Of a DNA stretch of 64,000 bases, positions 1 to 64,000 are shown piece by piece. The DNA lies in contig JBFLWF010000011.1 in the NCBI GenBank assembly GCA_040758355.1, positions 16,041 to 80,040 of the forward strand. Reading direction: 5' to 3'. Positions within the stretch are counted from its first letter, which is position 1. The number at the start of each line of letters is the position of its first letter. Under the pieces are notes generated by a model. It searched no databases, was not told the origin of the DNA, and was given only the letters and a program-made list of their open reading frames with translations. Source of the stretch: Nitrospirota bacterium (lineage in GTDB: Bacteria; Nitrospirota; Thermodesulfovibrionia; Thermodesulfovibrionales; Dissulfurispiraceae). A program made the translations under genes and the position numbers.

Positions 1-48
1 ATCAAAGAGTATGGCAAGAATAATGATAAGGATTATTATTTCAGGCAT
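1..48 (-). CDS. PiT-family inorganic phosphate transporter, N-terminal fragment (runs off the window)
   Basis: Manual translation from the ATG at 48 gives MPEIIILIIILAILFD. It overlaps the DUF47 stop codon, and DUF47-PiT is a typical pairing. Confidence 0.7.
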   Translation of the reverse strand, partial: MPEIIILIIILAILFD

Positions 49-658
49 ATTTAAGGACTATTGCCTCAAGAATATTCGAGACATCCTCACACCTGTCGGA
101 CGCATCCTCGAGATGCTCATATACCTCTTTCCATTTTATTATGAGGATAGGGTCTTTTATTTCATCAAATAATTTTCCAAGCGCATCTCTGAAATCCCTG
201 TCTATGCTGTTCTCAAGCCTGTTTATCTCGATGCAGTATTCCTGGACGTGGGAGTAATTCTTTTCTTTGAGCTTTCTTATTGCCTTGTGCATGACTTCTG
301 TTGTCATGAGCAGGTCTTTCGACATCGAGACAGCCTCTTTTGTTGATTCCTTGATCTTGAAGACCACAAGCCTGTCCACAGCGCCCCATATAAGGTCAAG
401 CACATCATCAAGCCTCGATGCAAGGGCATGCAGGTCTTCCCTGTCGATTGGGGTAATAAAGGTCTTATTGAGCTTTTTCATTATATCGTGGGTAAGAATA
501 TCCCCTTCCTGTTCTACCTCGTATATCTCCTTTGCCCTCCCCTCTATATTGTCAAAGTTCTCCATAAGTGCAACGAGGAGGGAAGCGGCCTTTGTGAGGT
601 TCAGAGATGCCCTGTCAAATATTTCAAAAAAATCTATCTCTTTCGGAAAAAGTTTCAT
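41..658 (-). CDS. DUF47/PhoU-like phosphate transport regulator
   Basis: Motifs FITPIDRED and IKWKEVYEHLE; likely start MKLFPKE. Confidence 0.9.
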   Translation of the reverse strand: MKLFPKEIDFFEIFDRASLNLTKAASLLVALMENFDNIEGRAKEIYEVEQEGDILTHDIMKKLNKTFITPIDREDLHALASRLDDVLDLIWGAVDRLVVFKIKESTKEAVSMSKDLLMTTEVMHKAIRKLKEKNYSHVQEYCIEINRLENSIDRDFRDALGKLFDEIKDPILIIKWKEVYEHLEDASDRCEDVSNILEAIVLKYA

Positions 659-723
659 GATTTTACCCAGCAATAGGATATAGAAAGTTAAAGCATGATG
701 TCAAATGAAATGCTTTTATGGGT

Positions 724-1980
724 TTATAGATATGTGTCTATTATGATGTTTACCTTTGTGCCGCGCCATGGTTCGCTCTCTATCCTCATATTCCAATCAT
801 GTGCGCTGACCAGATGCTTGACAATTGCAAGCCCCAAACCTGTTCCGCCCAGTTCCCTCGACCTTGCCCTGTCAACACGATAAAACCTCTCGCCAAGCCT
901 GTGCAGATGGTTCGGCGATACGCCGATGCCTGTGTCATGGACATAAAGGGTAATCCTGCCCCCTGTCTCATCTATGCCCACAGTCACGCCGCCCTTTTCC
1001 GTAAATTTTATGCCGTTGTCAACAAGGTTGAGTATTACCTGGATAAGCTTGTCCTTATCAGCATAGATCGTCTGTGTGCCATCGGATATAGCCTTTTTCA
1101 AATAAAGCCCCTTCCTGTCAGCCTTCTCTTTCAGGGTCATGAAAACAGTATCAATCACATTTTCTACACTGACCTCGGTTTTTTTTATGGGTATATCTCC
1201 AAGCTCTATCCTCGACAATGTCAAAAGGTCGTCCACAAGGCTGTTCAGCCTTTCACTGTGACTTTTTATCATGCCTAAAAACCGCACTGCATTTTCCTTA
1301 TCATCCATTGCGCCATCGAGAAGTGTTTCCGCAAAACCTTTTATTGCAGTTATGGGCGTCTTTATCTCATGGGATACATTTGCCACAAAATCCTTTCTCA
1401 TCTCCTCAAGCTGCTTCAGCCTCGTAATATCATGCAGTGTAAGAACCGTTCCTGTTACCAAGTCCCCCGAATATACAGGTACTGCCGTGGCAATCAGATG
1501 CATATCCTTGTGAGGTCTCGATATGCTTATCTCCTCTGATGTAATACGCCCCGATTCCAGCGCATTCCTGAAAATATCTATAAGTTGGGCATTTCTCAGA
1601 ACCTCCATTATCTGTTTGCCTTCTATATCATCATTCACAGAAATGAGGCTTCTGAACGGCTGGTTGGCAAGGATCACCATTCCTCGAACATCTGTAATCA
1701 ACACGCCGTCAGACATCCCGCGCAATATGGCCTCCATTCGCTGCATTTCTGTCTCTGCAAAATCAAGCCTTGTCTTTGTCTTTTCCATTAAAGAGGCAAT
1801 ATCCATTACGATGCCGTCAAGTTCTCCTTTTCCTTTAGGGAAAAGCCTTGCATTGAGATTGCCGGATGACAGCTCCTTAAGAAATCCGCTTATTTCTTTT
1901 ATGGATTTCGAAATGCGACTCAGGCGAAAAACAAGAAAAATTACTGCAATGGAGAGTATTATGATTAATAAATAGGCCAT
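724..1980 (-). CDS. phoR: Phosphate regulon sensor histidine kinase (TM-HAMP-PAS-HisKA-HATPase)
   Basis: DFVANVSHEIKTP H-box and ERFYRVDRARSRELGGTGLGL; adjacent to phoB and pit. Confidence 0.9.
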   Translation of the reverse strand: MAYLLIIILSIAVIFLVFRLSRISKSIKEISGFLKELSSGNLNARLFPKGKGELDGIVMDIASLMEKTKTRLDFAETEMQRMEAILRGMSDGVLITDVRGMVILANQPFRSLISVNDDIEGKQIMEVLRNAQLIDIFRNALESGRITSEEISISRPHKDMHLIATAVPVYSGDLVTGTVLTLHDITRLKQLEEMRKDFVANVSHEIKTPITAIKGFAETLLDGAMDDKENAVRFLGMIKSHSERLNSLVDDLLTLSRIELGDIPIKKTEVSVENVIDTVFMTLKEKADRKGLYLKKAISDGTQTIYADKDKLIQVILNLVDNGIKFTEKGGVTVGIDETGGRITLYVHDTGIGVSPNHLHRLGERFYRVDRARSRELGGTGLGLAIVKHLVSAHDWNMRIESEPWRGTKVNIIIDTYL

Positions 1981-2045
1981 AGGCGATAGGCTATAGGCAA
2001 TAGTTTAAGAAGTTGCTTACCGTTGTTTTTACCATAACCTCTTGC

Positions 2046-2765
2046 CTATTGCCCATCGCCTGATTCTATAAAATATCCGACCCCGCGCATTGTCTTTATA
2101 TACAACGGTTTGTTGGGGTCTTCCTCTATCTTGGTCCGGAGCCTTCTTATATGCACATCCACTGTCCTCGGCTCCACATAGACATCATCCCCCCAAACCG
2201 TATCCAGAAGATGATCCCTGCTGTAAATCTTATTAGGCCTTTCTGCAAGATACAGAAGCAGTTTAAACTCTGTGGCGCTCAGCTTTATCTGACGATCATC
2301 TATAGTGACTATGTATTTTTCCCTGTCTATAATCATGTCCTTTATCTTCAATACCTTTCCTGCTGTTATCGGCAATTCATGAACCGCTGTCTTTTCTGCC
2401 CTCCTGAGAATTGCCTTTGTCCTTGCCACCAGTTCCCTCGTACTAAAGGGTTTTGTGATGTAATCATCCGCCCCCATTTCGAGGCCGAGCACCTTGTCGA
2501 ATTCTTCGCCCTTTGCAGTTAGCATTATTATGGGCAAATGGGATGTGTCGGGAATGCCCCTGATAATCTTGCAAAGCTCAAGCCCCTGAATTCCCGGGAG
2601 CATGAGGTCCAATATAATGAGATTGTACTTATTGTTTTTTATTTTTTTCAGGGCAGCTTCTCCGTCATAGGCATAATCGACAGAAAAGCCCTCTTTTTTG
2701 AGGTTGTACGAGATTAATTCAACAATATCCGCTTCATCATCTATGACAAGGATATTTCTCATCAA
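2046..2765 (-). CDS. phoB: OmpR/PhoB-family response regulator
   Basis: Receiver domain plus winged helix (RTVDVHIRRLRTKIE); genomic context. Confidence 0.85.
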   Translation of the reverse strand: MMRNILVIDDEADIVELISYNLKKEGFSVDYAYDGEAALKKIKNNKYNLIILDLMLPGIQGLELCKIIRGIPDTSHLPIIMLTAKGEEFDKVLGLEMGADDYITKPFSTRELVARTKAILRRAEKTAVHELPITAGKVLKIKDMIIDREKYIVTIDDRQIKLSATEFKLLLYLAERPNKIYSRDHLLDTVWGDDVYVEPRTVDVHIRRLRTKIEEDPNKPLYIKTMRGVGYFIESGDGQ

Positions 2766-3835
2766 CCAAGCGCCTTCCTTATATTTTCAATATCTATGCC
2801 CTTCTGAATTTTTACCTTCCCGATCTTCTCAGGCAGGATAAATTTCATTTCCCCTGCCTCTACCTTTTTGTCCAGCTTCATATGCGAAATAAGTTTATCG
2901 GCATTTAAGTCCGCAGGCAATTCAGAAGGCAAACCGTATGAATCTATAACAGCCTTTATCTTCAGGGCATCTTTTCTACCCAGAAAACCCATTATCTCGG
3001 AAAGCCATGCCTCGAGGTTCATGCCTATGGCAATCGCCTCGCCGTGAAGAAATCTTGAGTATCCAGTTTCTGTTTCTATGGCATGACCAATGGTGTGCCC
3101 ATAATTAAGGATTGCCCTCAATCCCGCCTCCCTCTCGTCCCTCGAAACCACTTCTGCCTTTATCTCGCATGAACGCATGATAATATGGGTCAGGGGTAAA
3201 GGGTCAAGGGTCAAGATAGATTCTCTGTGCTTTTCAAGGAATTCAAAAAGCTCCTCATCCCATATCACGCCGTATTTTATTATCTCTGCAATGCCGCACA
3301 AAATTTCTCTTTTCGGCAGAGTTTTAAGCGTATCGATATCTATCCATACAAGCCTCGGTTGGTAAAAAGTTCCTATCATATTTTTGCCGAGTTCATGGTT
3401 TACGCCTGTCTTTCCGCCCACAGAACTGTCGACCTGAGAAAGAAGTGTTGTCGGAACCTGAATGAAATCGATCCCTCGCATGTATATAGATGCAACAAAA
3501 CCTGTTATATCTCCTATCACACCGCCTCCGAGGGCGATAAGGCATGATTTTCTGTCGAGTTTATTTTTTAAAAGCTCGGTCAGTATCTGGTATGTCTGGT
3601 TAAAATTCTTATACTCCTCGCCATCGGGAATAATGACATGGAGAGTCTCAAATCCAGCGTTTTTTATTGAATTTATAACTACATCTCCGTAAAGATTAAA
3701 AACCGTGGGGTTGCTTATAACAGCCACTTTGCTGAAACCGAATCCTTTAATCCTCTCTCCGATACTTGAAAGGATTCCGCTGTCAATTACAATGTCATAG
3801 CTTCTTTCGCCGAGATCAACCCTTACTGTCTGCAT
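2762..3835 (-). CDS. aroB: 3-dehydroquinate synthase
   Basis: GGGVIGD, PTTLLSQVDSSVGGKT, LNYGHTIGHAIE; GGAG ribosome-binding site before the ATG at 3835. Confidence 0.97.
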   Translation of the reverse strand: MQTVRVDLGERSYDIVIDSGILSSIGERIKGFGFSKVAVISNPTVFNLYGDVVINSIKNAGFETLHVIIPDGEEYKNFNQTYQILTELLKNKLDRKSCLIALGGGVIGDITGFVASIYMRGIDFIQVPTTLLSQVDSSVGGKTGVNHELGKNMIGTFYQPRLVWIDIDTLKTLPKREILCGIAEIIKYGVIWDEELFEFLEKHRESILTLDPLPLTHIIMRSCEIKAEVVSRDEREAGLRAILNYGHTIGHAIETETGYSRFLHGEAIAIGMNLEAWLSEIMGFLGRKDALKIKAVIDSYGLPSELPADLNADKLISHMKLDKKVEAGEMKFILPEKIGKVKIQKGIDIENIRKALG

Positions 3836-4091
3836 AATATCTCCAATGTATAAGTATATTACCACATGCTGTTTTTAAAAATTGCACCGAAAATTCCATT
3901 ACTTGCCTATGCTCCATGCCCGATTACTCTATATTAAACCAGCCTGTCAATCCAATATCGTATCTCTCTTGGTTATAGGTTCCATAATATATCTACCTTA
4001 CTGTATTTTAGCAGATTACCGTTCTCCTCTGTCCCTCATCATGCAGCACTTGAAATATGGATAAATGTCCCACTTATCACATGCAACGATA

Positions 4092-7000
4092 TTAACTATG
4101 AATCCTAAAATCCACCGCTACAACACGGATCTCAACAACATCGTGACAAGTTTTCTCTATCTCCAGTGCTTTATCCTCAAGAAGTCTTACCAGCTCAGAA
4201 AAGTCAATGTATCGCTTTTCCGTAGGATGATTCCATTGCTGTTGCCGTCCGATATATCCTAACAGATAAATTCCATAGCGAACATTATAAGCTCTGAGAT
4301 ATTGACCAACAAGCTGGTTTTCTAATCGCTCTAATAGTTCTGGGGCAGTCCAGTTTTCAGCCCATTTGAGTTCTACTGGAACTGCAGGAATGCCCGGATA
4401 TTCAAATCTCAAATCAGGTTTCTGTCCAAAGTCTATTTCCGCTTCTTGAGGTATGTTATACCGTTGCCGTGACCGTTCATTAAGTTTGCGTTGAAACCAA
4501 CGCCTCAAAGCCGCTTCATCCCAATCTTTATGGACCTCTTCGCGCAGACTATTTTCTGTTTGTTCAACCTCGTGCTTGATGTCCTGTAGTCGCCAACAAG
4601 CAATTCTGAATAACTCAGTGTCATTACGTGGATTAGTTTCAAGTCCCTCCGAGAAAGTACGGAAATCATCCACTTTCATAGGAGGTAGATCAACCCTCTG
4701 TGCGAGATGCTGCTCAATTAAATGAGTAATCCAATCTTGATATTTGGATAATTCAGGGGCAGTTTTCAATTCTTTCAAAGCAGTGAGCACATCTGGGTCA
4801 TCAAGCTGTGCCAATCGTTGCAACAAGCTGTTTCTGAAATGTTGAGCGTCATCGCGAGGCGTGGGAGTATATGCTTCGCCGTTGGCGCGATCAATATCCT
4901 CACTCGGACGGACATGGCGATATATCATAGGAATAAATAAACGCATTGCAGATGGCTGTAGATACTCCGGTCTTGCCACTTGAGGGATAGAACGGCTACG
5001 ATATTCATGCAGAGATGCGCACATGTGGAGTACGAGTTCATCGGCTTGCGGCGATGGCAATTCGGCAAGATAAGCATTAAGCCATGTCAACGCGGCTATA
5101 GCGTTTAATTGCAGCCAGACTGAAAGCCATGTAAAAAAGAAAGGGCTATCCGATGCATAGTTTTCTATGCGCTTAGAGGCAAGAGTGCTTAGCTCGGAAT
5201 GATAAATGTTGCCTGACTTCAGGAGAATGGAAATCGCATAGTCAAGAATCTCTGGATGACTTGGGTTTTGCCGTTGTAATTGAGCAAGCAAATCGCTGGC
5301 AACAAGGGACCAGTATCTCTCGCCATGCCACCGAAGTTTATAGAGTGTTTCAGAAACATATTCTCGGTCCCGCTCATATCGCCACTCACCTTCTATGCAG
5401 GCTCTCAGCGTCTGACGAAAAATCTGCGGCTTAGCTCCCACAAAATCCGGCAGCCAATCAGGAAAGCCATTCAGTTCCCAGAGCGCAAAACGGCAGGCAC
5501 GCTCTGCCTCTTGATCAGACAATGCAGAAAAATTAATCTGACCTTTCTGCCATAAAGATTGTAGACCGCATAAGCCGATGACAATTTGAGTGTTCGTCTG
5601 ATTCAAAACTGGTCTTTCATGAGGCAAAATAGGCGTATGGCGGACCCACACAACTTCGCAACCATGTCTAACGGCCCAAGCGATTGCTGGACCTCGTCTT
5701 CTTTTTAGTGCTGCCCAATCGTCAGCGGCCCATGACAATGAGTTGCCTTTGCTTCTTGCCTCATGTGACAGATTGCCTATCCATTGTATAGCAGTTCCAG
5801 AATACAACCTGTAAATATGGCGATGTAATATATATTGATCTTTTATCCAACCCATTGCTCTCTGAAGTCGCCAGCCTTTTCGTCTCCACCAATAATCCTC
5901 TAAAAACTTATACTTAATCTGCCTATACCAAAATGAAATGATAGGAGCAGTCAGCCGCTGCCAAGTATATTTCCAAAATAAACTGTGGAATTCGTGCATA
6001 GCGAACTGAACGTGTAATAGCGCAAACCACTGTTTCCATTGGAAGCGATATGGTTGCCATAACTCGAAAGCAAAACGCATAGATAATAGGCGATCTTCAT
6101 ACGCCTCTAACTGTCCCGCATCAGCAGTCATCCAGAAGATATCTGAGTTATTAAACGAAATGATCTGATGATGCCACCCCGTAGCTTGAAGGAGCCAGCC
6201 AGGTTCTCTTTGATGACTATCTCGATATTTGGCTACACCTTGCCATAGATACTCTCGTTTGACAATTGGATGGGAATATATAGCGTCGGAAACCTCTTGG
6301 TATTCCTTTTCTTCACTATATCCACCATAGTGCCTGTGTGCTTCCATTATACGAATACCTCTTGCAATAACTTTAGCCGCGCACAAACTTAAGTGATAAT
6401 CAGCGAGCAGTTTTTTTAAAATGATAGGAACTATATCGCATAACCAGCTGAATCTGCTGGAAATTGGTTCAACATCCTGACCATGCTCAAGGTATGGTGC
6501 CGTATGCAGCAACTCAACAACAACTTCGAGTAAAAGCGCAGCGAGAGACGGTGTAAGCTTTTCTTCTAAATGATGTTTAAGAGTCCATAGTAGATGCGAA
6601 CCATGACGGCTCTGTGGTTCTGTTCTTCTTATAAGTCCAGCTAAACCGCTTGCATCAATGGCATCAGGATAAAGGGCTTCACAAATTACTCCCGCAAGGC
6701 CGTTTGATATTGTTGCAAAAGTATCCACAATTTCTTTAAGCCTTGTTTTCATTTGAACATCGGCACAGTCGCGTAACGCAGCAGCGGCATATTGTTTGAT
6801 TCTATCATCTTCTGCAGGATCGGCTATTACGGTCAATGCCGCCTCCAGACAGGCTGTCAGCCTGCCATGCCGTACTAATGAAAGCATGTCTGCTCTCAGA
6901 TCATCAGCCAAATAACGATTAAGAATAATATCAGACACATCCGATGCCAAGGCTGGATCAGATAGTCGTGCGAGGGTCTGGGGTTCGTAATCCAGCCAAA

Positions 7001-8363
7001 CTTGCCGTCAATCTTTATAGCGAGTAGTTAATGCCTGAAGAATCTTTCGTTTGTAATCAAGGGGCAACTGAGCCGGATCGCCATAAATGAAATGGACTCC
7101 CGGAGCCGCCTGAAGCAATCTTTCACGCACTAACCTGTTGTGAGGGGCATTTCCACTTGCAAGCCATGCCGCAACCGGTGCAAGTGCCAGGCGCAAAATA
7201 AATTCACCTTGCCGTCTGTCAAACAATAGATCATCAAGCCGATCAATCGGGCAGCCGTCTTTCATGCGTTCATTCAGCCAGGAAGCAGCCAGATACTCCA
7301 AAGTTCTGCGGTGATGGAATCGTATACATCCATAAGTTGCACCATCAAACAAAGGACGATCCAACAGAGAGCGTCTTTCTGCTGCTGACCAATCAGCAGG
7401 AAGACAAATTGATGCATCTATCGCGGCAGATGCCGGTATGAATGCGTCATCCGGCACCTTAAAGTTAAGGTTTTTGCATAACATGGCGGCAGCAGCCAGC
7501 GCCTCCGCGCCTTTCCGAGCTTTTTCCAGTGTCAAATGACAAGCTGTCTCACGCGTTTCACTTTCACGCAAGGAGCGAGTCAGATTGTGTTCAATTAGTT
7601 CAGTAAGACTGCCCAGTCGGCCATAATCTTGCCAGTATTCAACCATGGCATTTACATCTAAAGGACGGCGTGCAAATTCCCATGCATAATGCTCGTTTAA
7701 TGCTTGAATAAAATCATCAGGAGCAGCCACCCCACGCCCTTGAGCGTAAAGTCGTACCCGAGACTGATCAAGAGGCGCAAGATGTACCACCAATAGTTTA
7801 CTGTTCTGATCTTTATTCTCATGATTTGAATAGGGGAGTGGAAATCGGATATTGATCTCATGCTCATCGGTCACACGCCGCCACTCGCTGATACGCGAAC
7901 TAAAGATCAATGAGGCTCGTCTTAAATCCTGAATATTTATAGCATCTCTGATTTTATCCAAAGCAGTCAAAAAGTCGTCAGATTTTCTGAGTTTTGACTC
8001 ATCAACCGAGTCGAAGAAAAAATAAGCGAAATGTCGGCCACGCTTCCATTTCTGAAAGTCTTTTCGATCACACTCGCTGAGAACTTCTGTGAAAGGTTCA
8101 TACACTAAACGATCTAATCTCAATAAAAATGCCTGTTCGGACTGCCTATGCAGCTTGTCTAACTGCAAACGGAATTCAGTGCTCTTTCCACTGCCGGGTT
8201 CACCTAAAATAACAACCAAGCGATGTTGCAGAAGTTCAGACCAGCTAAGACTTGCCTCGCTGCCAAGCCGAGAGAGCAAATAGCTATCTTGCGCTGATTC
8301 TTCCGGATTATCCTTATCTGGTGCTTTGTAGAAGCGACGATTAAGCTCAATAAATTTCGTCAT
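4092..8363 (-). pseudogene. Large NACHT/STAND-like NTPase with C-terminal PD-(D/E)xK nuclease-like domain, interrupted by one in-frame TGA at 7008-7010
   Basis: Walker A GEPGSGKS and Walker B FFFDSVDE; C-terminal QEAE..KPDL..VELKWA. ORFs 7008..8375 and 4092..6950 share one frame, reading RYKD*RQVWLDYEPQTLARLSDPALASDV. Confidence 0.75.
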
Positions 8364-8511
8364 ATCTTCTGGCAAGCTGAACTCTCTGTGTCATTAGAAG
8401 CCATTCTGAACGCGCCCTACTCCTTATTTTTATTTCATGATCGAAAAGGACGGGATTTATCAGTTCAGTTCTCGTTTATTGCTCATTTCACAGCATTGTG
8501 TTAATAGTCCG

Positions 8512-8748
8512 TTATGCAGCCTGAAGTGAAATTTTCCGGACATGCAATATCTCTTTGCTATCCATTAATCTAATATCGTCATGGGTCAGCGTAATTACTG
8601 CAATTGTTCGTCCGTCGGCTGATACAAACTCAACTTCGTACGCCTTGGCGTCACTATAACAATGCACAACCGTGCCTATATCTCCTTCCTTCAGGTCGTA
8701 TTCTTCAATATCATGGATCAGAACCACCGTATCTAATTCTCTAATCAT
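8512..8748 (-). CDS. DUF4926 family protein
   Basis: 78 aa; ELDTVVL..LKEGDIGTVVH..YEVEF pattern. Confidence 0.85.
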   Translation of the reverse strand: MIRELDTVVLIHDIEEYDLKEGDIGTVVHCYSDAKAYEVEFVSADGRTIAVITLTHDDIRLMDSKEILHVRKISLQAA

Positions 8749-8763
8749 AGCTTAAACCTCCTT

Positions 8764-9096
8764 TTAAATAGGATATGTTGTTACAAAACGCGGGCTGGTG
8801 TGCCCCTTGTCGATAATCCAGATTGTCCGCACCTTGACAGCCTCACCCGCCGGCGTTTGAAGCAGCCCGTCTATAACATATTTTACACCATGCATTGACG
8901 ATACCGCTTCTTCCACTTCTTCTGTCCGTGCAATGGTTAACAACCCTTGTTTTAACAAATCCGCATTCATCTCATTAAAACCAAATGAACGAAAAAATTT
9001 AGCCTTTGATTTTCCGATAGGATGCGTTTCTGAGAGCAGATAATCCTTAATCTTTAAAAGCGGGATATATGCTTTTTCTCTGTCAGGAAGCTTCAC
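8764..9096 (-). CDS. DUF6883-like protein (putative toxin/nuclease partner of DUF4926)
   Basis: KIKDYLLSETHPIGKSKAKFF..GF and WIID..PRFVTTYP; overlaps the aroK stop codon (ATGA). Confidence 0.75.
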   Translation of the reverse strand: MKLPDREKAYIPLLKIKDYLLSETHPIGKSKAKFFRSFGFNEMNADLLKQGLLTIARTEEVEEAVSSMHGVKYVIDGLLQTPAGEAVKVRTIWIIDKGHTSPRFVTTYPI

Positions 9097-9605
9097 TCCA
9101 ATATCCCCTTCACCTTCTCGATTATCTCTTCCGCCACTTCGATTGGACTCTTCCCTTCCGTATCTATCATTATATCCGCCTTCTCATAATATGGCTTCCT
9201 GAATTCGAGGAGTTCCTTTATCCTTTGAAGGGGATTATCCACCTGAAGGAGCGGCCTGTCATTGTTGTTGCCCGTCCTTTTAAGAATGGTCTCTGGAGAT
9301 GCAGTAAGGCAGATTATCACTCCGTTCTTCCTGAGATTATCCATATTCTCCTGCCTGAGCACTGCACCGCCTCCTGTGGATATGACTGCATTCTTTATCT
9401 CCGAAAGTCTCTTTATGACATTTGATTCTATCTCTCTGAATTTAGGCTCTCCGTATTGCTTAAAGATCTCTGTTATAGTAATCCCCTGCTCTTTCTCTAT
9501 CTCGGTGTCTGCATCCACCAGCACATATCCCAGTTTCCTGGACAATATCCTGCCCACCTCTGTCTTTCCTGTCCCCATAAAACCTGTAAGAACAATGTTC
9601 TTCAT
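9093..9605 (-). CDS. aroK: Shikimate kinase
   Basis: GFMGTGKT, STGGG, RPLL. Confidence 0.97.
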   Translation of the reverse strand: MKNIVLTGFMGTGKTEVGRILSRKLGYVLVDADTEIEKEQGITITEIFKQYGEPKFREIESNVIKRLSEIKNAVISTGGGAVLRQENMDNLRKNGVIICLTASPETILKRTGNNNDRPLLQVDNPLQRIKELLEFRKPYYEKADIMIDTEGKSPIEVAEEIIEKVKGILE

Positions 9606-9684
9606 AAAATCTCCAAGTGAATGAGTAAATGGGTATATGAGTTTTTACTCATTTACTCATTAACTAATTATGTTAAAATATTCC

Positions 9685-10224
9685 ATGAAACTTTCTTATT
9701 ATACAAGATTTTCATTAATTATTATCCTCGTTTTATTCATTACATTCCCCACAGCAAATGCATCGCAGCAGAAGTTCCGCGTTACAGAAGTCCATGACGG
9801 CGATACTATAAGCATAAGGACAAGGAGCTTTGCAGGCGTACCTCTCAAGATAGAGCGCGTCAGGCTTATAGGCATTGATGCACCGGAGTTGAAACAAGAA
9901 CCATGGGGGAGGCTATCAAAGAGATATTTGAAGAAGCTTATAAGCGAAAGCGACTGGGTTGTAAGTATTGAATTTGATGTTGAACAAAGAGATAAATATG
10001 GGAGGCTTCTGAGCTATGTATGGGATAAAAAGGGACGGTTGATCAATGAAAAAATGATCGAGAATGGATATGCAATGCTCTATACAATCCCGCCGAATGT
10101 AAAATATGCAGAAAAATTCACTGCAGCACAGAAAAAGGCACAAGCACGCCAGATCGGAATATGGGGCAAGAAAGGCCTCAGAAAGAGTCCTGAACAGTGG
10201 AGAATGGAACATCCGAGGAACTAA
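9685..10224 (+). CDS. Secreted thermonuclease (SNase) family protein
   Basis: Signal peptide; HDGDT, VRLIGIDAPE, DKYGRLL. Confidence 0.92.
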   Translation: MKLSYYTRFSLIIILVLFITFPTANASQQKFRVTEVHDGDTISIRTRSFAGVPLKIERVRLIGIDAPELKQEPWGRLSKRYLKKLISESDWVVSIEFDVEQRDKYGRLLSYVWDKKGRLINEKMIENGYAMLYTIPPNVKYAEKFTAAQKKAQARQIGIWGKKGLRKSPEQWRMEHPRN

Positions 10225-11546
10225 ATCTCAAAACTCTTTCTTCTCCTGTACTTCTCAAATTCTTCCCTCTTTTCCTCGTATCCCCTTTTCCCCATCATTC
10301 CATATGTGAGATTCTTTCCTTCCTCGACACCGGGCTGGTTGAATGGGTTTATGCCGTATAAGAAGCCTGCCACTGCAGTCGAGATTTCAAAAAAATGGAA
10401 TAACTGGCCGAGATGGTATGCATCTATTTTGGGAAGTTTTATGGTAATGCTCGGCCTGCCGTTCTTTGCAAGGGCAATCTCGGATGCCTCCTGCTCAATC
10501 CTTATCAGCTCACCGAGAGAATGCCCTGAAAGATAACTCAATCCCTCCATATCCTGAAAAACATCGGGAATATTTATATCAACGCCATAGTCCTCGATTG
10601 ACAAAAACACAACAACCTTGTCTTCAGGCCCTTCCATCCACAACTGCAACTGGGAGTGCTGATCCGTAGTGCCAACAGACGGATATGGCGTGAGGCCTTT
10701 GCCGTCTTTTCCAAGGCTCTCAGCCCACAACTGACAGAACCATTCGGAAAATGACTTCAGGCGGTCTGCATAAGGCATTATCACTGTAATGTTTTTATTT
10801 TTAAGCTGCTGCATAAGGTAGAGACCTGCTGAAAAAAGATATGCAGGGTTCTGCCACAAATCAGCATTCATGCATTTATCATGAATATCCTTTGCGCCCT
10901 TGAGCATATCGTCAGAGCTAATCCCTATCGCCTCAGCAAGGAGCAATCCCACAGGACTTAAGACAGAGTATCTTCCTCCGACTCCATGAGGGATTGGAAG
11001 GGACATAAGGCAGTAATCCTTTACAATCTTCCTGAGGTTGCCTTTCTCCGGGTCTGTTGTAACAATAACATGTTCTTCTAATTTTAATGACTGCTCCTGC
11101 AGTATTTTCCATATGATCATAAAAGATGCAATGGTTTCCGCTGTGCTTCCTGATTTTGTTATAATGTTTATGACTGTTTTTTTAAGGTCTATCAAACTTA
11201 GTATATTCTTTAATGTTGCAGGGTCCACATTGTCGTAAATGAAAACCCTCGGCTTGTTTTTAAGATTGTGAAAGGGGCTTAATGCCTCAAGTATAGACCT
11301 CGGCCCAAGCGCAGAGCCGCCGATTCCCAGAAGCAGGAAGTTTTCGAATTTGCTTGCGTATTTTCCCAATTCCTTTATTTGAGAGGTGTCTGCCTTATGC
11401 AGGTCAAGGAATTCGAGTTCTGGGTATTTCCTTGTTTCTATTATTTCGGCTATTTTTTCAGCGGCGATATTTTTGAAATCATCCTTTGTCAGGCCGTTCC
11501 TGCCCACAGCATCCTGCATTAAATTGGAAAAGTCGATCCTTATCAT
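10221..11546 (-). CDS. pgi: Glucose-6-phosphate isomerase
   Basis: GIGGSALG, TKSGSTAET, VGGRYSV, QLWAESLGK, NQPGVE. Confidence 0.96.
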   Translation of the reverse strand: MIRIDFSNLMQDAVGRNGLTKDDFKNIAAEKIAEIIETRKYPELEFLDLHKADTSQIKELGKYASKFENFLLLGIGGSALGPRSILEALSPFHNLKNKPRVFIYDNVDPATLKNILSLIDLKKTVINIITKSGSTAETIASFMIIWKILQEQSLKLEEHVIVTTDPEKGNLRKIVKDYCLMSLPIPHGVGGRYSVLSPVGLLLAEAIGISSDDMLKGAKDIHDKCMNADLWQNPAYLFSAGLYLMQQLKNKNITVIMPYADRLKSFSEWFCQLWAESLGKDGKGLTPYPSVGTTDQHSQLQLWMEGPEDKVVVFLSIEDYGVDINIPDVFQDMEGLSYLSGHSLGELIRIEQEASEIALAKNGRPSITIKLPKIDAYHLGQLFHFFEISTAVAGFLYGINPFNQPGVEEGKNLTYGMMGKRGYEEKREEFEKYRRRKSFEI

Positions 11547-11558
11547 AACTCCCTCCGG

Positions 11559-11705
11559 CTAATCCCTGCTCTTTGGTCTTTTTATCTGATTCTTTACAAC
11601 CAGCATCACAAGCAATGCAAGTATTATTGCAATGCCCATGAACTTCGCAAGTTTCAGCGCCATAAAAATCAGGATTATGGCTATTATTATGAGCCAGTTT
11701 AACAT
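11559..11705 (-). CDS. Small hypothetical membrane protein, 48 aa (absent from the ORF track)
   Basis: Manual translation MLNWLIIIAIILIFMALKLAKFMGIAIILALLVMLVVKNQIKRPKSRD; it fills the atpI-pgi gap. Confidence 0.6.
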   Translation of the reverse strand: MLNWLIIIAIILIFMALKLAKFMGIAIILALLVMLVVKNQIKRPKSRD

Positions 11706-11708
11706 AGG

Positions 11709-12074
11709 TCATGCGCCCTTTTTAGCTGCAATCAATCCCTCTTTCACTATGATAATAAATACTACAGTAAAACCGATTAACAGTCCATACGGTTTAATGA
11801 CCTTAAATATGGCGAGTATTATGAGGATGGAAAAGATCACGAGAAGCCTGAACATGCTTAAGACCATCATCTTTGTCTGGGCCTTTTCTGTTCCGAGCAA
11901 AGCCCTCACGCTCCAGACGATTCCGCGCAGATTGACCTCGCCTGCAAGGCCTCCGATCACTATGCCCAATGAAAAGCGCCAGTCCCTAAAAAAGAGGGTT
12001 ATTATCGCAAGTGCCCCAATAACAAATGCCGACTGCCGGTAAATCCTTTTAATCATTAACTCCGGATGTTCCAT
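11709..12074 (-). CDS. atpI: ATP synthase subunit I family membrane protein
   Basis: 121 aa, four hydrophobic helices, directly follows the AtpZ-like gene. Confidence 0.75.
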   Translation of the reverse strand: MEHPELMIKRIYRQSAFVIGALAIITLFFRDWRFSLGIVIGGLAGEVNLRGIVWSVRALLGTEKAQTKMMVLSMFRLLVIFSILIILAIFKVIKPYGLLIGFTVVFIIIVKEGLIAAKKGA

Positions 12075-12081
12075 TAATTTT

Positions 12082-12303
12082 CTATTCCTCCTGTTTCTTC
12101 GCTATCCTGATGAGTTCCCTGAATCCTGCAATTATGCCGATAATCAGAAATATTACCGTCAAATAAGGCGATGTGCCGAAAAGTTTGTCAAGGCCGTAAC
12201 CGATGGCAAGGCCGACAAACGTGGAAACAACAAGGTGTATGCCCACACTGCTTGCCTCAAGGAGTTGTTTGAATAATGTCTTTTCCGGCTGTTTCTCTGT
12301 CAA
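12082..12303 (-). CDS. atpZ: AtpZ/AtpI family protein (ATPase gene 1)
   Basis: GLAIGYGLDKLFGTSP..GIIAGF signature. Confidence 0.88.
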   Translation of the reverse strand: MTEKQPEKTLFKQLLEASSVGIHLVVSTFVGLAIGYGLDKLFGTSPYLTVIFLIIGIIAGFRELIRIAKKQEE

Positions 12304-12384
12304 TCAGTCACCCTTTTAGTGTAAATGGGTATATGGGTAAATGGGTATATGAGTTAATGGGTTCTCACTCATAACCCCATACAC

Positions 12385-12924
12385 TCATCCACTCATTAAC
12401 CCATGTTCAGATAATATAAATTCCTTAAGTATATTTGCAATCTCTTTATAAAAAACAGTGCCTGCATATTTCTGAAGTTCGTTGCAATATTCGGGTATCC
12501 ATTTAGCAAGATGTTCTTCAAGAAACCTTTTCTGAAGCTCCGAGATGCCGTTTTCTATCAAATAGCTCATGAAGAGCATCTCTGCTGATATGTGGTCAGG
12601 GATAAGGTTTATCTCCTCATCCATCACGATTCCTGCCGAGATGTAAAATGCCTGCACTTCCTCTGCAGCCTTTCCCCAGAGCCTCGGCCTGTCGCCCAGC
12701 GGGTAATTATGAAGGGATTCATATGGCATGAGGCGTCCGTCCGGTCCCAGAAAGATACGGGCAAAATCCATTCTTATCTCCTGTGGCGAATCGGCAAATT
12801 TCATCTGGAACATATCCTTAAGCTGTATAACTATTTCATCAGTGGGCTCATGAATAAACAGTCCGGCAAAAAGCCTGTACAGTTCTGCCCTCTCAATATC
12901 TTCCACATTATCGTAAAATGCCAC
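12385..12924 (-). CDS. TorD/DmsD family molybdoenzyme chaperone
   Basis: PYES, PDHISAE, FLEEHL..WIP. Confidence 0.88.
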   Translation of the reverse strand: MAFYDNVEDIERAELYRLFAGLFIHEPTDEIVIQLKDMFQMKFADSPQEIRMDFARIFLGPDGRLMPYESLHNYPLGDRPRLWGKAAEEVQAFYISAGIVMDEEINLIPDHISAEMLFMSYLIENGISELQKRFLEEHLAKWIPEYCNELQKYAGTVFYKEIANILKEFILSEHGLMSG

Positions 12925-12987
12925 AGCAAAACTCCAAAAAATGATTTAATATTATATTTTACTCCAGATTCTGCTTTATCAAGCAAT

Positions 12988-13023
12988 AAAAAATCTCCCC
13001 ATGGAAAAGCTCATGGGGAGATT
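12988..13023 (-). terminator. Intrinsic terminator after the NrfD-family gene
   Basis: Stem ATCTCCCCATG/CATGGGGAGAT followed by a T-run on the minus strand. Confidence 0.8.
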
Positions 13024-13040
13024 ATCGTATTTGCAGCGGA

Positions 13041-14294
13041 TTAATGCGATTCCTTGTAATCGAATACAGGGAATATCTTGGCGAATATCCAGAACAGTAC
13101 GAAAGGCATAATGAAAATACTTAATGCGCCGCCGAATCCTTCCTTGAAGGTTTCCCAGTCATGCGGGATTATCGGCAGGTGATAATGCATGTACCCTGCA
13201 AATGTCAAAGAGAATGCCTGCCCTCCGATAACGACGTTCCATCTCATCATAAAGACGCCGAACATCACAAGGATTACAGCGATTACCGCACGTCTTATCG
13301 TAAGCCCCGGCATTACAAAGAGAATAAACGGAATGAGATTGCCAATGGTATACTGTAATATAAATATATTTGTGAAGTCTTTCCCGTAAATAACGCTCCT
13401 TAAGACATCCCATGACTTAACTGCCGTGTATCCCCTGAAGATAAGGTCTAAAAGCTCAAGGCTTATTGCAAATATCAGGAATAAGAGGAGATATTTTGCA
13501 GTCATCCTTATGACATTGATCTCAACCCCTCCTATCTCCTCCCTTGTCTGAAGGTGCGTATAGGTGGTCTTTTTGCGGGATGCGAGGAACTTCTTAATCT
13601 CCATGGTGACTATGTATGTGAGCATGCAGAGCGCAATCCCTGACACTACAGCAGACATTATGAAGATAACAGGCATAAGCGGCGTCATCCACAATGCATT
13701 TGCCTTGACAGAGCCGAAGATGAACCCAGCGTAACCGTGGAGGAAACATGCGACGGGGATGCCGAGACCCGCAAGGATCTTAATGGCCTTCTCGTCTCTT
13801 TTCAGAGATTCCTCGCTTATATCGTATACGCCGAGGGTCAGTGCGCAGAAAACGAGGTATTTAAACCATTCAAACAGGGTTTTATCCTGTTTCGCCTTGA
13901 GTGGCAGGGCAATCTCTGTAAAATGTTTCCTGTATATGAACCACAACTCCGATGCAACTATCGCCCCATATGCAGAAAAGACAATGCCAAAGGCAGCTAT
14001 TGCAGAGGTGAAGTGAGGGGTCATGAATATATTAAAACCCCTGTGCGGGAACTGGAGATGCAGAACTATAGGCATGGGCGCTGCAAAAAGGAGGGCAAAC
14101 GAGAACACAAGGGCAAATCTCGCCATATCCTTCAACTGTTTTATCCCGAAGACATGATACAGCGATGAGAGTACAAATGCCCCAGCAACAAGTCCTGTCA
14201 TGAAAGGATACATTACTATCTGTATGCTCCAGTATATGTATTCGTTTGGATAGGTAAAGAGCTCTTTTAGTGTCCAGACTTCTCCGTGAACCAT
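13041..14294 (-). CDS. NrfD/PsrC family membrane quinol-interacting subunit
   Basis: W..QIVMYPFMTGLVAGAF, LHGYAGFIF, MRWNVVIGGQ; multiple transmembrane helices. Confidence 0.9.
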   Translation of the reverse strand: MVHGEVWTLKELFTYPNEYIYWSIQIVMYPFMTGLVAGAFVLSSLYHVFGIKQLKDMARFALVFSFALLFAAPMPIVLHLQFPHRGFNIFMTPHFTSAIAAFGIVFSAYGAIVASELWFIYRKHFTEIALPLKAKQDKTLFEWFKYLVFCALTLGVYDISEESLKRDEKAIKILAGLGIPVACFLHGYAGFIFGSVKANALWMTPLMPVIFIMSAVVSGIALCMLTYIVTMEIKKFLASRKKTTYTHLQTREEIGGVEINVIRMTAKYLLLFLIFAISLELLDLIFRGYTAVKSWDVLRSVIYGKDFTNIFILQYTIGNLIPFILFVMPGLTIRRAVIAVILVMFGVFMMRWNVVIGGQAFSLTFAGYMHYHLPIIPHDWETFKEGFGGALSIFIMPFVLFWIFAKIFPVFDYKESH

Positions 14295-14296
14295 GA

Positions 14297-15082
14297 TTAT
14301 CTTACCTCCTTATCCAGGCCGATGTAATAGACCTGCGGTTTTGTTCCGAATTCTTCCTTTAATATCCCTACCCTTTCTGTCTTTATAATCTTTGTGACAG
14401 GGTCTTTGGGGTCTTTAATATTGCCTATCTGTCTTGCGCCAAAAGGACATGCACTAACGCATGCTGTTTTCATGCCCTTTGTAATCCTGTGGTAGCAGAA
14501 ATTGCACTTTTCAGCCGTATGGTGTTCAGGATGGAAGAATCTCACGCCGTAAGGACATGCCATTATGCAGTAACCGCAGCCGATGCAGGTCTTCCTGTCA
14601 ACGAGTACGACGCCATCAGAGGTTTGATAGGTCGCTCCAACAGGGCATACCTGAACGCACGGAGGATTTTCGCACTGGTTGCAGAGCTTTGGAACAAAAA
14701 ATGCCTTGTCTATCTCCTCCTTTTTTATATCCTGATATTTTCCGGCTCCGAGATCGATCTTGCTTGTAGTAAAGCCATCCCTTGCCCCCTTTGGAGTGTC
14801 GGCAAATAGTTTCCCTTCCTTTGTAACAACGTATCTCTCAACCCATGTCCTTGTCACATTAGCATCGTAGGGGATCTCATTTTCGGTTTTGCATGCCTTG
14901 ACGCAAAGACCGCAGCCGACACATTTGTATGTATCAACCAGAAAAACCCATCTGACATTTGATTTATCGTTTTTGCCCGCAAAAATCTTGTTGGGATTAA
15001 CTATTTCCAGTGCTGCTATAGGCACTGCCAATCCTGCAATGCCCTTAACCGTATATTTCAATAAGTCCCTTCTCGTTATCAT
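14297..15082 (-). CDS. Tat-exported 4x[4Fe-4S] protein (NrfC/DmsB-like)
   Basis: TRRDLLK Tat motif; CVGCGLCVKAC, CNQCENPPCVQVCP, CIGCGYCIMACP, CNFC..CVSACP. Confidence 0.92.
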   Translation of the reverse strand: MITRRDLLKYTVKGIAGLAVPIAALEIVNPNKIFAGKNDKSNVRWVFLVDTYKCVGCGLCVKACKTENEIPYDANVTRTWVERYVVTKEGKLFADTPKGARDGFTTSKIDLGAGKYQDIKKEEIDKAFFVPKLCNQCENPPCVQVCPVGATYQTSDGVVLVDRKTCIGCGYCIMACPYGVRFFHPEHHTAEKCNFCYHRITKGMKTACVSACPFGARQIGNIKDPKDPVTKIIKTERVGILKEEFGTKPQVYYIGLDKEVR

Positions 15083-15567
15083 CGTTTACCTCCCTTTGAA
15101 GCGCCAAGATTAGGTTTGTGCGGGTTATGACACATGGAACACTCAATATCGGGATTGTGCTTGTCGGGATCTATTCCCCGGATATTTGCCCTTCCGCTTG
15201 TCGGATATGGGAGATAAGAATGACACCTGAGGCATTGCTGCCTGCTTTTATCTATGTGCAGTTTTGTTGGATTTAACGGATGCTCCAACGCAGGGCCATG
15301 ACAGTTCTCGCACTTTATAATCGCATGTGGCGACTGCATTAAGCTGTCATATTTATCGCCGTGGCAGTCCTTGCAGTATTCGTTATTGAACTGATATTTC
15401 GCCTTTACGGCCTTCCATTCCCCTTCATTGCTCTTCCGGTGCCAGCCGTACATGTACCCCCTCTCCCAGACGCCGAAATCCTTCGGAACAATAAATAAAC
15501 GGGCAATTAAAACAATACCCACCAGACCGATGACAACGAAAAGCGGTCTGAACACATGGTTCTTCAT
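15079..15567 (-). CDS. Membrane-anchored tetraheme cytochrome c
   Basis: Four CxxCH motifs (CKDCH, CENCH, CLRCH, CSMCH) and an N-terminal transmembrane helix. Confidence 0.9.
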   Translation of the reverse strand: MKNHVFRPLFVVIGLVGIVLIARLFIVPKDFGVWERGYMYGWHRKSNEGEWKAVKAKYQFNNEYCKDCHGDKYDSLMQSPHAIIKCENCHGPALEHPLNPTKLHIDKSRQQCLRCHSYLPYPTSGRANIRGIDPDKHNPDIECSMCHNPHKPNLGASKGGKR

Positions 15568-15610
15568 AATCCCTCCCCGGAAAACTGTATTGTATATTCC
15601 CTTTAGCCTG

Positions 15611-16609
15611 CTAACTTATAAATTTTTTCGGGCTCTTATACTCGTGGCACTTCACGCAATCCTTCTTTGCCTGAGCCTCCGTAACTCTCCATGAATGCGG
15701 CTTATGGCAGTCCACGCACTTCATGTTCATGCCCTTTATATGTAGTTCATGCTTGCCCACGCTCAATTGATCGCTGTGGCAGCCTATACAAGTCCCATAA
15801 TCAGGCCTCACCTTTTTGTGTGGTTTATGACACTCATAACACTTAAACTGCATTGGTGCATCTGCAGGCACATCTATCTTTGTTGCCTTTTTAATTACCT
15901 GCTGAGACGGCTGGAAGTATTTCACATCTATTGTTCCCTCAGCAATCAATTTCTTTCTTACAGACTCGTCCCCGTGACAGAAGAGACACTTATTCCTTCC
16001 AGGCTTTAAATCCTCGGTGCGGTCCGTATGGCAGTTGATGCAGGCTAATTTTTCCATACCTATGCCGTGAACCTCTTTGTCCTTATGGCACTGCATGCAG
16101 AATCTCTCCTCGGGCAAAAACTTATGCGCAACATAACCATGGCATTTGGTACATTCTATCTTCTCCATAAATACATGCTTTGCATGGTATCTGGATTTAT
16201 TAACCTTCGCAGCCTGCGGATATTTTTCCTTTCCTTCCCAGTGGCATTCCATGCATAATTTTGACGGCACGATAATCTTTCCGTGCCTCGCCTCGACCTG
16301 CTTCTGTCCGAGAAAGACAAATCTGTACAACTGCACTACCTGCTCTTTTTTTGTGGAATGGTGGCATTCATGGCAGGTAATCACATTATGCTTGCTCTGA
16401 GCCCATCTCTCCTGCGCATAATCATGCACGTGGCACAACTGGCATGCATCAGGGTCGTTCTCAAAATAGTCGTTGATCCTGTATCCTGTAAAACCAACCC
16501 CTATCAGGAAGAATAAAATGACCAGCGCAATGACAATCCTTGCCTTGCGCGAAATGCCTTCCGAGTACCACTTGACCACCCTGTCGAACAACCGAAACGG
16601 ATTAAACAC
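15611..16609 (-). CDS. Membrane-anchored multiheme cytochrome c, 11 CxxCH motifs, NapC/NirT-like N-terminus
   Basis: 11 CxxCH motifs counted; N-terminal transmembrane helix. Confidence 0.9.
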   Translation of the reverse strand: MFNPFRLFDRVVKWYSEGISRKARIVIALVILFFLIGVGFTGYRINDYFENDPDACQLCHVHDYAQERWAQSKHNVITCHECHHSTKKEQVVQLYRFVFLGQKQVEARHGKIIVPSKLCMECHWEGKEKYPQAAKVNKSRYHAKHVFMEKIECTKCHGYVAHKFLPEERFCMQCHKDKEVHGIGMEKLACINCHTDRTEDLKPGRNKCLFCHGDESVRKKLIAEGTIDVKYFQPSQQVIKKATKIDVPADAPMQFKCYECHKPHKKVRPDYGTCIGCHSDQLSVGKHELHIKGMNMKCVDCHKPHSWRVTEAQAKKDCVKCHEYKSPKKFIS

Positions 16610-16648
16610 TTGAGACCTCCCCTACCTGTTCTATTTTTATTTTTTATT

Positions 16649-17947
16649 TTAAAGACCCCTCAATGTCCTGTATGCTGCATTAATAGTCTTATTTATATCG
16701 GCCTTTGTATGTGCGATGGAAATAAAACCAGCCTCGAACTGTGACGGTGCAAGGTTTATCCCCTGATTTAACATGCCCCTGAAAAACCGTGAAAACTTTT
16801 CTGTGTCTGATGTCTTTGCTGTTTTATAATCAACAACCTCGGTATCGGTAAAGTATGTGCAGAACATAGTCCCTGCCCTGTAAAATTTCGTTTCAGCCCC
16901 TGCCTTTTTTGCAGCGTCCTTAAGCCCTTCTTCAAGGTGCTGCATTGTCTTTTCGAGCCCTTTGTAGGCGTCTTTCTTTGAGAGGATATTCAAGGTCTCT
17001 ATGCCTGCTGTCATGGCAAGGGGATTTCCGGACAATGTACCTGCCTGATATACAGGGCCTTCAGGGGCAACCATGGACATGATCTCCCTCTTCCCTCCGT
17101 ATGCGCCGACAGGAAGCCCTCCTCCGATGACCTTGCCGAGGCATGTCATATCAGGGACTATTCCATAATATTTCTGCGCTCCTCCGTATGAAACCCTGAA
17201 GCCTGTCATCACCTCATCGAATATGAGGACAATTCCGTATTTCTCTGTCTCTCTTCTTAATGTTTCAAGAAAACCGGGCATTGGCAGGACACATCCGATA
17301 TTGCCGACGACCGGTTCGAGGATAACGCAGGCAATATTTTTCCACTCTTTCTGAACAACATCCTTAAATGCCTTAATATCATTAAATGGAAGTGTTATGG
17401 TATTTTTTGCATATGATTTGGGGACGCCTGGACTGTCCGGAACGCCGAATGTTGTAGCGCCTGAACCAGCCTTCACTAAAAGCCCGTCGGCATGCCCGTG
17501 ATAGCATCCCTCGAACTTTATTATCCTGTCCCTCTTTGCAAAACCCCTCGCAGCCCTTATGGCGCTCATTGTTGCCTCTGTACCGGAGTTGACCATTCTT
17601 ACCTTTTCAATGGAAGGGTATGCCTTTATTATCATCCGGGCAAGTTCTATCTCGAGGGGTGTTGGCGCCCCGAAACTTGTACCGTTTTCGATGGCTGTTT
17701 TGAGGGCCTTAACAACAGAGGGATGGGAATGCCCAAGTATCATCGGCCCCCATGAAAGGACATAATCTATGTATGCATTGCCGTCAACATCGTAGATTTT
17801 GGAGCCTTTTGCTTTCTTGATAAATATAGGTGAGCCGCCCACTGCCTTGAATGCCCTTACAGGACTGTTCACGCCGCCGGGCATCAATTCGACAGCTTTT
17901 TTATAAAATATCCTTGATTTTCTCGTTTCCACCCCGATATCCCTCAA
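16649..17947 (-). CDS. hemL: Glutamate-1-semialdehyde 2,1-aminomutase
   Basis: [29 protein letters not shown]. Exact start uncertain. Confidence 0.97.
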
Positions 17948-18141
17948 AAAACATGGAAATGTAGCACAAATGTTTTGAGTTTGTAAAGTTTAATATTTTA
18001 ATAATTTAATAATTATTCCTTTATTTCTATTTTGGATCTCGGCTGTTTTTATGGGTGGCAAAAAGGCTCTTCCCAGTTCCTTTTGCTTCTTGGTTCAAAC
18101 CTCAGTCCCCGGAAGAATTTTTATGTCGGATTTTTAAACCT

Positions 18142-18921
18142 TTATGGCAAAATCGCCGTAGCGCTTTGGCCAGGGCGTATTATAGTCATTGGATCAAAGC
18201 TGAATTTAATATCCACCTCGTATAAAGGCTTGCTATTCCTCATACCCACTGGCTCAAGGCCAAGGCGACTGATTACGCCTTTATATTTTTTATCCGCAAC
18301 CTTAACAAAAACTTTCTGGCCAATGGAGAGTGCCGATATCTCTTCATTAGTCATCTTAATCCTTGCCAGCATATTTCCTGCTTCTGCAAGAACGAACAGC
18401 GTAGCGGGTTGCATTGTTGACACAATAGTCTGGCCGACTTCCACATGCCGCTGTAATACAACACAATCAAAGGGGGCGCGCACCACACTATATTCTAAAT
18501 TCAGTTCTGCCTTCGTCAGAGCCGCCTGAGCAGCCTGATATTCAGAATTTACTGCAACAAATCCAATTCGTGCCAGCTCCAGTTCGTGGTCTGCTATGAG
18601 GTCCCGTTCATGCATCTCCTTTGCCCTTTTTAATTCCTGCTCTGCCTCATTGCGTTTCACCTCCAGCCGTTTAACATCTGCACTTGTCTTTTCCACATGC
18701 GTTTTAAAAAGACGATCATCCAGCCGCAATAAAGGTTGTCCCTTGCGCACATGACCGCCTGCATTTACCACCACCTCTGATACAACTCCTGATACCGGCG
18801 TACTAAGCTCAACTCTCCGGGACCATTGCAGAGCAGCCTCTATATCTTTCGCCCATAATGTTGCAGGCAATATAAAGGCCAGTATAAAACAAACCAATAC
18901 CGAACCTGCTATTTTATTCAT
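18142..18921 (-). CDS. Efflux periplasmic adaptor (membrane fusion protein)
   Basis: STPVSGVV and VRAPFD lipoyl-like halves with a coiled-coil hairpin. Confidence 0.88.
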   Translation of the reverse strand: MNKIAGSVLVCFILAFILPATLWAKDIEAALQWSRRVELSTPVSGVVSEVVVNAGGHVRKGQPLLRLDDRLFKTHVEKTSADVKRLEVKRNEAEQELKRAKEMHERDLIADHELELARIGFVAVNSEYQAAQAALTKAELNLEYSVVRAPFDCVVLQRHVEVGQTIVSTMQPATLFVLAEAGNMLARIKMTNEEISALSIGQKVFVKVADKKYKGVISRLGLEPVGMRNSKPLYEVDIKFSFDPMTIIRPGQSATAILP

Positions 18922-18941
18922 TGCTGTCTCCTTATTACTTT

Positions 18942-20534
18942 TCATTGCTCACATCTCCTCTTAATAGACATCTTAAAGGCGAACCTGCTCCCCTTTCCAT
19001 ATTCACTCTCTGCCCAGATATTGCCTCCATGAAGTTCAACTATCCTTTTACAAAGGGCAAGGCCGAGCCCTGTACCTTCGCATCTCTTTTCATAAATTGA
19101 CCCAAGCTGTTGAAATGGTTCAAAGAGTTTGCCCATGTCTTCCTTTGCAATGCCGATGCCGGTGTCTGTGACGGAGATTTCGATAGAATCACTATCAGCT
19201 AAGCGTGCTCTCACGCCTACACTTCCTCCATCAGGCGTAAACTTAACAGCATTGCTCAAAAGGTTTATCAACACCTGTTTCAATCTCTTTTCATCAGCCT
19301 TGATAATGTCAATATTTTCCTCCACATCAGTGGCGACTTTTATCCCGTGCTTCATCGACTTTTCTCTCATAAAAATCAGACTTTCATTAATGATATTTTT
19401 TATATCCACATCCGAATAGCTGAGTTCCATCTTGTCTGCCTCTACTTTGCTGAGGTCAAGAATATCATTGATAAGTCCGAGGAGGTGAGCGCCGCTCTTA
19501 TTTATGGCTTCGATATATCTCTTCTGTTTGTCTGTAAGTTCGCCTCCGATTCTCATCTGCATTAACTCTGAAAAGCCGATTATTGCAGTCAGAGGCGTCC
19601 TCAGCTCATGCGACATATTGGCAAGGAACTTAGACTTTGCCCTTGTTGCAGCCTCTGCCTCCTCTCGTCTTACCGCAAGCTCCCTGTTTAATAATTGAAG
19701 TTCATAGTTTGAGTCCTCAAGCTGTCTTGTTCTTTCCTTTACCTTTTCCTCAAGCCCTTCGATAAGCAATCTGTTTTCATTAAATGTAATCCCCAGCGTC
19801 TCGGCCATATTATTGAAACTCTTTGACAGCTCCTCAATTTCATCGCCTGTCTTAATGTCAATCCTCGTGCCAAAATTTCCTTTTTCGATCTCCTTTACTG
19901 CATCCCTGAGTCTCATGGCCGGCATAATAATTAAATTCCTTGCATAAATGACAATAAACAAACAGACTAAAGCTAAAAATCCGATGAAATAAAGCCTGAA
20001 GATGTCTCTTTCCCTCAACTCCCGTTTATAGTGATCTTCGATGAAACCCACAAATTTATCTATCTCGTACACATAGTCATGAATCGCTGAATCATATTTA
20101 TCAAGGATTTCATGCAAATCTTTTCCAGAAGCCTCGATGCCTTTTAGAAGCATCGGCTTAAAATCACCGTGCCATTTATCCATTATATTATTAAGCATTA
20201 TCTGTCCTTCTTTGTATTCAAAGAAATAAATGTTGAGAGACTCATTGTCCTCTTTTATATACCTTGCAATGGCCTCAAAGGTATTCATCTCATGCTTAAG
20301 CTCCATGATAAGAGATTCCCTTAATTCAGGCTTCTTTGCCTCTGCAATCCTGTGTATGAGCCATGCCATCTCAAAATTCCTGAACCGCATCTGCCCTGCC
20401 ATGTTCACCCTCGTTGCCTCACCCCTTATGTGTTGTGTAAATCGATAATCCCTGAACAGATGCGCAGCCGTAAATGAAAGCATTATCAGACCCATGAGGA
20501 TGAATTTTGATGTGAGGGATTTTAAAATGTTCAT
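18942..20534 (-). CDS. Sensor histidine kinase with NarX/PilJ-like periplasmic domain, HAMP, HisKA, HATPase
   Basis: VNMAGQMRFR resembles the NarX P-box; FLANMSHELRTPL; GTGLGL. Confidence 0.85.
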   Translation of the reverse strand: MNILKSLTSKFILMGLIMLSFTAAHLFRDYRFTQHIRGEATRVNMAGQMRFRNFEMAWLIHRIAEAKKPELRESLIMELKHEMNTFEAIARYIKEDNESLNIYFFEYKEGQIMLNNIMDKWHGDFKPMLLKGIEASGKDLHEILDKYDSAIHDYVYEIDKFVGFIEDHYKRELRERDIFRLYFIGFLALVCLFIVIYARNLIIMPAMRLRDAVKEIEKGNFGTRIDIKTGDEIEELSKSFNNMAETLGITFNENRLLIEGLEEKVKERTRQLEDSNYELQLLNRELAVRREEAEAATRAKSKFLANMSHELRTPLTAIIGFSELMQMRIGGELTDKQKRYIEAINKSGAHLLGLINDILDLSKVEADKMELSYSDVDIKNIINESLIFMREKSMKHGIKVATDVEENIDIIKADEKRLKQVLINLLSNAVKFTPDGGSVGVRARLADSDSIEISVTDTGIGIAKEDMGKLFEPFQQLGSIYEKRCEGTGLGLALCKRIVELHGGNIWAESEYGKGSRFAFKMSIKRRCEQ

Positions 20535-21890
20535 TTATCCGGCACCTCCCTAACCTTGCCCGTCAGTGCATCAAGCCTTTCCCATGATAGTGCCAGCGCA
20601 TACTTTGTCTGTGCAAGGCGCAGTCTTGCCTCGGAATACCTGACCAGTGCATCACCGAGATATGCCTTCAATCCCTGTTCATAAATTGTCCTGCTGCGGT
20701 CAAGATAGAGATCGCTGTATTTCATCAGTGTTCTAACCTCCTCAAGCTGGAGGTGCAATACCTTTATCTGCTGCCATGCCTCAAGAACTGCCTGCCTGAT
20801 CGCCCTTTCCTTGAGTGAAAGTTGTGATTCGAGGCGATGCAGTTTGGCTGTATGATCCGCGATTTTAGAGTCTGTGCGGCCTCCTGTGAATATAGGTATT
20901 TCCAGTATCAGTCCGGCACGCAATCTATCCCTCGAGCCGAACTCCCGCTCATAAGCCGATGCCTCGAATTCAGCGGATAGAATGGGGTTATTTTCTGCAC
21001 GAACTGCCTTCAGATTCTCAAGGGCAGCATCAACTTTGGCTCGCAGTGCTAAAATCGTCGGATCATTGGCAAAGGCCTTCTTAATGAGTTCTTCAGCCTC
21101 CGGCAATTCACGGTCGATACTGGGAAGCTCTGGTTCTGCCAGCGTAACAGGCAAAATACCGGGACGATTAAGGGCTTCTGCAAGGAGTTCGCGGGTATAC
21201 TGCTGACGCATCTCGCTGACAGAGCGTTTTCTGCGGGTCTCCATGTATTTTGTTTCTGCCTCCAGGAGTTCTAAATCTGAAGTCTGTCCCAATTCCCTTT
21301 GTCCCTGCAGTCTCTGAAACCTGTAAAAAGCAACTGCCACCGCCTCTCTGTCACGGATAAACTCGAGGTCTGCAAGCAATACATCGAAAAACCGCTCCAT
21401 AATCTCGATACGCCTCCTGTTCAGGGTATCGATATAAAGCAGCTTATTAGCCCTTATGTCTGTTTCCGCTGCAGAAAGCTTAAGGCTGGTTTTACCAAAA
21501 TCAAATATCTTTTTCCGCACATAAAAACTCAGGCTCGAATCATTATTGGATTGATCAGGGGCAAGCCTTGTAGGATCAACCCACTGTGCACGGCCGACAA
21601 CAGAGGCATTGATCCCTGTCTCTGATTTTACACCGAGATATTGGGCTTCAGCCTGCTCCAGATCTGCCTTTGAAAGGACAATATCTGGATGCGGTTCATT
21701 GGCAAGCTGGAGTGCATATTCGAGGGATAGAGGTTCCGGCAGAGGGGAAATGTTATTGTCTCCAGCATGCAGATGTGTGGACAAACTCAATATGCAGAAG
21801 ACTATAAAAAACCTTGCGCTGAAAAACAGATATTCATCTCTGTGTCTTTTCTCCAAATCTTTGCTGTTTCGATCAGATTTTAAGCTCACT
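20531..21890 (-). CDS. TolC family outer membrane protein
   Basis: LSLEYALQLA, IFDFG, EIPIFTGG and helical repeats. Start uncertain because the ORF-track start overlaps the upstream gene. Confidence 0.85.
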
Positions 21891-21896
21891 GTATAA

Positions 21897-22853
21897 TCAA
21901 TCTTTGTCTTTAAGAAAGTCGGTGATTGCATCCACAAGGTCCTCGGCGCTAAGATCCCGGAAAAAATGGTCTGCCATCTCAACTACTACGAGCTGAATCT
22001 TTTTGCCATCAGCCTTCGGCGATATCTTTTTTTCCAAGTCCGGGACTATGTTATCCTTCCCTGCTGCAATAACGAGCACCGGCTTTTTAATCGACGGAAG
22101 CAGAAAGGGTGTATCCATCTTCTTATCGTGTGCATAGTAACTGGCAAAGGCCTCTGCTGTAACCGACGCATTCTCGCAGTACAGAAAATCGGTATGAGTC
22201 AGCATGGTGCCGCCTTTTCCTGCATCGACTAAATCACCCGCTTTTTTCAATATGGGTTGAAGTTCTTTTTTGTATCGCTGCCTGTAATTTATGGATAAGC
22301 CATCTTCGTCCCATGTCTGCGGGGCAATAAGTATCACTCCCTTGATTGCCGGGTCATCCTGTTCGGATGCAAACCGTGCAATCTGATTGCCTCCCCGTGA
22401 GTGTCCCATGAGTATCACCTTTTTTACGCCCTTCTTTTTTAACCAATGAAGCCAGGCCCCGATCTCTGCTACGGCATCTTCATGTTTATGAGTATGAGGT
22501 ACTGCACAGTCATACATGCCGTGGCGGTTGTCGATACCCAGGCTGAGATTTATTGCAATGGTATTCCACCCCTTTCCTTTAATCAACTGCTGGAGGGTGG
22601 AAACAATTTCCATGCCATTGTGAGCCAATGTGCCGTGGGTAATAAGAATCACGCCATCTGTGATGGACTTATCCTGTGCTTGCTCCAGATTGGCATTAAG
22701 AGTAATACCCCTGAACTGGATAGAAACCTCTTCTGCCTGAACAGCTTCGGACAGCCAGAATAGACAAAATATTACAATTATGCCTCTAACGATTAGGGCA
22801 AAACCAACGATATCCCTCATCCTTTCTCCTGTCATTTTTTCCTGCATTGACAC
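21897..22853 (-). CDS. Exported alpha/beta hydrolase-fold protein
   Basis: HGTL, GHSRGG nucleophile elbow, ADHFF; signal peptide. Confidence 0.85.
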   Translation of the reverse strand: MSMQEKMTGERMRDIVGFALIVRGIIVIFCLFWLSEAVQAEEVSIQFRGITLNANLEQAQDKSITDGVILITHGTLAHNGMEIVSTLQQLIKGKGWNTIAINLSLGIDNRHGMYDCAVPHTHKHEDAVAEIGAWLHWLKKKGVKKVILMGHSRGGNQIARFASEQDDPAIKGVILIAPQTWDEDGLSINYRQRYKKELQPILKKAGDLVDAGKGGTMLTHTDFLYCENASVTAEAFASYYAHDKKMDTPFLLPSIKKPVLVIAAGKDNIVPDLEKKISPKADGKKIQLVVVEMADHFFRDLSAEDLVDAITDFLKDKD

Positions 22854-22854
22854 C

Positions 22855-23565
22855 TCAGAACTTTATCCCAAAATCAGGGAAGATTGCTGACAGTCTCCCC
22901 ATGCTGTTCGTTAAGAGCATAATGCCAAAGATTATCAGAATCAGACCGCTCAGTATCATAATCGCCTTCATGAACTTATGGAGCTTCTTTGTATAGGTGA
23001 AAAAGGCATTCATGGCCAGGGTTGCAAGGATAAAGGGTATAGCAAGACCCAGAGAATATACTGAGAGCAGTTTTAATCCGTAAGAGGCAGATGCCTTGGT
23101 ACCTGCATAGATTAAAATTGTTCCAAGAATCGGACCGATGCACGGGGTCCATCCAGCAGCAAAGCTCATTCCGATAAGGAAAGACCCCAGATAGCCTACC
23201 GGGCCTTTACTCACATGAAACCTCTTTTCCCTCATAAGGAAATCAAGTTTTATAAAACCTGCTATGAAAAGGCCGAATACTATCGTCATGATTCCGCCGC
23301 CGATCCTCAAATAGTCCTGATATTCAAGGAGCAGATTTCCCAACAGTGAAGATGATGCGCCCAGTGATACGAAGATAGTTGAAAAGCCAAAAACAAAGGC
23401 GATTGTGCTGCCCATGGTTCTGGATATGCGGGGAGAATGTCTGAGTTCATCCAAGGATAGGCCTGTTATGAAAGAAACATAGGCAGGGACAAGGGGCAAG
23501 ACGCATGGAGAGAGGAATGAGAGAAACCCTGCAAAAAACGCCAGCTGAAAGGACATGTCTTTCAT
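22855..23565 (-). CDS. ccdA: CcdA/SoxV-type membrane thiol-disulfide electron transporter
   Basis: SFLSPCVLPL and GWTPCIGP. Confidence 0.93.
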   Translation of the reverse strand: MKDMSFQLAFFAGFLSFLSPCVLPLVPAYVSFITGLSLDELRHSPRISRTMGSTIAFVFGFSTIFVSLGASSSLLGNLLLEYQDYLRIGGGIMTIVFGLFIAGFIKLDFLMREKRFHVSKGPVGYLGSFLIGMSFAAGWTPCIGPILGTILIYAGTKASASYGLKLLSVYSLGLAIPFILATLAMNAFFTYTKKLHKFMKAIMILSGLILIIFGIMLLTNSMGRLSAIFPDFGIKF

Positions 23566-24089
23566 CTCTGAGTCCTTTCTTTTAATCTTTGCTGTTTATA
23601 TTTCACAAAGGGCATGTCCTTGTGTATGCCCTTTACAACATATTCACCAAGCCACAGAAACTCCTCGGCAGTCTGGGTGGCACCGAAGTAGCGTGTTATC
23701 TCACTGCCGTTAAGGTCATAGAAGACAAATGTGGGAGTGGCACGGACATGACTATTCTTTGCGAATTTTTTCTGGGGCATTGTCTTTCCCTTAAAATCTG
23801 TTATCTCCACATCGCCCTGCATATCCACAGAAAATATGAGAAAATGTTTCTTGTAAAATTTCTGGACTTCTGGCTGGGTGAATATCTTTTCTTTCATCCA
23901 GTGGCAGAAAGGGCAGTCATCCATTTCAAAAAATAGAATAATGCCTTTCTTGCCCTGTTTCTGCGCAGTCTGTATTTCTTCAGGGAAGTCCCCGAGGGTC
24001 ATATCAAGAAATTCGGCAGCAGCGCCTGATACGCCTGTCAGCAATAACATCACTAAAAGAAAGATGCAAATAGTGCCGGACATCCTCAT
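23562..24089 (-). CDS. soxW: SoxW-like periplasmic thioredoxin
   Basis: CPFC, RATPT, signal peptide; translationally coupled to ccdA. Confidence 0.8.
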   Translation of the reverse strand: MRMSGTICIFLLVMLLLTGVSGAAAEFLDMTLGDFPEEIQTAQKQGKKGIILFFEMDDCPFCHWMKEKIFTQPEVQKFYKKHFLIFSVDMQGDVEITDFKGKTMPQKKFAKNSHVRATPTFVFYDLNGSEITRYFGATQTAEEFLWLGEYVVKGIHKDMPFVKYKQQRLKERTQR

Positions 24090-24141
24090 CGTTCCACCTC
24101 CCCTATCAAATAGAGCCAGTTTAATTTACATCATAACTTCT

Positions 24142-24639
24142 TTACTTTTTAAACATACCTATGACATCGTTGACGAGTTCATCGAGCAACTTCTCCACAG
24201 GTTCAAGGACATCTTTACCTCTGTCATCTTTCCAGATGAGATGTCTGTAAGAGAGATATACCTTCTTCTCATCATCTGGAAGTGTATAGACCATTATCTG
24301 GTAGGGGCAGAATGCAAGAAAGTGAGGATTCTTCTCCATCATATCCCTTGAGATAACAGCGCTGCAGAATTCAAGGACATTTGCCCTGCCGAATATCTTC
24401 CTTGTCCTGCCAAGTTCCTTGCCAGTACGTTCGAGCATCTCGCCCACGTGGGAAACGCTGGATACGGTCAGACCCCTCTCATTTAAGGCCATCTCCAAAC
24501 CCTTCCAGACCTCATCATAATCGGCATGTACCGTGTAAATAACAACAGGCTCTTTACACCTGCCATCTTCGGCAAAGACATGCCCGCCAACAGACAGTAT
24601 CGAAAATATAGCAAAAAGGAAAAGGTATCGATTTAGCAT
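24142..24639 (-). CDS. DUF302 family exported protein
   Basis: LEFCSA and AFCPYQI motifs; signal peptide. Confidence 0.8.
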   Translation of the reverse strand: MLNRYLFLFAIFSILSVGGHVFAEDGRCKEPVVIYTVHADYDEVWKGLEMALNERGLTVSSVSHVGEMLERTGKELGRTRKIFGRANVLEFCSAVISRDMMEKNPHFLAFCPYQIMVYTLPDDEKKVYLSYRHLIWKDDRGKDVLEPVEKLLDELVNDVIGMFKK

Positions 24640-24670
24640 GTTTCAAGTATACCAAAACTATATTGACTAT

Positions 24671-25576
24671 TTATTTTTTTCCAGCGCTTTCATCAATTAT
24701 AGGCAAACTCTGGTCGCTGGACCATTCATCTATTCCGCCCCAGTAAATGCGCACATTATACCCGAGACTCTTCATCGCTGAAAATAAAAATGCTGCCTTA
24801 GGTCCCCAGTTGCAATAGGTTATAGTCTCTTTGTCCTTTGTAACGCCCTTTTTATTGAGTATGCCGGCAACCTCCTTAGGTGATTTGAAGGTCTCTTTCG
24901 GGTCCTGAAGGTCATGCCACTCAAGGAGTTTTGCACCCGGGATATGGCCCATGCTCGATTCTCCGGTATATTCATCCGGCAGCCTTGCGTCTAAAATATT
25001 GATGTCCCTTTTTAAGTTCTTTAAAAGCCAGTCGGCAGTAACCACGAGTTCGTTCCTCGGATTTGCCTTAAAGACAGATGGTTTTATAACCGGGGCATCT
25101 GCAGTTAATGGGCGTCTCTCTTCTTCCCACCGTTTTTTGCCTCCTGAAAGTATCTGAGCCCTGTTATGCCCGTATACCGTAAATACCGTCCATGCAAGGC
25201 CTGCCCCCTTATCCAGTTCCGTGCCGCTGTCATAAATAATTACCCTCGAATCATTGCTTATGCCGATGCTGCCCAGAATCTCTTCTACCTTTTCAGGCCG
25301 CAGCGCCAGGCCGGTTTGCCTCTGATATTCTTTGTCTATGGACATTTTTATCTTGCTGATAGGAAGGACCACGGCACCCGGGATATGTGATTTCTTGTAA
25401 ATATCTGCCTCGGTGGCCTCGACTATTACAACACCGGGCTTCCCCATTATTTTTGAAAGTTCGGAGGGCTTTATCAGGACATCCAGACTTTCAGCCTTTC
25501 CCGGCGTACCTTGAATAAACAAAATGGCTAATAAAAGATATATTGCAGATACAAAACCTTTCCCGATCGATCTCAT
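24671..25576 (-). CDS. Exported tandem-domain rhodanese/sulfurtransferase
   Basis: HIPGA twice, LDAR..EY, active-site loop YCNWGPKA; GGAGG ribosome-binding site before the ATG at 25576. Confidence 0.9.
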   Translation of the reverse strand: MRSIGKGFVSAIYLLLAILFIQGTPGKAESLDVLIKPSELSKIMGKPGVVIVEATEADIYKKSHIPGAVVLPISKIKMSIDKEYQRQTGLALRPEKVEEILGSIGISNDSRVIIYDSGTELDKGAGLAWTVFTVYGHNRAQILSGGKKRWEEERRPLTADAPVIKPSVFKANPRNELVVTADWLLKNLKRDINILDARLPDEYTGESSMGHIPGAKLLEWHDLQDPKETFKSPKEVAGILNKKGVTKDKETITYCNWGPKAAFLFSAMKSLGYNVRIYWGGIDEWSSDQSLPIIDESAGKK

Positions 25577-25634
25577 TCTTGCCTCCATTGAATTTTATTC
25601 GCACCTATGGCGTTCGGCATAGCTCATTTTTATT

Positions 25635-25651
25635 AGCATAATCTATGCCAA
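25635..25651 (-). promoter_or_regulatory. Sigma-54 -24/-12 promoter for the rhodanese-soxW-ccdA block
   Basis: Minus strand reads TTGGCATAGATTATGCT (GG-N10-GC). Confidence 0.8.
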
Positions 25652-25691
25652 AAAGGGATTCAGGAATTATAAAGATTCTTTAAGACACAGA

Positions 25692-25740
25692 TGTTCAAAG
25701 AAGAACGGGAAGGCAGGTTGCAATTGTTCCTTTATGAACA
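25692..25740. promoter_or_regulatory. Paired putative enhancer-binding-protein sites
   Basis: TGTTC-aaagaa-GAACG (25692-25707) and TGTTC-ctttat-GAACA (25725-25740). Confidence 0.7.
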
Positions 25741-25750
25741 GGATGGCTTT

Positions 25751-27088
25751 TTAAAGGAGCTTATATTTTACCATTCTTAATCTGAGCTGTCTCCTCGTAA
25801 TCCCGAGGCGGGCTGCTGCCTTTGTCTGGTTCCAGTTCTCTGCCTCAAGGGTCTTTAAAACTACTGCACGTTCGAGTTCATCGAGTTTGAGGCCTGACAG
25901 GTCGGCTATACCTTTTGAGACGGCATTTCCTGAACCTTTATTGATGATCTTATTCGGAAGGTCATCGAGGGCAATGGTCTCCTGTTTGGTCAATACAATT
26001 GCCCTCTCTATAATATTCTCGAGCTCCCTTATATTCCCTGGCCAGTCATAACTCAAAAGTGCGTCCATTGCCATCTGATCAATCCCCTTTATGAATTTCT
26101 GGTTCTCAAGGGCATATTTTTTTATAAAGTGGTCAGCGAGCAAGGGAATGTCCTCTTTTCGTTCCCTCAAAGGAGGCATATGTATGGATATTACATTAAG
26201 GCGGTAGTAAAGGTCCTCCCTGAACCCTCCTGTCTCGATCTCCTTTTCGAGATTTCTGTTTGTTGCTGCAATTATCCTGCAATCGGCTTTTATCGGCTTG
26301 TTCCCCCCTACCCTGTAGAATTCTTTTTCCTGTATAAACCTCAGTAGTTTCACCTGCATGGATAAGGGCATCTCTCCTATCTCATCAAGAAAAAGTGTAC
26401 CTCTGTTAACCATTTCTACCTTGCCCGCCTCTTTTGACACTGCACCGGTATATGCACCTGCCTCGTGTCCGAAAAGTTCATTCTCGATGAGATCCTTGGG
26501 TATTGCAGCACAGTTTATTGCCACGAAGGGGAATTCCCTTCTCTGTGATGCGCTATGAACGGCCTTTGCCACAAGCTCCTTGCCTGTCCCTGACTCTCCT
26601 GTTATGAGTATATTTGCACGGCTGCTGCTGACAACATCAATGGTAGATAAAACATCCTGAATTGCCCTGCTGTTGCCGATTATACCGTATTGTTCCTGTT
26701 GATACACTGCTTGACTTTTTACCGATACATGGCTGTGAATCAATGCATGTTTGATTATGGCAAGCATCTCGTCATGCTCTATGGGCTTTGTGAGATAATT
26801 GGCAGCGCCTATCTTCATTGCCTCCACTGCATTTTCTATGCTGCCATAGGCTGTGATCACTATGACAGGGAGTTCGGGATCCTTCTCCTTTACATGCCTT
26901 AAAAGGTCAAGCCCTGACCTGCCTGGAAGCCTCATATCCGTAATGACCAGATCATAGGGGTCAGCAAGTCTTGAAACGGCTTCCTCGTAACTCCTTGCTG
27001 TCTCAACATGAAAACCTTCCTGCTTCAGAAATTTATTGAGCACAAGGAGTATATTTCTCTCATCGTCCACTACCAGTATTCTTTCCAT
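25751..27088 (-). CDS. Sigma-54-dependent response regulator (NtrC/AtoC family)
   Basis: Receiver domain, GESGTGKE, ENELFGHEAGAYTGA, WPGNIREL, Fis-type HTH. Confidence 0.95.
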   Translation of the reverse strand: MERILVVDDERNILLVLNKFLKQEGFHVETARSYEEAVSRLADPYDLVITDMRLPGRSGLDLLRHVKEKDPELPVIVITAYGSIENAVEAMKIGAANYLTKPIEHDEMLAIIKHALIHSHVSVKSQAVYQQEQYGIIGNSRAIQDVLSTIDVVSSSRANILITGESGTGKELVAKAVHSASQRREFPFVAINCAAIPKDLIENELFGHEAGAYTGAVSKEAGKVEMVNRGTLFLDEIGEMPLSMQVKLLRFIQEKEFYRVGGNKPIKADCRIIAATNRNLEKEIETGGFREDLYYRLNVISIHMPPLRERKEDIPLLADHFIKKYALENQKFIKGIDQMAMDALLSYDWPGNIRELENIIERAIVLTKQETIALDDLPNKIINKGSGNAVSKGIADLSGLKLDELERAVVLKTLEAENWNQTKAAARLGITRRQLRLRMVKYKLL

Positions 27089-27104
27089 GGCTATCCTGCC
27101 GAGG

Positions 27105-27131
27105 CGTAAGGGGGACTTCGTCCCCCTTACG
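27105..27131. repeat. Perfect intergenic hairpin (REP-like)
   Basis: CGTAAGGGGGAC-TTC-GTCCCCCTTACG between the kinase and regulator genes. Confidence 0.6.
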
Positions 27132-27139
27132 AAAACCCC

Positions 27140-28645
27140 CTATTTTGTTCCTGTCACCCCCTCCATAGTTAAAGATTCTAATTTAAGCTCGCCTGTGTCC
27201 ACGATATGTCTATCTCCCATCGGGAGTTTTATAACAAAGTGCGCTCCCTTTCCGGATGGAAGCAATTTTATATCACCATGATGGGCTAATATTATCTTAT
27301 AAACAGTGGCAAGGCCGAGGCCGGTGCCGTCAGCCCTTGTTGTAAAGAATGGTTGGAAGATCTTCTGGGCGATTTCCTTCGGCACGCCGGGACCCGTGTC
27401 CTTTACATAAATCTCCAGCCACTCATCCGATACCTTATATTCCACTGTTATGGCCCCATCCTTTTTCATTGCCTGGATTGCGTTCATAAGGAGGTTTATA
27501 AACACCTGCTTCAGGAGGGTGGGATCACCCGTAACCCTTGGAATTTTGTCCCCCTCCTTTTTAATCACTCTAACATTAGACTCTTCGAGATCAGGCTCGA
27601 GCAAATCAATAACCCTGTCTACAACATCGCCCACATCACAATGCACAAAGGCGGGCGAAGGCATCTTTGCAAACCTGAAAAATTCATCAGCCATCATGGT
27701 CATTCCGATGGTTTCGTCTTTGATAATAGCTATATACTCACGCACTTCTGCTATATCGCCGGATCGCTCGATTCCCGATATCGCGCCACGAATGGAATAC
27801 AGGCTGTTCCTTAATTCATGGGCTATCTGTGCTGACATTTCTCCTACTGTTGCCATACATGTAAGCATCTCCCTTTCCTCCGACATCCTCTTGAATTCAG
27901 ATAGATGCCTCTTGAGATTCTCTATCATATTATAAAAGGCGTGCCTCAACTGGACTGTCTCATCCCTGTCCGACGGATCATACAGTTTGATATGCCTTAA
28001 CCCAATCTCTTTTTCAAATGCCTCTATCTCCTTTGAAAGAGATGTTATTGGCCGCGTCATTATCATTGAAACAATAAATGAACCGCCGATGCCGACAGCA
28101 AATATGATCAATGAAAGATACATGAGCTGAATTATTGTCTTTTTGAATTCCTTATTGAGAGCTGCATCTTCAGCCTCGAGGTCAAAGTCAATCTCAAGGC
28201 CGCCAAGGATATCCCTTTCTATCTCGATAGGCAGAAATATCTGGCCTTCGGGGTTCTCATTCCGCTTGCCATTGATAAAATCATCCAGCTTTTTCGATAT
28301 GGCATCGTTCAGATGACCTAATCTTTTTAAGCTGTCGGAGGCTATGACTATTCCCTGTTTATCTATAATATTTATGCCTTTTGCCTGGCCTGAAGATTTC
28401 AACTGCCGGATCTGCTCCATCAAAAAGCCAAAATCTTGTGATATCATGGCATCAGATGCATTGATTGCCAGTTTTTCAGCAACGCTTTTGTGGAACTGCT
28501 GCCGCTGGATATTGAGATTCCTTTTGGATGAAGAAAGAACCACTATGCTCACAGAGACATAGATTATCACTATCAACAGCATCACATAGAGGATGCCCTT
28601 GCTTTTTATGCTCGTCCGCTTATTTAGATCCTTCAAAGCCTTCAT
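27140..28645 (-). CDS. NtrB-type membrane sensor histidine kinase
   Basis: Two transmembrane helices, [26 protein letters not shown]. Confidence 0.92.
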
Positions 28646-28664
28646 ATTTACAATAAAATTCCGA

Positions 28665-30320
28665 TCATTCTTCCATTATCCTGAATGCCTTTATTCCTGT
28701 CTGTTTCTGCAGTTCCATGGTCTGCCTTTTAGAGTACTGGACGAGGTGTCTTTTTGCATTATCTACAAACCTCCTGTCCATGTCCTTTCTTGCACTCAAG
28801 ACCCATCCATGAAGGGGGGGAGTTTTAGCAAGTATCACGATGCGGCTCGTGTCTATATCATCCTGCATGGACTTCAAAGACGATAGGCTCACAAACCCTG
28901 CATCAACCGAGCCTCTATAGACCTGCATAATTACATTCTCATAAGTCTTCAGCTCCACAAACTTTATTCCATTCATTGGCACTCCGCTGGCAGTTAATAA
29001 ATTCTTCTGAGAAATATAGCCTCCGTCTGAATGCAGGGATGTTATACCAATCCTCCTGTCAGCCAGATCTTTAATTGTCCTGATATTACTTACCGAGTGG
29101 GCAATAATCACTCCAACATTATCCTCGGAATTGCCTGCCTCGACAATGGCAGCAATCCCTTTTGCTCTGCCCGTCTTTTTCGTTTCCATGTATAGATGGT
29201 AATTCTGGAGGAAGATATCACCCTCCCCTTTATTCATTATTTTTATAAATGCCTCCGCATTCTCGGGGATAATAAGCTGAAACTTACTTCCTGTCATCCT
29301 CGCAAGATACTCTATCAAGGGGTTTAGCTGTATAAAGACATCGGGACCAAAGGAGACAGGCTCTACAACGAACCTTTTACCGCCATGCTGTCTCAAGATT
29401 ATGCCCTCCTTTTCTCCAGGGACGCTGCTCATCAAAACCCTCACTATGTCATAGTCGCTGTCCTTTGTCTCTGAAAAGCCATCAACTCCTGCTCCAATAC
29501 TGCCGATGATATCCTTTTTGTTTTTCAGGCTGTTTACAGAAAGCATTGCATTTTTGAGATCATGTATAAGGCCTTTGCCAATGGCTGCCCTTGCAACAAA
29601 GAGATACTGGGGAATGGAATAGGAATACTTCACTATTCTGAGACCGCTGTTCAAGTATGGTTTTGCTGTCATCTCAGGCACCCCGGTGGCATCGAACATC
29701 CGTGCCATTACAGCAGTCAGGGAACTCTCATCCGAACCTAACTTCACAACCTCGAGAAAATCTTTATCAGAAATCCCTACCCTCTGAAGCATTATTTTTG
29801 GCAAAAGGCCTGAACCAGGGCATTTATATCTGCCATATGCAAGTGTCTTATCTAAGAGATCAGCAGTCTTTTTAACAGAAGAATCATCACGAACAACCAG
29901 AACGCTTCTTTCCTCTGTAGAACCATTTATGCTGAGCTTTACAAGGGGCACAATTGATGTTTTGCTGTATGCCTCGCAGTAAATGGTTGGGCAGAGGAAT
30001 GCTATATCCGCATCGCCCTTTTCAAGATGTTTAGGCATATCAGCCGTCTCCCTCGCCACCCTGATTTTGATGGATATGTTCAGCTTATCCTCAAGGTATC
30101 TCTTCAATGGAAGGAAATTTTTATACATGGTTGATGGGGACTGAAGGGGGATGAGCATCATGGTTATCTGCTGTCTGGAGAAGGCAGGGGAACTGCAAAA
30201 GAGGATAAGGGCAGTTACCAAGATAATCCTTTTTAAAACAGTGGAATGGAAGAAAAACTTCATATTTAAATTATATAAAAATGGTGTTCTGGATGTAAAC
30301 AAATACATCCAGAACACCAA
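28665..30320 (-). CDS. Tandem-domain PhnD-like periplasmic binding protein
   Basis: Two phosphonate-binding-type repeats (PL..YL, TADL/IKDL, V..G..DAG) and a signal peptide; the true start may be 30263. Confidence 0.8.
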   Translation of the reverse strand: MVFWMYLFTSRTPFLYNLNMKFFFHSTVLKRIILVTALILFCSSPAFSRQQITMMLIPLQSPSTMYKNFLPLKRYLEDKLNISIKIRVARETADMPKHLEKGDADIAFLCPTIYCEAYSKTSIVPLVKLSINGSTEERSVLVVRDDSSVKKTADLLDKTLAYGRYKCPGSGLLPKIMLQRVGISDKDFLEVVKLGSDESSLTAVMARMFDATGVPEMTAKPYLNSGLRIVKYSYSIPQYLFVARAAIGKGLIHDLKNAMLSVNSLKNKKDIIGSIGAGVDGFSETKDSDYDIVRVLMSSVPGEKEGIILRQHGGKRFVVEPVSFGPDVFIQLNPLIEYLARMTGSKFQLIIPENAEAFIKIMNKGEGDIFLQNYHLYMETKKTGRAKGIAAIVEAGNSEDNVGVIIAHSVSNIRTIKDLADRRIGITSLHSDGGYISQKNLLTASGVPMNGIKFVELKTYENVIMQVYRGSVDAGFVSLSSLKSMQDDIDTSRIVILAKTPPLHGWVLSARKDMDRRFVDNAKRHLVQYSKRQTMELQKQTGIKAFRIMEE

Positions 30321-30329
30321 GGGGAGGGG

Positions 30330-31991
30330 TCAGATTACCATCTTTGGCCTTTCAGACTTTATCTTTATGGTCTTCTTCTTCTTGATGTAATTGATGACAA
30401 CATCATAAACCGGTGGGCCCGGCTGTTCTTCCATTGACGCCCATCCTGCCATTGTGTATTCCTTATCGGGATGGACATCTTTCCCGCGAACCTTCAAATC
30501 CTGTATCCTGTTACCCATCTTCTCATTCACCTTAATAACAAAACTCATGCCCGCTGTCCTGACCATATCTCCACCCTGCTGTTTATAAGGGTCGTGATGG
30601 AAGATGTTATCAGCTATGTCTTCCATCACCTCTTTCAGGAAGCTGCCTTTCATCTTTGTCTTGTATGTGTTTGCATAGGTGATGGCTGTCTGGGAATAAA
30701 CATCGTCCGCTGTAATCGGGCCCGGAAGAATTGTCCTTCCCCACCTGAACCCGGCGGAAAGGGCAAACTCTGCATCATAATGGTCGATCATTGCCTCACA
30801 GATGAGGTCATCAAAGGTTCCGTCCAGATTGCCCCTGCGGTAAAGGATATCCTCTGTATGTCCCAATACCTCATCAAGCTTTGCCTTGTGGGGCTTTCTT
30901 ATGTCCTCTACGAGCTTTGACATTTCAGGATCCGGGTCTATCATCTCGGACATCACGGGTATGAGTCTGAAGGAGTAATCAACCATCCTTTTATTCTTCA
31001 CTTCGATGTCCATCCTTGAGAGGAACTTCCCATAACAACCCGTGTTTACCACAAGGGTCTTGCCAACAACTATTGGCTTGGGTATTCCATCATGGGTATG
31101 TCCGCCAAAGATTACATCGATGCCCTTAACCCTGCTCGCCATCTTTTTGTCCACATCACAGCCATTATGGGAAAGAACGATAACAAGGTCAACATTCTTT
31201 GCCCTCACCTCATCCACGATCTTCTGCATGTTTTCGTCTTTGATCCCAAATGACCAATTTGGTATGAATCTCCTCGGATTGGCTATTGGCGTATAGGGAA
31301 ATGCCTGGCCTATTACTGCAACAGCAAGACCATTGACTGTTTTTATCTCGTAGGGCTTGAATATGGGGTCTCCCCATGTAGATTCGTGGACATTCTGGGC
31401 AACAAATGGGAAGTTCATCATCTTTATTAGCTCGAGAACGCGCTCCTCAGGATAGGTGAATTCCCAGTGGCCAGTCATGACATCACAGCCAAAAAGATTC
31501 AGAACCCGCACCATGTCTTCTCCGCGGCTCCAGAGGCTCGTTGCAGATCCCTGAAGTGTATCACCGCCATCTATACACAGCACCTTTCCGTGCCTTTCAG
31601 CCTTTACCCTTTTAATCATGGTGGCAATATGGGCCACACCACCCACCTTTCCGTACTTCTTTGCGAGGGCTGAGAAGTTGTCACTGGTGTACGCATAAGC
31701 CTCAAGGGTATCAGGCTTATAGCCATAATATTTCAGAAGCTCCCTACCGGTAAGGTGTGGCGGCTTGCCCTTATTTTCACCCACTCCTATATTTGTATCA
31801 GGCTCCCTGTAATACATGGGGACAAGCTGTGCATGTATGTCTGTGGTGTGTAATATCGTGATATTCCCCTTTGCATCAAATTTGAACAGATTTTCCGGCC
31901 TTAAACTCTTTGCGAGGGCTGCCGGTGATACAGCAGCGGTTCCTGCAGTGAGTGCTGCCATCCAGAGAAATTCTCTTCGTGTAATAGCCAT
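30330..31991 (-). CDS. soxB: Thiosulfohydrolase SoxB
   Basis: Tat TRREFL; HTTDIHAQL.P.YYREP, DGGDTLQGS, GHWEFT, GGHTHD, LYRRGN, PYKQQGGDMVR. Confidence 0.96.
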   Translation of the reverse strand: MAITRREFLWMAALTAGTAAVSPAALAKSLRPENLFKFDAKGNITILHTTDIHAQLVPMYYREPDTNIGVGENKGKPPHLTGRELLKYYGYKPDTLEAYAYTSDNFSALAKKYGKVGGVAHIATMIKRVKAERHGKVLCIDGGDTLQGSATSLWSRGEDMVRVLNLFGCDVMTGHWEFTYPEERVLELIKMMNFPFVAQNVHESTWGDPIFKPYEIKTVNGLAVAVIGQAFPYTPIANPRRFIPNWSFGIKDENMQKIVDEVRAKNVDLVIVLSHNGCDVDKKMASRVKGIDVIFGGHTHDGIPKPIVVGKTLVVNTGCYGKFLSRMDIEVKNKRMVDYSFRLIPVMSEMIDPDPEMSKLVEDIRKPHKAKLDEVLGHTEDILYRRGNLDGTFDDLICEAMIDHYDAEFALSAGFRWGRTILPGPITADDVYSQTAITYANTYKTKMKGSFLKEVMEDIADNIFHHDPYKQQGGDMVRTAGMSFVIKVNEKMGNRIQDLKVRGKDVHPDKEYTMAGWASMEEQPGPPVYDVVINYIKKKKTIKIKSERPKMVI

Positions 31992-32000
31992 TTTCTCCTC

Positions 32001-32714
32001 CTATGAATGAACCTTTGCTCCCATGCAAATTTGATCTTCTGCGTCATCTTCACTATCTTCAAATTTAAAATTCGTGACTTTTTGAGGCGATACATCGAGG
32101 TATCTGCATTCCGCATTAATCCAGCATCTCAGAAACTGGCTGATGGAACTGTAAAATAAACTTCCCTCTGATTTTAGGGCATCTGAGAATGCATCGACCC
32201 ATCTGCCAAGGTGGTCCTGTAAGAATTTCCTCTCAACAGATATGCAGATCTCGACATTATTGCCCTCACCTTTAGATGCTGCCTCTGCTTCCTTAAGTGT
32301 GACAAGGTGCATAAACTCAAGCTCTGCTGCTATATGGTCAGGCCTCTCATTTGTGAAATTCATTCCGAATGCCTTGTAAAACCCTGCAATGTCAGCCATT
32401 TCTTCTGTCGTATAAACAGACAGCCTGGACCTGTAGTACTCGTTCTCGTAAGGAGGACATCCGCTTTTAAGGGTCAAAAATCTAATGTGTTCATCCGCCA
32501 TTTTATCCACATCAAAGGTTTCTGCCTCTTTAAGGTCTTTTAAAGACGCCTCTATCTCTGTCTTTAAGGGATATCTTTCAATCGCCTCCTTTATCTCGTT
32601 TACGAATTCACCGCTCCTTAAAAATCCTCCAAACTCTTCATCCGGATAAAAAAAGCAGTAACTGAGAAGCCTGTACGTCTTTGACCTTTGAAAGGCTACA
32701 TTTGCATTGCTCAT
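32001..32714 (-). CDS. TorD/NarJ/DdhD-type molybdoenzyme maturation chaperone
   Basis: PPYE..Y, ADIAGFYKAFG, ERPDHIAAELEFM, FLQDHLGRW. Confidence 0.9.
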   Translation of the reverse strand: MSNANVAFQRSKTYRLLSYCFFYPDEEFGGFLRSGEFVNEIKEAIERYPLKTEIEASLKDLKEAETFDVDKMADEHIRFLTLKSGCPPYENEYYRSRLSVYTTEEMADIAGFYKAFGMNFTNERPDHIAAELEFMHLVTLKEAEAASKGEGNNVEICISVERKFLQDHLGRWVDAFSDALKSEGSLFYSSISQFLRCWINAECRYLDVSPQKVTNFKFEDSEDDAEDQICMGAKVHS

Positions 32715-32746
32715 TTTTTACTCCTTCTGTTTTTTATCTGCATCCT

Positions 32747-33880
32747 CTATGTTATGTTGTGGCGGTATACCTGGAGTTTTTTGTCATAAAAAGGTCTGAT
32801 ATACGCAGGCTCTTTTATAGGCACCTTCACAATCTCTTTGCCCTTGACATCGTAACCAGAGGCACTGCCCTTTGAGACCTTGAACTTCGCAGGCCAGAAA
32901 TCAGTGGAACCAAATAGCATCAGCACGCCGAGTAATGTCTCATCGGTGTGTGCATTCCTATAAGTCTTGATCGCATCTTCAACTCCAGGCCCGAACGTCT
33001 GCCTCAAGAAGGGAGGAGGCACATGGATGGGCGGGATGTAGTATATATTGGGCTCCGTCCCAAACTGCGGGAAAAGCGGTAATGCCACCTTTTTGATATG
33101 GACAAGGTAGTCAATAGGGTTTGATGGATCAGCCTTTTCAGGGGTATGTATCCAGCCGTTCAGCCTCGTTCTGCCTATGCATGTCCTCATACACTGTGTC
33201 TGTTCCCCTTGTTCAACAAGCGGGTAACAACCTATACATTTTTCCGATTTCCTCGTTGTACTATTGAAAAAAACCTTTTTATATGGGCATGCTCGGACAC
33301 AGTCCCTGTACCCCTTACACCTCTTCTGGTCGACAAGGACAATGCCATCCTCGGCACGTTTATATATCGCCTTCCTCGAACAGGCAGAAATACAGGCAGG
33401 GTATGTACAGTGGTTACACATCCTTGGCAGATAGAAATGCCATACCCTGTGGGGCATTGTTATGTAATCGCCCCCATCTATCGAGCCGTGAGCGTCGTCT
33501 TCGCCTATATTTGGATGCGCCCAATCCATCTCCTCAGGCCAATAACCCTGCGTGACCTGTCCCTTTGGGGCTGCCTCGAATATGGTTTTGCCTTTATAGA
33601 CATTCCCTTCCCACTTCTGAGGCCCGAGGAGTCCGAGTATCTTCACATCCCATCCAAGTGGATAAAAACCATACGGCTTTGACTCCACATTGTTCCAGAA
33701 CATGTACTCCTGACCCTCTCCTGTTGTCCATGTATGTTTGCATGCCATAGTACAAGTCTGACAGGCTATGCATTTGTTGATGTCAAAGACCGCTGCAAAC
33801 TGTTTTTCGGGCCTCACACCCTCATAGGGGTAAAACATTTCTCTTTGAATCTGCCAGTTCTTGACTTTAATCTCAGCCAT
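32747..33880 (-). CDS. NxrB/NarH-like Fe-S beta subunit
   Basis: FDINKCIACQTCTMACK, YMFWNNVE.KPYG.YP, CNHCTYPAC, CKGYRDC, KSEKCIGC, PQFGTEPN. Confidence 0.92.
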   Translation of the reverse strand: MAEIKVKNWQIQREMFYPYEGVRPEKQFAAVFDINKCIACQTCTMACKHTWTTGEGQEYMFWNNVESKPYGFYPLGWDVKILGLLGPQKWEGNVYKGKTIFEAAPKGQVTQGYWPEEMDWAHPNIGEDDAHGSIDGGDYITMPHRVWHFYLPRMCNHCTYPACISACSRKAIYKRAEDGIVLVDQKRCKGYRDCVRACPYKKVFFNSTTRKSEKCIGCYPLVEQGEQTQCMRTCIGRTRLNGWIHTPEKADPSNPIDYLVHIKKVALPLFPQFGTEPNIYYIPPIHVPPPFLRQTFGPGVEDAIKTYRNAHTDETLLGVLMLFGSTDFWPAKFKVSKGSASGYDVKGKEIVKVPIKEPAYIRPFYDKKLQVYRHNIT

Positions 33881-33907
33881 TATATCCTCCAAGATTTTGC
33901 ATTCCTA

Positions 33908-36900
33908 TTAAACGATAAAACCGCCGTTCAGGTATTTCTTCATGTCATCATTTTCATAAGTAGGTCTGTAGCCTAATGATGCAGGCCTCCAGAGACCCTT
34001 GCCTCCAATTCCACCATCTTCAGCCTTTGCCACCTTGACATATGCCTCCCTCGGTGCCCCAACAGGACAGTGGATGTCTGGCGCAAACCCCTTTCCAACT
34101 AACTGCCCAAAGGTCTCCTTCCTTATAAGGGTATCTGTCATCAATGTAGGACCGAGCCATGCCCTTGTGCAACTCTGGTGGCCGCCATAGCGGAACATGG
34201 ATTGATATGTTGTCTCGGGGTTTTTTGCGAGTTTGTCAGGATTGGCCTCGTGAGCAGCGACAGACCCATGGCTTGACTGATACATATTGAACCACATGAG
34301 CAGCACCCCCCTCGGTATCCCCGGATAATACCTTGCACGGCACATCATGCGGCTCACTTTATAATCCTCATCGGTCTTCTTCCATCCTCTATAAGGCCTA
34401 TCTTCAGGGTCGGCATCTATCCAGACGTAATCGCCATCATTGATGCCAAGCTCCTTGGCATCCTTTGGATTTATATTCACATATGCCTCGCCCACCCATG
34501 GCATCCTCTTGTCAGATCTCTTCAGATCTCCAAAAGGCCCGAAGAATACGGATACGACATCGATGTCAACGGGTGTTGTGTGGGCACCGTGCCTGTATTT
34601 TGGCGTGATGAACTGGAATTTTAGACCATCCTTTTCCCCCGGATGCTTCGTCTTCTTGAGATCCTTCCATGACTTTACAATGTTTCTTACCTGCCTGACC
34701 TCGACAGAGAGATCGTCCCTCTTTAGACCATATGCCTCTGGAGGGGTTGGCTTAAGGGTATCTAATGGCTTGCTCACAACCACATTGGGTTCATAAAATG
34801 TCGCATCTATGGGCTCACGATAAACAGGGAGGTTCTCGCCATGCTCGATAAACTCTGGCTCTTCCCTGTAGAATTCAAGCCTTCCTGTCTTTGTATACCA
34901 GGGCTTGCTTTCATGATACTGTTCCCATCCAGGTACCTTCGGATATGTCCTGAAAAGGGTAAGCACCGGTATGCCGTCCTTTGCCCTCTTTTCCATTTCC
35001 TCTATCTTGTATCCCTTGAGTGTTGTGCTTTCGTTTATTATCCTCTGGAGATAGACCTCCACCTTTTTGTCATGAACGAACTTCCAGTAATCCTCGAACC
35101 TCTTATCTCCTGTGAGTTTTGCCAGTTTCTTTGCAACACCTGCATAGGTCTCGATATCGCTTACAGTATCATGTATCCTCTTAAGCGGGGTCCTTGGATA
35201 TATATGAACAAAGGGATTTGTGACCGATGCAGTCATATCGGGGTATTTGAACTCTGCCCATGAATCAACGCCATATACAACGTCGGCATATTCGCATGAA
35301 AGGGTCCACCACCATTCATTGACGATTATACCCTCCATCTTTGGAAGTGTATTATGTATCAAGTCATAGAACCACTTTGCATTTCCGAGAAGGGAGTTGC
35401 TGTTGGCAAACCAGAGGAGCTTTGTGGGTGTTGGTGTATGTGTCTTCCCTGTAAAGAGTTTATTCCCAATCCTGAGCGGCCTGTCGCCGTAATTGTAATA
35501 GTGGGCTGATTCAAATTTGAAATAATATTTCAGTTTTGGAGCCTTTTCAGACGAAAGCTCGGGATTGAACGGGTCCTCCATGACGTACTGGGGCGTACCA
35601 TTGAATATGGCAATCCTGTAATTCCCTGCATAACTTCCAGGGCTTCCGCCGAGATTGCCAATATTTTTGGTCATTGCAGCCACAAGGAATATCCCCCTGT
35701 CTTTAAGCCCTGCATTGAAGAACTGATTTGGCCCCATGCCAACAGCAAAGAGCGTTTTGCCTTTGTTCTTCGCTATCTGCTCTGCGAGGTTTATGATGGC
35801 CTCCTTTGGAGCGCCTGTTATTTCCGAGACGTTCTCCGGTGTAAACTCCTCAAGATATTCTTTGATAACATCAAGTACAGTCCTCACCTCGATCTCTTTG
35901 CCATCAATACCCTTGACCTTAAACCTTCCCGTAAGGGCAATATCTTTCCGCAACCCTCTAAACTTCTTCCCCACATGGTCCCTTGTGATAACTGCCGGCG
36001 TCTTGGCCTTTTTATCCCAGACCACAAAGTCGCCCCATTCATTCCTCATTGTTTCGGGTATATACTGCTCTTTATGCACAGGCATGGGCGGAGGCGTTTC
36101 ACCTTCCTTTAAGACTTTTACATAATTATTTAGCGGGGAAGGAGTATAACTACTGATTATGTCAGATGCCCTTAAATACTGCAGGTTGTCGCTCCTGAGT
36201 AAAACGGGCAGGTCTGTGTATTCCTTGAGATAGCCGGGATCATAGAGGTTTTTCTTTATGAGCAAATGCGCAACGCCGAGGGCAAGTGCCTGGTCTGTGC
36301 CCGGCCTGATGACTACGACCTCATCGGACTTATTGGCAGTAGATTGATACTCTATCGTTATATTTATGACCTTTGAACCTTTCAGCCTTGCCTCTGTGAG
36401 CCAGTGGGCATCGGGCATCTTTGTGGATATCCAGTTCAACCCCCAGATGGTAATGAGGTTAGCCTGTTCAGTAGCATGGAGCTCAAAGTCAACAGTCTGC
36501 TGTCCGGTAACCATTGGATGACCTGGAGGAAGGTCTGTATGCCAACTGTAGTTATCCCAGTAACGGCCGCCGATTGCCTTCTCATGGTTGGTTTTCCTTA
36601 TATGGTTGTCGAGGAGGGCGAGCATATTGGAAAACCTTCCCAATCCAGCAACCCTCGTTATCCCGAGGAAATGCATGCCCCCCCTGTGTTTGAGGGTCAA
36701 TGTCCCCGCGCCCTTCATCCACTCTATCATTGATGGGTCATAGCCCTGCGCCTTCAGATACTTTGCACCCTGTTCGCCACTGTAAGTCTGTGCAATATTC
36801 ATATAGGCCTTTGCCGCTATCTCATTCACTTCGTCGTGAGATAACTTAAGCCATTTATCCTTCCCCCTCTGGAAGTACTTTTCTGGCGGCCTTCCTGTCT

Positions 36901-37351
36901 CCGGATCCCTCGGGAAATCGGCCTTGACCCATTCGTAAAAACCCTTTCTGACCATGGCGCCCTTGACCCTCCTGTCTCCGTAGAACTTCCTCACGAGGGC
37001 GAGCCCCTTCTGGCAGCATCTGGGCTCCCATCTGTGGGAAGGCCTGTTGCCGTACACATCCGTTGCCTTTCCATAACCATAGGTGGGCATAATCCTGACA
37101 ACAACGCCGTTTCTTACATAAGCCCTTAAAAGGCAGTTGTGAGTATCATTGGGCGCACATGTAAAGACAAATGTGTCATCGTATTTGAATTTATCCCTGT
37201 ACAGTTTTTCCCAGTCCCTGTGTGGGTATCCACCGAGGGGGTTGTCAGTATCTACCGGCTGTAGAAATGCAAGCCTTGGCGAACTGACAGCTAATCCAGC
37301 CGCACCTGCAAGAGACCATTTCAGAAAATCCCTTCTGCTAAATCCTTTCAC
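33908..37351 (-). CDS. Tat-exported type II DMSO-reductase-family molybdoenzyme, periplasmic NXR alpha-like
   Basis: SRRDFLK; FS0 motif CAPNDTHNC...CQKG; Mo-ligand region [20 protein letters not shown]; 1147 aa. Confidence 0.92.
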
Positions 37352-37378
37352 ACGATCCTCCTCATAATCGATGCCTTT

Positions 37379-38212
37379 TTAAAACCTGAAACCAGGAACC
37401 TGGATTGGAAGCCCGTTGGCCTGATATGTTAAATAGAACTCAAGGTTGCGAATGTCCTCGCTCTCGTATTCCGGCAGCTTTTCCACCCTCATGTTCCCAA
37501 TACAATCTTTAATGATCCTTCTCTGAATGGTGCCCGTAGAACCCCATGCCATCCTGTAAGTTGGCCAGTGGTCTGCATGGCCTCTATTTCTCGAAAGAAT
37601 ATTGGCCCTTGTCTTACGGCCTGCATACTTTATATGACATTGGGCGCAATTCCAGCTCCACTCCCCCCACTTCGTATAGTACATCTTCTTTCCGGCCTCG
37701 TAGAATGGCTTCGCAGGGCCGTCTATGTTTATCTTGATCGGCATACCGTTGGAAAGGGACTTCACAAACAATTCAACTGCAACTATATCGGGGGTGTCAT
37801 ACTTCCAGGGCTTGGCACCCATCTGTCCTTCACGGCACCTGTTGATCTGTACCGGAAGGGTGAGTATGCCTTTAATGCTTGCATCGTATTTTGGATAGGT
37901 GGTTGCAGCACCTTTAAGCTTTTCCCCATTCTGTCCGTGGCAACTGGCACATGACTTCCCTTTGCTTCCATCAGCCTTCTGGAATAGGGCATTTCCATCG
38001 TCAAGCAATATCTCGGCCGGATTGCCCTCTTCTGCCATCTTCTTTGTAGCCTCACCGTAAAACTCATTGTATCTCTTCTCATACTCTTCAGGCGAGATCT
38101 CAGGAGTATATTCCACAATCTCTCCAGCAGTAGAGTCTTGCAATGTTACAACAGGTATAACACCCACCAGAGATAACAGCAATATCAGACCACCTAAAAC
38201 TCTTTTATTCAT
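37379..38212 (-). CDS. soxA: Diheme SoxA
   Basis: CASCH, TYPKY, INRCRE, CAQCH, WPTYR, QRR..DC, LEFYL..ANG. Confidence 0.92.
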   Translation of the reverse strand: MNKRVLGGLILLLSLVGVIPVVTLQDSTAGEIVEYTPEISPEEYEKRYNEFYGEATKKMAEEGNPAEILLDDGNALFQKADGSKGKSCASCHGQNGEKLKGAATTYPKYDASIKGILTLPVQINRCREGQMGAKPWKYDTPDIVAVELFVKSLSNGMPIKINIDGPAKPFYEAGKKMYYTKWGEWSWNCAQCHIKYAGRKTRANILSRNRGHADHWPTYRMAWGSTGTIQRRIIKDCIGNMRVEKLPEYESEDIRNLEFYLTYQANGLPIQVPGFRF

Positions 38213-38233
38213 TTTCCACCTCTCCTTATACCA

Positions 38234-38563
38234 TTATTGCGGATTAACCTGGACAGTATCTTCATAAGTACCACCCTTGTTGTCCTTGTATACTATCTTA
38301 AGGGGTGCGGCCTTATCAGCCTTAACATAAAAGGTTATAAATGGGTCCGCACTGACAGCCGTTGTCCACTCCATGCTGCTTATGAGATCGTTTCCATAAT
38401 AAACTTTTACATCGTTAATGTAGTGAGCTGGGATCGGCTTTCCTGCCTTATCCTTCCTCAACCCTGTTTCCATTGGGTGCATTACCAACGCCTTTACAGA
38501 GACCACTTCATCTTTTTTTATGGTCTGTGGCAACTTTATCCTTATTTTCCCGACTTCTGCCAT
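38234..38563 (-). CDS. soxZ: Sulfur carrier SoxZ
   Basis: HPMETGLRKDKAGKPIPAHYI, SADP. Confidence 0.96.
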   Translation of the reverse strand: MAEVGKIRIKLPQTIKKDEVVSVKALVMHPMETGLRKDKAGKPIPAHYINDVKVYYGNDLISSMEWTTAVSADPFITFYVKADKAAPLKIVYKDNKGGTYEDTVQVNPQ

Positions 38564-38612
38564 TGTATTTTCCTCCTTTTGAAATTTAAAGTTTAGAATT
38601 CTTTAAAACAGG

Positions 38613-39107
38613 CTATCCACCGCAGCCGCCGATGGTGACCTTAACCGGCTTGGACCCCTGATAAAGCTTACCTGTATTGGTCTCAACCACGGCACGGACA
38701 TCGGAGGTCTGCCTCATCTTGATCCTCAGTGCAAGTTCTGCCTTGCCATTGGCAGGAGTAAGTTCCATACTTGCTGTAAAGGGCCTCAGGTTCCCCTCGG
38801 CAAAAACATAGATTTTCTTAACATAATTGTCAGGTGTCATTGGAAGATCCGAAGTGACCGTTATCGGGACAACAGCTCCATTCTCTGCAATTATAGGCAC
38901 CTTTAGATCCACATGTCCTGTCTCTATCTTACGGTCTCCAAAGAACTTCTTCAACACATCCTTGATGTCCTCCTTTTCCTCTGCTGCCAGTGCAGGTTTA
39001 AGAAGGCCCGGCACAGTGCCTGCCATAAAAAAGGCTGCACATGCAACACCCGTTGCCTTAATAAACTCTCTCCTCGAAAGTCCAGTACTTTCCTTTGAGT
39101 CTTTCAT
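38613..39107 (-). CDS. soxY: Sulfur carrier SoxY
   Basis: Tat SRREFIK; IAENGAVVP; C-terminal VKVTIGGCGG. Confidence 0.97.
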   Translation of the reverse strand: MKDSKESTGLSRREFIKATGVACAAFFMAGTVPGLLKPALAAEEKEDIKDVLKKFFGDRKIETGHVDLKVPIIAENGAVVPITVTSDLPMTPDNYVKKIYVFAEGNLRPFTASMELTPANGKAELALRIKMRQTSDVRAVVETNTGKLYQGSKPVKVTIGGCGG

Positions 39108-39123
39108 ACATTCCTCCTGTCTT

Positions 39124-39561
39124 TTATTTCTCTTTTAGCGTGTATAGATATTCGACGATATCATCAATTCGCTGTTCGATCAGCTTCTTTTTCTGATCCT
39201 CGGGCAGATTCTCTTCTCCCTTGAAAATCAGGAGCTTGCTGGCCCCATAAGACGGCATAAAGGGGTCTGCTTTGGTTTTCTTCGCATCGTATATCCACTG
39301 CCTTAATTTCTCCCTATCTTTCGGTGTATCGGCATAGTCTTCCATAATTTCAGCAAAGTCCGGGGAAATGTCACTGGGAAACTCGATACCTTTAAAGTAA
39401 TGACATGCCACACAGTTAGCAACCGGTCTGCCGTGAAAAAGCTTTTTACCATTCTTTGCATCCCCTGCCCTAACAGCTATCGGGAAAGCAACAAATACAG
39501 AGAGTAACATCACGACCGCAATCATAGTGCCGAACCTTGACCACACCTTGCTTTTTTGCAT
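39124..39561 (-). CDS. soxX: SoxX-like monoheme cytochrome c
   Basis: GD..NGKKLF, ANCVACH, LRQWIYD, MP axial Met; directly upstream of soxY. Confidence 0.8.
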   Translation of the reverse strand: MQKSKVWSRFGTMIAVVMLLSVFVAFPIAVRAGDAKNGKKLFHGRPVANCVACHYFKGIEFPSDISPDFAEIMEDYADTPKDREKLRQWIYDAKKTKADPFMPSYGASKLLIFKGEENLPEDQKKKLIEQRIDDIVEYLYTLKEK

Positions 39562-39587
39562 ACAAAATCCTCCTTTTATCATTCTCA

Positions 39588-40085
39588 TCATTCAACCTTT
39601 ATGTAGGCAAAGCCTTCATCCTGAAGCTCTACAACCCTTACCTGACCCGAATCCGTGAGTTTGCAGAATGGCTTGAGTTTGGTCTTGTCTATCTTCATTC
39701 TCTTCAGGGTTATATCGCACTGCTCAACTTTCACTCCGTAGCCGTCCACAAGGCTTGCAAGCATCTCATCTATTGATTTTTGCAGCTTTTCGTCTATCTG
39801 CTTTTCTGCGAAATTTGTCCCTGACTTATCCTTCAGCAGAAACTGCACGCATGCCCCGTTGGCAACTACCCTTACATCATAAGAAACATTTTTGGTTGTG
39901 TAGTAATTGACGAGATTGTAGACATTGCGCAGCATGCCGTCAAACCTCTTGGCATCTCCAAAGTCGCAGTGATAAACAGCCTTTCTCTCTTTTTCTTTGT
40001 CAGATGCTTTGCCTATGGATGGCATTAAAAGAACCGCCATGGCAAGACCTAAGATCGAGATTTTTAGAAAACTTCCCCATTTCAT
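39588..40085 (-). CDS. Exported DsrE-family protein
   Basis: AVYH, RVVANG, EQC, SG..RVVELQDEGFAYIK. Confidence 0.82.
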   Translation of the reverse strand: MKWGSFLKISILGLAMAVLLMPSIGKASDKEKERKAVYHCDFGDAKRFDGMLRNVYNLVNYYTTKNVSYDVRVVANGACVQFLLKDKSGTNFAEKQIDEKLQKSIDEMLASLVDGYGVKVEQCDITLKRMKIDKTKLKPFCKLTDSGQVRVVELQDEGFAYIKVE

Positions 40086-40134
40086 ATTCTCCCCCTTCCG
40101 CCCCGAAGCATTCAGGGCAACTTTTTGGAATTTA

Positions 40135-40524
40135 CTAACACCCTTTATTTCTTATCCCATCTACATAATTACAGAGCAGGTCCTTAAAGTCCTCCTTCGT
40201 TACAGCACCCGGAACCCTTAATAACTCCTCACCATTGGCATTTAAAAATATAACTGTTGGGGTGCCTATTATCCTGTACTTTTTTGCAAGGTCTTTTTCA
40301 GGCATGCCCATTTTGCGCATCTTTCTTCCCCCATGAACATCTACCCTTATAATATCTGCATTTCTCAGAAGGATACTTTTTATCGACGAGTCATTCATAA
40401 TACTATCCATGCGCTCACACCACCTGCACCCTTCCTCATAAAAATACAACACCTTGATATCGGATGCTGCTGCGACAGATGAAAGCAAGAAAAAAACTGA
40501 AACTATAAGTATTAGCTGTTTCAT
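40135..40524 (-). CDS. Exported thioredoxin-like protein (SoxW/SoxS-like)
   Basis: CRWC, GTPT, signal peptide. Confidence 0.82.
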   Translation of the reverse strand: MKQLILIVSVFFLLSSVAAASDIKVLYFYEEGCRWCERMDSIMNDSSIKSILLRNADIIRVDVHGGRKMRKMGMPEKDLAKKYRIIGTPTVIFLNANGEELLRVPGAVTKEDFKDLLCNYVDGIRNKGC

Positions 40525-40539
40525 TACACTTTATAGTTT

Positions 40540-40555
40540 AGCAAGATATGTGCCA
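40540..40555 (-). promoter_or_regulatory. Sigma-54 promoter of the sox/NXR-like operon
   Basis: Minus strand reads TGGCACATATCTTGCT, matching the TGGCAC-N5-TTGC consensus. Confidence 0.88.
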
Positions 40556-40586
40556 TTATTTTTCCTTTATATTTATCAGGATACCC

Positions 40587-40634
40587 TGTCCTTTCCGGTA
40601 CAGTTCCAAACCATCCAATGTTCAATTCTGAACA
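40587..40634. promoter_or_regulatory. Paired putative enhancer-binding-protein sites
   Basis: TGTCC-tttccg-GTACA (40587-40602) and TGTTC-aattct-GAACA (40619-40634). Confidence 0.7.
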
Positions 40635-40660
40635 TAAACGGCGAAGCCGTCTTGCCTCCT

Positions 40661-40735
40661 AAAAAAATTTGCGGCCATCCATTAAAGAATGGCCGCCAGC
40701 ACGGGTGTTTCTATAATAATGGAGGGTTTATGCAT
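40661..40735 (-). ncRNA. Candidate sigma-54-dependent small RNA (or leaderless 17-aa peptide)
   Basis: Own promoter with predicted +1 near 40735; 3' hairpin GCGGCCAT/ATGGCCGC followed by AAATTTTTTT. Confidence 0.45.
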
Positions 40736-40745
40736 CTTAAACTTT

Positions 40746-40762
40746 AGCAAATTTTTTGCCAG
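40746..40762 (-). promoter_or_regulatory. Sigma-54 promoter (upstream copy)
   Basis: Minus strand reads CTGGCAAAAAATTTGCT (GG-N10-GC). Confidence 0.75.
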
Positions 40763-40814
40763 ACTAATTAACCTTATAATTTCAAATAATAATATGATTT
40801 CAAGGCAGGATATC

Positions 40815-40862
40815 TGTTCAATAAAGTACAGATCAAAACCCAATTATGTCCAAAAATGAACA
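40815..40862. promoter_or_regulatory. Paired putative enhancer-binding-protein sites
   Basis: TGTTC-aataaa-GTACA (40815-40830) and TGTCC-aaaaat-GAACA (40847-40862). Confidence 0.7.
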
Positions 40863-40942
40863 TATGGGCACAAACTGCGGCGGGCATGCAAGTTCTGTCT
40901 CCAGTGCTGACCCGTAAGAAAATTTTTATCCTGTCAGGCCTT

Positions 40943-42004
40943 TTAGTCTGGATTTTCGGTACTGGATGACTCATCAAGGTCTATTATCTTTTTTCCTTTT
41001 ACATAATCCTTGGTCTTGTAATCTGTTATGGTTAACATCTTCCTGATAATGTTGTTCATCCGGTCACACTGGTTGTTGATAATGCTCATCTCTTCCTCTG
41101 TTAGCGGTTCTTGATGCTCAAACTTCTCTTTAAACAGACCTATAAGGTTATGGACAATTGTCATTGGCTGTCTCATCTCATGGGCTGTTGCCCCTGCCAG
41201 CTCGATGATGGCCGCAAGCTTTTCCCTCTCTATGTCCTTTTCTATGGCGGAACTGAGTCTTTTAGATACTATAACTGTTATCGCGGCAACAAAAACAATG
41301 CTGAGCAAACCTATAGCCAATAAGGAGATAATAGTTTTACGGAGTTCTGCTGAACGTATGTAATCATACCTTTCCATAGGGATGCTTATACTGATGCCGC
41401 CCTTGATATCTCCATAACTATATCCGTGTTTTGCATGGCACTTGAGACATGGTTCCTCTATTTTGAGAGGCGCAATGTATTTAAAGACCCTGCTGCCGTC
41501 TTGTTCCGATATTGCCGCAGTTTCCGCAATTGCACCCTTCTCAAACTCTTTAAGCGCATTCCTTTCCCATGCATCAGGAATATTATATGGATTCACGGGC
41601 TTGAGGCTTATAATACGGAATTTATAACCCTGTCGCTGCATTGTTATTTCTGATAGCTGCCTCGTCATGTATGCCGGATTAATCTTCGTATAGCGTCTGC
41701 CGTCAACCGAAACAATATCACGGCGGGGGTCTTCCAGATATGGATTTGGCGGGGTATCTGGCGAGATCTCCACATAAACACCTCCGTGCTGTGCATTCCA
41801 GAGGCGGGCAACCATTATCTGGTCAAAGAACGCCCCTGCAGTCTCTTTCAATTCATTTATCTGTTCTTTTTTTCTTTCGCTTTGCACCCACAGTACCAAT
41901 GAAAAAAAGAGGATGCTCAGTATAATCACAAAGGGGACTAAAAACGTTACAGTCAGCCTACAAGGACTTTCCGGTTTGTTTATTTCTGAAAAGAACTTTC
42001 TCAC
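40943..42004 (-). CDS. DUF3365 heme-c sensor fused to a HisKA domain without HATPase
   Basis: WNAQHGGVYV, NPAYMTRQ, SLKPVNP.N.PD.WE, CLKCH, ATAHEMRQP; the protein ends about 80 aa after the His. Confidence 0.85.
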   Translation of the reverse strand: MRKFFSEINKPESPCRLTVTFLVPFVIILSILFFSLVLWVQSERKKEQINELKETAGAFFDQIMVARLWNAQHGGVYVEISPDTPPNPYLEDPRRDIVSVDGRRYTKINPAYMTRQLSEITMQRQGYKFRIISLKPVNPYNIPDAWERNALKEFEKGAIAETAAISEQDGSRVFKYIAPLKIEEPCLKCHAKHGYSYGDIKGGISISIPMERYDYIRSAELRKTIISLLAIGLLSIVFVAAITVIVSKRLSSAIEKDIEREKLAAIIELAGATAHEMRQPMTIVHNLIGLFKEKFEHQEPLTEEEMSIINNQCDRMNNIIRKMLTITDYKTKDYVKGKKIIDLDESSSTENPD

Positions 42005-42110
42005 CCTTAAATTTTACATATATCGCCGCCATTCACACAAGGTAAAAAAATTGTAAATTCATGACCTTATATATTCGAAGGATACAACTTGTCCTCCATA
42101 CAAAAAAATC

Positions 42111-42157
42111 TTGACAAAAAGAAATGCCTTCCTTTACTATTGAGAATAAATCTCAAT
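42111..42157 (+). promoter_or_regulatory. Sigma-70 promoter overlapped by a Fur-type operator
   Basis: TTGACA (42111), 18 bp spacer, TACTAT (42135); 19-bp palindrome ATTGAGAATAAATCTCAAT (42139-42157) upstream of the feo genes. Confidence 0.75.
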
Positions 42158-42171
42158 TTGGAGGAGAAAAA

Positions 42172-42627
42172 ATGAAAACAGTGTTCACATCAGTTGTTTT
42201 AGTCTCGATCCTGACATGCATCTCGCTGTCATGGTCCGAGGAGATAACGTACAGAAAGCACATCAAACCTTTATTCGATGCCAAATGCATAGGATGCCAC
42301 GGACAGGATGCTGCTCCTGAGTATTATGCATTTAAAGAAGAGAAAGACATGTGGCTTTCAAAAGGAAAGGGAATGAGGATGGATACTTACAGCCATCTCG
42401 TCTTTTACACTGCATGGCCTGATACGGGAGCATTGATGCGCAGGCTCGATGACGGCAAGGGATCAAAGGAAGGCAAGCCGGGCAATATGTATCAGCATTT
42501 AGGCTCAACAGAGGAAGAGAGGCAGCAGAACCTTAAACTCTTTAAGGATTGGGTCGGAGGCTGGACATTAAAGAGGTGGAAGGATATTACAAAAGAGGAT
42601 ATGGACGGGATAAAGGCAAAGTATTAA
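42172..42627 (+). CDS. pccH: PccH-like periplasmic monoheme cytochrome c
   Basis: CIGCH; GMRMDTYSHL.FYTAWPDTGALMRRLDDG and KPGNMY.HLG.TEEERQ match Geobacter PccH as recalled from memory. Confidence 0.8.
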   Translation: MKTVFTSVVLVSILTCISLSWSEEITYRKHIKPLFDAKCIGCHGQDAAPEYYAFKEEKDMWLSKGKGMRMDTYSHLVFYTAWPDTGALMRRLDDGKGSKEGKPGNMYQHLGSTEEERQQNLKLFKDWVGGWTLKRWKDITKEDMDGIKAKY

Positions 42628-42646
42628 AGATGACAGAAGCAACGAT

Positions 42647-42773
42647 GATAGGGCTTAGTATTTTCGCTCATTCTCGAAAGGCATCCAAGCCTTTCTGCGA
42701 GGCTAAGCCAGCCCGCTTAGGCATCCATGTCACGCCTGGGCTGCCTAAGTCCGCTCAAATACCAAGCCCTATC
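42647..42773 (+). repeat. ~127 nt structured repeat, copy 1
   Basis: 17-bp terminal inverted repeat (one mismatch) and internal hairpins; homologous to 56405-56533 and 56568-56699. Confidence 0.75.
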
Positions 42774-42845
42774 GGTGCAATTGATTAGAAGTTTTTATTT
42801 TTTTATCAAATAATTGCGACTAAGTCTCTTTATCTGGAGGTTTTT

Positions 42846-43130
42846 ATGTGCGTAGCGTTGATAGGCGGGATGGACAGGCTTGAGAGGAATTACATAAGCG
42901 AAGCCGAAAGGATGGGCGTAGACCTTAAGGTTTATACCAAATCCGAAACAGGCATCGCTTCAAAGGTCAAAAACATGGACGCGGTGGTTATTTTCACGAA
43001 CAAAGTATCTCATAAGGCGAAAAGAGAGGTGATGAACACGGCTAAAGCAAAGAACATTCCGGTTTTCATGTATCACTCATGCGGCATATGCACGCTGAGG
43101 GATTGCCTGAACTGCCTTAAGAAAATATAA
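42846..43130 (+). CDS. DUF2325 family protein
   Basis: LIGG..RL...Y, D.VVIFTNKVSH, HSCG. Confidence 0.85.
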   Translation: MCVALIGGMDRLERNYISEAERMGVDLKVYTKSETGIASKVKNMDAVVIFTNKVSHKAKREVMNTAKAKNIPVFMYHSCGICTLRDCLNCLKKI

Positions 43131-43145
43131 AAGGAGATTGCAAGA

Positions 43146-43964
43146 ATGATTAAAATTTTTTTAAGGACGGTTCTTATATTGATCGCTTCGGTAACAACCT
43201 CCTTTGCCGCTCACCCGCTTGTTACCGATGACACGGGCACGCAGGGTAAAGGCAAGTATCAGGTAGAGGTGACCAGCGAATTCACCTACGAAAAAGAGCG
43301 GCAATACAACACGGACGAAGATAAATGGGAGACGAAAAAGGAAACCGGAGGAGAACTATCAACCGTTCTGTCTTACGGCATAACGGATAACGTGGATATT
43401 GTTTTAGGTATTCCGTATCAATGGAAAAAGACAAGGATAGACGGAGTTGTAACAGCAGATAGAACCGAGCAGGGAGACGGCATTGCTGATATGTCCTTAG
43501 AGGTCAAATGGAGATTTTATGAAAAGGACGGGCTGAGCTTTGCGATAAAGCCTGGAATTACACTTCCGTCAGGAGACGAAAACAAAGGGCTCGGCAACGG
43601 AAGGATGTCATACGGCCTTGTTCTCATCGCAACCAAAGAGGCAGCGCCTTTTGCGTTTCATTTCAATCTGGGCTACACGAACAACGAATACAAGCTTCAG
43701 GCAGATAAAGACGCAAACAGAAAGGGCATATGGCATGCGTCCGTTGCTTCTGAGGTAGAGGTTATTAAAGACCTCAAGGCGGTCGCCAATATCGGGATGG
43801 AGAGGAATTCGGATAAGACATCAAATACCCATCCGGCGTTTATACTCGGCGGCCTGATTTATTCGATAACTGAAAGCATTACGGTTGATTTCGGCGTTAA
43901 GGGCGGGCTTAACAAGCCTGAAACGGATTTAACTTTCCTTGCCGGAATCGCGTTTAAATTTTAG
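43146..43964 (+). CDS. Putative outer-membrane beta-barrel channel
   Basis: Signal peptide, HPLVTDDTGT, amphipathic strands, C-terminal Phe. Confidence 0.75.
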   Translation: MIKIFLRTVLILIASVTTSFAAHPLVTDDTGTQGKGKYQVEVTSEFTYEKERQYNTDEDKWETKKETGGELSTVLSYGITDNVDIVLGIPYQWKKTRIDGVVTADRTEQGDGIADMSLEVKWRFYEKDGLSFAIKPGITLPSGDENKGLGNGRMSYGLVLIATKEAAPFAFHFNLGYTNNEYKLQADKDANRKGIWHASVASEVEVIKDLKAVANIGMERNSDKTSNTHPAFILGGLIYSITESITVDFGVKGGLNKPETDLTFLAGIAFKF

Positions 43965-43975
43965 GAGGTGGCATT

Positions 43976-44224
43976 ATGGCTCCGCTGGGGCTTTTATCGA
44001 AAGGCGAGAAGGCAGAGATTATGGAAATAAAGACGCAAAAGGTTTGCGGTCACGGAAGCGGCAAGAATCAATTATGCCACGCTGAGGATATGGGCCTGCG
44101 TATAGGCAAGACTGTCGAGATGCTGAACAATGCGGGGCGAGGCTCTATTCTCGTCAAAGTTGACGAATCGCGTATCGCCATAGGCCGCGGCATGGCGATG
44201 AAGATAATGGTGAAAAAAATATAG
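43976..44224 (+). CDS. feoA: FeoA family protein
   Basis: DMGLRIG, RIAIGRGMA.KI.V. Confidence 0.85.
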   Translation: MAPLGLLSKGEKAEIMEIKTQKVCGHGSGKNQLCHAEDMGLRIGKTVEMLNNAGRGSILVKVDESRIAIGRGMAMKIMVKKI

Positions 44225-44305
44225 CTTTAATAGAAAGACAAAGCAGCTCCGCTCGAACACCTTGTCTTTCTATACGACTGTTAAATTTATTTAAAGGGAG
44301 GCAAT

Positions 44306-44533
44306 ATGAATTTGGCGATGCTTAAACCCGGAGAGACCGGAAAAATTACCGCTATAGGCGTAATCGGCCCGTTGAAGAGGAGGCTCATGGATATGGGCGT
44401 TCTCGTAGGCGAAAAGGTGAAGGTCGAAAAAGTAGCGCCCCTGGGCGATCCGCTTGAGGTGACAATTAAAAACTATAACCTTTCTCTGAGAAAAAAAGAG
44501 GCGGAGGGAATAGAAGTGGAGGTGGTGAGATGA
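44306..44533 (+). CDS. feoA: FeoA family protein
   Basis: RRLMDMG, APLGDP, LSLRK.EA. Confidence 0.93.
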   Translation: MNLAMLKPGETGKITAIGVIGPLKRRLMDMGVLVGEKVKVEKVAPLGDPLEVTIKNYNLSLRKKEAEGIEVEVVR

Positions 44534-46758
44534 CGACAGCAATCAGTAATCAGCAATCAGCCGTCAGCAATCAGCGGACGAATAGAAAAGCGATAACAGT
44601 AGCGGTTGCAGGAAATCCGAATTCGGGTAAATCCACGCTCATAAACGCCATAGCCGGAACGCGGCTTCATGTCGGCAACTGGCCCGGAGTTACGGTCGAG
44701 AAAAAATCGGCCGTATTCGGACATGAAGGCAGAGACATAAAACTCGTGGATCTTCCGGGCATATACAGCCTGAGCCCTTATACTCAGGAAGAGATAATCG
44801 CAAGGGACTATCTCGTTCACGAAAAACCGGATGTGATCATCGATGTTGTTGATGCAACAAATCTTGAGAGAAATCTCTACCTTACGGTTCAACTTATGGA
44901 ACTGAGCATCCCGGTTGTCATCGCCTTGAATATCTATGACGAGGCTGAAAAGAAAGGCTATAAGATCGACATAAAGGCGATGGAAAAGATGCTCGGCATC
45001 AGGATAATCCCGACTATAGCGACTAAGAAATCCGGACTGGACGCCTTATTAAAGACAGTCGCTGAAGTTGCGGACAATCCGGCACTGCACAGTCCTAAGA
45101 AATTGCATTATGAGGACGATATCGAATCCGCCGCCGCTGCTGTGGAGATGCACATCAAAAACAGTTATCCGCAGCTTGCGGAAAAATATCCTTTGAGATG
45201 GCTTTCCTTAAAGCTTATAGAAGGAGACCCGCATGTGCAAAAAGAGATAAATCTTTCCGGCGAAGATGCGTTTGTCAATGAAGCCATGATTCATCTCAAA
45301 AAGGTTCACGGAGAAGACATCGAATCCATAATGGCGGATGAAAGGTATGCTAAGGCTGCAGGACTCACTCATGAGGTCTTGAAAATGCCCACGGTCAGAA
45401 AAATGGAAATGACGGAAAGGATAGACAGGATAGTCCTTAACAGGTTTTTAGGCATACCTATATTCCTTTCCGCCATGTGGCTTGTATTCAAATTCACCTT
45501 CGATGTATCAACGCCTTTCGCCGACTGGATAGACGCCATGACTGCCGGCCCATTCAAGAGATGGGCGGAGGCGATACTCGGTTTTATCCAAGCACCTGAA
45601 TGGACGGTATCGCTTGCGACTGACGGTATTATTGCGGGCGTCGGATTTGTCATAGTGTTTGTGCCTGTCATATTCGCAATGATGTTTTTCATAACATTCC
45701 TTGAGGGAAGCGGGTACATGGCGAGGGCAGCGTTCGTTATGGACAGGGCAATGCATGCAATAGGTCTTCACGGAAAATCCTTCATCCCGATGCTTTTAGG
45801 GTTCGGCTGCAACGTGCCTGCCGTCTACGCCACGAGGGTTCTTGAAAATCCGAGGGATAAGGCTCTCACATCTCTGCTCATACCTCTTATGTCGTGCGGC
45901 GCGAGGCTCCCCGTATATGTGGTGTTCATAGGCGCGTTTTTTACGCGCAACGCGGGAACGGTTCTCTGGTCCCTTTATGTAATGGGAATAGCTCTCGCAA
46001 TCTTGATGGGTATCATATTCAAGAAGACCCTTTTCAAAGGCGAATCCCCGATGTTCATAATGGAGCTTCCGCCATATAGGATGCCTTCTTTCAGGAGCCT
46101 CATGATACACACATGGGAAAAGGGAAAGCACTTCCTCATTAAGGCTGGGACTTACATCCTTGCAGTATCCATACTTGTATGGTTTCTTTTGAACCTGCCA
46201 TGGGGCGTTGAGAACAAGAAAGACTCTTACTTAGGCAGAATGGGGCAGGTAATAGCACCAGTATTAGAACCTCTCGGATTCGGCAATTGGGAGGCTGCAT
46301 CGTCGCTCGTTTCGGGACTGATCGCAAAAGAGATAGTCGCGGGGACAATGGGAGAGATATACGTTCAAAAGACGGAGGACGATAAGAAAGAAAAGCCTTC
46401 GTTAACCGATGACTTGAAAGAGATAGGGACATCATTTGCGAACGCCGTTAAGGATTCGGCGTCGAATGTAATTTCGACCCTTGGCATATCAAGTCTGAGC
46501 AGCGAGGAATCCACCGAAGAAACGGAAGAAAGAATGCCTCTCCGGGATGTGATTAAAACTCAGTTTACGCCATTGAGCGCTTATGCCTTTATTGCCTTTG
46601 TTCTTCTCTATATGCCATGCGTAGTTGTGGCGATAGCGATGCGGCAGGAATTTGGCACATGGAAGTGGTTTGGGATCGCATTCGCATACCAGATGGCACT
46701 GGCATGGGTTACAGCCTTTGTGATTTATCAGGGCGGGAAAATAATTGGATTGGGATAA
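44530..46758 (+). CDS. feoB: Ferrous iron transporter FeoB
   Basis: GNPNSGKS, GNWPGVTVE, DLPGIYS, GFGCNVPA, MSCGARLP. Confidence 0.98.
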   Translation: MTTAISNQQSAVSNQRTNRKAITVAVAGNPNSGKSTLINAIAGTRLHVGNWPGVTVEKKSAVFGHEGRDIKLVDLPGIYSLSPYTQEEIIARDYLVHEKPDVIIDVVDATNLERNLYLTVQLMELSIPVVIALNIYDEAEKKGYKIDIKAMEKMLGIRIIPTIATKKSGLDALLKTVAEVADNPALHSPKKLHYEDDIESAAAAVEMHIKNSYPQLAEKYPLRWLSLKLIEGDPHVQKEINLSGEDAFVNEAMIHLKKVHGEDIESIMADERYAKAAGLTHEVLKMPTVRKMEMTERIDRIVLNRFLGIPIFLSAMWLVFKFTFDVSTPFADWIDAMTAGPFKRWAEAILGFIQAPEWTVSLATDGIIAGVGFVIVFVPVIFAMMFFITFLEGSGYMARAAFVMDRAMHAIGLHGKSFIPMLLGFGCNVPAVYATRVLENPRDKALTSLLIPLMSCGARLPVYVVFIGAFFTRNAGTVLWSLYVMGIALAILMGIIFKKTLFKGESPMFIMELPPYRMPSFRSLMIHTWEKGKHFLIKAGTYILAVSILVWFLLNLPWGVENKKDSYLGRMGQVIAPVLEPLGFGNWEAASSLVSGLIAKEIVAGTMGEIYVQKTEDDKKEKPSLTDDLKEIGTSFANAVKDSASNVISTLGISSLSSEESTEETEERMPLRDVIKTQFTPLSAYAFIAFVLLYMPCVVVAIAMRQEFGTWKWFGIAFAYQMALAWVTAFVIYQGGKIIGLG

Positions 46759-46967
46759 TGGGTTATAAAACTTAATACAACAGGCAAGCTGACTTTCGCA
46801 AAATAATTAGTCGTCTATGTATGATTTATGTAAATACAGAATACAAAGTTTTCACAGTGCAAAGGCGAGGGGCAGTCGTTACTTTGCCCCTTAGAGAACC
46901 CAGCAATTTTGCTTCAAGTCAGCCAACCTGCTGTATTAACTGAATGAAAAAATCTTTGGAGGTTAAG

Positions 46968-47096
46968 ATGGGATTTGTTGATGTTGCGTTAATGGCTGTG
47001 ATTATCGCGGGAGCGGTATATCTCTTATACCGCTCCCTCTGGAAAAAGAAAGGGCATTGTCCGGGCTGCGATTCAGAGACATGCACTAAAAAATAG
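46968..47096 (+). CDS. FeoB-associated small Cys-rich membrane protein, 42 aa (absent from the ORF track)
   Basis: GGAGG ribosome-binding site; MGFVDVALMAVIIAGAVYLLYRSLWKKKGHCPGCDSETCTKK. Confidence 0.8.
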   Translation: MGFVDVALMAVIIAGAVYLLYRSLWKKKGHCPGCDSETCTKK

Positions 47097-47117
47097 GGGC
47101 ATATGATAGAATAAACC

Positions 47118-48578
47118 ATGAAAATACCGAGGGTCATGTCCACCCAGCACCCTGACAATGTCCTTCTGCCCTTCTTTGCAGAAAGCCAGGATATGTCTGG
47201 TGACGATGAAATCCAGGAGGCATACTATGCCTTTTCTCATCTTGGATGCGACGAGCAGATGTGGGACTGCGAGGGCAAGGAGGTCGACGACTTTGTTGTA
47301 AGAAAACTCCTTACCAAATATGAGCATTTCTTCCAGCAAACAAAATTAGGAGAAGATGTATTCCTTACATTAAGGGTTCCAAACCCTGATGTAGAAAAGG
47401 AAGAGGCAAAAGTGCTCATCGAGACCCTCGAAAGCATACCCCGCTCATGCGATGCAGCAAGGCTCTTTTACGGCAAGGATATCCCTCCCATCTTTGAGGT
47501 GATCCTTCCCATGACAATGTCATCGCAAAGCCTGAACAGGATTTATTACTATTACAAGGACTTTGTTGTCGGCAAGCAAAATCAGCCGTTTTATCCGGGG
47601 GATATAACCATATCCGAATGGATTGGGGAGTGCAAGCCTGAGAAGATCAATGTAATCCCGCTCTTTGAAGACAAGGAGCATCAGCTTGAGGCGCACAATA
47701 TAATGAGGCAATATCTAAAAGGCAAAGACATTAAGCATCAGCGGGTATTTATAGCACGGTCGGACCCTGCAATGAACTATGGGATGGTAAGCGCCATCCT
47801 TTGCAACAAGATTGCCCTTCAGCGATTGAGAAGGCTTTCCGAAGAAACAGGAGTCAAGATATACCCGATACTGGGTGCCGGCTCTGCTCCTTTCAGAGGG
47901 CATCTTGCACCGGACACAATTGACATGATATTGGAGGAGTATCCCGATGTCCAAACATTCACCATACAGTCGGCATTTAAATACGACAACCCCGTTCCTT
48001 CTGCAATCTCTGCAGTCAATAAACTCAAGGCATCCCAGATGATGAGGGGCTATGATATAGATGAAGGCAAGTGCATAGAGATTATCGATAAAGTGGCAGT
48101 AGAATACAAAAGGGTTATAGAACATCTTGCTCCAATCATTAATCATGTAGCCGGTTTTGTCCCCAGAAGAAGAATGCGCAAGCTTCATGTGGGATTGTTC
48201 GGATATGCCAGAAGTGTGGGGAAGGTAACACTGCCGAGGGTTATTAGTTTCTGTGCAGCATGCTATTCCATAGGGCTTCCGCCGGAAATCCTCGGATTGA
48301 ATATTCTCACGCCTGAAGACATTGCGTGCATGAAGGAAATGCATGTCAATTTTATGTTCGATATGAAAACTGCCATGTCGTACTTCAATGAGGATGTTCT
48401 CACAATACTGCCTGACGAGGTAAAATCGTCTCTAAAACTGGACTGGGGCGATTACAAGATTAATCCCGAACATAAAGCCATTACATCAAGAATTATCAAG
48501 GCCGTCAAGGAAAAAGAAAATATATATATGCAAGGCATGCTTATGGAAGCTGCCCACATAAGGAAATTCCTCGGATAA
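47118..48578 (+). CDS. ppcA: Archaeal-type phosphoenolpyruvate carboxylase
   Basis: PRVMSTQHPDN, MWDCEGK, ARSDPA.NYG, GSAPFRG, LPRVI.F; 486 aa. Confidence 0.93.
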   Translation: MKIPRVMSTQHPDNVLLPFFAESQDMSGDDEIQEAYYAFSHLGCDEQMWDCEGKEVDDFVVRKLLTKYEHFFQQTKLGEDVFLTLRVPNPDVEKEEAKVLIETLESIPRSCDAARLFYGKDIPPIFEVILPMTMSSQSLNRIYYYYKDFVVGKQNQPFYPGDITISEWIGECKPEKINVIPLFEDKEHQLEAHNIMRQYLKGKDIKHQRVFIARSDPAMNYGMVSAILCNKIALQRLRRLSEETGVKIYPILGAGSAPFRGHLAPDTIDMILEEYPDVQTFTIQSAFKYDNPVPSAISAVNKLKASQMMRGYDIDEGKCIEIIDKVAVEYKRVIEHLAPIINHVAGFVPRRRMRKLHVGLFGYARSVGKVTLPRVISFCAACYSIGLPPEILGLNILTPEDIACMKEMHVNFMFDMKTAMSYFNEDVLTILPDEVKSSLKLDWGDYKINPEHKAITSRIIKAVKEKENIYMQGMLMEAAHIRKFLG

Positions 48579-48654
48579 TCGGTTTCGGTTAGCAGCATAG
48601 GGAAACGACATCCCTTCTGCATTAATAACAATCAACTCATAAAAAGGAGAGAAA

Positions 48655-49083
48655 ATGGAAAAGGCAGGCACAGGAAGCACAGTAAAAGTACATTACACAG
48701 GAAAACTAAACGATGGGACGGTATTTGATTCCTCAGGAGACCGCGAGCCTCTTGAGTTCAAACTGGGGGAGGGTCATCTCATCAGGGGCTTCGAAAATGC
48801 AGTTGAAGGGATGTCTGTTGGAGAAAAAAAGACGATAAACATTCCTGCTGATGAGGCATACGGCCCTCACAGGAGCGACCTTGTCGTTCGTATCGAGAGG
48901 TCTCAGATTCCGCCGGACATTGTTGCACCGTCAATCGGAATGAACCTCCAGATAAGACAGCCAAATGGCGTAATCAATGTAGTCATAACAGATATGGATG
49001 AGTCGAGCATCACCCTCGATGCCAATCATCCCTTGGCAGGCAAGGATTTAACCTTTGATATAGAGCTTGTAGAGGTAGCCTGA
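48655..49083 (+). CDS. FKBP-type peptidyl-prolyl isomerase (SlyD/FkpB-like)
   Basis: HYTGKL.DG.VFDSS, LDANHPLAGK.L.F. Confidence 0.95.
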   Translation: MEKAGTGSTVKVHYTGKLNDGTVFDSSGDREPLEFKLGEGHLIRGFENAVEGMSVGEKKTINIPADEAYGPHRSDLVVRIERSQIPPDIVAPSIGMNLQIRQPNGVINVVITDMDESSITLDANHPLAGKDLTFDIELVEVA

Positions 49084-49241
49084 TACACCAACAAGACAGG
49101 CGCGGGTAAAGATTTTTCATTTGTTTTTACCTGCGCTTCATTACGGCAAGTTGTTCAAATATCCGCACGCCTGTTTTTAATTTAGCAACGAAGCACTGAA
49201 CCTCTATTTAAAAAACAAACATTTTGTGCTATTTTTATAAA

Positions 49242-50366
49242 ATGAAGAAGATAATAGAGTTCAAAACAGCATTTTATGCGGTAGTGCTTTTGGCGCTTAT
49301 TTTTTTTATAGGTTGCAAAAAGACTAAAAACATCCAGATTACTGACTTCGAAAAACACCCTGTTTATAAGAACTACAAATTCTCCAATGATGAAAAAGTT
49401 ATAGAGATAGGCGTGCCAACCCCTTGGGCTTCTGTCAATCATGTTATCGAGGTGATGAAGAGGGATGAGATTTTCAAACAAGAACTAAAAAGGATAGGAT
49501 ACACAGTAAAATTTTATCCCTTCATGAAAGGCGAGGAGATAAACTATTTCATGAAGAAAGGGCTGCTTGAAGGCTCTATCATCGGAGACATGCCCACATT
49601 AAAAATGGCGTCTGAAGGACATATAACGGTAATGTCCCTATTCCACAAAGGGAGCGTATCCCTCGTGTCCCGGGACATTTACAGGGTAAGGGATTTAAAA
49701 GGCAAGAGAGTAGCTTATCCGTACGGCTCGATTGCCCATTATTATCTATTAAGGATATTAAAGGAAAACGGCATGTCAGAAGGCGATATACATCATGCGC
49801 TCATGGATCCGGACAAAATCCTGAATGCCGTAAAGGACAGAACAATCGATGCATTCACAACATTCGAGCCTACTGCAACCGTATACACAAAAATAGACCC
49901 CACCCTTCATACCATTCACCGCTCATTTTCGAGTTACGGATTCTTCAATATAAGAAGGGATTACGGCGAAAGGCATAAAGAGGCTGTAAAGGCGGTCATT
50001 GCAGCACAGATAAGGGCGATAATATGGCTCACTGAATCCGATAAAAACATTAACATGGCAAGTCGCTGGATGGCAGAGGAATCGGCCAAGATTGTTCCCA
50101 TTCCCCTAAACAAATATATAAAGGAACTGAACATCATCTGTTCCGAGGACATATCCGGAAGCATGAACATCCATTCCATAGGGTTAAATGACGACACCAT
50201 CAGAAATGGCGGAGATATGAGCAAAGAGTTTGAATTTCTTAAGGCAATAGGACTTATTCAGAAAGACAGAAAATGGGATGACGTAACAATGCACTTCGAC
50301 ACCGGCACAGCCCTCGATGCAATAAAAAACATCAAGAAACCAGAGCCTGCAAAGATAATTCGATGA
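49242..50366 (+). CDS. SsuA/NrtA-like substrate-binding lipoprotein
   Basis: FIGC lipobox-like motif, IGDMP, DLKGKRVA.P.GS..H, FEP; overlaps the kinase start codon. Confidence 0.8.
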   Translation: MKKIIEFKTAFYAVVLLALIFFIGCKKTKNIQITDFEKHPVYKNYKFSNDEKVIEIGVPTPWASVNHVIEVMKRDEIFKQELKRIGYTVKFYPFMKGEEINYFMKKGLLEGSIIGDMPTLKMASEGHITVMSLFHKGSVSLVSRDIYRVRDLKGKRVAYPYGSIAHYYLLRILKENGMSEGDIHHALMDPDKILNAVKDRTIDAFTTFEPTATVYTKIDPTLHTIHRSFSSYGFFNIRRDYGERHKEAVKAVIAAQIRAIIWLTESDKNINMASRWMAEESAKIVPIPLNKYIKELNIICSEDISGSMNIHSIGLNDDTIRNGGDMSKEFEFLKAIGLIQKDRKWDDVTMHFDTGTALDAIKNIKKPEPAKIIR

Positions 50367-53300
50367 ATATTTTCAACAGCATAAAGTTCAAATTCACACT
50401 CGGAGTATTCCTTCTCATAGTTGTCATTACAGCGATATTCGGCGTTTTAAGCTACGAATACGAAAAAAGAGCGATTCAGGAACGTGTCTATGCGCAATTG
50501 AATGCCACTGCCGATTTAAAGAAAGAAATCGCCGTCAATTATATCAATGAGAGGATAAACAATCTGAAAACAATGGCCACATCGGAATATATGCGCCAGA
50601 GCATTTTTTCCTTATCGGGCAAAAGGACATCCGTGATACCGGAGGCAGCGCAGTATAAATTTATCCGCCAGCGCCTCGAAGCTTTTAAAAATTTGTATCA
50701 CGATTATCTCAGCATAGAGGTTACGGACATTAAAGGCAATATTATAGTCAGCACAGATGACGATCACCACTCCTCAGGCAGCAGGCATGAACACAAAAAA
50801 AGCATCGACAGATATATTGAAGTCATAAAAACAGGCTGCGCTGTCATCATGCAGGACTATCTAAATTCGGAGGAAGGGCATCTGGATTTCGCATTAGGAA
50901 TAAGAAATGCAAACGGCAGCATAAATGCAGTCCTTATAAGCAGCATAGCCTTAAAGAATATTCTCTTCCCTACATTCAGCGACTATACAGGGCTCGGACT
51001 TACCGGAGAAACCCTTCTTGTAAAAATCTCGGAGGGCAGTCTGATGCATATCAATCCCACAAGGCATCTAAACATGAATATGAAAAGGGGTGCGACTTAT
51101 GGCAAAGAGCATTTCAAACTGGGATTAAAGGCAGCATCGGGCAATGAAGGGATCGATGAGGCCATAGATTACAGGAATAAAAAGGTAATAGGTGCATACC
51201 GATACATCCCCGCCCTTCAATGGGGCATTGTTGTCAAGATGGACATCGATGAGGCATTCAAAGAGATCGAAACATTAAGGAAAAAGATTCTTATACTCGG
51301 CATTTGGATGCTGGGGATAATGCTCGTGGCCACTTATCTTATTACAAGCAGGTTTACCGCACCTATTATAGAACTGGCCATGAAGACAAAGGCTGTAGCT
51401 GCCGGAGATTATTCGATAAGGATAGAATCCAGAAGAAAAAACGAGATAGGCGAACTCGAAAGGGATTTTAACGAGATGGTGGAAGTTATCGACAGGTCAA
51501 AGATGGAGATAGAAAGCAAGCAGAGGGAGCTTGAAGAGGTCAATTATGAGCTCGAAAGAAAGGTTCGGGAGAGGACGGCAGAACTCACAGAGGCTAATAC
51601 AGCATTATTAGAGGTTCTGGAAGATATTAAAAGCTCCGAGGAAAAATTCAGAAATGTGATAGATTCCTCTGTTGACGCTGTTGTCATTTGCGATGCATCA
51701 AAGAAGATACTGCTCTTCAATAAGGCTGCAGAAGACATGTTCGGCTACAAGAAGGAAGATATTCTGGGCAGAGAAATAGAAATGTTAATACCAGAGAAAT
51801 ATAAGGAGCGACACAGAAAGGGATTCGAGAAATATGTATCCAACGGCAAAGGGACATTACTCGGAAGGGTAGTAGAACTTGATGCCTTAAAAAGGGGTGG
51901 AAAGGAGTTCCCTGTCGAACTCTCGCTGTCAGGATGGGAAAGCAAAGGCAGAAAATACGTGTCTGCCGTAATAAGGGATATCACCGGAAGGAAAGAGACA
52001 GAAGAAGAGATACGGAAGTTGTCGTATGCAGTAGAGCAAAGCCCTGTCTCCATTATAATTACCGATACAAAAGGTAATATCACATATGTAAACCGGCAGT
52101 TTTGCAAGATTAGCGGCTACAATTATGAAGATCTTATAGACAAAAACCCGCGAATACTTAAATCAGGAGAAACATCGCCGGAGGAATACAAACGTTTGTG
52201 GGATACAATCACCTCTGGAGATGTATGGACAGGCGTATTCCATAACAAAAAGAAAAACGGCGAACTTTTCTGGGAATCCGCAATTATATCGCCCATCACG
52301 AACAAAGAGGGTGTTATTACCCATTTCATCGGCATAAAAGAGGACATCACGGAAAAGAAAAAGCTTGAAGAAATGCTCTTCCATTCGCAAAAGATGGAGG
52401 CCATCGGCCAGCTCGCTGGGGGGATTGCACACGACTTTAACAACATGCTCAGTGCAATAATAGGATTCGGCGGCCTTATAAACATGAATATGAGCGACGA
52501 TGACCCGAATAGAACCTATCTCAAAGAAATACTCGCCGCTGGAGAGAGGGCTTCCCATCTGACGCAGGGTCTGCTTGCATTCAGCAGGAAACAGATTATC
52601 AACCCAAAACCTGTAAGCCTGAATGAAATTATAAGGAGCATAGAAAAACTTCTCAGAAGGATTATCAGAGAGGACATAGAATTAAAAACCATACTTGCAG
52701 ACAGGGATCTGACAGTAATGGCCGACCCAGGGCAGATAGAGCAGGTGCTGATGAACCTGACCACCAATGCAAGGGATGCCATGTCCCGTGGAGGGATTTT
52801 AACAATAAACACAGAACTTATAAGACTGGACAATGAATTCATAAAGACCCACGGGTATGGCGAGAAAGGGGAATATGCCCTCATATCCGTATCGGATACA
52901 GGCGTAGGCATGGATCAAAAGACAAAGGAAAGGATATTTGAGCCGTTCTTCACAACCAAGGAGATGGGAAAGGGAACAGGCCTCGGGCTTGCAATAGTGT
53001 ATGGCATAATCAAACAGCATAACGGTTATATAAATTGCTACAGCGAACCAGGCAAAGGCACGACATTCAGGATATATATGCCTTTAATAAGTCCCGAGTT
53101 TGAAAAAATTGAACCCGCAGCCGTCCCTGAACTGAAGGGGGGATCGGAAACGGTATTGGTAGCGGAGGACGACGCAGTCATTAGAAAGCTGACGAGGAAC
53201 GTACTTGAGAGGTTTGGCTATAAGGTCATAGAGGCATTTGACGGAGAGGATGCAATACGCAAGTTCATAGACAATAAGGACAAAATCCATATCCTCCTGT

Positions 53301-53509
53301 TTGATGTAATAATGCCGAAGAAAAACGGGAAAGAGGCATATGAGGAGATAAAGAAAATAAGACCTGACATCAAGTCCATTTTTATCAGCGGATATACCGC
53401 AGACATCATACATGAAAAGGGCATCCTCGATGAGGAAATGAATTTCATCTCAAAACCAGTCTCTCCTAAGGACCTCCTGAGAAAGGTCAGAGAGATATTG
53501 GATAGATAA
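50363..53509 (+). CDS. Hybrid sensor kinase (Cache-HAMP-PAS-PAS-HisKA-HATPase-REC)
   Basis: QKMEAIGQLAGGIAHDFNN, FFTTKEMGKGTGLGL, C-terminal receiver domain. Confidence 0.94.
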   Translation: MNIFNSIKFKFTLGVFLLIVVITAIFGVLSYEYEKRAIQERVYAQLNATADLKKEIAVNYINERINNLKTMATSEYMRQSIFSLSGKRTSVIPEAAQYKFIRQRLEAFKNLYHDYLSIEVTDIKGNIIVSTDDDHHSSGSRHEHKKSIDRYIEVIKTGCAVIMQDYLNSEEGHLDFALGIRNANGSINAVLISSIALKNILFPTFSDYTGLGLTGETLLVKISEGSLMHINPTRHLNMNMKRGATYGKEHFKLGLKAASGNEGIDEAIDYRNKKVIGAYRYIPALQWGIVVKMDIDEAFKEIETLRKKILILGIWMLGIMLVATYLITSRFTAPIIELAMKTKAVAAGDYSIRIESRRKNEIGELERDFNEMVEVIDRSKMEIESKQRELEEVNYELERKVRERTAELTEANTALLEVLEDIKSSEEKFRNVIDSSVDAVVICDASKKILLFNKAAEDMFGYKKEDILGREIEMLIPEKYKERHRKGFEKYVSNGKGTLLGRVVELDALKRGGKEFPVELSLSGWESKGRKYVSAVIRDITGRKETEEEIRKLSYAVEQSPVSIIITDTKGNITYVNRQFCKISGYNYEDLIDKNPRILKSGETSPEEYKRLWDTITSGDVWTGVFHNKKKNGELFWESAIISPITNKEGVITHFIGIKEDITEKKKLEEMLFHSQKMEAIGQLAGGIAHDFNNMLSAIIGFGGLINMNMSDDDPNRTYLKEILAAGERASHLTQGLLAFSRKQIINPKPVSLNEIIRSIEKLLRRIIREDIELKTILADRDLTVMADPGQIEQVLMNLTTNARDAMSRGGILTINTELIRLDNEFIKTHGYGEKGEYALISVSDTGVGMDQKTKERIFEPFFTTKEMGKGTGLGLAIVYGIIKQHNGYINCYSEPGKGTTFRIYMPLISPEFEKIEPAAVPELKGGSETVLVAEDDAVIRKLTRNVLERFGYKVIEAFDGEDAIRKFIDNKDKIHILLFDVIMPKKNGKEAYEEIKKIRPDIKSIFISGYTADIIHEKGILDEEMNFISKPVSPKDLLRKVREILDR

Positions 53510-53566
53510 AAACTTCATATGTTTTTCACAGTCCTTTCTTATTCTTAAGTGAAGAAAGGAGTTATC

Positions 53567-55906
53567 ATGAAAGTCGTTGACCCTGTCTGCAAGATGACCA
53601 TAGAAGATAAGGATGCCGTTGCCACATCCGTATATAAAGGCATCACTTACCATTTCTGCTCAAAAGCATGTAAAGAAGACTTTGATGAAAATCCTGAATC
53701 ATTTGTCTATGAAAAACCCTCTATGAAAATGGAGGAAATGATTGCTTCCACTGCTAAAGCCATAGGAGAAATGGCAAAAGATCCCATATGCGGAATGGTT
53801 ATTCCAAAAGACCGTTCAATAAAAAGGGAAGTAGGAGGAAGGACATACTATTTCTGCAGCGAAAACTGCGTGAGAACATTCGAGGCACCGGAAGCAGAAT
53901 TAAGGACAATGAGACGGCGTGTAACCATTGCCCTTACAGGAGTCCTTGCTCTCGCAATCTTCAGGGCTGCTGTATTTTTAGGTCTTGCAGCAGGAGCTAC
54001 AATACTCACATGGGTTCCAATTCCGTGGCTTCCTTGGTTTACATGGGGCGTATGGCTATTTATCATTACAACTCCCATTATGATTTTCGGAGGGAAGGGA
54101 TTTTTCATGGGCGCATGGCATGCCATTAAAAAGCGGGTAGCAAATATGGATCTCCTTATAGCCCTTGGAACATCTACAGCATATCTCTACAGCGCCTTTG
54201 TTGTATTCTTCCCGGGTGTTTTACCTGTTGAAGAAAAGAATGTCTATTTCGAGGTGTCAGCAATAATAATCGCCTTTGTACTTTTAGGAAAGTATATGGA
54301 GGAGATTATAAAAAAGAGGAGCTCTGCTGCCATCCGCAAGTTGCTCGATCTAAAGCCACAGACAGCGAGGGTCATAAGAACAGTCGAGAGTCAAGAGTCA
54401 GGAGCCATTAGTCAAGAGGTGGAAATACCTGCTGAATCAGTCATGGTTGACGAGATTGTAATAGTCAGGCCAGGAGAGAAGATTCCCACTGACGGCATAG
54501 TGATAGATGGTCATTCAGCCGTTGATGAAAAGATGATAACTGGCGAGAGCGTTCCTGTTGAAAAAAAGGCTGGTGATGAGGTAATCGGAGGGACGATAAA
54601 TAAGGTCGGTTCCTTTAAGTTCAAAGCGTCTCGGGTGGGTGCTGATACAACATTGAATCAGATAATAAAAATGGTGGAGGAGGCGCAGGCATCTTCTTCA
54701 CAGATTCAGAGGCTTGCCGATAAGGTGGCCTCCTATTTTGTCCCTGCAGTTATCGGCGTTGCGTTCTTATCTGCTGCCGTATGGATAATCTCAGGAAATT
54801 CCACAAATGCCCTTTTATCGTTTGTGGCAGTTCTCATTATAGCCTGTCCCTGTGCCCTCGGCATAGCTACTCCTGCTGCATTGATGGTCGGGGTCGGCAA
54901 AGGAGCGGAACTCGGGATATTGATAAGAGGGGCTGAATACCTCGAAAGGGCAGAAAAACTCAAGGCAGTAGTATTCGACAAGACAGGGACTCTCACAAAA
55001 GGAGAGCCTGCGGTCACTGAAATAATAGCAATCAGCGATAAGCAGTCAGTGGTCAGCGAAGAAGAAGTCCTTCGACTCGCTGCAATAGCAGAAAAAGGCT
55101 CCGAACATCCTCTTGCAGAGGCGATAATAAAAAGAACGAACATGATGGGCATCGAAATTCCGGATGCAGAGTCATTCGAGGCTGTTCCGGGGCATGGCGT
55201 TAAGGTTAAGGCTCAAGGCAGGGAAATAGTTATAGGAAACAGGAGACTGATGAAACAGACAGGAATTGATATCGAAGACAAAGAGCCAATAATTTCAGGT
55301 CTTGAGGGAAAGGGCAATACAGTAATGATTGTTGCAGAAAATAGAAAACTCATGGGATTCATTGCAGTGGCAGACACATTAAAGGACAATGCAGAAGATG
55401 TAATAAAAGGGCTTAAGAATGAAGGCATAGAGGTCGTTATGCTCACAGGAGATAACGAGAGGACAGCAAAGGCCATTGGCTCTAAAGTAGGGATCGAAAG
55501 GATCATATCCAATGTGCTTCCAGGAGACAAGGCAAAGGTAATTAAAGAATTACAGAATGAAGGAAAGGTTGTGGCAATGGTGGGCGATGGGATAAACGAC
55601 TCGCCTGCCCTTGCGCAGGCTGACATAGGAATAGCAATAGGAAGCGGCTCCGATGTGGCAAAGGAGACAGGCGGCATTATACTGGTGAGGGACGACCTCA
55701 GGGATGTTATTAAAGGCATAAGACTCAGCAGGGCGACAATGAGGAAGATAAAACAGAACCTTTTCTGGGCATTCATATACAACAGCATCGGCATTCCCAT
55801 TGCAGCCTTCGGACTGCTTAATCCCATAATCGCAGCAGCAGCAATGGCCATGAGTTCATTGTCTGTTGTCACAAATTCGGCCCTGCTTAAAGGCGTGAGG
55901 ATATGA
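53567..55906 (+). CDS. copA: Cu(I)-type P1B ATPase with two N-terminal YHS domains
   Basis: DPVCKM..FCS..C and DPICGM..FCS..C; TGES, CPC, DKTGT, SEHP, GDGIND, YN, MAMSS. Confidence 0.93.
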
Positions 55907-55957
55907 AGAGAAAAATAGCAGTCATAACTATTATTGCTCTGGAAAGGAGGTGAGAAA

Positions 55958-56377
55958 ATGAAAAGAATACTTATTGCAGCATTGGTTTTACTGGTATTTG
56001 CAATTACGGCAAATGCTGAAACACCCCAGAAAAAAGGACAGATGCCGCCCAAACAGGGAATGATGGGGTCAGGAATGATGCAGGGCGGACAGATGCCCAT
56101 GATGCAGCACATGATGGGTCACGGCATGATGATGCAGGAAATGATGCACATGATGAAGGACGTGATGAAGATGCAGGAGCGCATGATAGGCAGTGCATCG
56201 GATGAGGACAAAAAGATGATGCGGCAGGAGCTTAATCGTATGATGGAGAGGATGGACAAGATGATGACCGATATGCAGGGGATGATGATGAAATGCATGA
56301 TGGGTATGCCTCCAGCAGAACCGCCAAAGGCTCCGGGCAAGGAAGAGCCGAAAAAGCCTCAGGAGCATAAACACTAA
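55958..56377 (+). CDS. Exported methionine-rich protein
   Basis: Signal peptide; 35 Met in 139 aa; AGGAGG ribosome-binding site; follows copA. Confidence 0.8.
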   Translation: MKRILIAALVLLVFAITANAETPQKKGQMPPKQGMMGSGMMQGGQMPMMQHMMGHGMMMQEMMHMMKDVMKMQERMIGSASDEDKKMMRQELNRMMERMDKMMTDMQGMMMKCMMGMPPAEPPKAPGKEEPKKPQEHKH

Positions 56378-56404
56378 TAGTTTATAACAAAATAACTGCC
56401 AAAA

Positions 56405-56533
56405 CCGACAGGGCACAGTATTTCCGCTCATTCTCGCCGGACATCCATGCCCGGCTCCGAGGCACCAACTCGGTTTCGCCATCACGGCGAAACTTCGAGT
56501 TGCTGAAACCGCTCCAATACAATGCCCTGTCGG
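56405..56533 (+). repeat. Structured repeat, copy 2
   Basis: CCGACAGGGCA...TGCCCTGTCGG closing stem and CGCTCATTCTCG core. Confidence 0.75.
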
Positions 56534-56567
56534 CCCTAAATAATTGCACTTTTAAAATATGAAAGCA

Positions 56568-56699
56568 TAGGCGGCGGAAATAGTTTGGAGCGACTTCGAC
56601 AGACCAAGCGTAACACGGATGTTTAAGCGGGCTGTCGTAGCTTCGGAGAAAGGCTGGATGCCTTTCGAGAATGAAGCGGAAAACTGTTTCCGTCGCCTA
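56568..56699 (-). repeat. Structured repeat, copy 3 (inverted)
   Basis: The reverse complement contains CGCTTCATTCTCGAAAGGCATCCAGCCTTTC...CAGCCCGCTTA, close to copy 1. Confidence 0.75.
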
Positions 56700-56759
56700 C
56701 ATATAAATACATTATTATCTTTTGTCTCCTGCCCCATAATCTGCTAAACTTATAGGATT

Positions 56760-58868
56760 ATGCAGCCTTCAGATGAACTAATCAACGAACTGGCAGACAT
56801 ATGCGGGATTATCCCCGAATACTGGGATATATTCGGCAACAAACACATAACTCCAATCGAGACTAAAAAAGCCATACTCAAGGCAATGAAGCTCGATATC
56901 GATTCTGATGAGTCCATAAAAAATGAGATATATGCACAAAAAGCACGTCCATGGAACAGATTCATAGAGCCTGTAAAGGTTATATCTGTTAATGAGCAGC
57001 CATTCAAAATATCTATCCACGTGCCTGTTGAAGAAAGAGAGGAAAACAGCATACATATTTTGTGGTCGATCAAGAATGAAGAAGGCCAAAAAATACAAAA
57101 AAAAGATGAGTTTATTCTCTCAGGGAATGAATTAACTATCTCAGACCGGCGATGGATGTATGGCAGGAGATACATAAAGATAGACCTGAGCGATAAATGT
57201 CATAGAGATATAGGCTATTACTCCATAGATATAACATTCAGGATTCCCAATATGGAAATCTCCGACACATCGAGACTCACCATCACTCCGGATTCCTGTT
57301 ATATGCCCACGGAGTCGATAAATAGGAAAACATGGGGACTCTCTATCAACCTCTATTCCATACGTTCATGCCAAAACTGGGGTTCAGGAGATTTCGGCGA
57401 TCTTAAGAAAATCGTGAAATGGGTTTCTGAATTAAAAGGCGGGTTTGTGGGAATCAATCCGCTGCATGCAATCCCGAACAAAAAACCCTTTGGCATAAGC
57501 CCATATTCTCCAATAACCAGGCTTTATAAGAACTTCATTTACCTTGACATCGAAAGCATACCTGAAGTTGAAGAACTGACAGGTTTGGGGGAAGAAATAG
57601 AAAACCAGATAAATGAATTAAGAAACTGCGAATTGATCGACTATGAAAAAGTTGCATCACTAAAAATATCCGTTCTCCGTAATGCATTTGAGATTTTTTA
57701 TAGAGAGCATTATCTGAAAGACTCTATCCGCTGCAAAGACTTCATACGATATGTCTCTGAAGAAAGCGACAATCTTGAATCCTTTGCAACATACTTGTCT
57801 CTTACATCCGATGAAAAAGAAATTCTCTTTTATAAATATATCCAGTGGCTCATTGATGAGCAGTTAAAAGAAATCTCTGAACTGGCAAAAAATCTCGGAA
57901 TGCCCATAGGGCTTTACCACGACCTTGCCGTAGGTTCCATAGGCGGCGGAAGCGATGCATGGATTTATCAGGATGTGGTCGCTGACGGGATAGATCTCGG
58001 CGCACCTCCTGATGACTTTAACCCAACAGGGCAGAACTGGGGCTTTCCTCCGCTTGTTCCTGAAAAGTTAAAGGAGACAGGCTATGAGTTCTTTATTCAG
58101 ATAATAAGAAAGAACATGCAGCATTTCGGTGCATTGAGAATAGACCATGCCCTCGGAATGTTCAGACAGTTCTGGATACCACAGGGCATGCCTGCATCGC
58201 ATGGTGCATATGTAAAACAACCGACAGAGGATTTGCTCAGGATTATTGCGCTGGAAAGCGTCAGGAACAGGACCGTGGTAATTGCAGAAGACCTCGGAAC
58301 TATAGGTGAGAATGTACGCGAAACCCTCTCCAGATTCCGCATGCTTTCTTACAGGCTCCTGTATTTTGAAAGGAACTATCCTGACCCATCCTTCACTCCT
58401 CCTGAAAGATATCCTGAAATGGCATTGTGCGCAGTCACAACCCACGATCTTCCCACAATTTATGGCTGGTGGATCGGGCGCGACATTGACCTGAAAAGGA
58501 GACTGGGGATTTTTGCAGATGAAGGTACGCATCAGAAACATACACATGATAGAGAAAGAGACAAGGAACTCTTGCTGAATGCACTTGAATCTCAAAATAT
58601 CATTCAGCCATCAGCTATCAGCCATCAGCTATCAGCTATGTCCCAAGAACTATGCCTTGCTATATACAGGTATCTCGCCCTCACTCCATGCAAACTATTG
58701 GTTGTAAGCCTCGATGACGCCATCGGCACACTTGACCAGCAGAATATGCCAGGGATGACGGACTCTTATCCGAGCTGGATGCAAAAAACATCCGTGACAC
58801 TTGAACAAATGATTTCGGACAAATGGTTTCATAGCATTTCTGAAATGTTTAAGAGAAACAACCGCTAA
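56760..58868 (+). CDS. malQ: 4-alpha-glucanotransferase (GH77)
   Basis: SPYSP, YHDLAVG, GAPPDDFN..GQNWG, LRIDH, IAEDLG, TTHDLPT. Confidence 0.95.
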   Translation: MQPSDELINELADICGIIPEYWDIFGNKHITPIETKKAILKAMKLDIDSDESIKNEIYAQKARPWNRFIEPVKVISVNEQPFKISIHVPVEEREENSIHILWSIKNEEGQKIQKKDEFILSGNELTISDRRWMYGRRYIKIDLSDKCHRDIGYYSIDITFRIPNMEISDTSRLTITPDSCYMPTESINRKTWGLSINLYSIRSCQNWGSGDFGDLKKIVKWVSELKGGFVGINPLHAIPNKKPFGISPYSPITRLYKNFIYLDIESIPEVEELTGLGEEIENQINELRNCELIDYEKVASLKISVLRNAFEIFYREHYLKDSIRCKDFIRYVSEESDNLESFATYLSLTSDEKEILFYKYIQWLIDEQLKEISELAKNLGMPIGLYHDLAVGSIGGGSDAWIYQDVVADGIDLGAPPDDFNPTGQNWGFPPLVPEKLKETGYEFFIQIIRKNMQHFGALRIDHALGMFRQFWIPQGMPASHGAYVKQPTEDLLRIIALESVRNRTVVIAEDLGTIGENVRETLSRFRMLSYRLLYFERNYPDPSFTPPERYPEMALCAVTTHDLPTIYGWWIGRDIDLKRRLGIFADEGTHQKHTHDRERDKELLLNALESQNIIQPSAISHQLSAMSQELCLAIYRYLALTPCKLLVVSLDDAIGTLDQQNMPGMTDSYPSWMQKTSVTLEQMISDKWFHSISEMFKRNNR

Positions 58869-58871
58869 AGC

Positions 58872-58927
58872 CTTTCACTAAAAATTAACCCGCCTGTCAT
58901 ACTCCTGTAACATCAATCCTTTATTCT
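58872..58927 (+). promoter_or_regulatory. Pho-box array and -10 element
   Basis: Units at an 11-bp period: CTTTCAC, AATTAAC, CTGTCAT, CTGTAAC; then 10 nt and TATTCT. Confidence 0.78.
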
Positions 58928-58960
58928 TGGAATAAATAATTTAAATAAGGAGACATTTCC

Positions 58961-59200
58961 ATGAAATGCAAATATTTAAATCAGTTCCGCCTTTCAGAGT
59001 TCGGATGGACAGTGGAATCATGCACGGCAAATGACAGGCCTTATGCCCCGAGCATCTCGGAGTTGCATGATTATTGTAAGGGCAGCGAATTCAGAAAATG
59101 TCCTGTACTGCTGAAAAAAGAAAGCGGAGGGGACTGTCCCAGATTTACGGACGGAGCAAAGCGGAGTCGTAGAATCGGGACTGTCCCCGTCTCGCAATGA
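58961..59200 (+). CDS. Small Cys-rich hypothetical protein
   Basis: AAGGAG ribosome-binding site; C..C..YC-x7-CP pattern. Confidence 0.65.
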   Translation: MKCKYLNQFRLSEFGWTVESCTANDRPYAPSISELHDYCKGSEFRKCPVLLKKESGGDCPRFTDGAKRSRRIGTVPVSQ

Positions 59201-59322
59201 AAATTTTGTGGCAGCATAAAAAAGACAGGCAGAGGTTAAGGTTAAGGTAAAGAAGGGCTAATGATTTATTTCTTTCCTTTGCCTTTACCTCTACCTTTAC
59301 CTGTCTTTTTAGGAGGTGTATC

Positions 59323-61191
59323 ATGACTTCGAGATCAAAATGGGACATGGCTATAGATAGCGAAGACTGCATTTCTGAAAATAGAAATAGCACAGGAAAT
59401 AGCACAGACGGAATAGATAGGCAGACAATACTGGAACTCCTTGATAGCAATTCCCTCACAACTCATTTTCAGCCCATATTCTGTTCAAAAGATGGAACTG
59501 TTTACGGCTATGAGGCACTGACAAGGATCAAGGAAGATAAAAGAAACATAAACATCGGGGAGTTATTCAAAAAGGCAATACTTACCAATACCATCTCCTC
59601 CCTCGATGTAAAGTGCAGGGGAAATGCCATAAGCCTTGCATCTTCACTCGGCATAAACCATATCAATGCATATCTATTCATAAATATATGCCCCGAGGCA
59701 TTGATGAACCCGGCTCACAGTGTGGGAATAACCGACGAACTGGCAGATGAATGGGATATTTCAAAGGAAAGGATTATTCTTGAGATAACAGAAGAAAGCG
59801 CCATCCACAATTGCAAGCTATTCAAAGAGGCCGTTGTTTACTATAAAAAGAGAGGCTATAAAATAGCCATAGACGACTTCGGGGCAGGCTACGGGGGACT
59901 TAAAATGCTCTCTGTAATCGAGCCGGATTTTGTGAAAATAGACCGCCATTTCATATCGAATATAGATAAGGCAACCGTAAAATTCAACCTCGTTGATTCC
60001 ATTGCCTCTGCATGCCACAGGATCGGCATAAAGGTCATAGCCGAGGGAATAGAACAGGAAGAAGAACTCAAGGTCGTGATGAATATGGGGATTGATCTGC
60101 TGCAGGGCTATTATCTTTATAAGCCCTCCCCTATTCTAAATGGCGATAGAGCAGAAATTCCCATACTTCACAGCAAAAAAGCAAACTGCTGCTCAACAAA
60201 TGGCGAGCAATGTTTCATCGGCGATATTGCTCATAGAATTGATCCCATACCGCCATCAGCACATCTTACGGCTGCATTTAATAGATTTATTAAAAATCCC
60301 GAACTCAGGAGTCTGTCTGTTGCTGAGGATGATAGGGTTGTTGGGATGGTGCATAGAAACAGGTTTTTAGAGAACAATATACTCGGTAAATATGGCTACG
60401 GCATGCACCTTAATGCAACAAAATGTATAACCGATATCATGGAACAGCCATCACTGATGGTTGAGGCGAATACTACATTGGAAGATGTCGCACAAAGGCT
60501 ACAATCGAGAAGATTCGAGTTTCTTTACGACGACATATGCATTACAAAGAACGGCAAATATTTCGGCACAGTGGCAGTCCACATCCTTCTTGATGCCATA
60601 ACAGAAAGAAGCCTTATCCTCGCAAAAAACTCAAACCCACTAACTGGTCTTCCGGGCAACGAATCAATCCAGCGTGAAATAAATAAAAGGCTTTCCCAGA
60701 ATATGCACTTCGATGTCTGCTACATAGACATAGACAATTTCAAGCCATACAACGACCACTATGGGTTTGAGAAAGGTGACATGGTCATCAAAACACTCGC
60801 ATGTATAATCGAGGAATCGATAAAACCGGATGGCTTCGATTTCAGTTTTGTGGGACATATAGGCGGTGATGATTTTATAGTGATTATTCCTCCCCAGATT
60901 TCAATCCCTGCATGTGAGAAGATAATGGCGAGCTTTGAAGCAACGCTCCCGGCATTACATGACACGGAGGATTACAACAGGAGATGCTATGTCTCAAAAA
61001 ACAGGAAAAATGAGGAGGAAACATTCAACCTCTTATCCATCTCCATAGGAATAGTCAGCACAGAAGTATATAAGATAAAATCCTTTGCCCAGCTTGCATC
61101 CATAGCAACAGAAGTAAAAAAGGCTGCAAAGATGCAGTCTGCATTAAGCGGAGCTTCATCCATAGCAAGGGACAGGAGATTGATGGGATGA
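59323..61191 (+). CDS. EAL-CBS-GGDEF cyclic di-GMP enzyme
   Basis: FQPI, YEAL, IDDFGAG, AEGIE, NPLTGLPGN, DIDNFK..ND, HIGGDDF. Confidence 0.93.
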   Translation: MTSRSKWDMAIDSEDCISENRNSTGNSTDGIDRQTILELLDSNSLTTHFQPIFCSKDGTVYGYEALTRIKEDKRNINIGELFKKAILTNTISSLDVKCRGNAISLASSLGINHINAYLFINICPEALMNPAHSVGITDELADEWDISKERIILEITEESAIHNCKLFKEAVVYYKKRGYKIAIDDFGAGYGGLKMLSVIEPDFVKIDRHFISNIDKATVKFNLVDSIASACHRIGIKVIAEGIEQEEELKVVMNMGIDLLQGYYLYKPSPILNGDRAEIPILHSKKANCCSTNGEQCFIGDIAHRIDPIPPSAHLTAAFNRFIKNPELRSLSVAEDDRVVGMVHRNRFLENNILGKYGYGMHLNATKCITDIMEQPSLMVEANTTLEDVAQRLQSRRFEFLYDDICITKNGKYFGTVAVHILLDAITERSLILAKNSNPLTGLPGNESIQREINKRLSQNMHFDVCYIDIDNFKPYNDHYGFEKGDMVIKTLACIIEESIKPDGFDFSFVGHIGGDDFIVIIPPQISIPACEKIMASFEATLPALHDTEDYNRRCYVSKNRKNEEETFNLLSISIGIVSTEVYKIKSFAQLASIATEVKKAAKMQSALSGASSIARDRRLMG

Positions 61192-61260
61192 ATGACCCAT
61201 AGTTCATCATTGCTCATAGCGCATGGAAAAAATAAATCCTTTAGCTATAAACTATCAGCC

Positions 61261-62319
61261 ATGAGCAATGAGCCACCAACTAAGAATTTCCTGTGGGGTG
61301 TGGCTACATCAGCCTTTCAGCTTGAGGGGTCTCCCTATGCCGACTGGACGTCGTGGGATGCCATACTGGACTCAAAGCCAGATGTTACAAACCATTATAC
61401 TCTATACAAAGAAGATCTTTGCCTGCTTAAAGACCTCGGCGTTAACGCATACAGGTTCTCTCTCGAATGGAGCAGGATACAACCGAGAGAAAACATATGG
61501 GATGAAGGCGCCATTGCCCATTATCAGGACATAATAAACATCCTTCTTGAAAACAATATAGAGCCTATGGTCACAATCCATCACTTCACTCATCCACTCT
61601 GGTTTATCAAAAAATATCCATGGCATGAAGATGCATCTATAGAAAAATTTTCAGCTTTTGTTGAAAAAATAACATCTACCATAAAAGGCGTTAAATACTT
61701 TATTACTTTCAATGAGCCCTATGTCCTTCTCCTCGGTGGCTATCTTGAAGGCTGCATGCCTCCTGGAATAAAGGATGTTTCTTTAACGGTAAAGGCACTA
61801 AAAAATATCTTTACGAGTCACAGCAAGACATACGACATTATTCATTCCAAAATACCCCATGCAATGGTGAGCGTTGCACACAATATGGCTGCCCTTGCAC
61901 CATGGAAGAGATGGAGCCCTATGGACAGACTGCTCTCAAAGATCGCGAAATATTTTTATAACCATTCTCTGCTCGACGCTTTCCTTACCGGAACAATGCG
62001 AATAAAATTTCCGTTTAAAAGTCCTATAGATATCGATTTGCCGATAAAAGACAAGCTCGACTTCTTCGGCGTCAATTATTACACGAGGGTTCATATGAGA
62101 TTTAACCCATTCAAAAAAATGGGTGTTGAATTAAGGCACAGGGATATCGACGGCTACGGGCTGACAGATATGGGATGGGAAATACATCCTCATGGCCTCG
62201 AAAAAGTATTGCGTTACGCATCGAGGCTCAATGTCCCGCTTATCATAACTGAAAATGGCATAGCCACACATGATGGATGTGCTTGCAGAGGATTATGTCA
62301 TAGGAGAAAGAATTCATAA
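61261..62319 (+). pseudogene. Glycoside hydrolase family 1, C-terminally truncated
   Basis: FLWGVATSAFQLEG, RFSLEWSRI, TFNEP, ITENG; family similarity ends just after ENGIATHD. Confidence 0.8.
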
Positions 62320-62845
62320 AATGGGAAAGAAAGTTGTTCTGTCGAATTATACAATTAATAATGTAAATGAATACTGGGGTATAAGAAGATTTCTCAACAG
62401 GCATACAAGGTGGGGAAAGCTCAGGTGGAGGCTTGGAGGAATTAAGTACTTTTCCGAATTGCTCGGCAATCCGGTGTTCATGTCCTGCTTGCCGATATTA
62501 CTGTGGGAGCCGTCGAGGATAACAATTTCCTTTGCGCTCCTTGTCGGTTCCGTAAAAGTCCTTGGCGATTACTACCTCGGCACTATAATAAGAAAAAATG
62601 AATTCGAAAAAACAGAATCATCACATTCCATAAACTCCATACCGCCATTTTATTATCTGTTGTCGCCAATTAAAGATCTGGTCATCGGGTTTGTCTGGTT
62701 TGTCCCCATATTAAGCAATACCGTTGTGTGGAGAGGGAACAGGTATATCATCGGCAAGGATTCGATGCTCTCCCCCTGCCCCGAAACTGGCATGTGGGCG
62801 TGGAGATACAGGATAGTTGATGCAATAAAGGCAAGGATTGCATAA
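62270..62845 (+). pseudogene. Ceramide-glucosyltransferase/HpnI-like glycosyltransferase, C-terminal part only
   Basis: LAEDY..G, RHTRW (QxxRW-like), V.WRG.RY; the N-terminal nucleotide-sugar-binding half is absent. Confidence 0.75.
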
Positions 62846-62852
62846 TAAGACA

Positions 62853-63569
62853 ATGAAAATAGCTATACTCGGAGACATTCACGGAAATATAGAGGCGCTG
62901 AAGGCTGCATATGATGCAGCAGTGTCCAATAATGTTGAAAAAATCTATCACCTCGGAGACCTCGGCGGATACGCGCCATTTGTAAATGAAGTGGTGGACT
63001 TCCTTATTGAACACGGAATCGAGGGGGTTCAGGGCAATTATGATGATGCTGTTGCGAACAACAAAGAGCACTGCGGGTGCAAATATGAAGACATGATTCA
63101 GTCGACAATGGCAACCCTGTCATTCGAATGGACAAAAGAGCATGCGACTCAGAAGAGCAAGGACTATATGAAAGGCCTTCCCTTTGAGATAGCGTTTTCC
63201 GTACATGACAAAAAGGTAAAGATATTTCATGCAACTCCGCTAAAAAATAATCTTTACTGGCACAACGACAGAGATGAAGACTTTTTTCTCCACATGGCAA
63301 GAAAAGCAGATGCAGACATCATGATTTACGGACATACGCATATCCCGTACAGAAAAAACATCGGCAATAAGGTATTTATAAATGCCGGCAGTGTTGGAAA
63401 ACCGAAGGATGGAGACGCGAGGACATGTGCCTGCATTGCCGATATTACTCCTGATAATGTGAAAACAGAGTTTCTAAGAATACCATATGATGTTGAGAAA
63501 GTAGCCTCTGCCGTCATAGAAAACGGCCTGCCTTCCTATTTTGCCGAAAAATTGCGACATGGCAAATAA
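62853..63569 (+). CDS. Calcineurin-like metallophosphoesterase
   Basis: GDIHGN, LGDL, GNYD, GHTH, NAGSVGKPKDGD. Confidence 0.92.
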   Translation: MKIAILGDIHGNIEALKAAYDAAVSNNVEKIYHLGDLGGYAPFVNEVVDFLIEHGIEGVQGNYDDAVANNKEHCGCKYEDMIQSTMATLSFEWTKEHATQKSKDYMKGLPFEIAFSVHDKKVKIFHATPLKNNLYWHNDRDEDFFLHMARKADADIMIYGHTHIPYRKNIGNKVFINAGSVGKPKDGDARTCACIADITPDNVKTEFLRIPYDVEKVASAVIENGLPSYFAEKLRHGK

Positions 63570-63595
63570 TACCTTTGCCTAAATCAATACGAACA

Positions 63596-63651
63596 ATTTC
63601 AGACAAATTTAACCTTAGCTTAATACTCGTGTAACATCCTTTTGTTATTCT
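63596..63651 (+). promoter_or_regulatory. Second Pho-box-like array and -10 element
   Basis: Units at an 11-bp period: ATTTCAG, ATTTAAC, GCTTAAT, GTGTAAC; then 10 nt and TATTCT. Confidence 0.68.
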
Positions 63652-63674
63652 TCTAAGAAAAAAAGGAGGTGGCA

Positions 63675-63899
63675 ATGAATTCTAAGATGACAATAGCGTT
63701 AACGCAAGAAATGGCATTAATACAAGAAGATAAAACTATGTGTCCGTACTGCAATACCGAGGCAGAGATATGCAATGCCTCATGTTCAGCATTAGAGATC
63801 GACGACAGGATGAGAATTAAATACTGCACAAACGAAGATTACGATGACTGCCCGATATTTTTAGTGAAAAAATTAAGGCTGTTCAATAACAGCGAATAG
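63675..63899 (+). CDS. Small Cys-rich hypothetical protein
   Basis: AGGAGG ribosome-binding site; CPY..C..YC-x7-CPIF. Confidence 0.7.
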   Translation: MNSKMTIALTQEMALIQEDKTMCPYCNTEAEICNASCSALEIDDRMRIKYCTNEDYDDCPIFLVKKLRLFNNSE

Positions 63900-64000
63900 T
63901 TTTTGACAAGGAGTTAACAAACTGGGCAAATCAGACAACAAGGCAATGCAAACCGCAACTACAGCACATAATAACCTCAAACAACGCGGCTTCAAGTCCG

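Follow-up and report, generated by a model that had tools for sequence, protein, structure and literature searches.

A gamma-less NXR/NAR-type molybdoenzyme lies within a soxCD-less sox operon of a Nitrospirota bacterium and may serve as an electron sink for SoxAX

The window analysed here is a 64,000-nucleotide stretch of a Nitrospirota bacterium genome (GCA_040758355.1, contig JBFLWF010000011.1), and its minus strand carries a sox operon whose gene order and identities, read off the sequence in an earlier note, were borne out by profile matches. The operon opens with a periplasmic thioredoxin-fold protein (40135..40524; PF13098) and a DsrE-like protein (39588..40085; PF02635). Both are ancestral operon members: the former opens most related sox loci, and 11 of the 25 other sox loci of the class carry the latter. 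These genes are followed by soxX, encoding a monohaem cytochrome c with a CxxCH motif plus Met (39124..39591, likely start 39561), soxY with its GGCGG carrier arm (38613..39107; TIGR04488, above cut-off), soxZ (38234..38563; TIGR04490, above cut-off), and the dihaem soxA (37379..38212; TIGR04484). SoxX scores below the cut-off of TIGR04485 (52 bits, cut-off 61), and solved SoxX chains do match it. Aligned to 1H31 and 2C1D, SoxA retains the catalytic Cys238 and the active-site arginines. Three inserted genes come next: a Tat-exported Mo-alpha subunit of 1147 aa from type II of the DMSO-reductase family, periplasmic NXR/NAR type (33908..37351), an Fe-S beta subunit identified by profile matches (32747..33892, likely start 33880), and a NarJ/TorD-type chaperone (32001..32714; PF02613). 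The soxB thiosulfohydrolase gene (30330..31991; TIGR04486, 826 bits, cut-off 550) closes the run. The core of a truncated Sox system is therefore all present with its catalytic features (the SoxY GGCGG arm, the Cys-ligated haem of SoxA, and SoxB). All gaps in the operon measure 49 bp or less, as expected from the tight packing (≤50 bp) described earlier. Rfam gave zero matches within the window.

The insert shares its promoter and terminator pattern with the sox genes. Two sigma-54 consensus sites lie upstream of the operon on the minus strand, which upholds the sigma-54 promoter proposed before: a proximal site about 30 bp before trx (40540..40555) and a distal site (40746..40761), the latter with a counterpart in the same-genus genome G001. 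They are the only such sites in the window, where 0.53 would be expected by chance, and a site about 30 bp ahead of trx recurs in 9 of 22 related loci with a strict pattern and in 13 of 22 with a relaxed one. An intrinsic-terminator-like hairpin of 16 pairs plus a T run (30282..30319, minus strand) closes the unit after soxB, and the minus-strand hairpins that a scan listed inside the insert have 5-7 pairs only. Genes for a PhnD-type binding protein, a histidine kinase, and a sigma-54 activator (25751..30320, minus strand) follow, as they do after soxB in sox loci of the class. PhnD-like domains elsewhere sense thiosulfate or tetrathionate (PMC5408782), and these genes probably encode a thiosulfate-sensing regulator of the operon.

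The alpha subunit matches PF00384 and PF01568, not the SoxC-type sulfite-oxidase-family profiles PF00174 and TIGR04555. Its best solved relative is Kuenenia NXR-A (7B04; E 3.5e-285); bit scores are 952 for NXR-A, 180 for PcrA (PcrA-type chains 4YDD and 5E7O), and 132 for EbdA. The FS0 motif noted earlier is present as C65-x3-D69-x3-C73. C65, N68, D69, C73, and D273, residues of FS0 and the Mo site, line up with Kuenenia NXR-A, for which C67, N70, D71, and D275 are named (PMC8387239), and all 119 of the homologs compared share them. Alpha thus has the complete feature set of periplasmic NXR/NAR (Tat signal, 3Cys/1Asp FS0, Asp Mo ligand, and conserved Asn), and the four-cluster Fe-S beta and dedicated chaperone that this family requires are both present. 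The cluster cysteines of beta are invariant across 35 aligned betas. At two sites where the other betas do not vary, beta carries a change (P168S and I238T), the former beside a cysteine that we take to be an FS4 ligand; we give them little weight, because a number of this size is within the normal spread of 32 betas. In a tree of 74 alpha sequences, which includes Acetothermia, Magnetominusculus, and Magnetoovum and no Nitrotoga, Hydrogenobacter, or Kuenenia sequence, alpha nests in a clade of donor-type cassettes from Thermodesulfovibrionia. It is 83-84% identical to donor-type copies outside sox loci and 69% identical to an Acetothermia NxrA/NarG (P0058).

The donor cassette encodes, in order, USP, a radical SAM protein, a bd-like protein, two cytochromes c, the chaperone, alpha, beta, gamma, and an ORF. 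The haem-b gamma subunit follows beta in all 28 related loci that hold beta, yet it is absent from this locus, an absence that the earlier note did not report. The chaperone, upstream of alpha in the donor cassette, here stands behind beta, in the slot of gamma. Neither a gamma (NxrC/EbdC-like) nor a membrane anchor lies beside alpha-beta; the two subunits belong to the periplasmic NXR/NAR family, but their complex departs from the canonical ABC trimer. The bd-like membrane protein and cytochromes of the donor gave no tblastn match anywhere in the genome. Since gamma, the bd-like protein, and the donor cytochromes are all missing, the enzyme would need a new electron partner.

The layout is not an assembly artefact. 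Run X2, from a study other than that of the possible source run, covers 28500-41500 in a single contig of 21,905 bp (214 differences, 4 gaps), which rules out an assembly chimera. Run X5 bridges the soxA/alpha junction, and runs X3 and X8 gave short pieces only. The very small run X5 also shows a loose end inside beta. Outside this lineage, close homologs of alpha lack sox linkage. Genome G001 has a collinear sox locus in which soxA directly adjoins soxB with no insert, and the insert was found in 0 of 32 other Nitrospirota sox loci. Across 390 genomes of the class, alpha occurs in 31, soxB in 26, and both in 2, with linkage in this genome only. No sox gene lies beside alpha in 19 genome, 11 metagenome, and 18 class-genome loci, some of which overlap and some of which end at contig edges. 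Widespread sox-NXR linkage is thereby ruled out, and the check set beforehand, whether close alpha homologs are sox-linked, speaks against a general rule. Nor does the group that is sister by SoxX (class 9FT-COMBO-42-15 type) share the insert: soxA adjoins soxB in 3 of 3 of its loci, and a search run without a positive control did not find alpha in any of the family's 6 genomes (0 of 6). A blastn search of the insert against the genome gave no mobile-element or repeat traces. The insertion is lineage-restricted, a single recent recruitment rather than a pathway variant in wide use. Sox clusters are catalogued in Supplementary Data 1 of PMC13500833, and this genome might be among them; in the titles and abstract openings searched, which cover openly accessible papers, this layout is not described.

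An insertion confined to one lineage, with the normal partners gone, could be a neutral passenger: a crippled cassette inserted by chance, useless without gamma, and on its way to being lost. A related short contig that seems to join the chaperone to a decayed soxB, a linkage drawn solely from the equal length of two contigs, points the same way. We nevertheless regard this as highly improbable. The three reading frames and every cofactor ligand are intact, and 0 of 18 relative-rate tests on alpha, beta, and chaperone found a significantly faster rate against donor copies. In addition, the repositioned chaperone has tight spacing and ribosome-binding sites, and the layout is kept across strains from separate studies.

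Two functions had been put forward for the enzyme in the earlier note: (a) a non-homologous replacement of SoxCD or a sulfite-oxidising enzyme; and (b) a periplasmic nitrate reductase coupled to thiosulfate oxidation. Reading (b) fits best, while (a) found no support. In (a), the enzyme would oxidise the sulfane carried by SoxY, or would be a sulfite oxidase of the periplasm, with electrons leaving via beta. The attractions of this reading are the position within a soxCD-less operon, the loss of gamma, which would free an outlet for a new acceptor, and the resemblance of sulfite and nitrite as small oxyanions. Judged from alignments, however, the active site of the Mo subunit is still of the Kuenenia nitrate/nitrite kind and its evolutionary rate is normal, which makes a SoxCD replacement improbable. 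We looked for active-site remodelling of alpha and saw no sign of it: against 119 homologs, no private change falls at a catalytic or gate position. Among the columns conserved in at least 95% of 120 sequences, it deviates at 2, both of which also vary in non-sox relatives; its private residues number 10, and seven close relatives have 4-29 each. SoxY, which would present the substrate, is not accelerated (13 private residues versus 13). In Kuenenia NXR, which reduces nitrate besides oxidising nitrite, a narrow tunnel of 25 Å leads to the active site (PMC8387239). Such a tunnel would suit a peptide-borne substrate poorly. The close relatives of alpha, as seen above, are not sox-linked.

The genome, in 93 contigs, is 99.2% complete. 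The earlier claim that the window holds no soxCD can be extended to all of it, since soxC did not turn up: TIGR04555 had 0 matches, and PF00174 matched one 37-residue piece on another contig. A search for dsr did succeed, recovering dsrAB, dsrC, dsrMKJOP, and a dsrD-like ORF whose DsrD label comes from reading the sequence by eye. The presence of Dsr, which might take up the sulfane sulfur, speaks against a SoxCD replacement, as do the 32 sibling operons, which have no substitute. Sox systems without soxCD are ordinary in the class and in Nitrospirota (PMC11033732; PMC13500833). The genome already encodes Nap, which sits with the quinol dehydrogenase NapGH, together with cNor and NosZ; NirS gave no convincing match. 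Action on another small oxyanion (chlorate or selenate), or nitrite oxidation, has a sister clade in its favour that mixes nitrite oxidisers and nitrate reducers inseparable by sequence (PMC6050957, PMC10839748). We hold it to be barely credible, because the host looks anaerobic, an oxygen-reducing haem-copper oxidase that could receive nitrite electrons is missing from it, and the PcrA and EbdA scores fall far under that of NXR-A.

SoxX, by contrast with the inserted proteins, is fast-evolving in this lineage. It has 36 private residues versus 6 (p=2.8e-6) and an end branch of 0.33 versus 0.009-0.05, and of 91 columns on which six congener-type SoxX fully agree, it departs at 26; the loop ahead of the axial haem Met is remodelled. 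SoxA is mildly accelerated (21 versus 9 private residues, end branch 0.10 versus 0.018), an effect that is not significant once corrected for ten tests. Private residues are balanced in SoxB, SoxY, DsrE, trx, and the regulators, and SoxB evolves at a normal rate. The pairwise dN/dS of soxX is, however, as low as 0.19. A SoxX tree places the protein beside the SoxX of another class (90/86, unstarred), although the data do not reject placing it as sister to G001 (p-AU 0.20). A structure model of SoxX (mean pLDDT 70.6) was uninformative. Synonymous sites are skewed in soxX (7 versus 2), soxZ (10 versus 5), and soxA (14 versus 5), so part of the SoxAX signal may be recombination.

This skew also fits regulatory capture only, in which a nitrate reductase came under thiosulfate control and is fed in trans, the SoxAX changes being recombination or drift. 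Candidate feeders do exist. First, the nosZ locus of the genome holds a Rieske/cytochrome b/multihaem module, and this module recurs (Rieske/cytochrome b/hexahaem, 56-82% identical) beside a different alpha-beta-gamma in three related loci (L040, L041, and L085). Second, an orphan EbdC-like protein of the EB_dh family, encoded on contig C7, did not turn up in 5 of 5 relatives searched. That protein, however, is just 17-24% identical to true gammas and sits among sensor genes. Furthermore, the clean loss of gamma and the move of the chaperone coincide with the remodelling of SoxX at conserved columns, and identity to G001 at the four-fold sites of soxX is 56% (n=27), close to the 62-66% seen for most genes of the operon. 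We therefore rate regulatory capture alone as rather unlikely.

On balance, sequence comparisons make it moderately probable that a periplasmic nitrate reductase was recruited as an electron sink for SoxAX, and the most likely purpose of the insertion would be to pass thiosulfate electrons straight to nitrate. An ordinary soxCD-less Sox operon of the Thermodesulfovibrionales has recently gained alpha, beta, and chaperone, whose source was a cassette of periplasmic NXR/NAR type within the class; gamma, both cytochromes, and the bd-like membrane module were not carried over. Under thiosulfate-dependent sigma-54 control, SoxAX would couple thiosulfate onto SoxY and release two fairly high-potential electrons. 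SoxX, directly or via a small cytochrome c, could hand these to beta at its end cluster, with alpha then reducing nitrate to nitrite. SoxB would free sulfate, the leftover sulfane sulfur might enter the Dsr system or storage, and nitrite could pass to NrfA-type or octahaem reductases. The potential of menaquinone is too low to accept electrons from thiosulfate coupling. This coupling is a high-potential reaction (tetrathionate couple, +198 mV; PMC9562282), and the nitrate couple lies at +420 mV (PMC8387239). The electron-sink reading is also favoured by the lack of an oxygen-reducing haem-copper oxidase and of a convincing NirS, and by a Nap that is paired with a quinol dehydrogenase. Little energy would be conserved at the SoxAX-to-nitrate step; the benefit may be that thiosulfate activation is kept going when nitrate is the sole oxidant. 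Against recruitment as an electron sink stand several points: relatives run the same operon without the enzyme; Nap, cNor, and NosZ are already present; beta shows no overall acceleration; the two trans partners described above exist; and the SoxAX signal is weakened by the synonymous skew, the low dN/dS of soxX, the correction for SoxA, and the place of SoxX in its tree. A narrower version, in which SoxAX took over the role of gamma, a remodelled SoxX docks on beta, and a soluble quinone-free thiosulfate:nitrate oxidoreductase has recently arisen, is in our view less likely than not.

Nitrate has been named as a candidate oxidant for the early Sox system, with no direct mechanism given (PMC13500833). 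For the question of what oxidises SoxAX in anaerobes with truncated Sox, the locus offers a concrete, testable candidate: a nitrate reductase without its own electron input, behind a sox promoter, with the Sox outlet changing alongside. If this is correct, a type II molybdoenzyme can trade its gamma for an unrelated pathway cytochrome, and the insert-free congener G001 is a natural matched control. Because one lineage of groundwater and biofilm bacteria is known so far, we regard the locus as an evolutionary case study, not a new global pathway.

Compared with known systems, the locus resembles the truncated Sox (SoxXYZAB) of Nitrospirota, Nitrospinota, and green and purple sulfur bacteria in its core genes, the lack of soxCD, and the presence of Dsr, and it shares the trx-(dsrE)-X-Y-Z-A-B-sensor order with its relatives. 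It differs in that a three-gene molybdoenzyme cassette parts soxA from soxB, SoxX is remodelled, and Dsr is the dsrD-containing type rather than the classical reverse Dsr. Periplasmic NXR/NAR (Kuenenia NXR-ABC, 7B04) is matched in Tat-exported alpha, FS0, Asp Mo ligand, Asn, four-cluster beta, and chaperone, but here the enzyme lacks the haem-b gamma and the membrane module and sits in a sox operon; by similarity, alpha may belong to the sister clade that holds Ca. Nitrotoga NXR together with Hydrogenobacter thermophilus NAR. The donor cassettes of Thermodesulfovibrionia are 66-84% (alpha), 71-80% (beta), and 34-61% (chaperone) identical, although 7 of their 10 genes are missing here and the chaperone has moved behind beta. 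SoxCD sulfane dehydrogenase is likewise a molybdoenzyme encoded in a sox operon but differs in fold family and cofactor type; this genome has no SoxC homolog, and no adaptation to the SoxY arm is seen. PcrAB, with PcrC and PcrD, is a soluble periplasmic type II alpha-beta enzyme with a chaperone that lacks a haem-b gamma and takes its electrons from a c-type cytochrome of its own. The sox-inserted alpha-beta would resemble it in how it works, whereas kinship is distant (180 versus 952 bits for NXR-A), and its donor is a quinol-linked cytochrome, where the donor proposed here is SoxAX.

Gene calls and family scans bore out the layout first read from the sequence: ten minus-strand genes (thioredoxin, dsrE-like, soxX, soxY, soxZ, soxA, Mo subunit alpha, beta, chaperone and soxB) with intergenic gaps of 49 bp or less. 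SoxY, SoxZ, SoxA and SoxB exceeded their NCBIfam cut-offs, and SoxX fell slightly below its own; the three inserted genes encode a Tat-exported molybdopterin subunit, an Fe-S subunit and a NarJ/TorD-type chaperone. Upstream, where a promoter had been proposed, lie two sigma-54 consensus sites; the window has no others (0.53 expected by chance), and the proximal one recurs at the same place in 9 (strict) or 13 (relaxed) of 22 related loci. The host genome has rpoN, recognized by the RpoN motif. A terminator-like hairpin of 16 pairs lies directly 3' of soxB. Judging from these signals, the insert and the sox genes are probably co-transcribed.

Parts of the stretch are present in 12 public runs from nine studies. 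Among four runs examined, X2 yielded a single 21,905-bp contig that spans the region in full, with 214 differences over 13 kb; X5 bridged the soxA/alpha junction, and X3 and X8 gave short pieces only. The junctions named in the earlier note are thus supported by contigs from these runs, and the soxA-alpha-beta-chaperone-soxB layout is real. One 21,318-bp JGI contig appears to hold a near-identical alpha, chaperone and SoxB, their shared contig being deduced from equal lengths. Two Logan entries (P0144 and P0137, both from 4167-bp contigs) comprise a chaperone 92.5% identical to the host's and a SoxB fragment that is decayed and apparently frameshifted; the equal lengths make linkage putative, hinting at a sister lineage that keeps the insert while soxB decays.

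To place the insertion, we compared sox loci. In G001, an insert-free congener, gene order is collinear on both sides and soxA lies 21 bp from soxB. Among 390 genomes of the class, 26 have soxB and 31 have alpha; both occur together only in the host and G055, where they sit on different contigs without linkage. Across all 25 other class soxB loci, soxA adjoins soxB in 20, soxXA is missing and soxZ adjoins soxB in five (L036, L062, L075, L077 and L089), and none contains a Mo enzyme. Sampling 401 genomes added seven loci of other Nitrospirota classes, all with soxA beside soxB. The soxA-nxrAB-soxB synteny therefore holds for the host and for none of these other loci; the insertion is recent and confined to one lineage. 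The soxXA-less operons consist of soxYZB with thioredoxin, DsrE-like and sensor-system genes, raising the question of how SoxY gets loaded. At L061 (G323:C25), the DsrE-like gene is tandemly duplicated within the sox operon.

The nearest alphas (66-84%) sit in a conserved cassette ordered USP, radical SAM, bd-like membrane protein, two cytochromes c, chaperone, alpha, beta, gamma and ORF. Gamma lies 3' of beta in 28 of 28 beta-holding related loci; L032 has a chaperone and truncated alpha with no beta. The host keeps only alpha, beta and the chaperone, the last relocated to gamma's slot, and its genome gave no match to the cassette's bd-like protein, USP or cytochromes. Its sole EB_dh-family protein (EbdC-like; G000:C7:79566-80492, L098) shares 17-24% identity with true gammas. 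It is an orphan among sensor genes, flanked by a Tll0287-like cytochrome and a sensor protein, and used as query it had no match in five relatives. The host enzyme differs from Kuenenia NXR, in which the gamma haem, next to FS4, ends the electron chain (excerpts of PMC8387239). Hence, the host alpha-beta requires a different electron partner. That it is fed in trans we consider rather unlikely. In a same-family genome, the NXR-like alpha (L040, G009:C48) is interrupted by an in-frame TAG, either a broken gene or read-through.

The Mo enzyme itself appears unchanged. Kuenenia NXR-A is the solved structure nearest to alpha (952 bits, versus 180 for PcrA-type, about 140 for NarG and 132 for EbdA), and C65, N68, D69, C73 and D273 match its FS0/Mo-site residues (excerpts of PMC8387239). 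All five are invariant in 119 homologs. Of the columns conserved to 95% or more, alpha deviates at only 2 (0-14 across the 120 sequences compared). It has 10 private residues, where seven close relatives have between 4 and 29. In 18 relative-rate tests against donor copies, alpha, beta and chaperone were never significantly faster. The unchanged site and normal rates argue against a new substrate and against decay. A sulfur substrate for alpha is accordingly improbable, and the SoxCD substitute first entertained for it is disfavored; a dead passenger is slightly less probable still, and other substrates are the least probable of all.

SoxAX, on the other hand, has changed. Set against G001 (outgroup G323), the host has 36 versus 6 private amino-acid changes in SoxX (p=2.8e-6), 21 versus 9 in SoxA (p=0.043) and 9 versus 3 in SoxZ, with no significant skew in the remaining seven genes. 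End branches are 0.33 versus 0.05 for SoxX, 0.10 versus 0.018 for SoxA and 0.036 versus 0.041 for SoxB. The protein collection, when searched, gave no SoxX cluster between 62% and the host lineage's own (11 matches among 25 candidates). Of 91 columns on which six congener-type proteins agree, SoxX departs at 26 (those proteins themselves at 0-5); five of the seven loop residues that precede the axial Met are among them. The SoxA catalytic cysteine and arginines (roles in excerpts of PMC4423706) are kept in our own residue mapping. Four-fold sites in soxX, soxZ and soxA are skewed in the same direction, soxX pairwise dN/dS is 0.19, 5 of the 26 changes match SoxX of another class, and the host SoxX groups with that same SoxX at 90/86, a sister position to G001 not being rejected; recombination or relaxed constraint could therefore be part of the signal.

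The host is a member of Thermodesulfovibrionales (Nitrospirota), as judged from a genome of its order whose alpha is identical to one named Ca. Magnetoovum. Its 2.77-Mb genome (99.2% complete) yielded no SoxC, extending the absence seen in the window, and does encode Dsr (dsrAB, dsrC, dsrMKJOP and a dsrD-like ORF), which the earlier note had proposed seeking. It also encodes a NapA-like protein (best match NapA, yet below cut-off) with NapG/H-like genes alongside, an NrfA-related multihaem protein, ArrA-, Ttr- and Phs-like enzymes, cNor and NosZ; it yielded neither an oxygen-reducing haem-copper oxidase nor a convincing NirS. Directly 5' of the Tat-type nosZ, G000:C4:29920-38899 (L100) encodes a flavo-Fe-S protein, Rieske, cytochrome b, hexahaem and two dihaem cytochromes. 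Its Rieske/cytochrome b/multihaem module also lies beside a different NXR-like alpha-beta-gamma in the relatives' loci L040, L041 and L085, a pattern that suggests a quinol-to-cytochrome unit with exchangeable terminal reductases. Within the window, 12385-16609 (multihaem cytochromes, Fe-S protein, NrfD-family membrane protein and TorD-like chaperone, with no adjoining molybdoenzyme catalytic subunit) may be an additional electron conduit. Beyond the sox regulators (21897-25588) come rhodanese, DUF302, thioredoxin, CcdA-like and alpha/beta-hydrolase genes; DUF302 is near sox in several relatives too, and the hydrolase is 3' of soxB in 9FT-COMBO-type loci. At 4092-8375, aroB and aroK are separated by an insertion of two neighboring ORFs of 455 and 952 aa, which read by eye like halves of a NACHT/STAND-type defense protein with an endonuclease-like C-terminus.

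We suggest, with slightly better than even confidence and from sequence comparison, that alpha-beta may be a periplasmic nitrate reductase serving as electron sink for the Sox system; direct SoxX-beta contact would be a more tentative proposal. Given the menaquinone potential, SoxAX electrons would not easily enter menaquinone and so would not reach Nap via NapGH. A soluble alpha-beta nitrate reductase taking SoxX electrons would avoid this obstacle. For each thiosulfate, SoxAX would release two electrons of rather high potential (related tetrathionate couple +198 mV, PMC9562282; nitrate/nitrite +420 mV, excerpts of PMC8387239). The unit would be switched on by the PhnD-type sensor system 3' of the operon, which is conserved along with it in related loci and is similar in domain type to known thiosulfate/tetrathionate sensors (excerpts of PMC5408782). 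The net reaction would be thiosulfate + nitrate -> sulfate + sulfane sulfur + nitrite, with energy conserved later by Dsr and by the reductases for nitrite, NO and N2O.

Of the two roles first proposed, the nitrate sink is thus most likely and the SoxCD substitute is not favored, in a layout confined to one lineage. Each module is of a known kind; joined in one unit that has lost gamma, they are apparently undescribed, no sox plus NXR/NAR unit without gamma having turned up in the titles, abstracts and excerpts searched. With the truncated Sox systems of Nitrospirota, the host operon shares the absence of soxCD already described for these lineages (excerpts of PMC11033732 and PMC13500833), and it differs from them by its inserted Mo enzyme.
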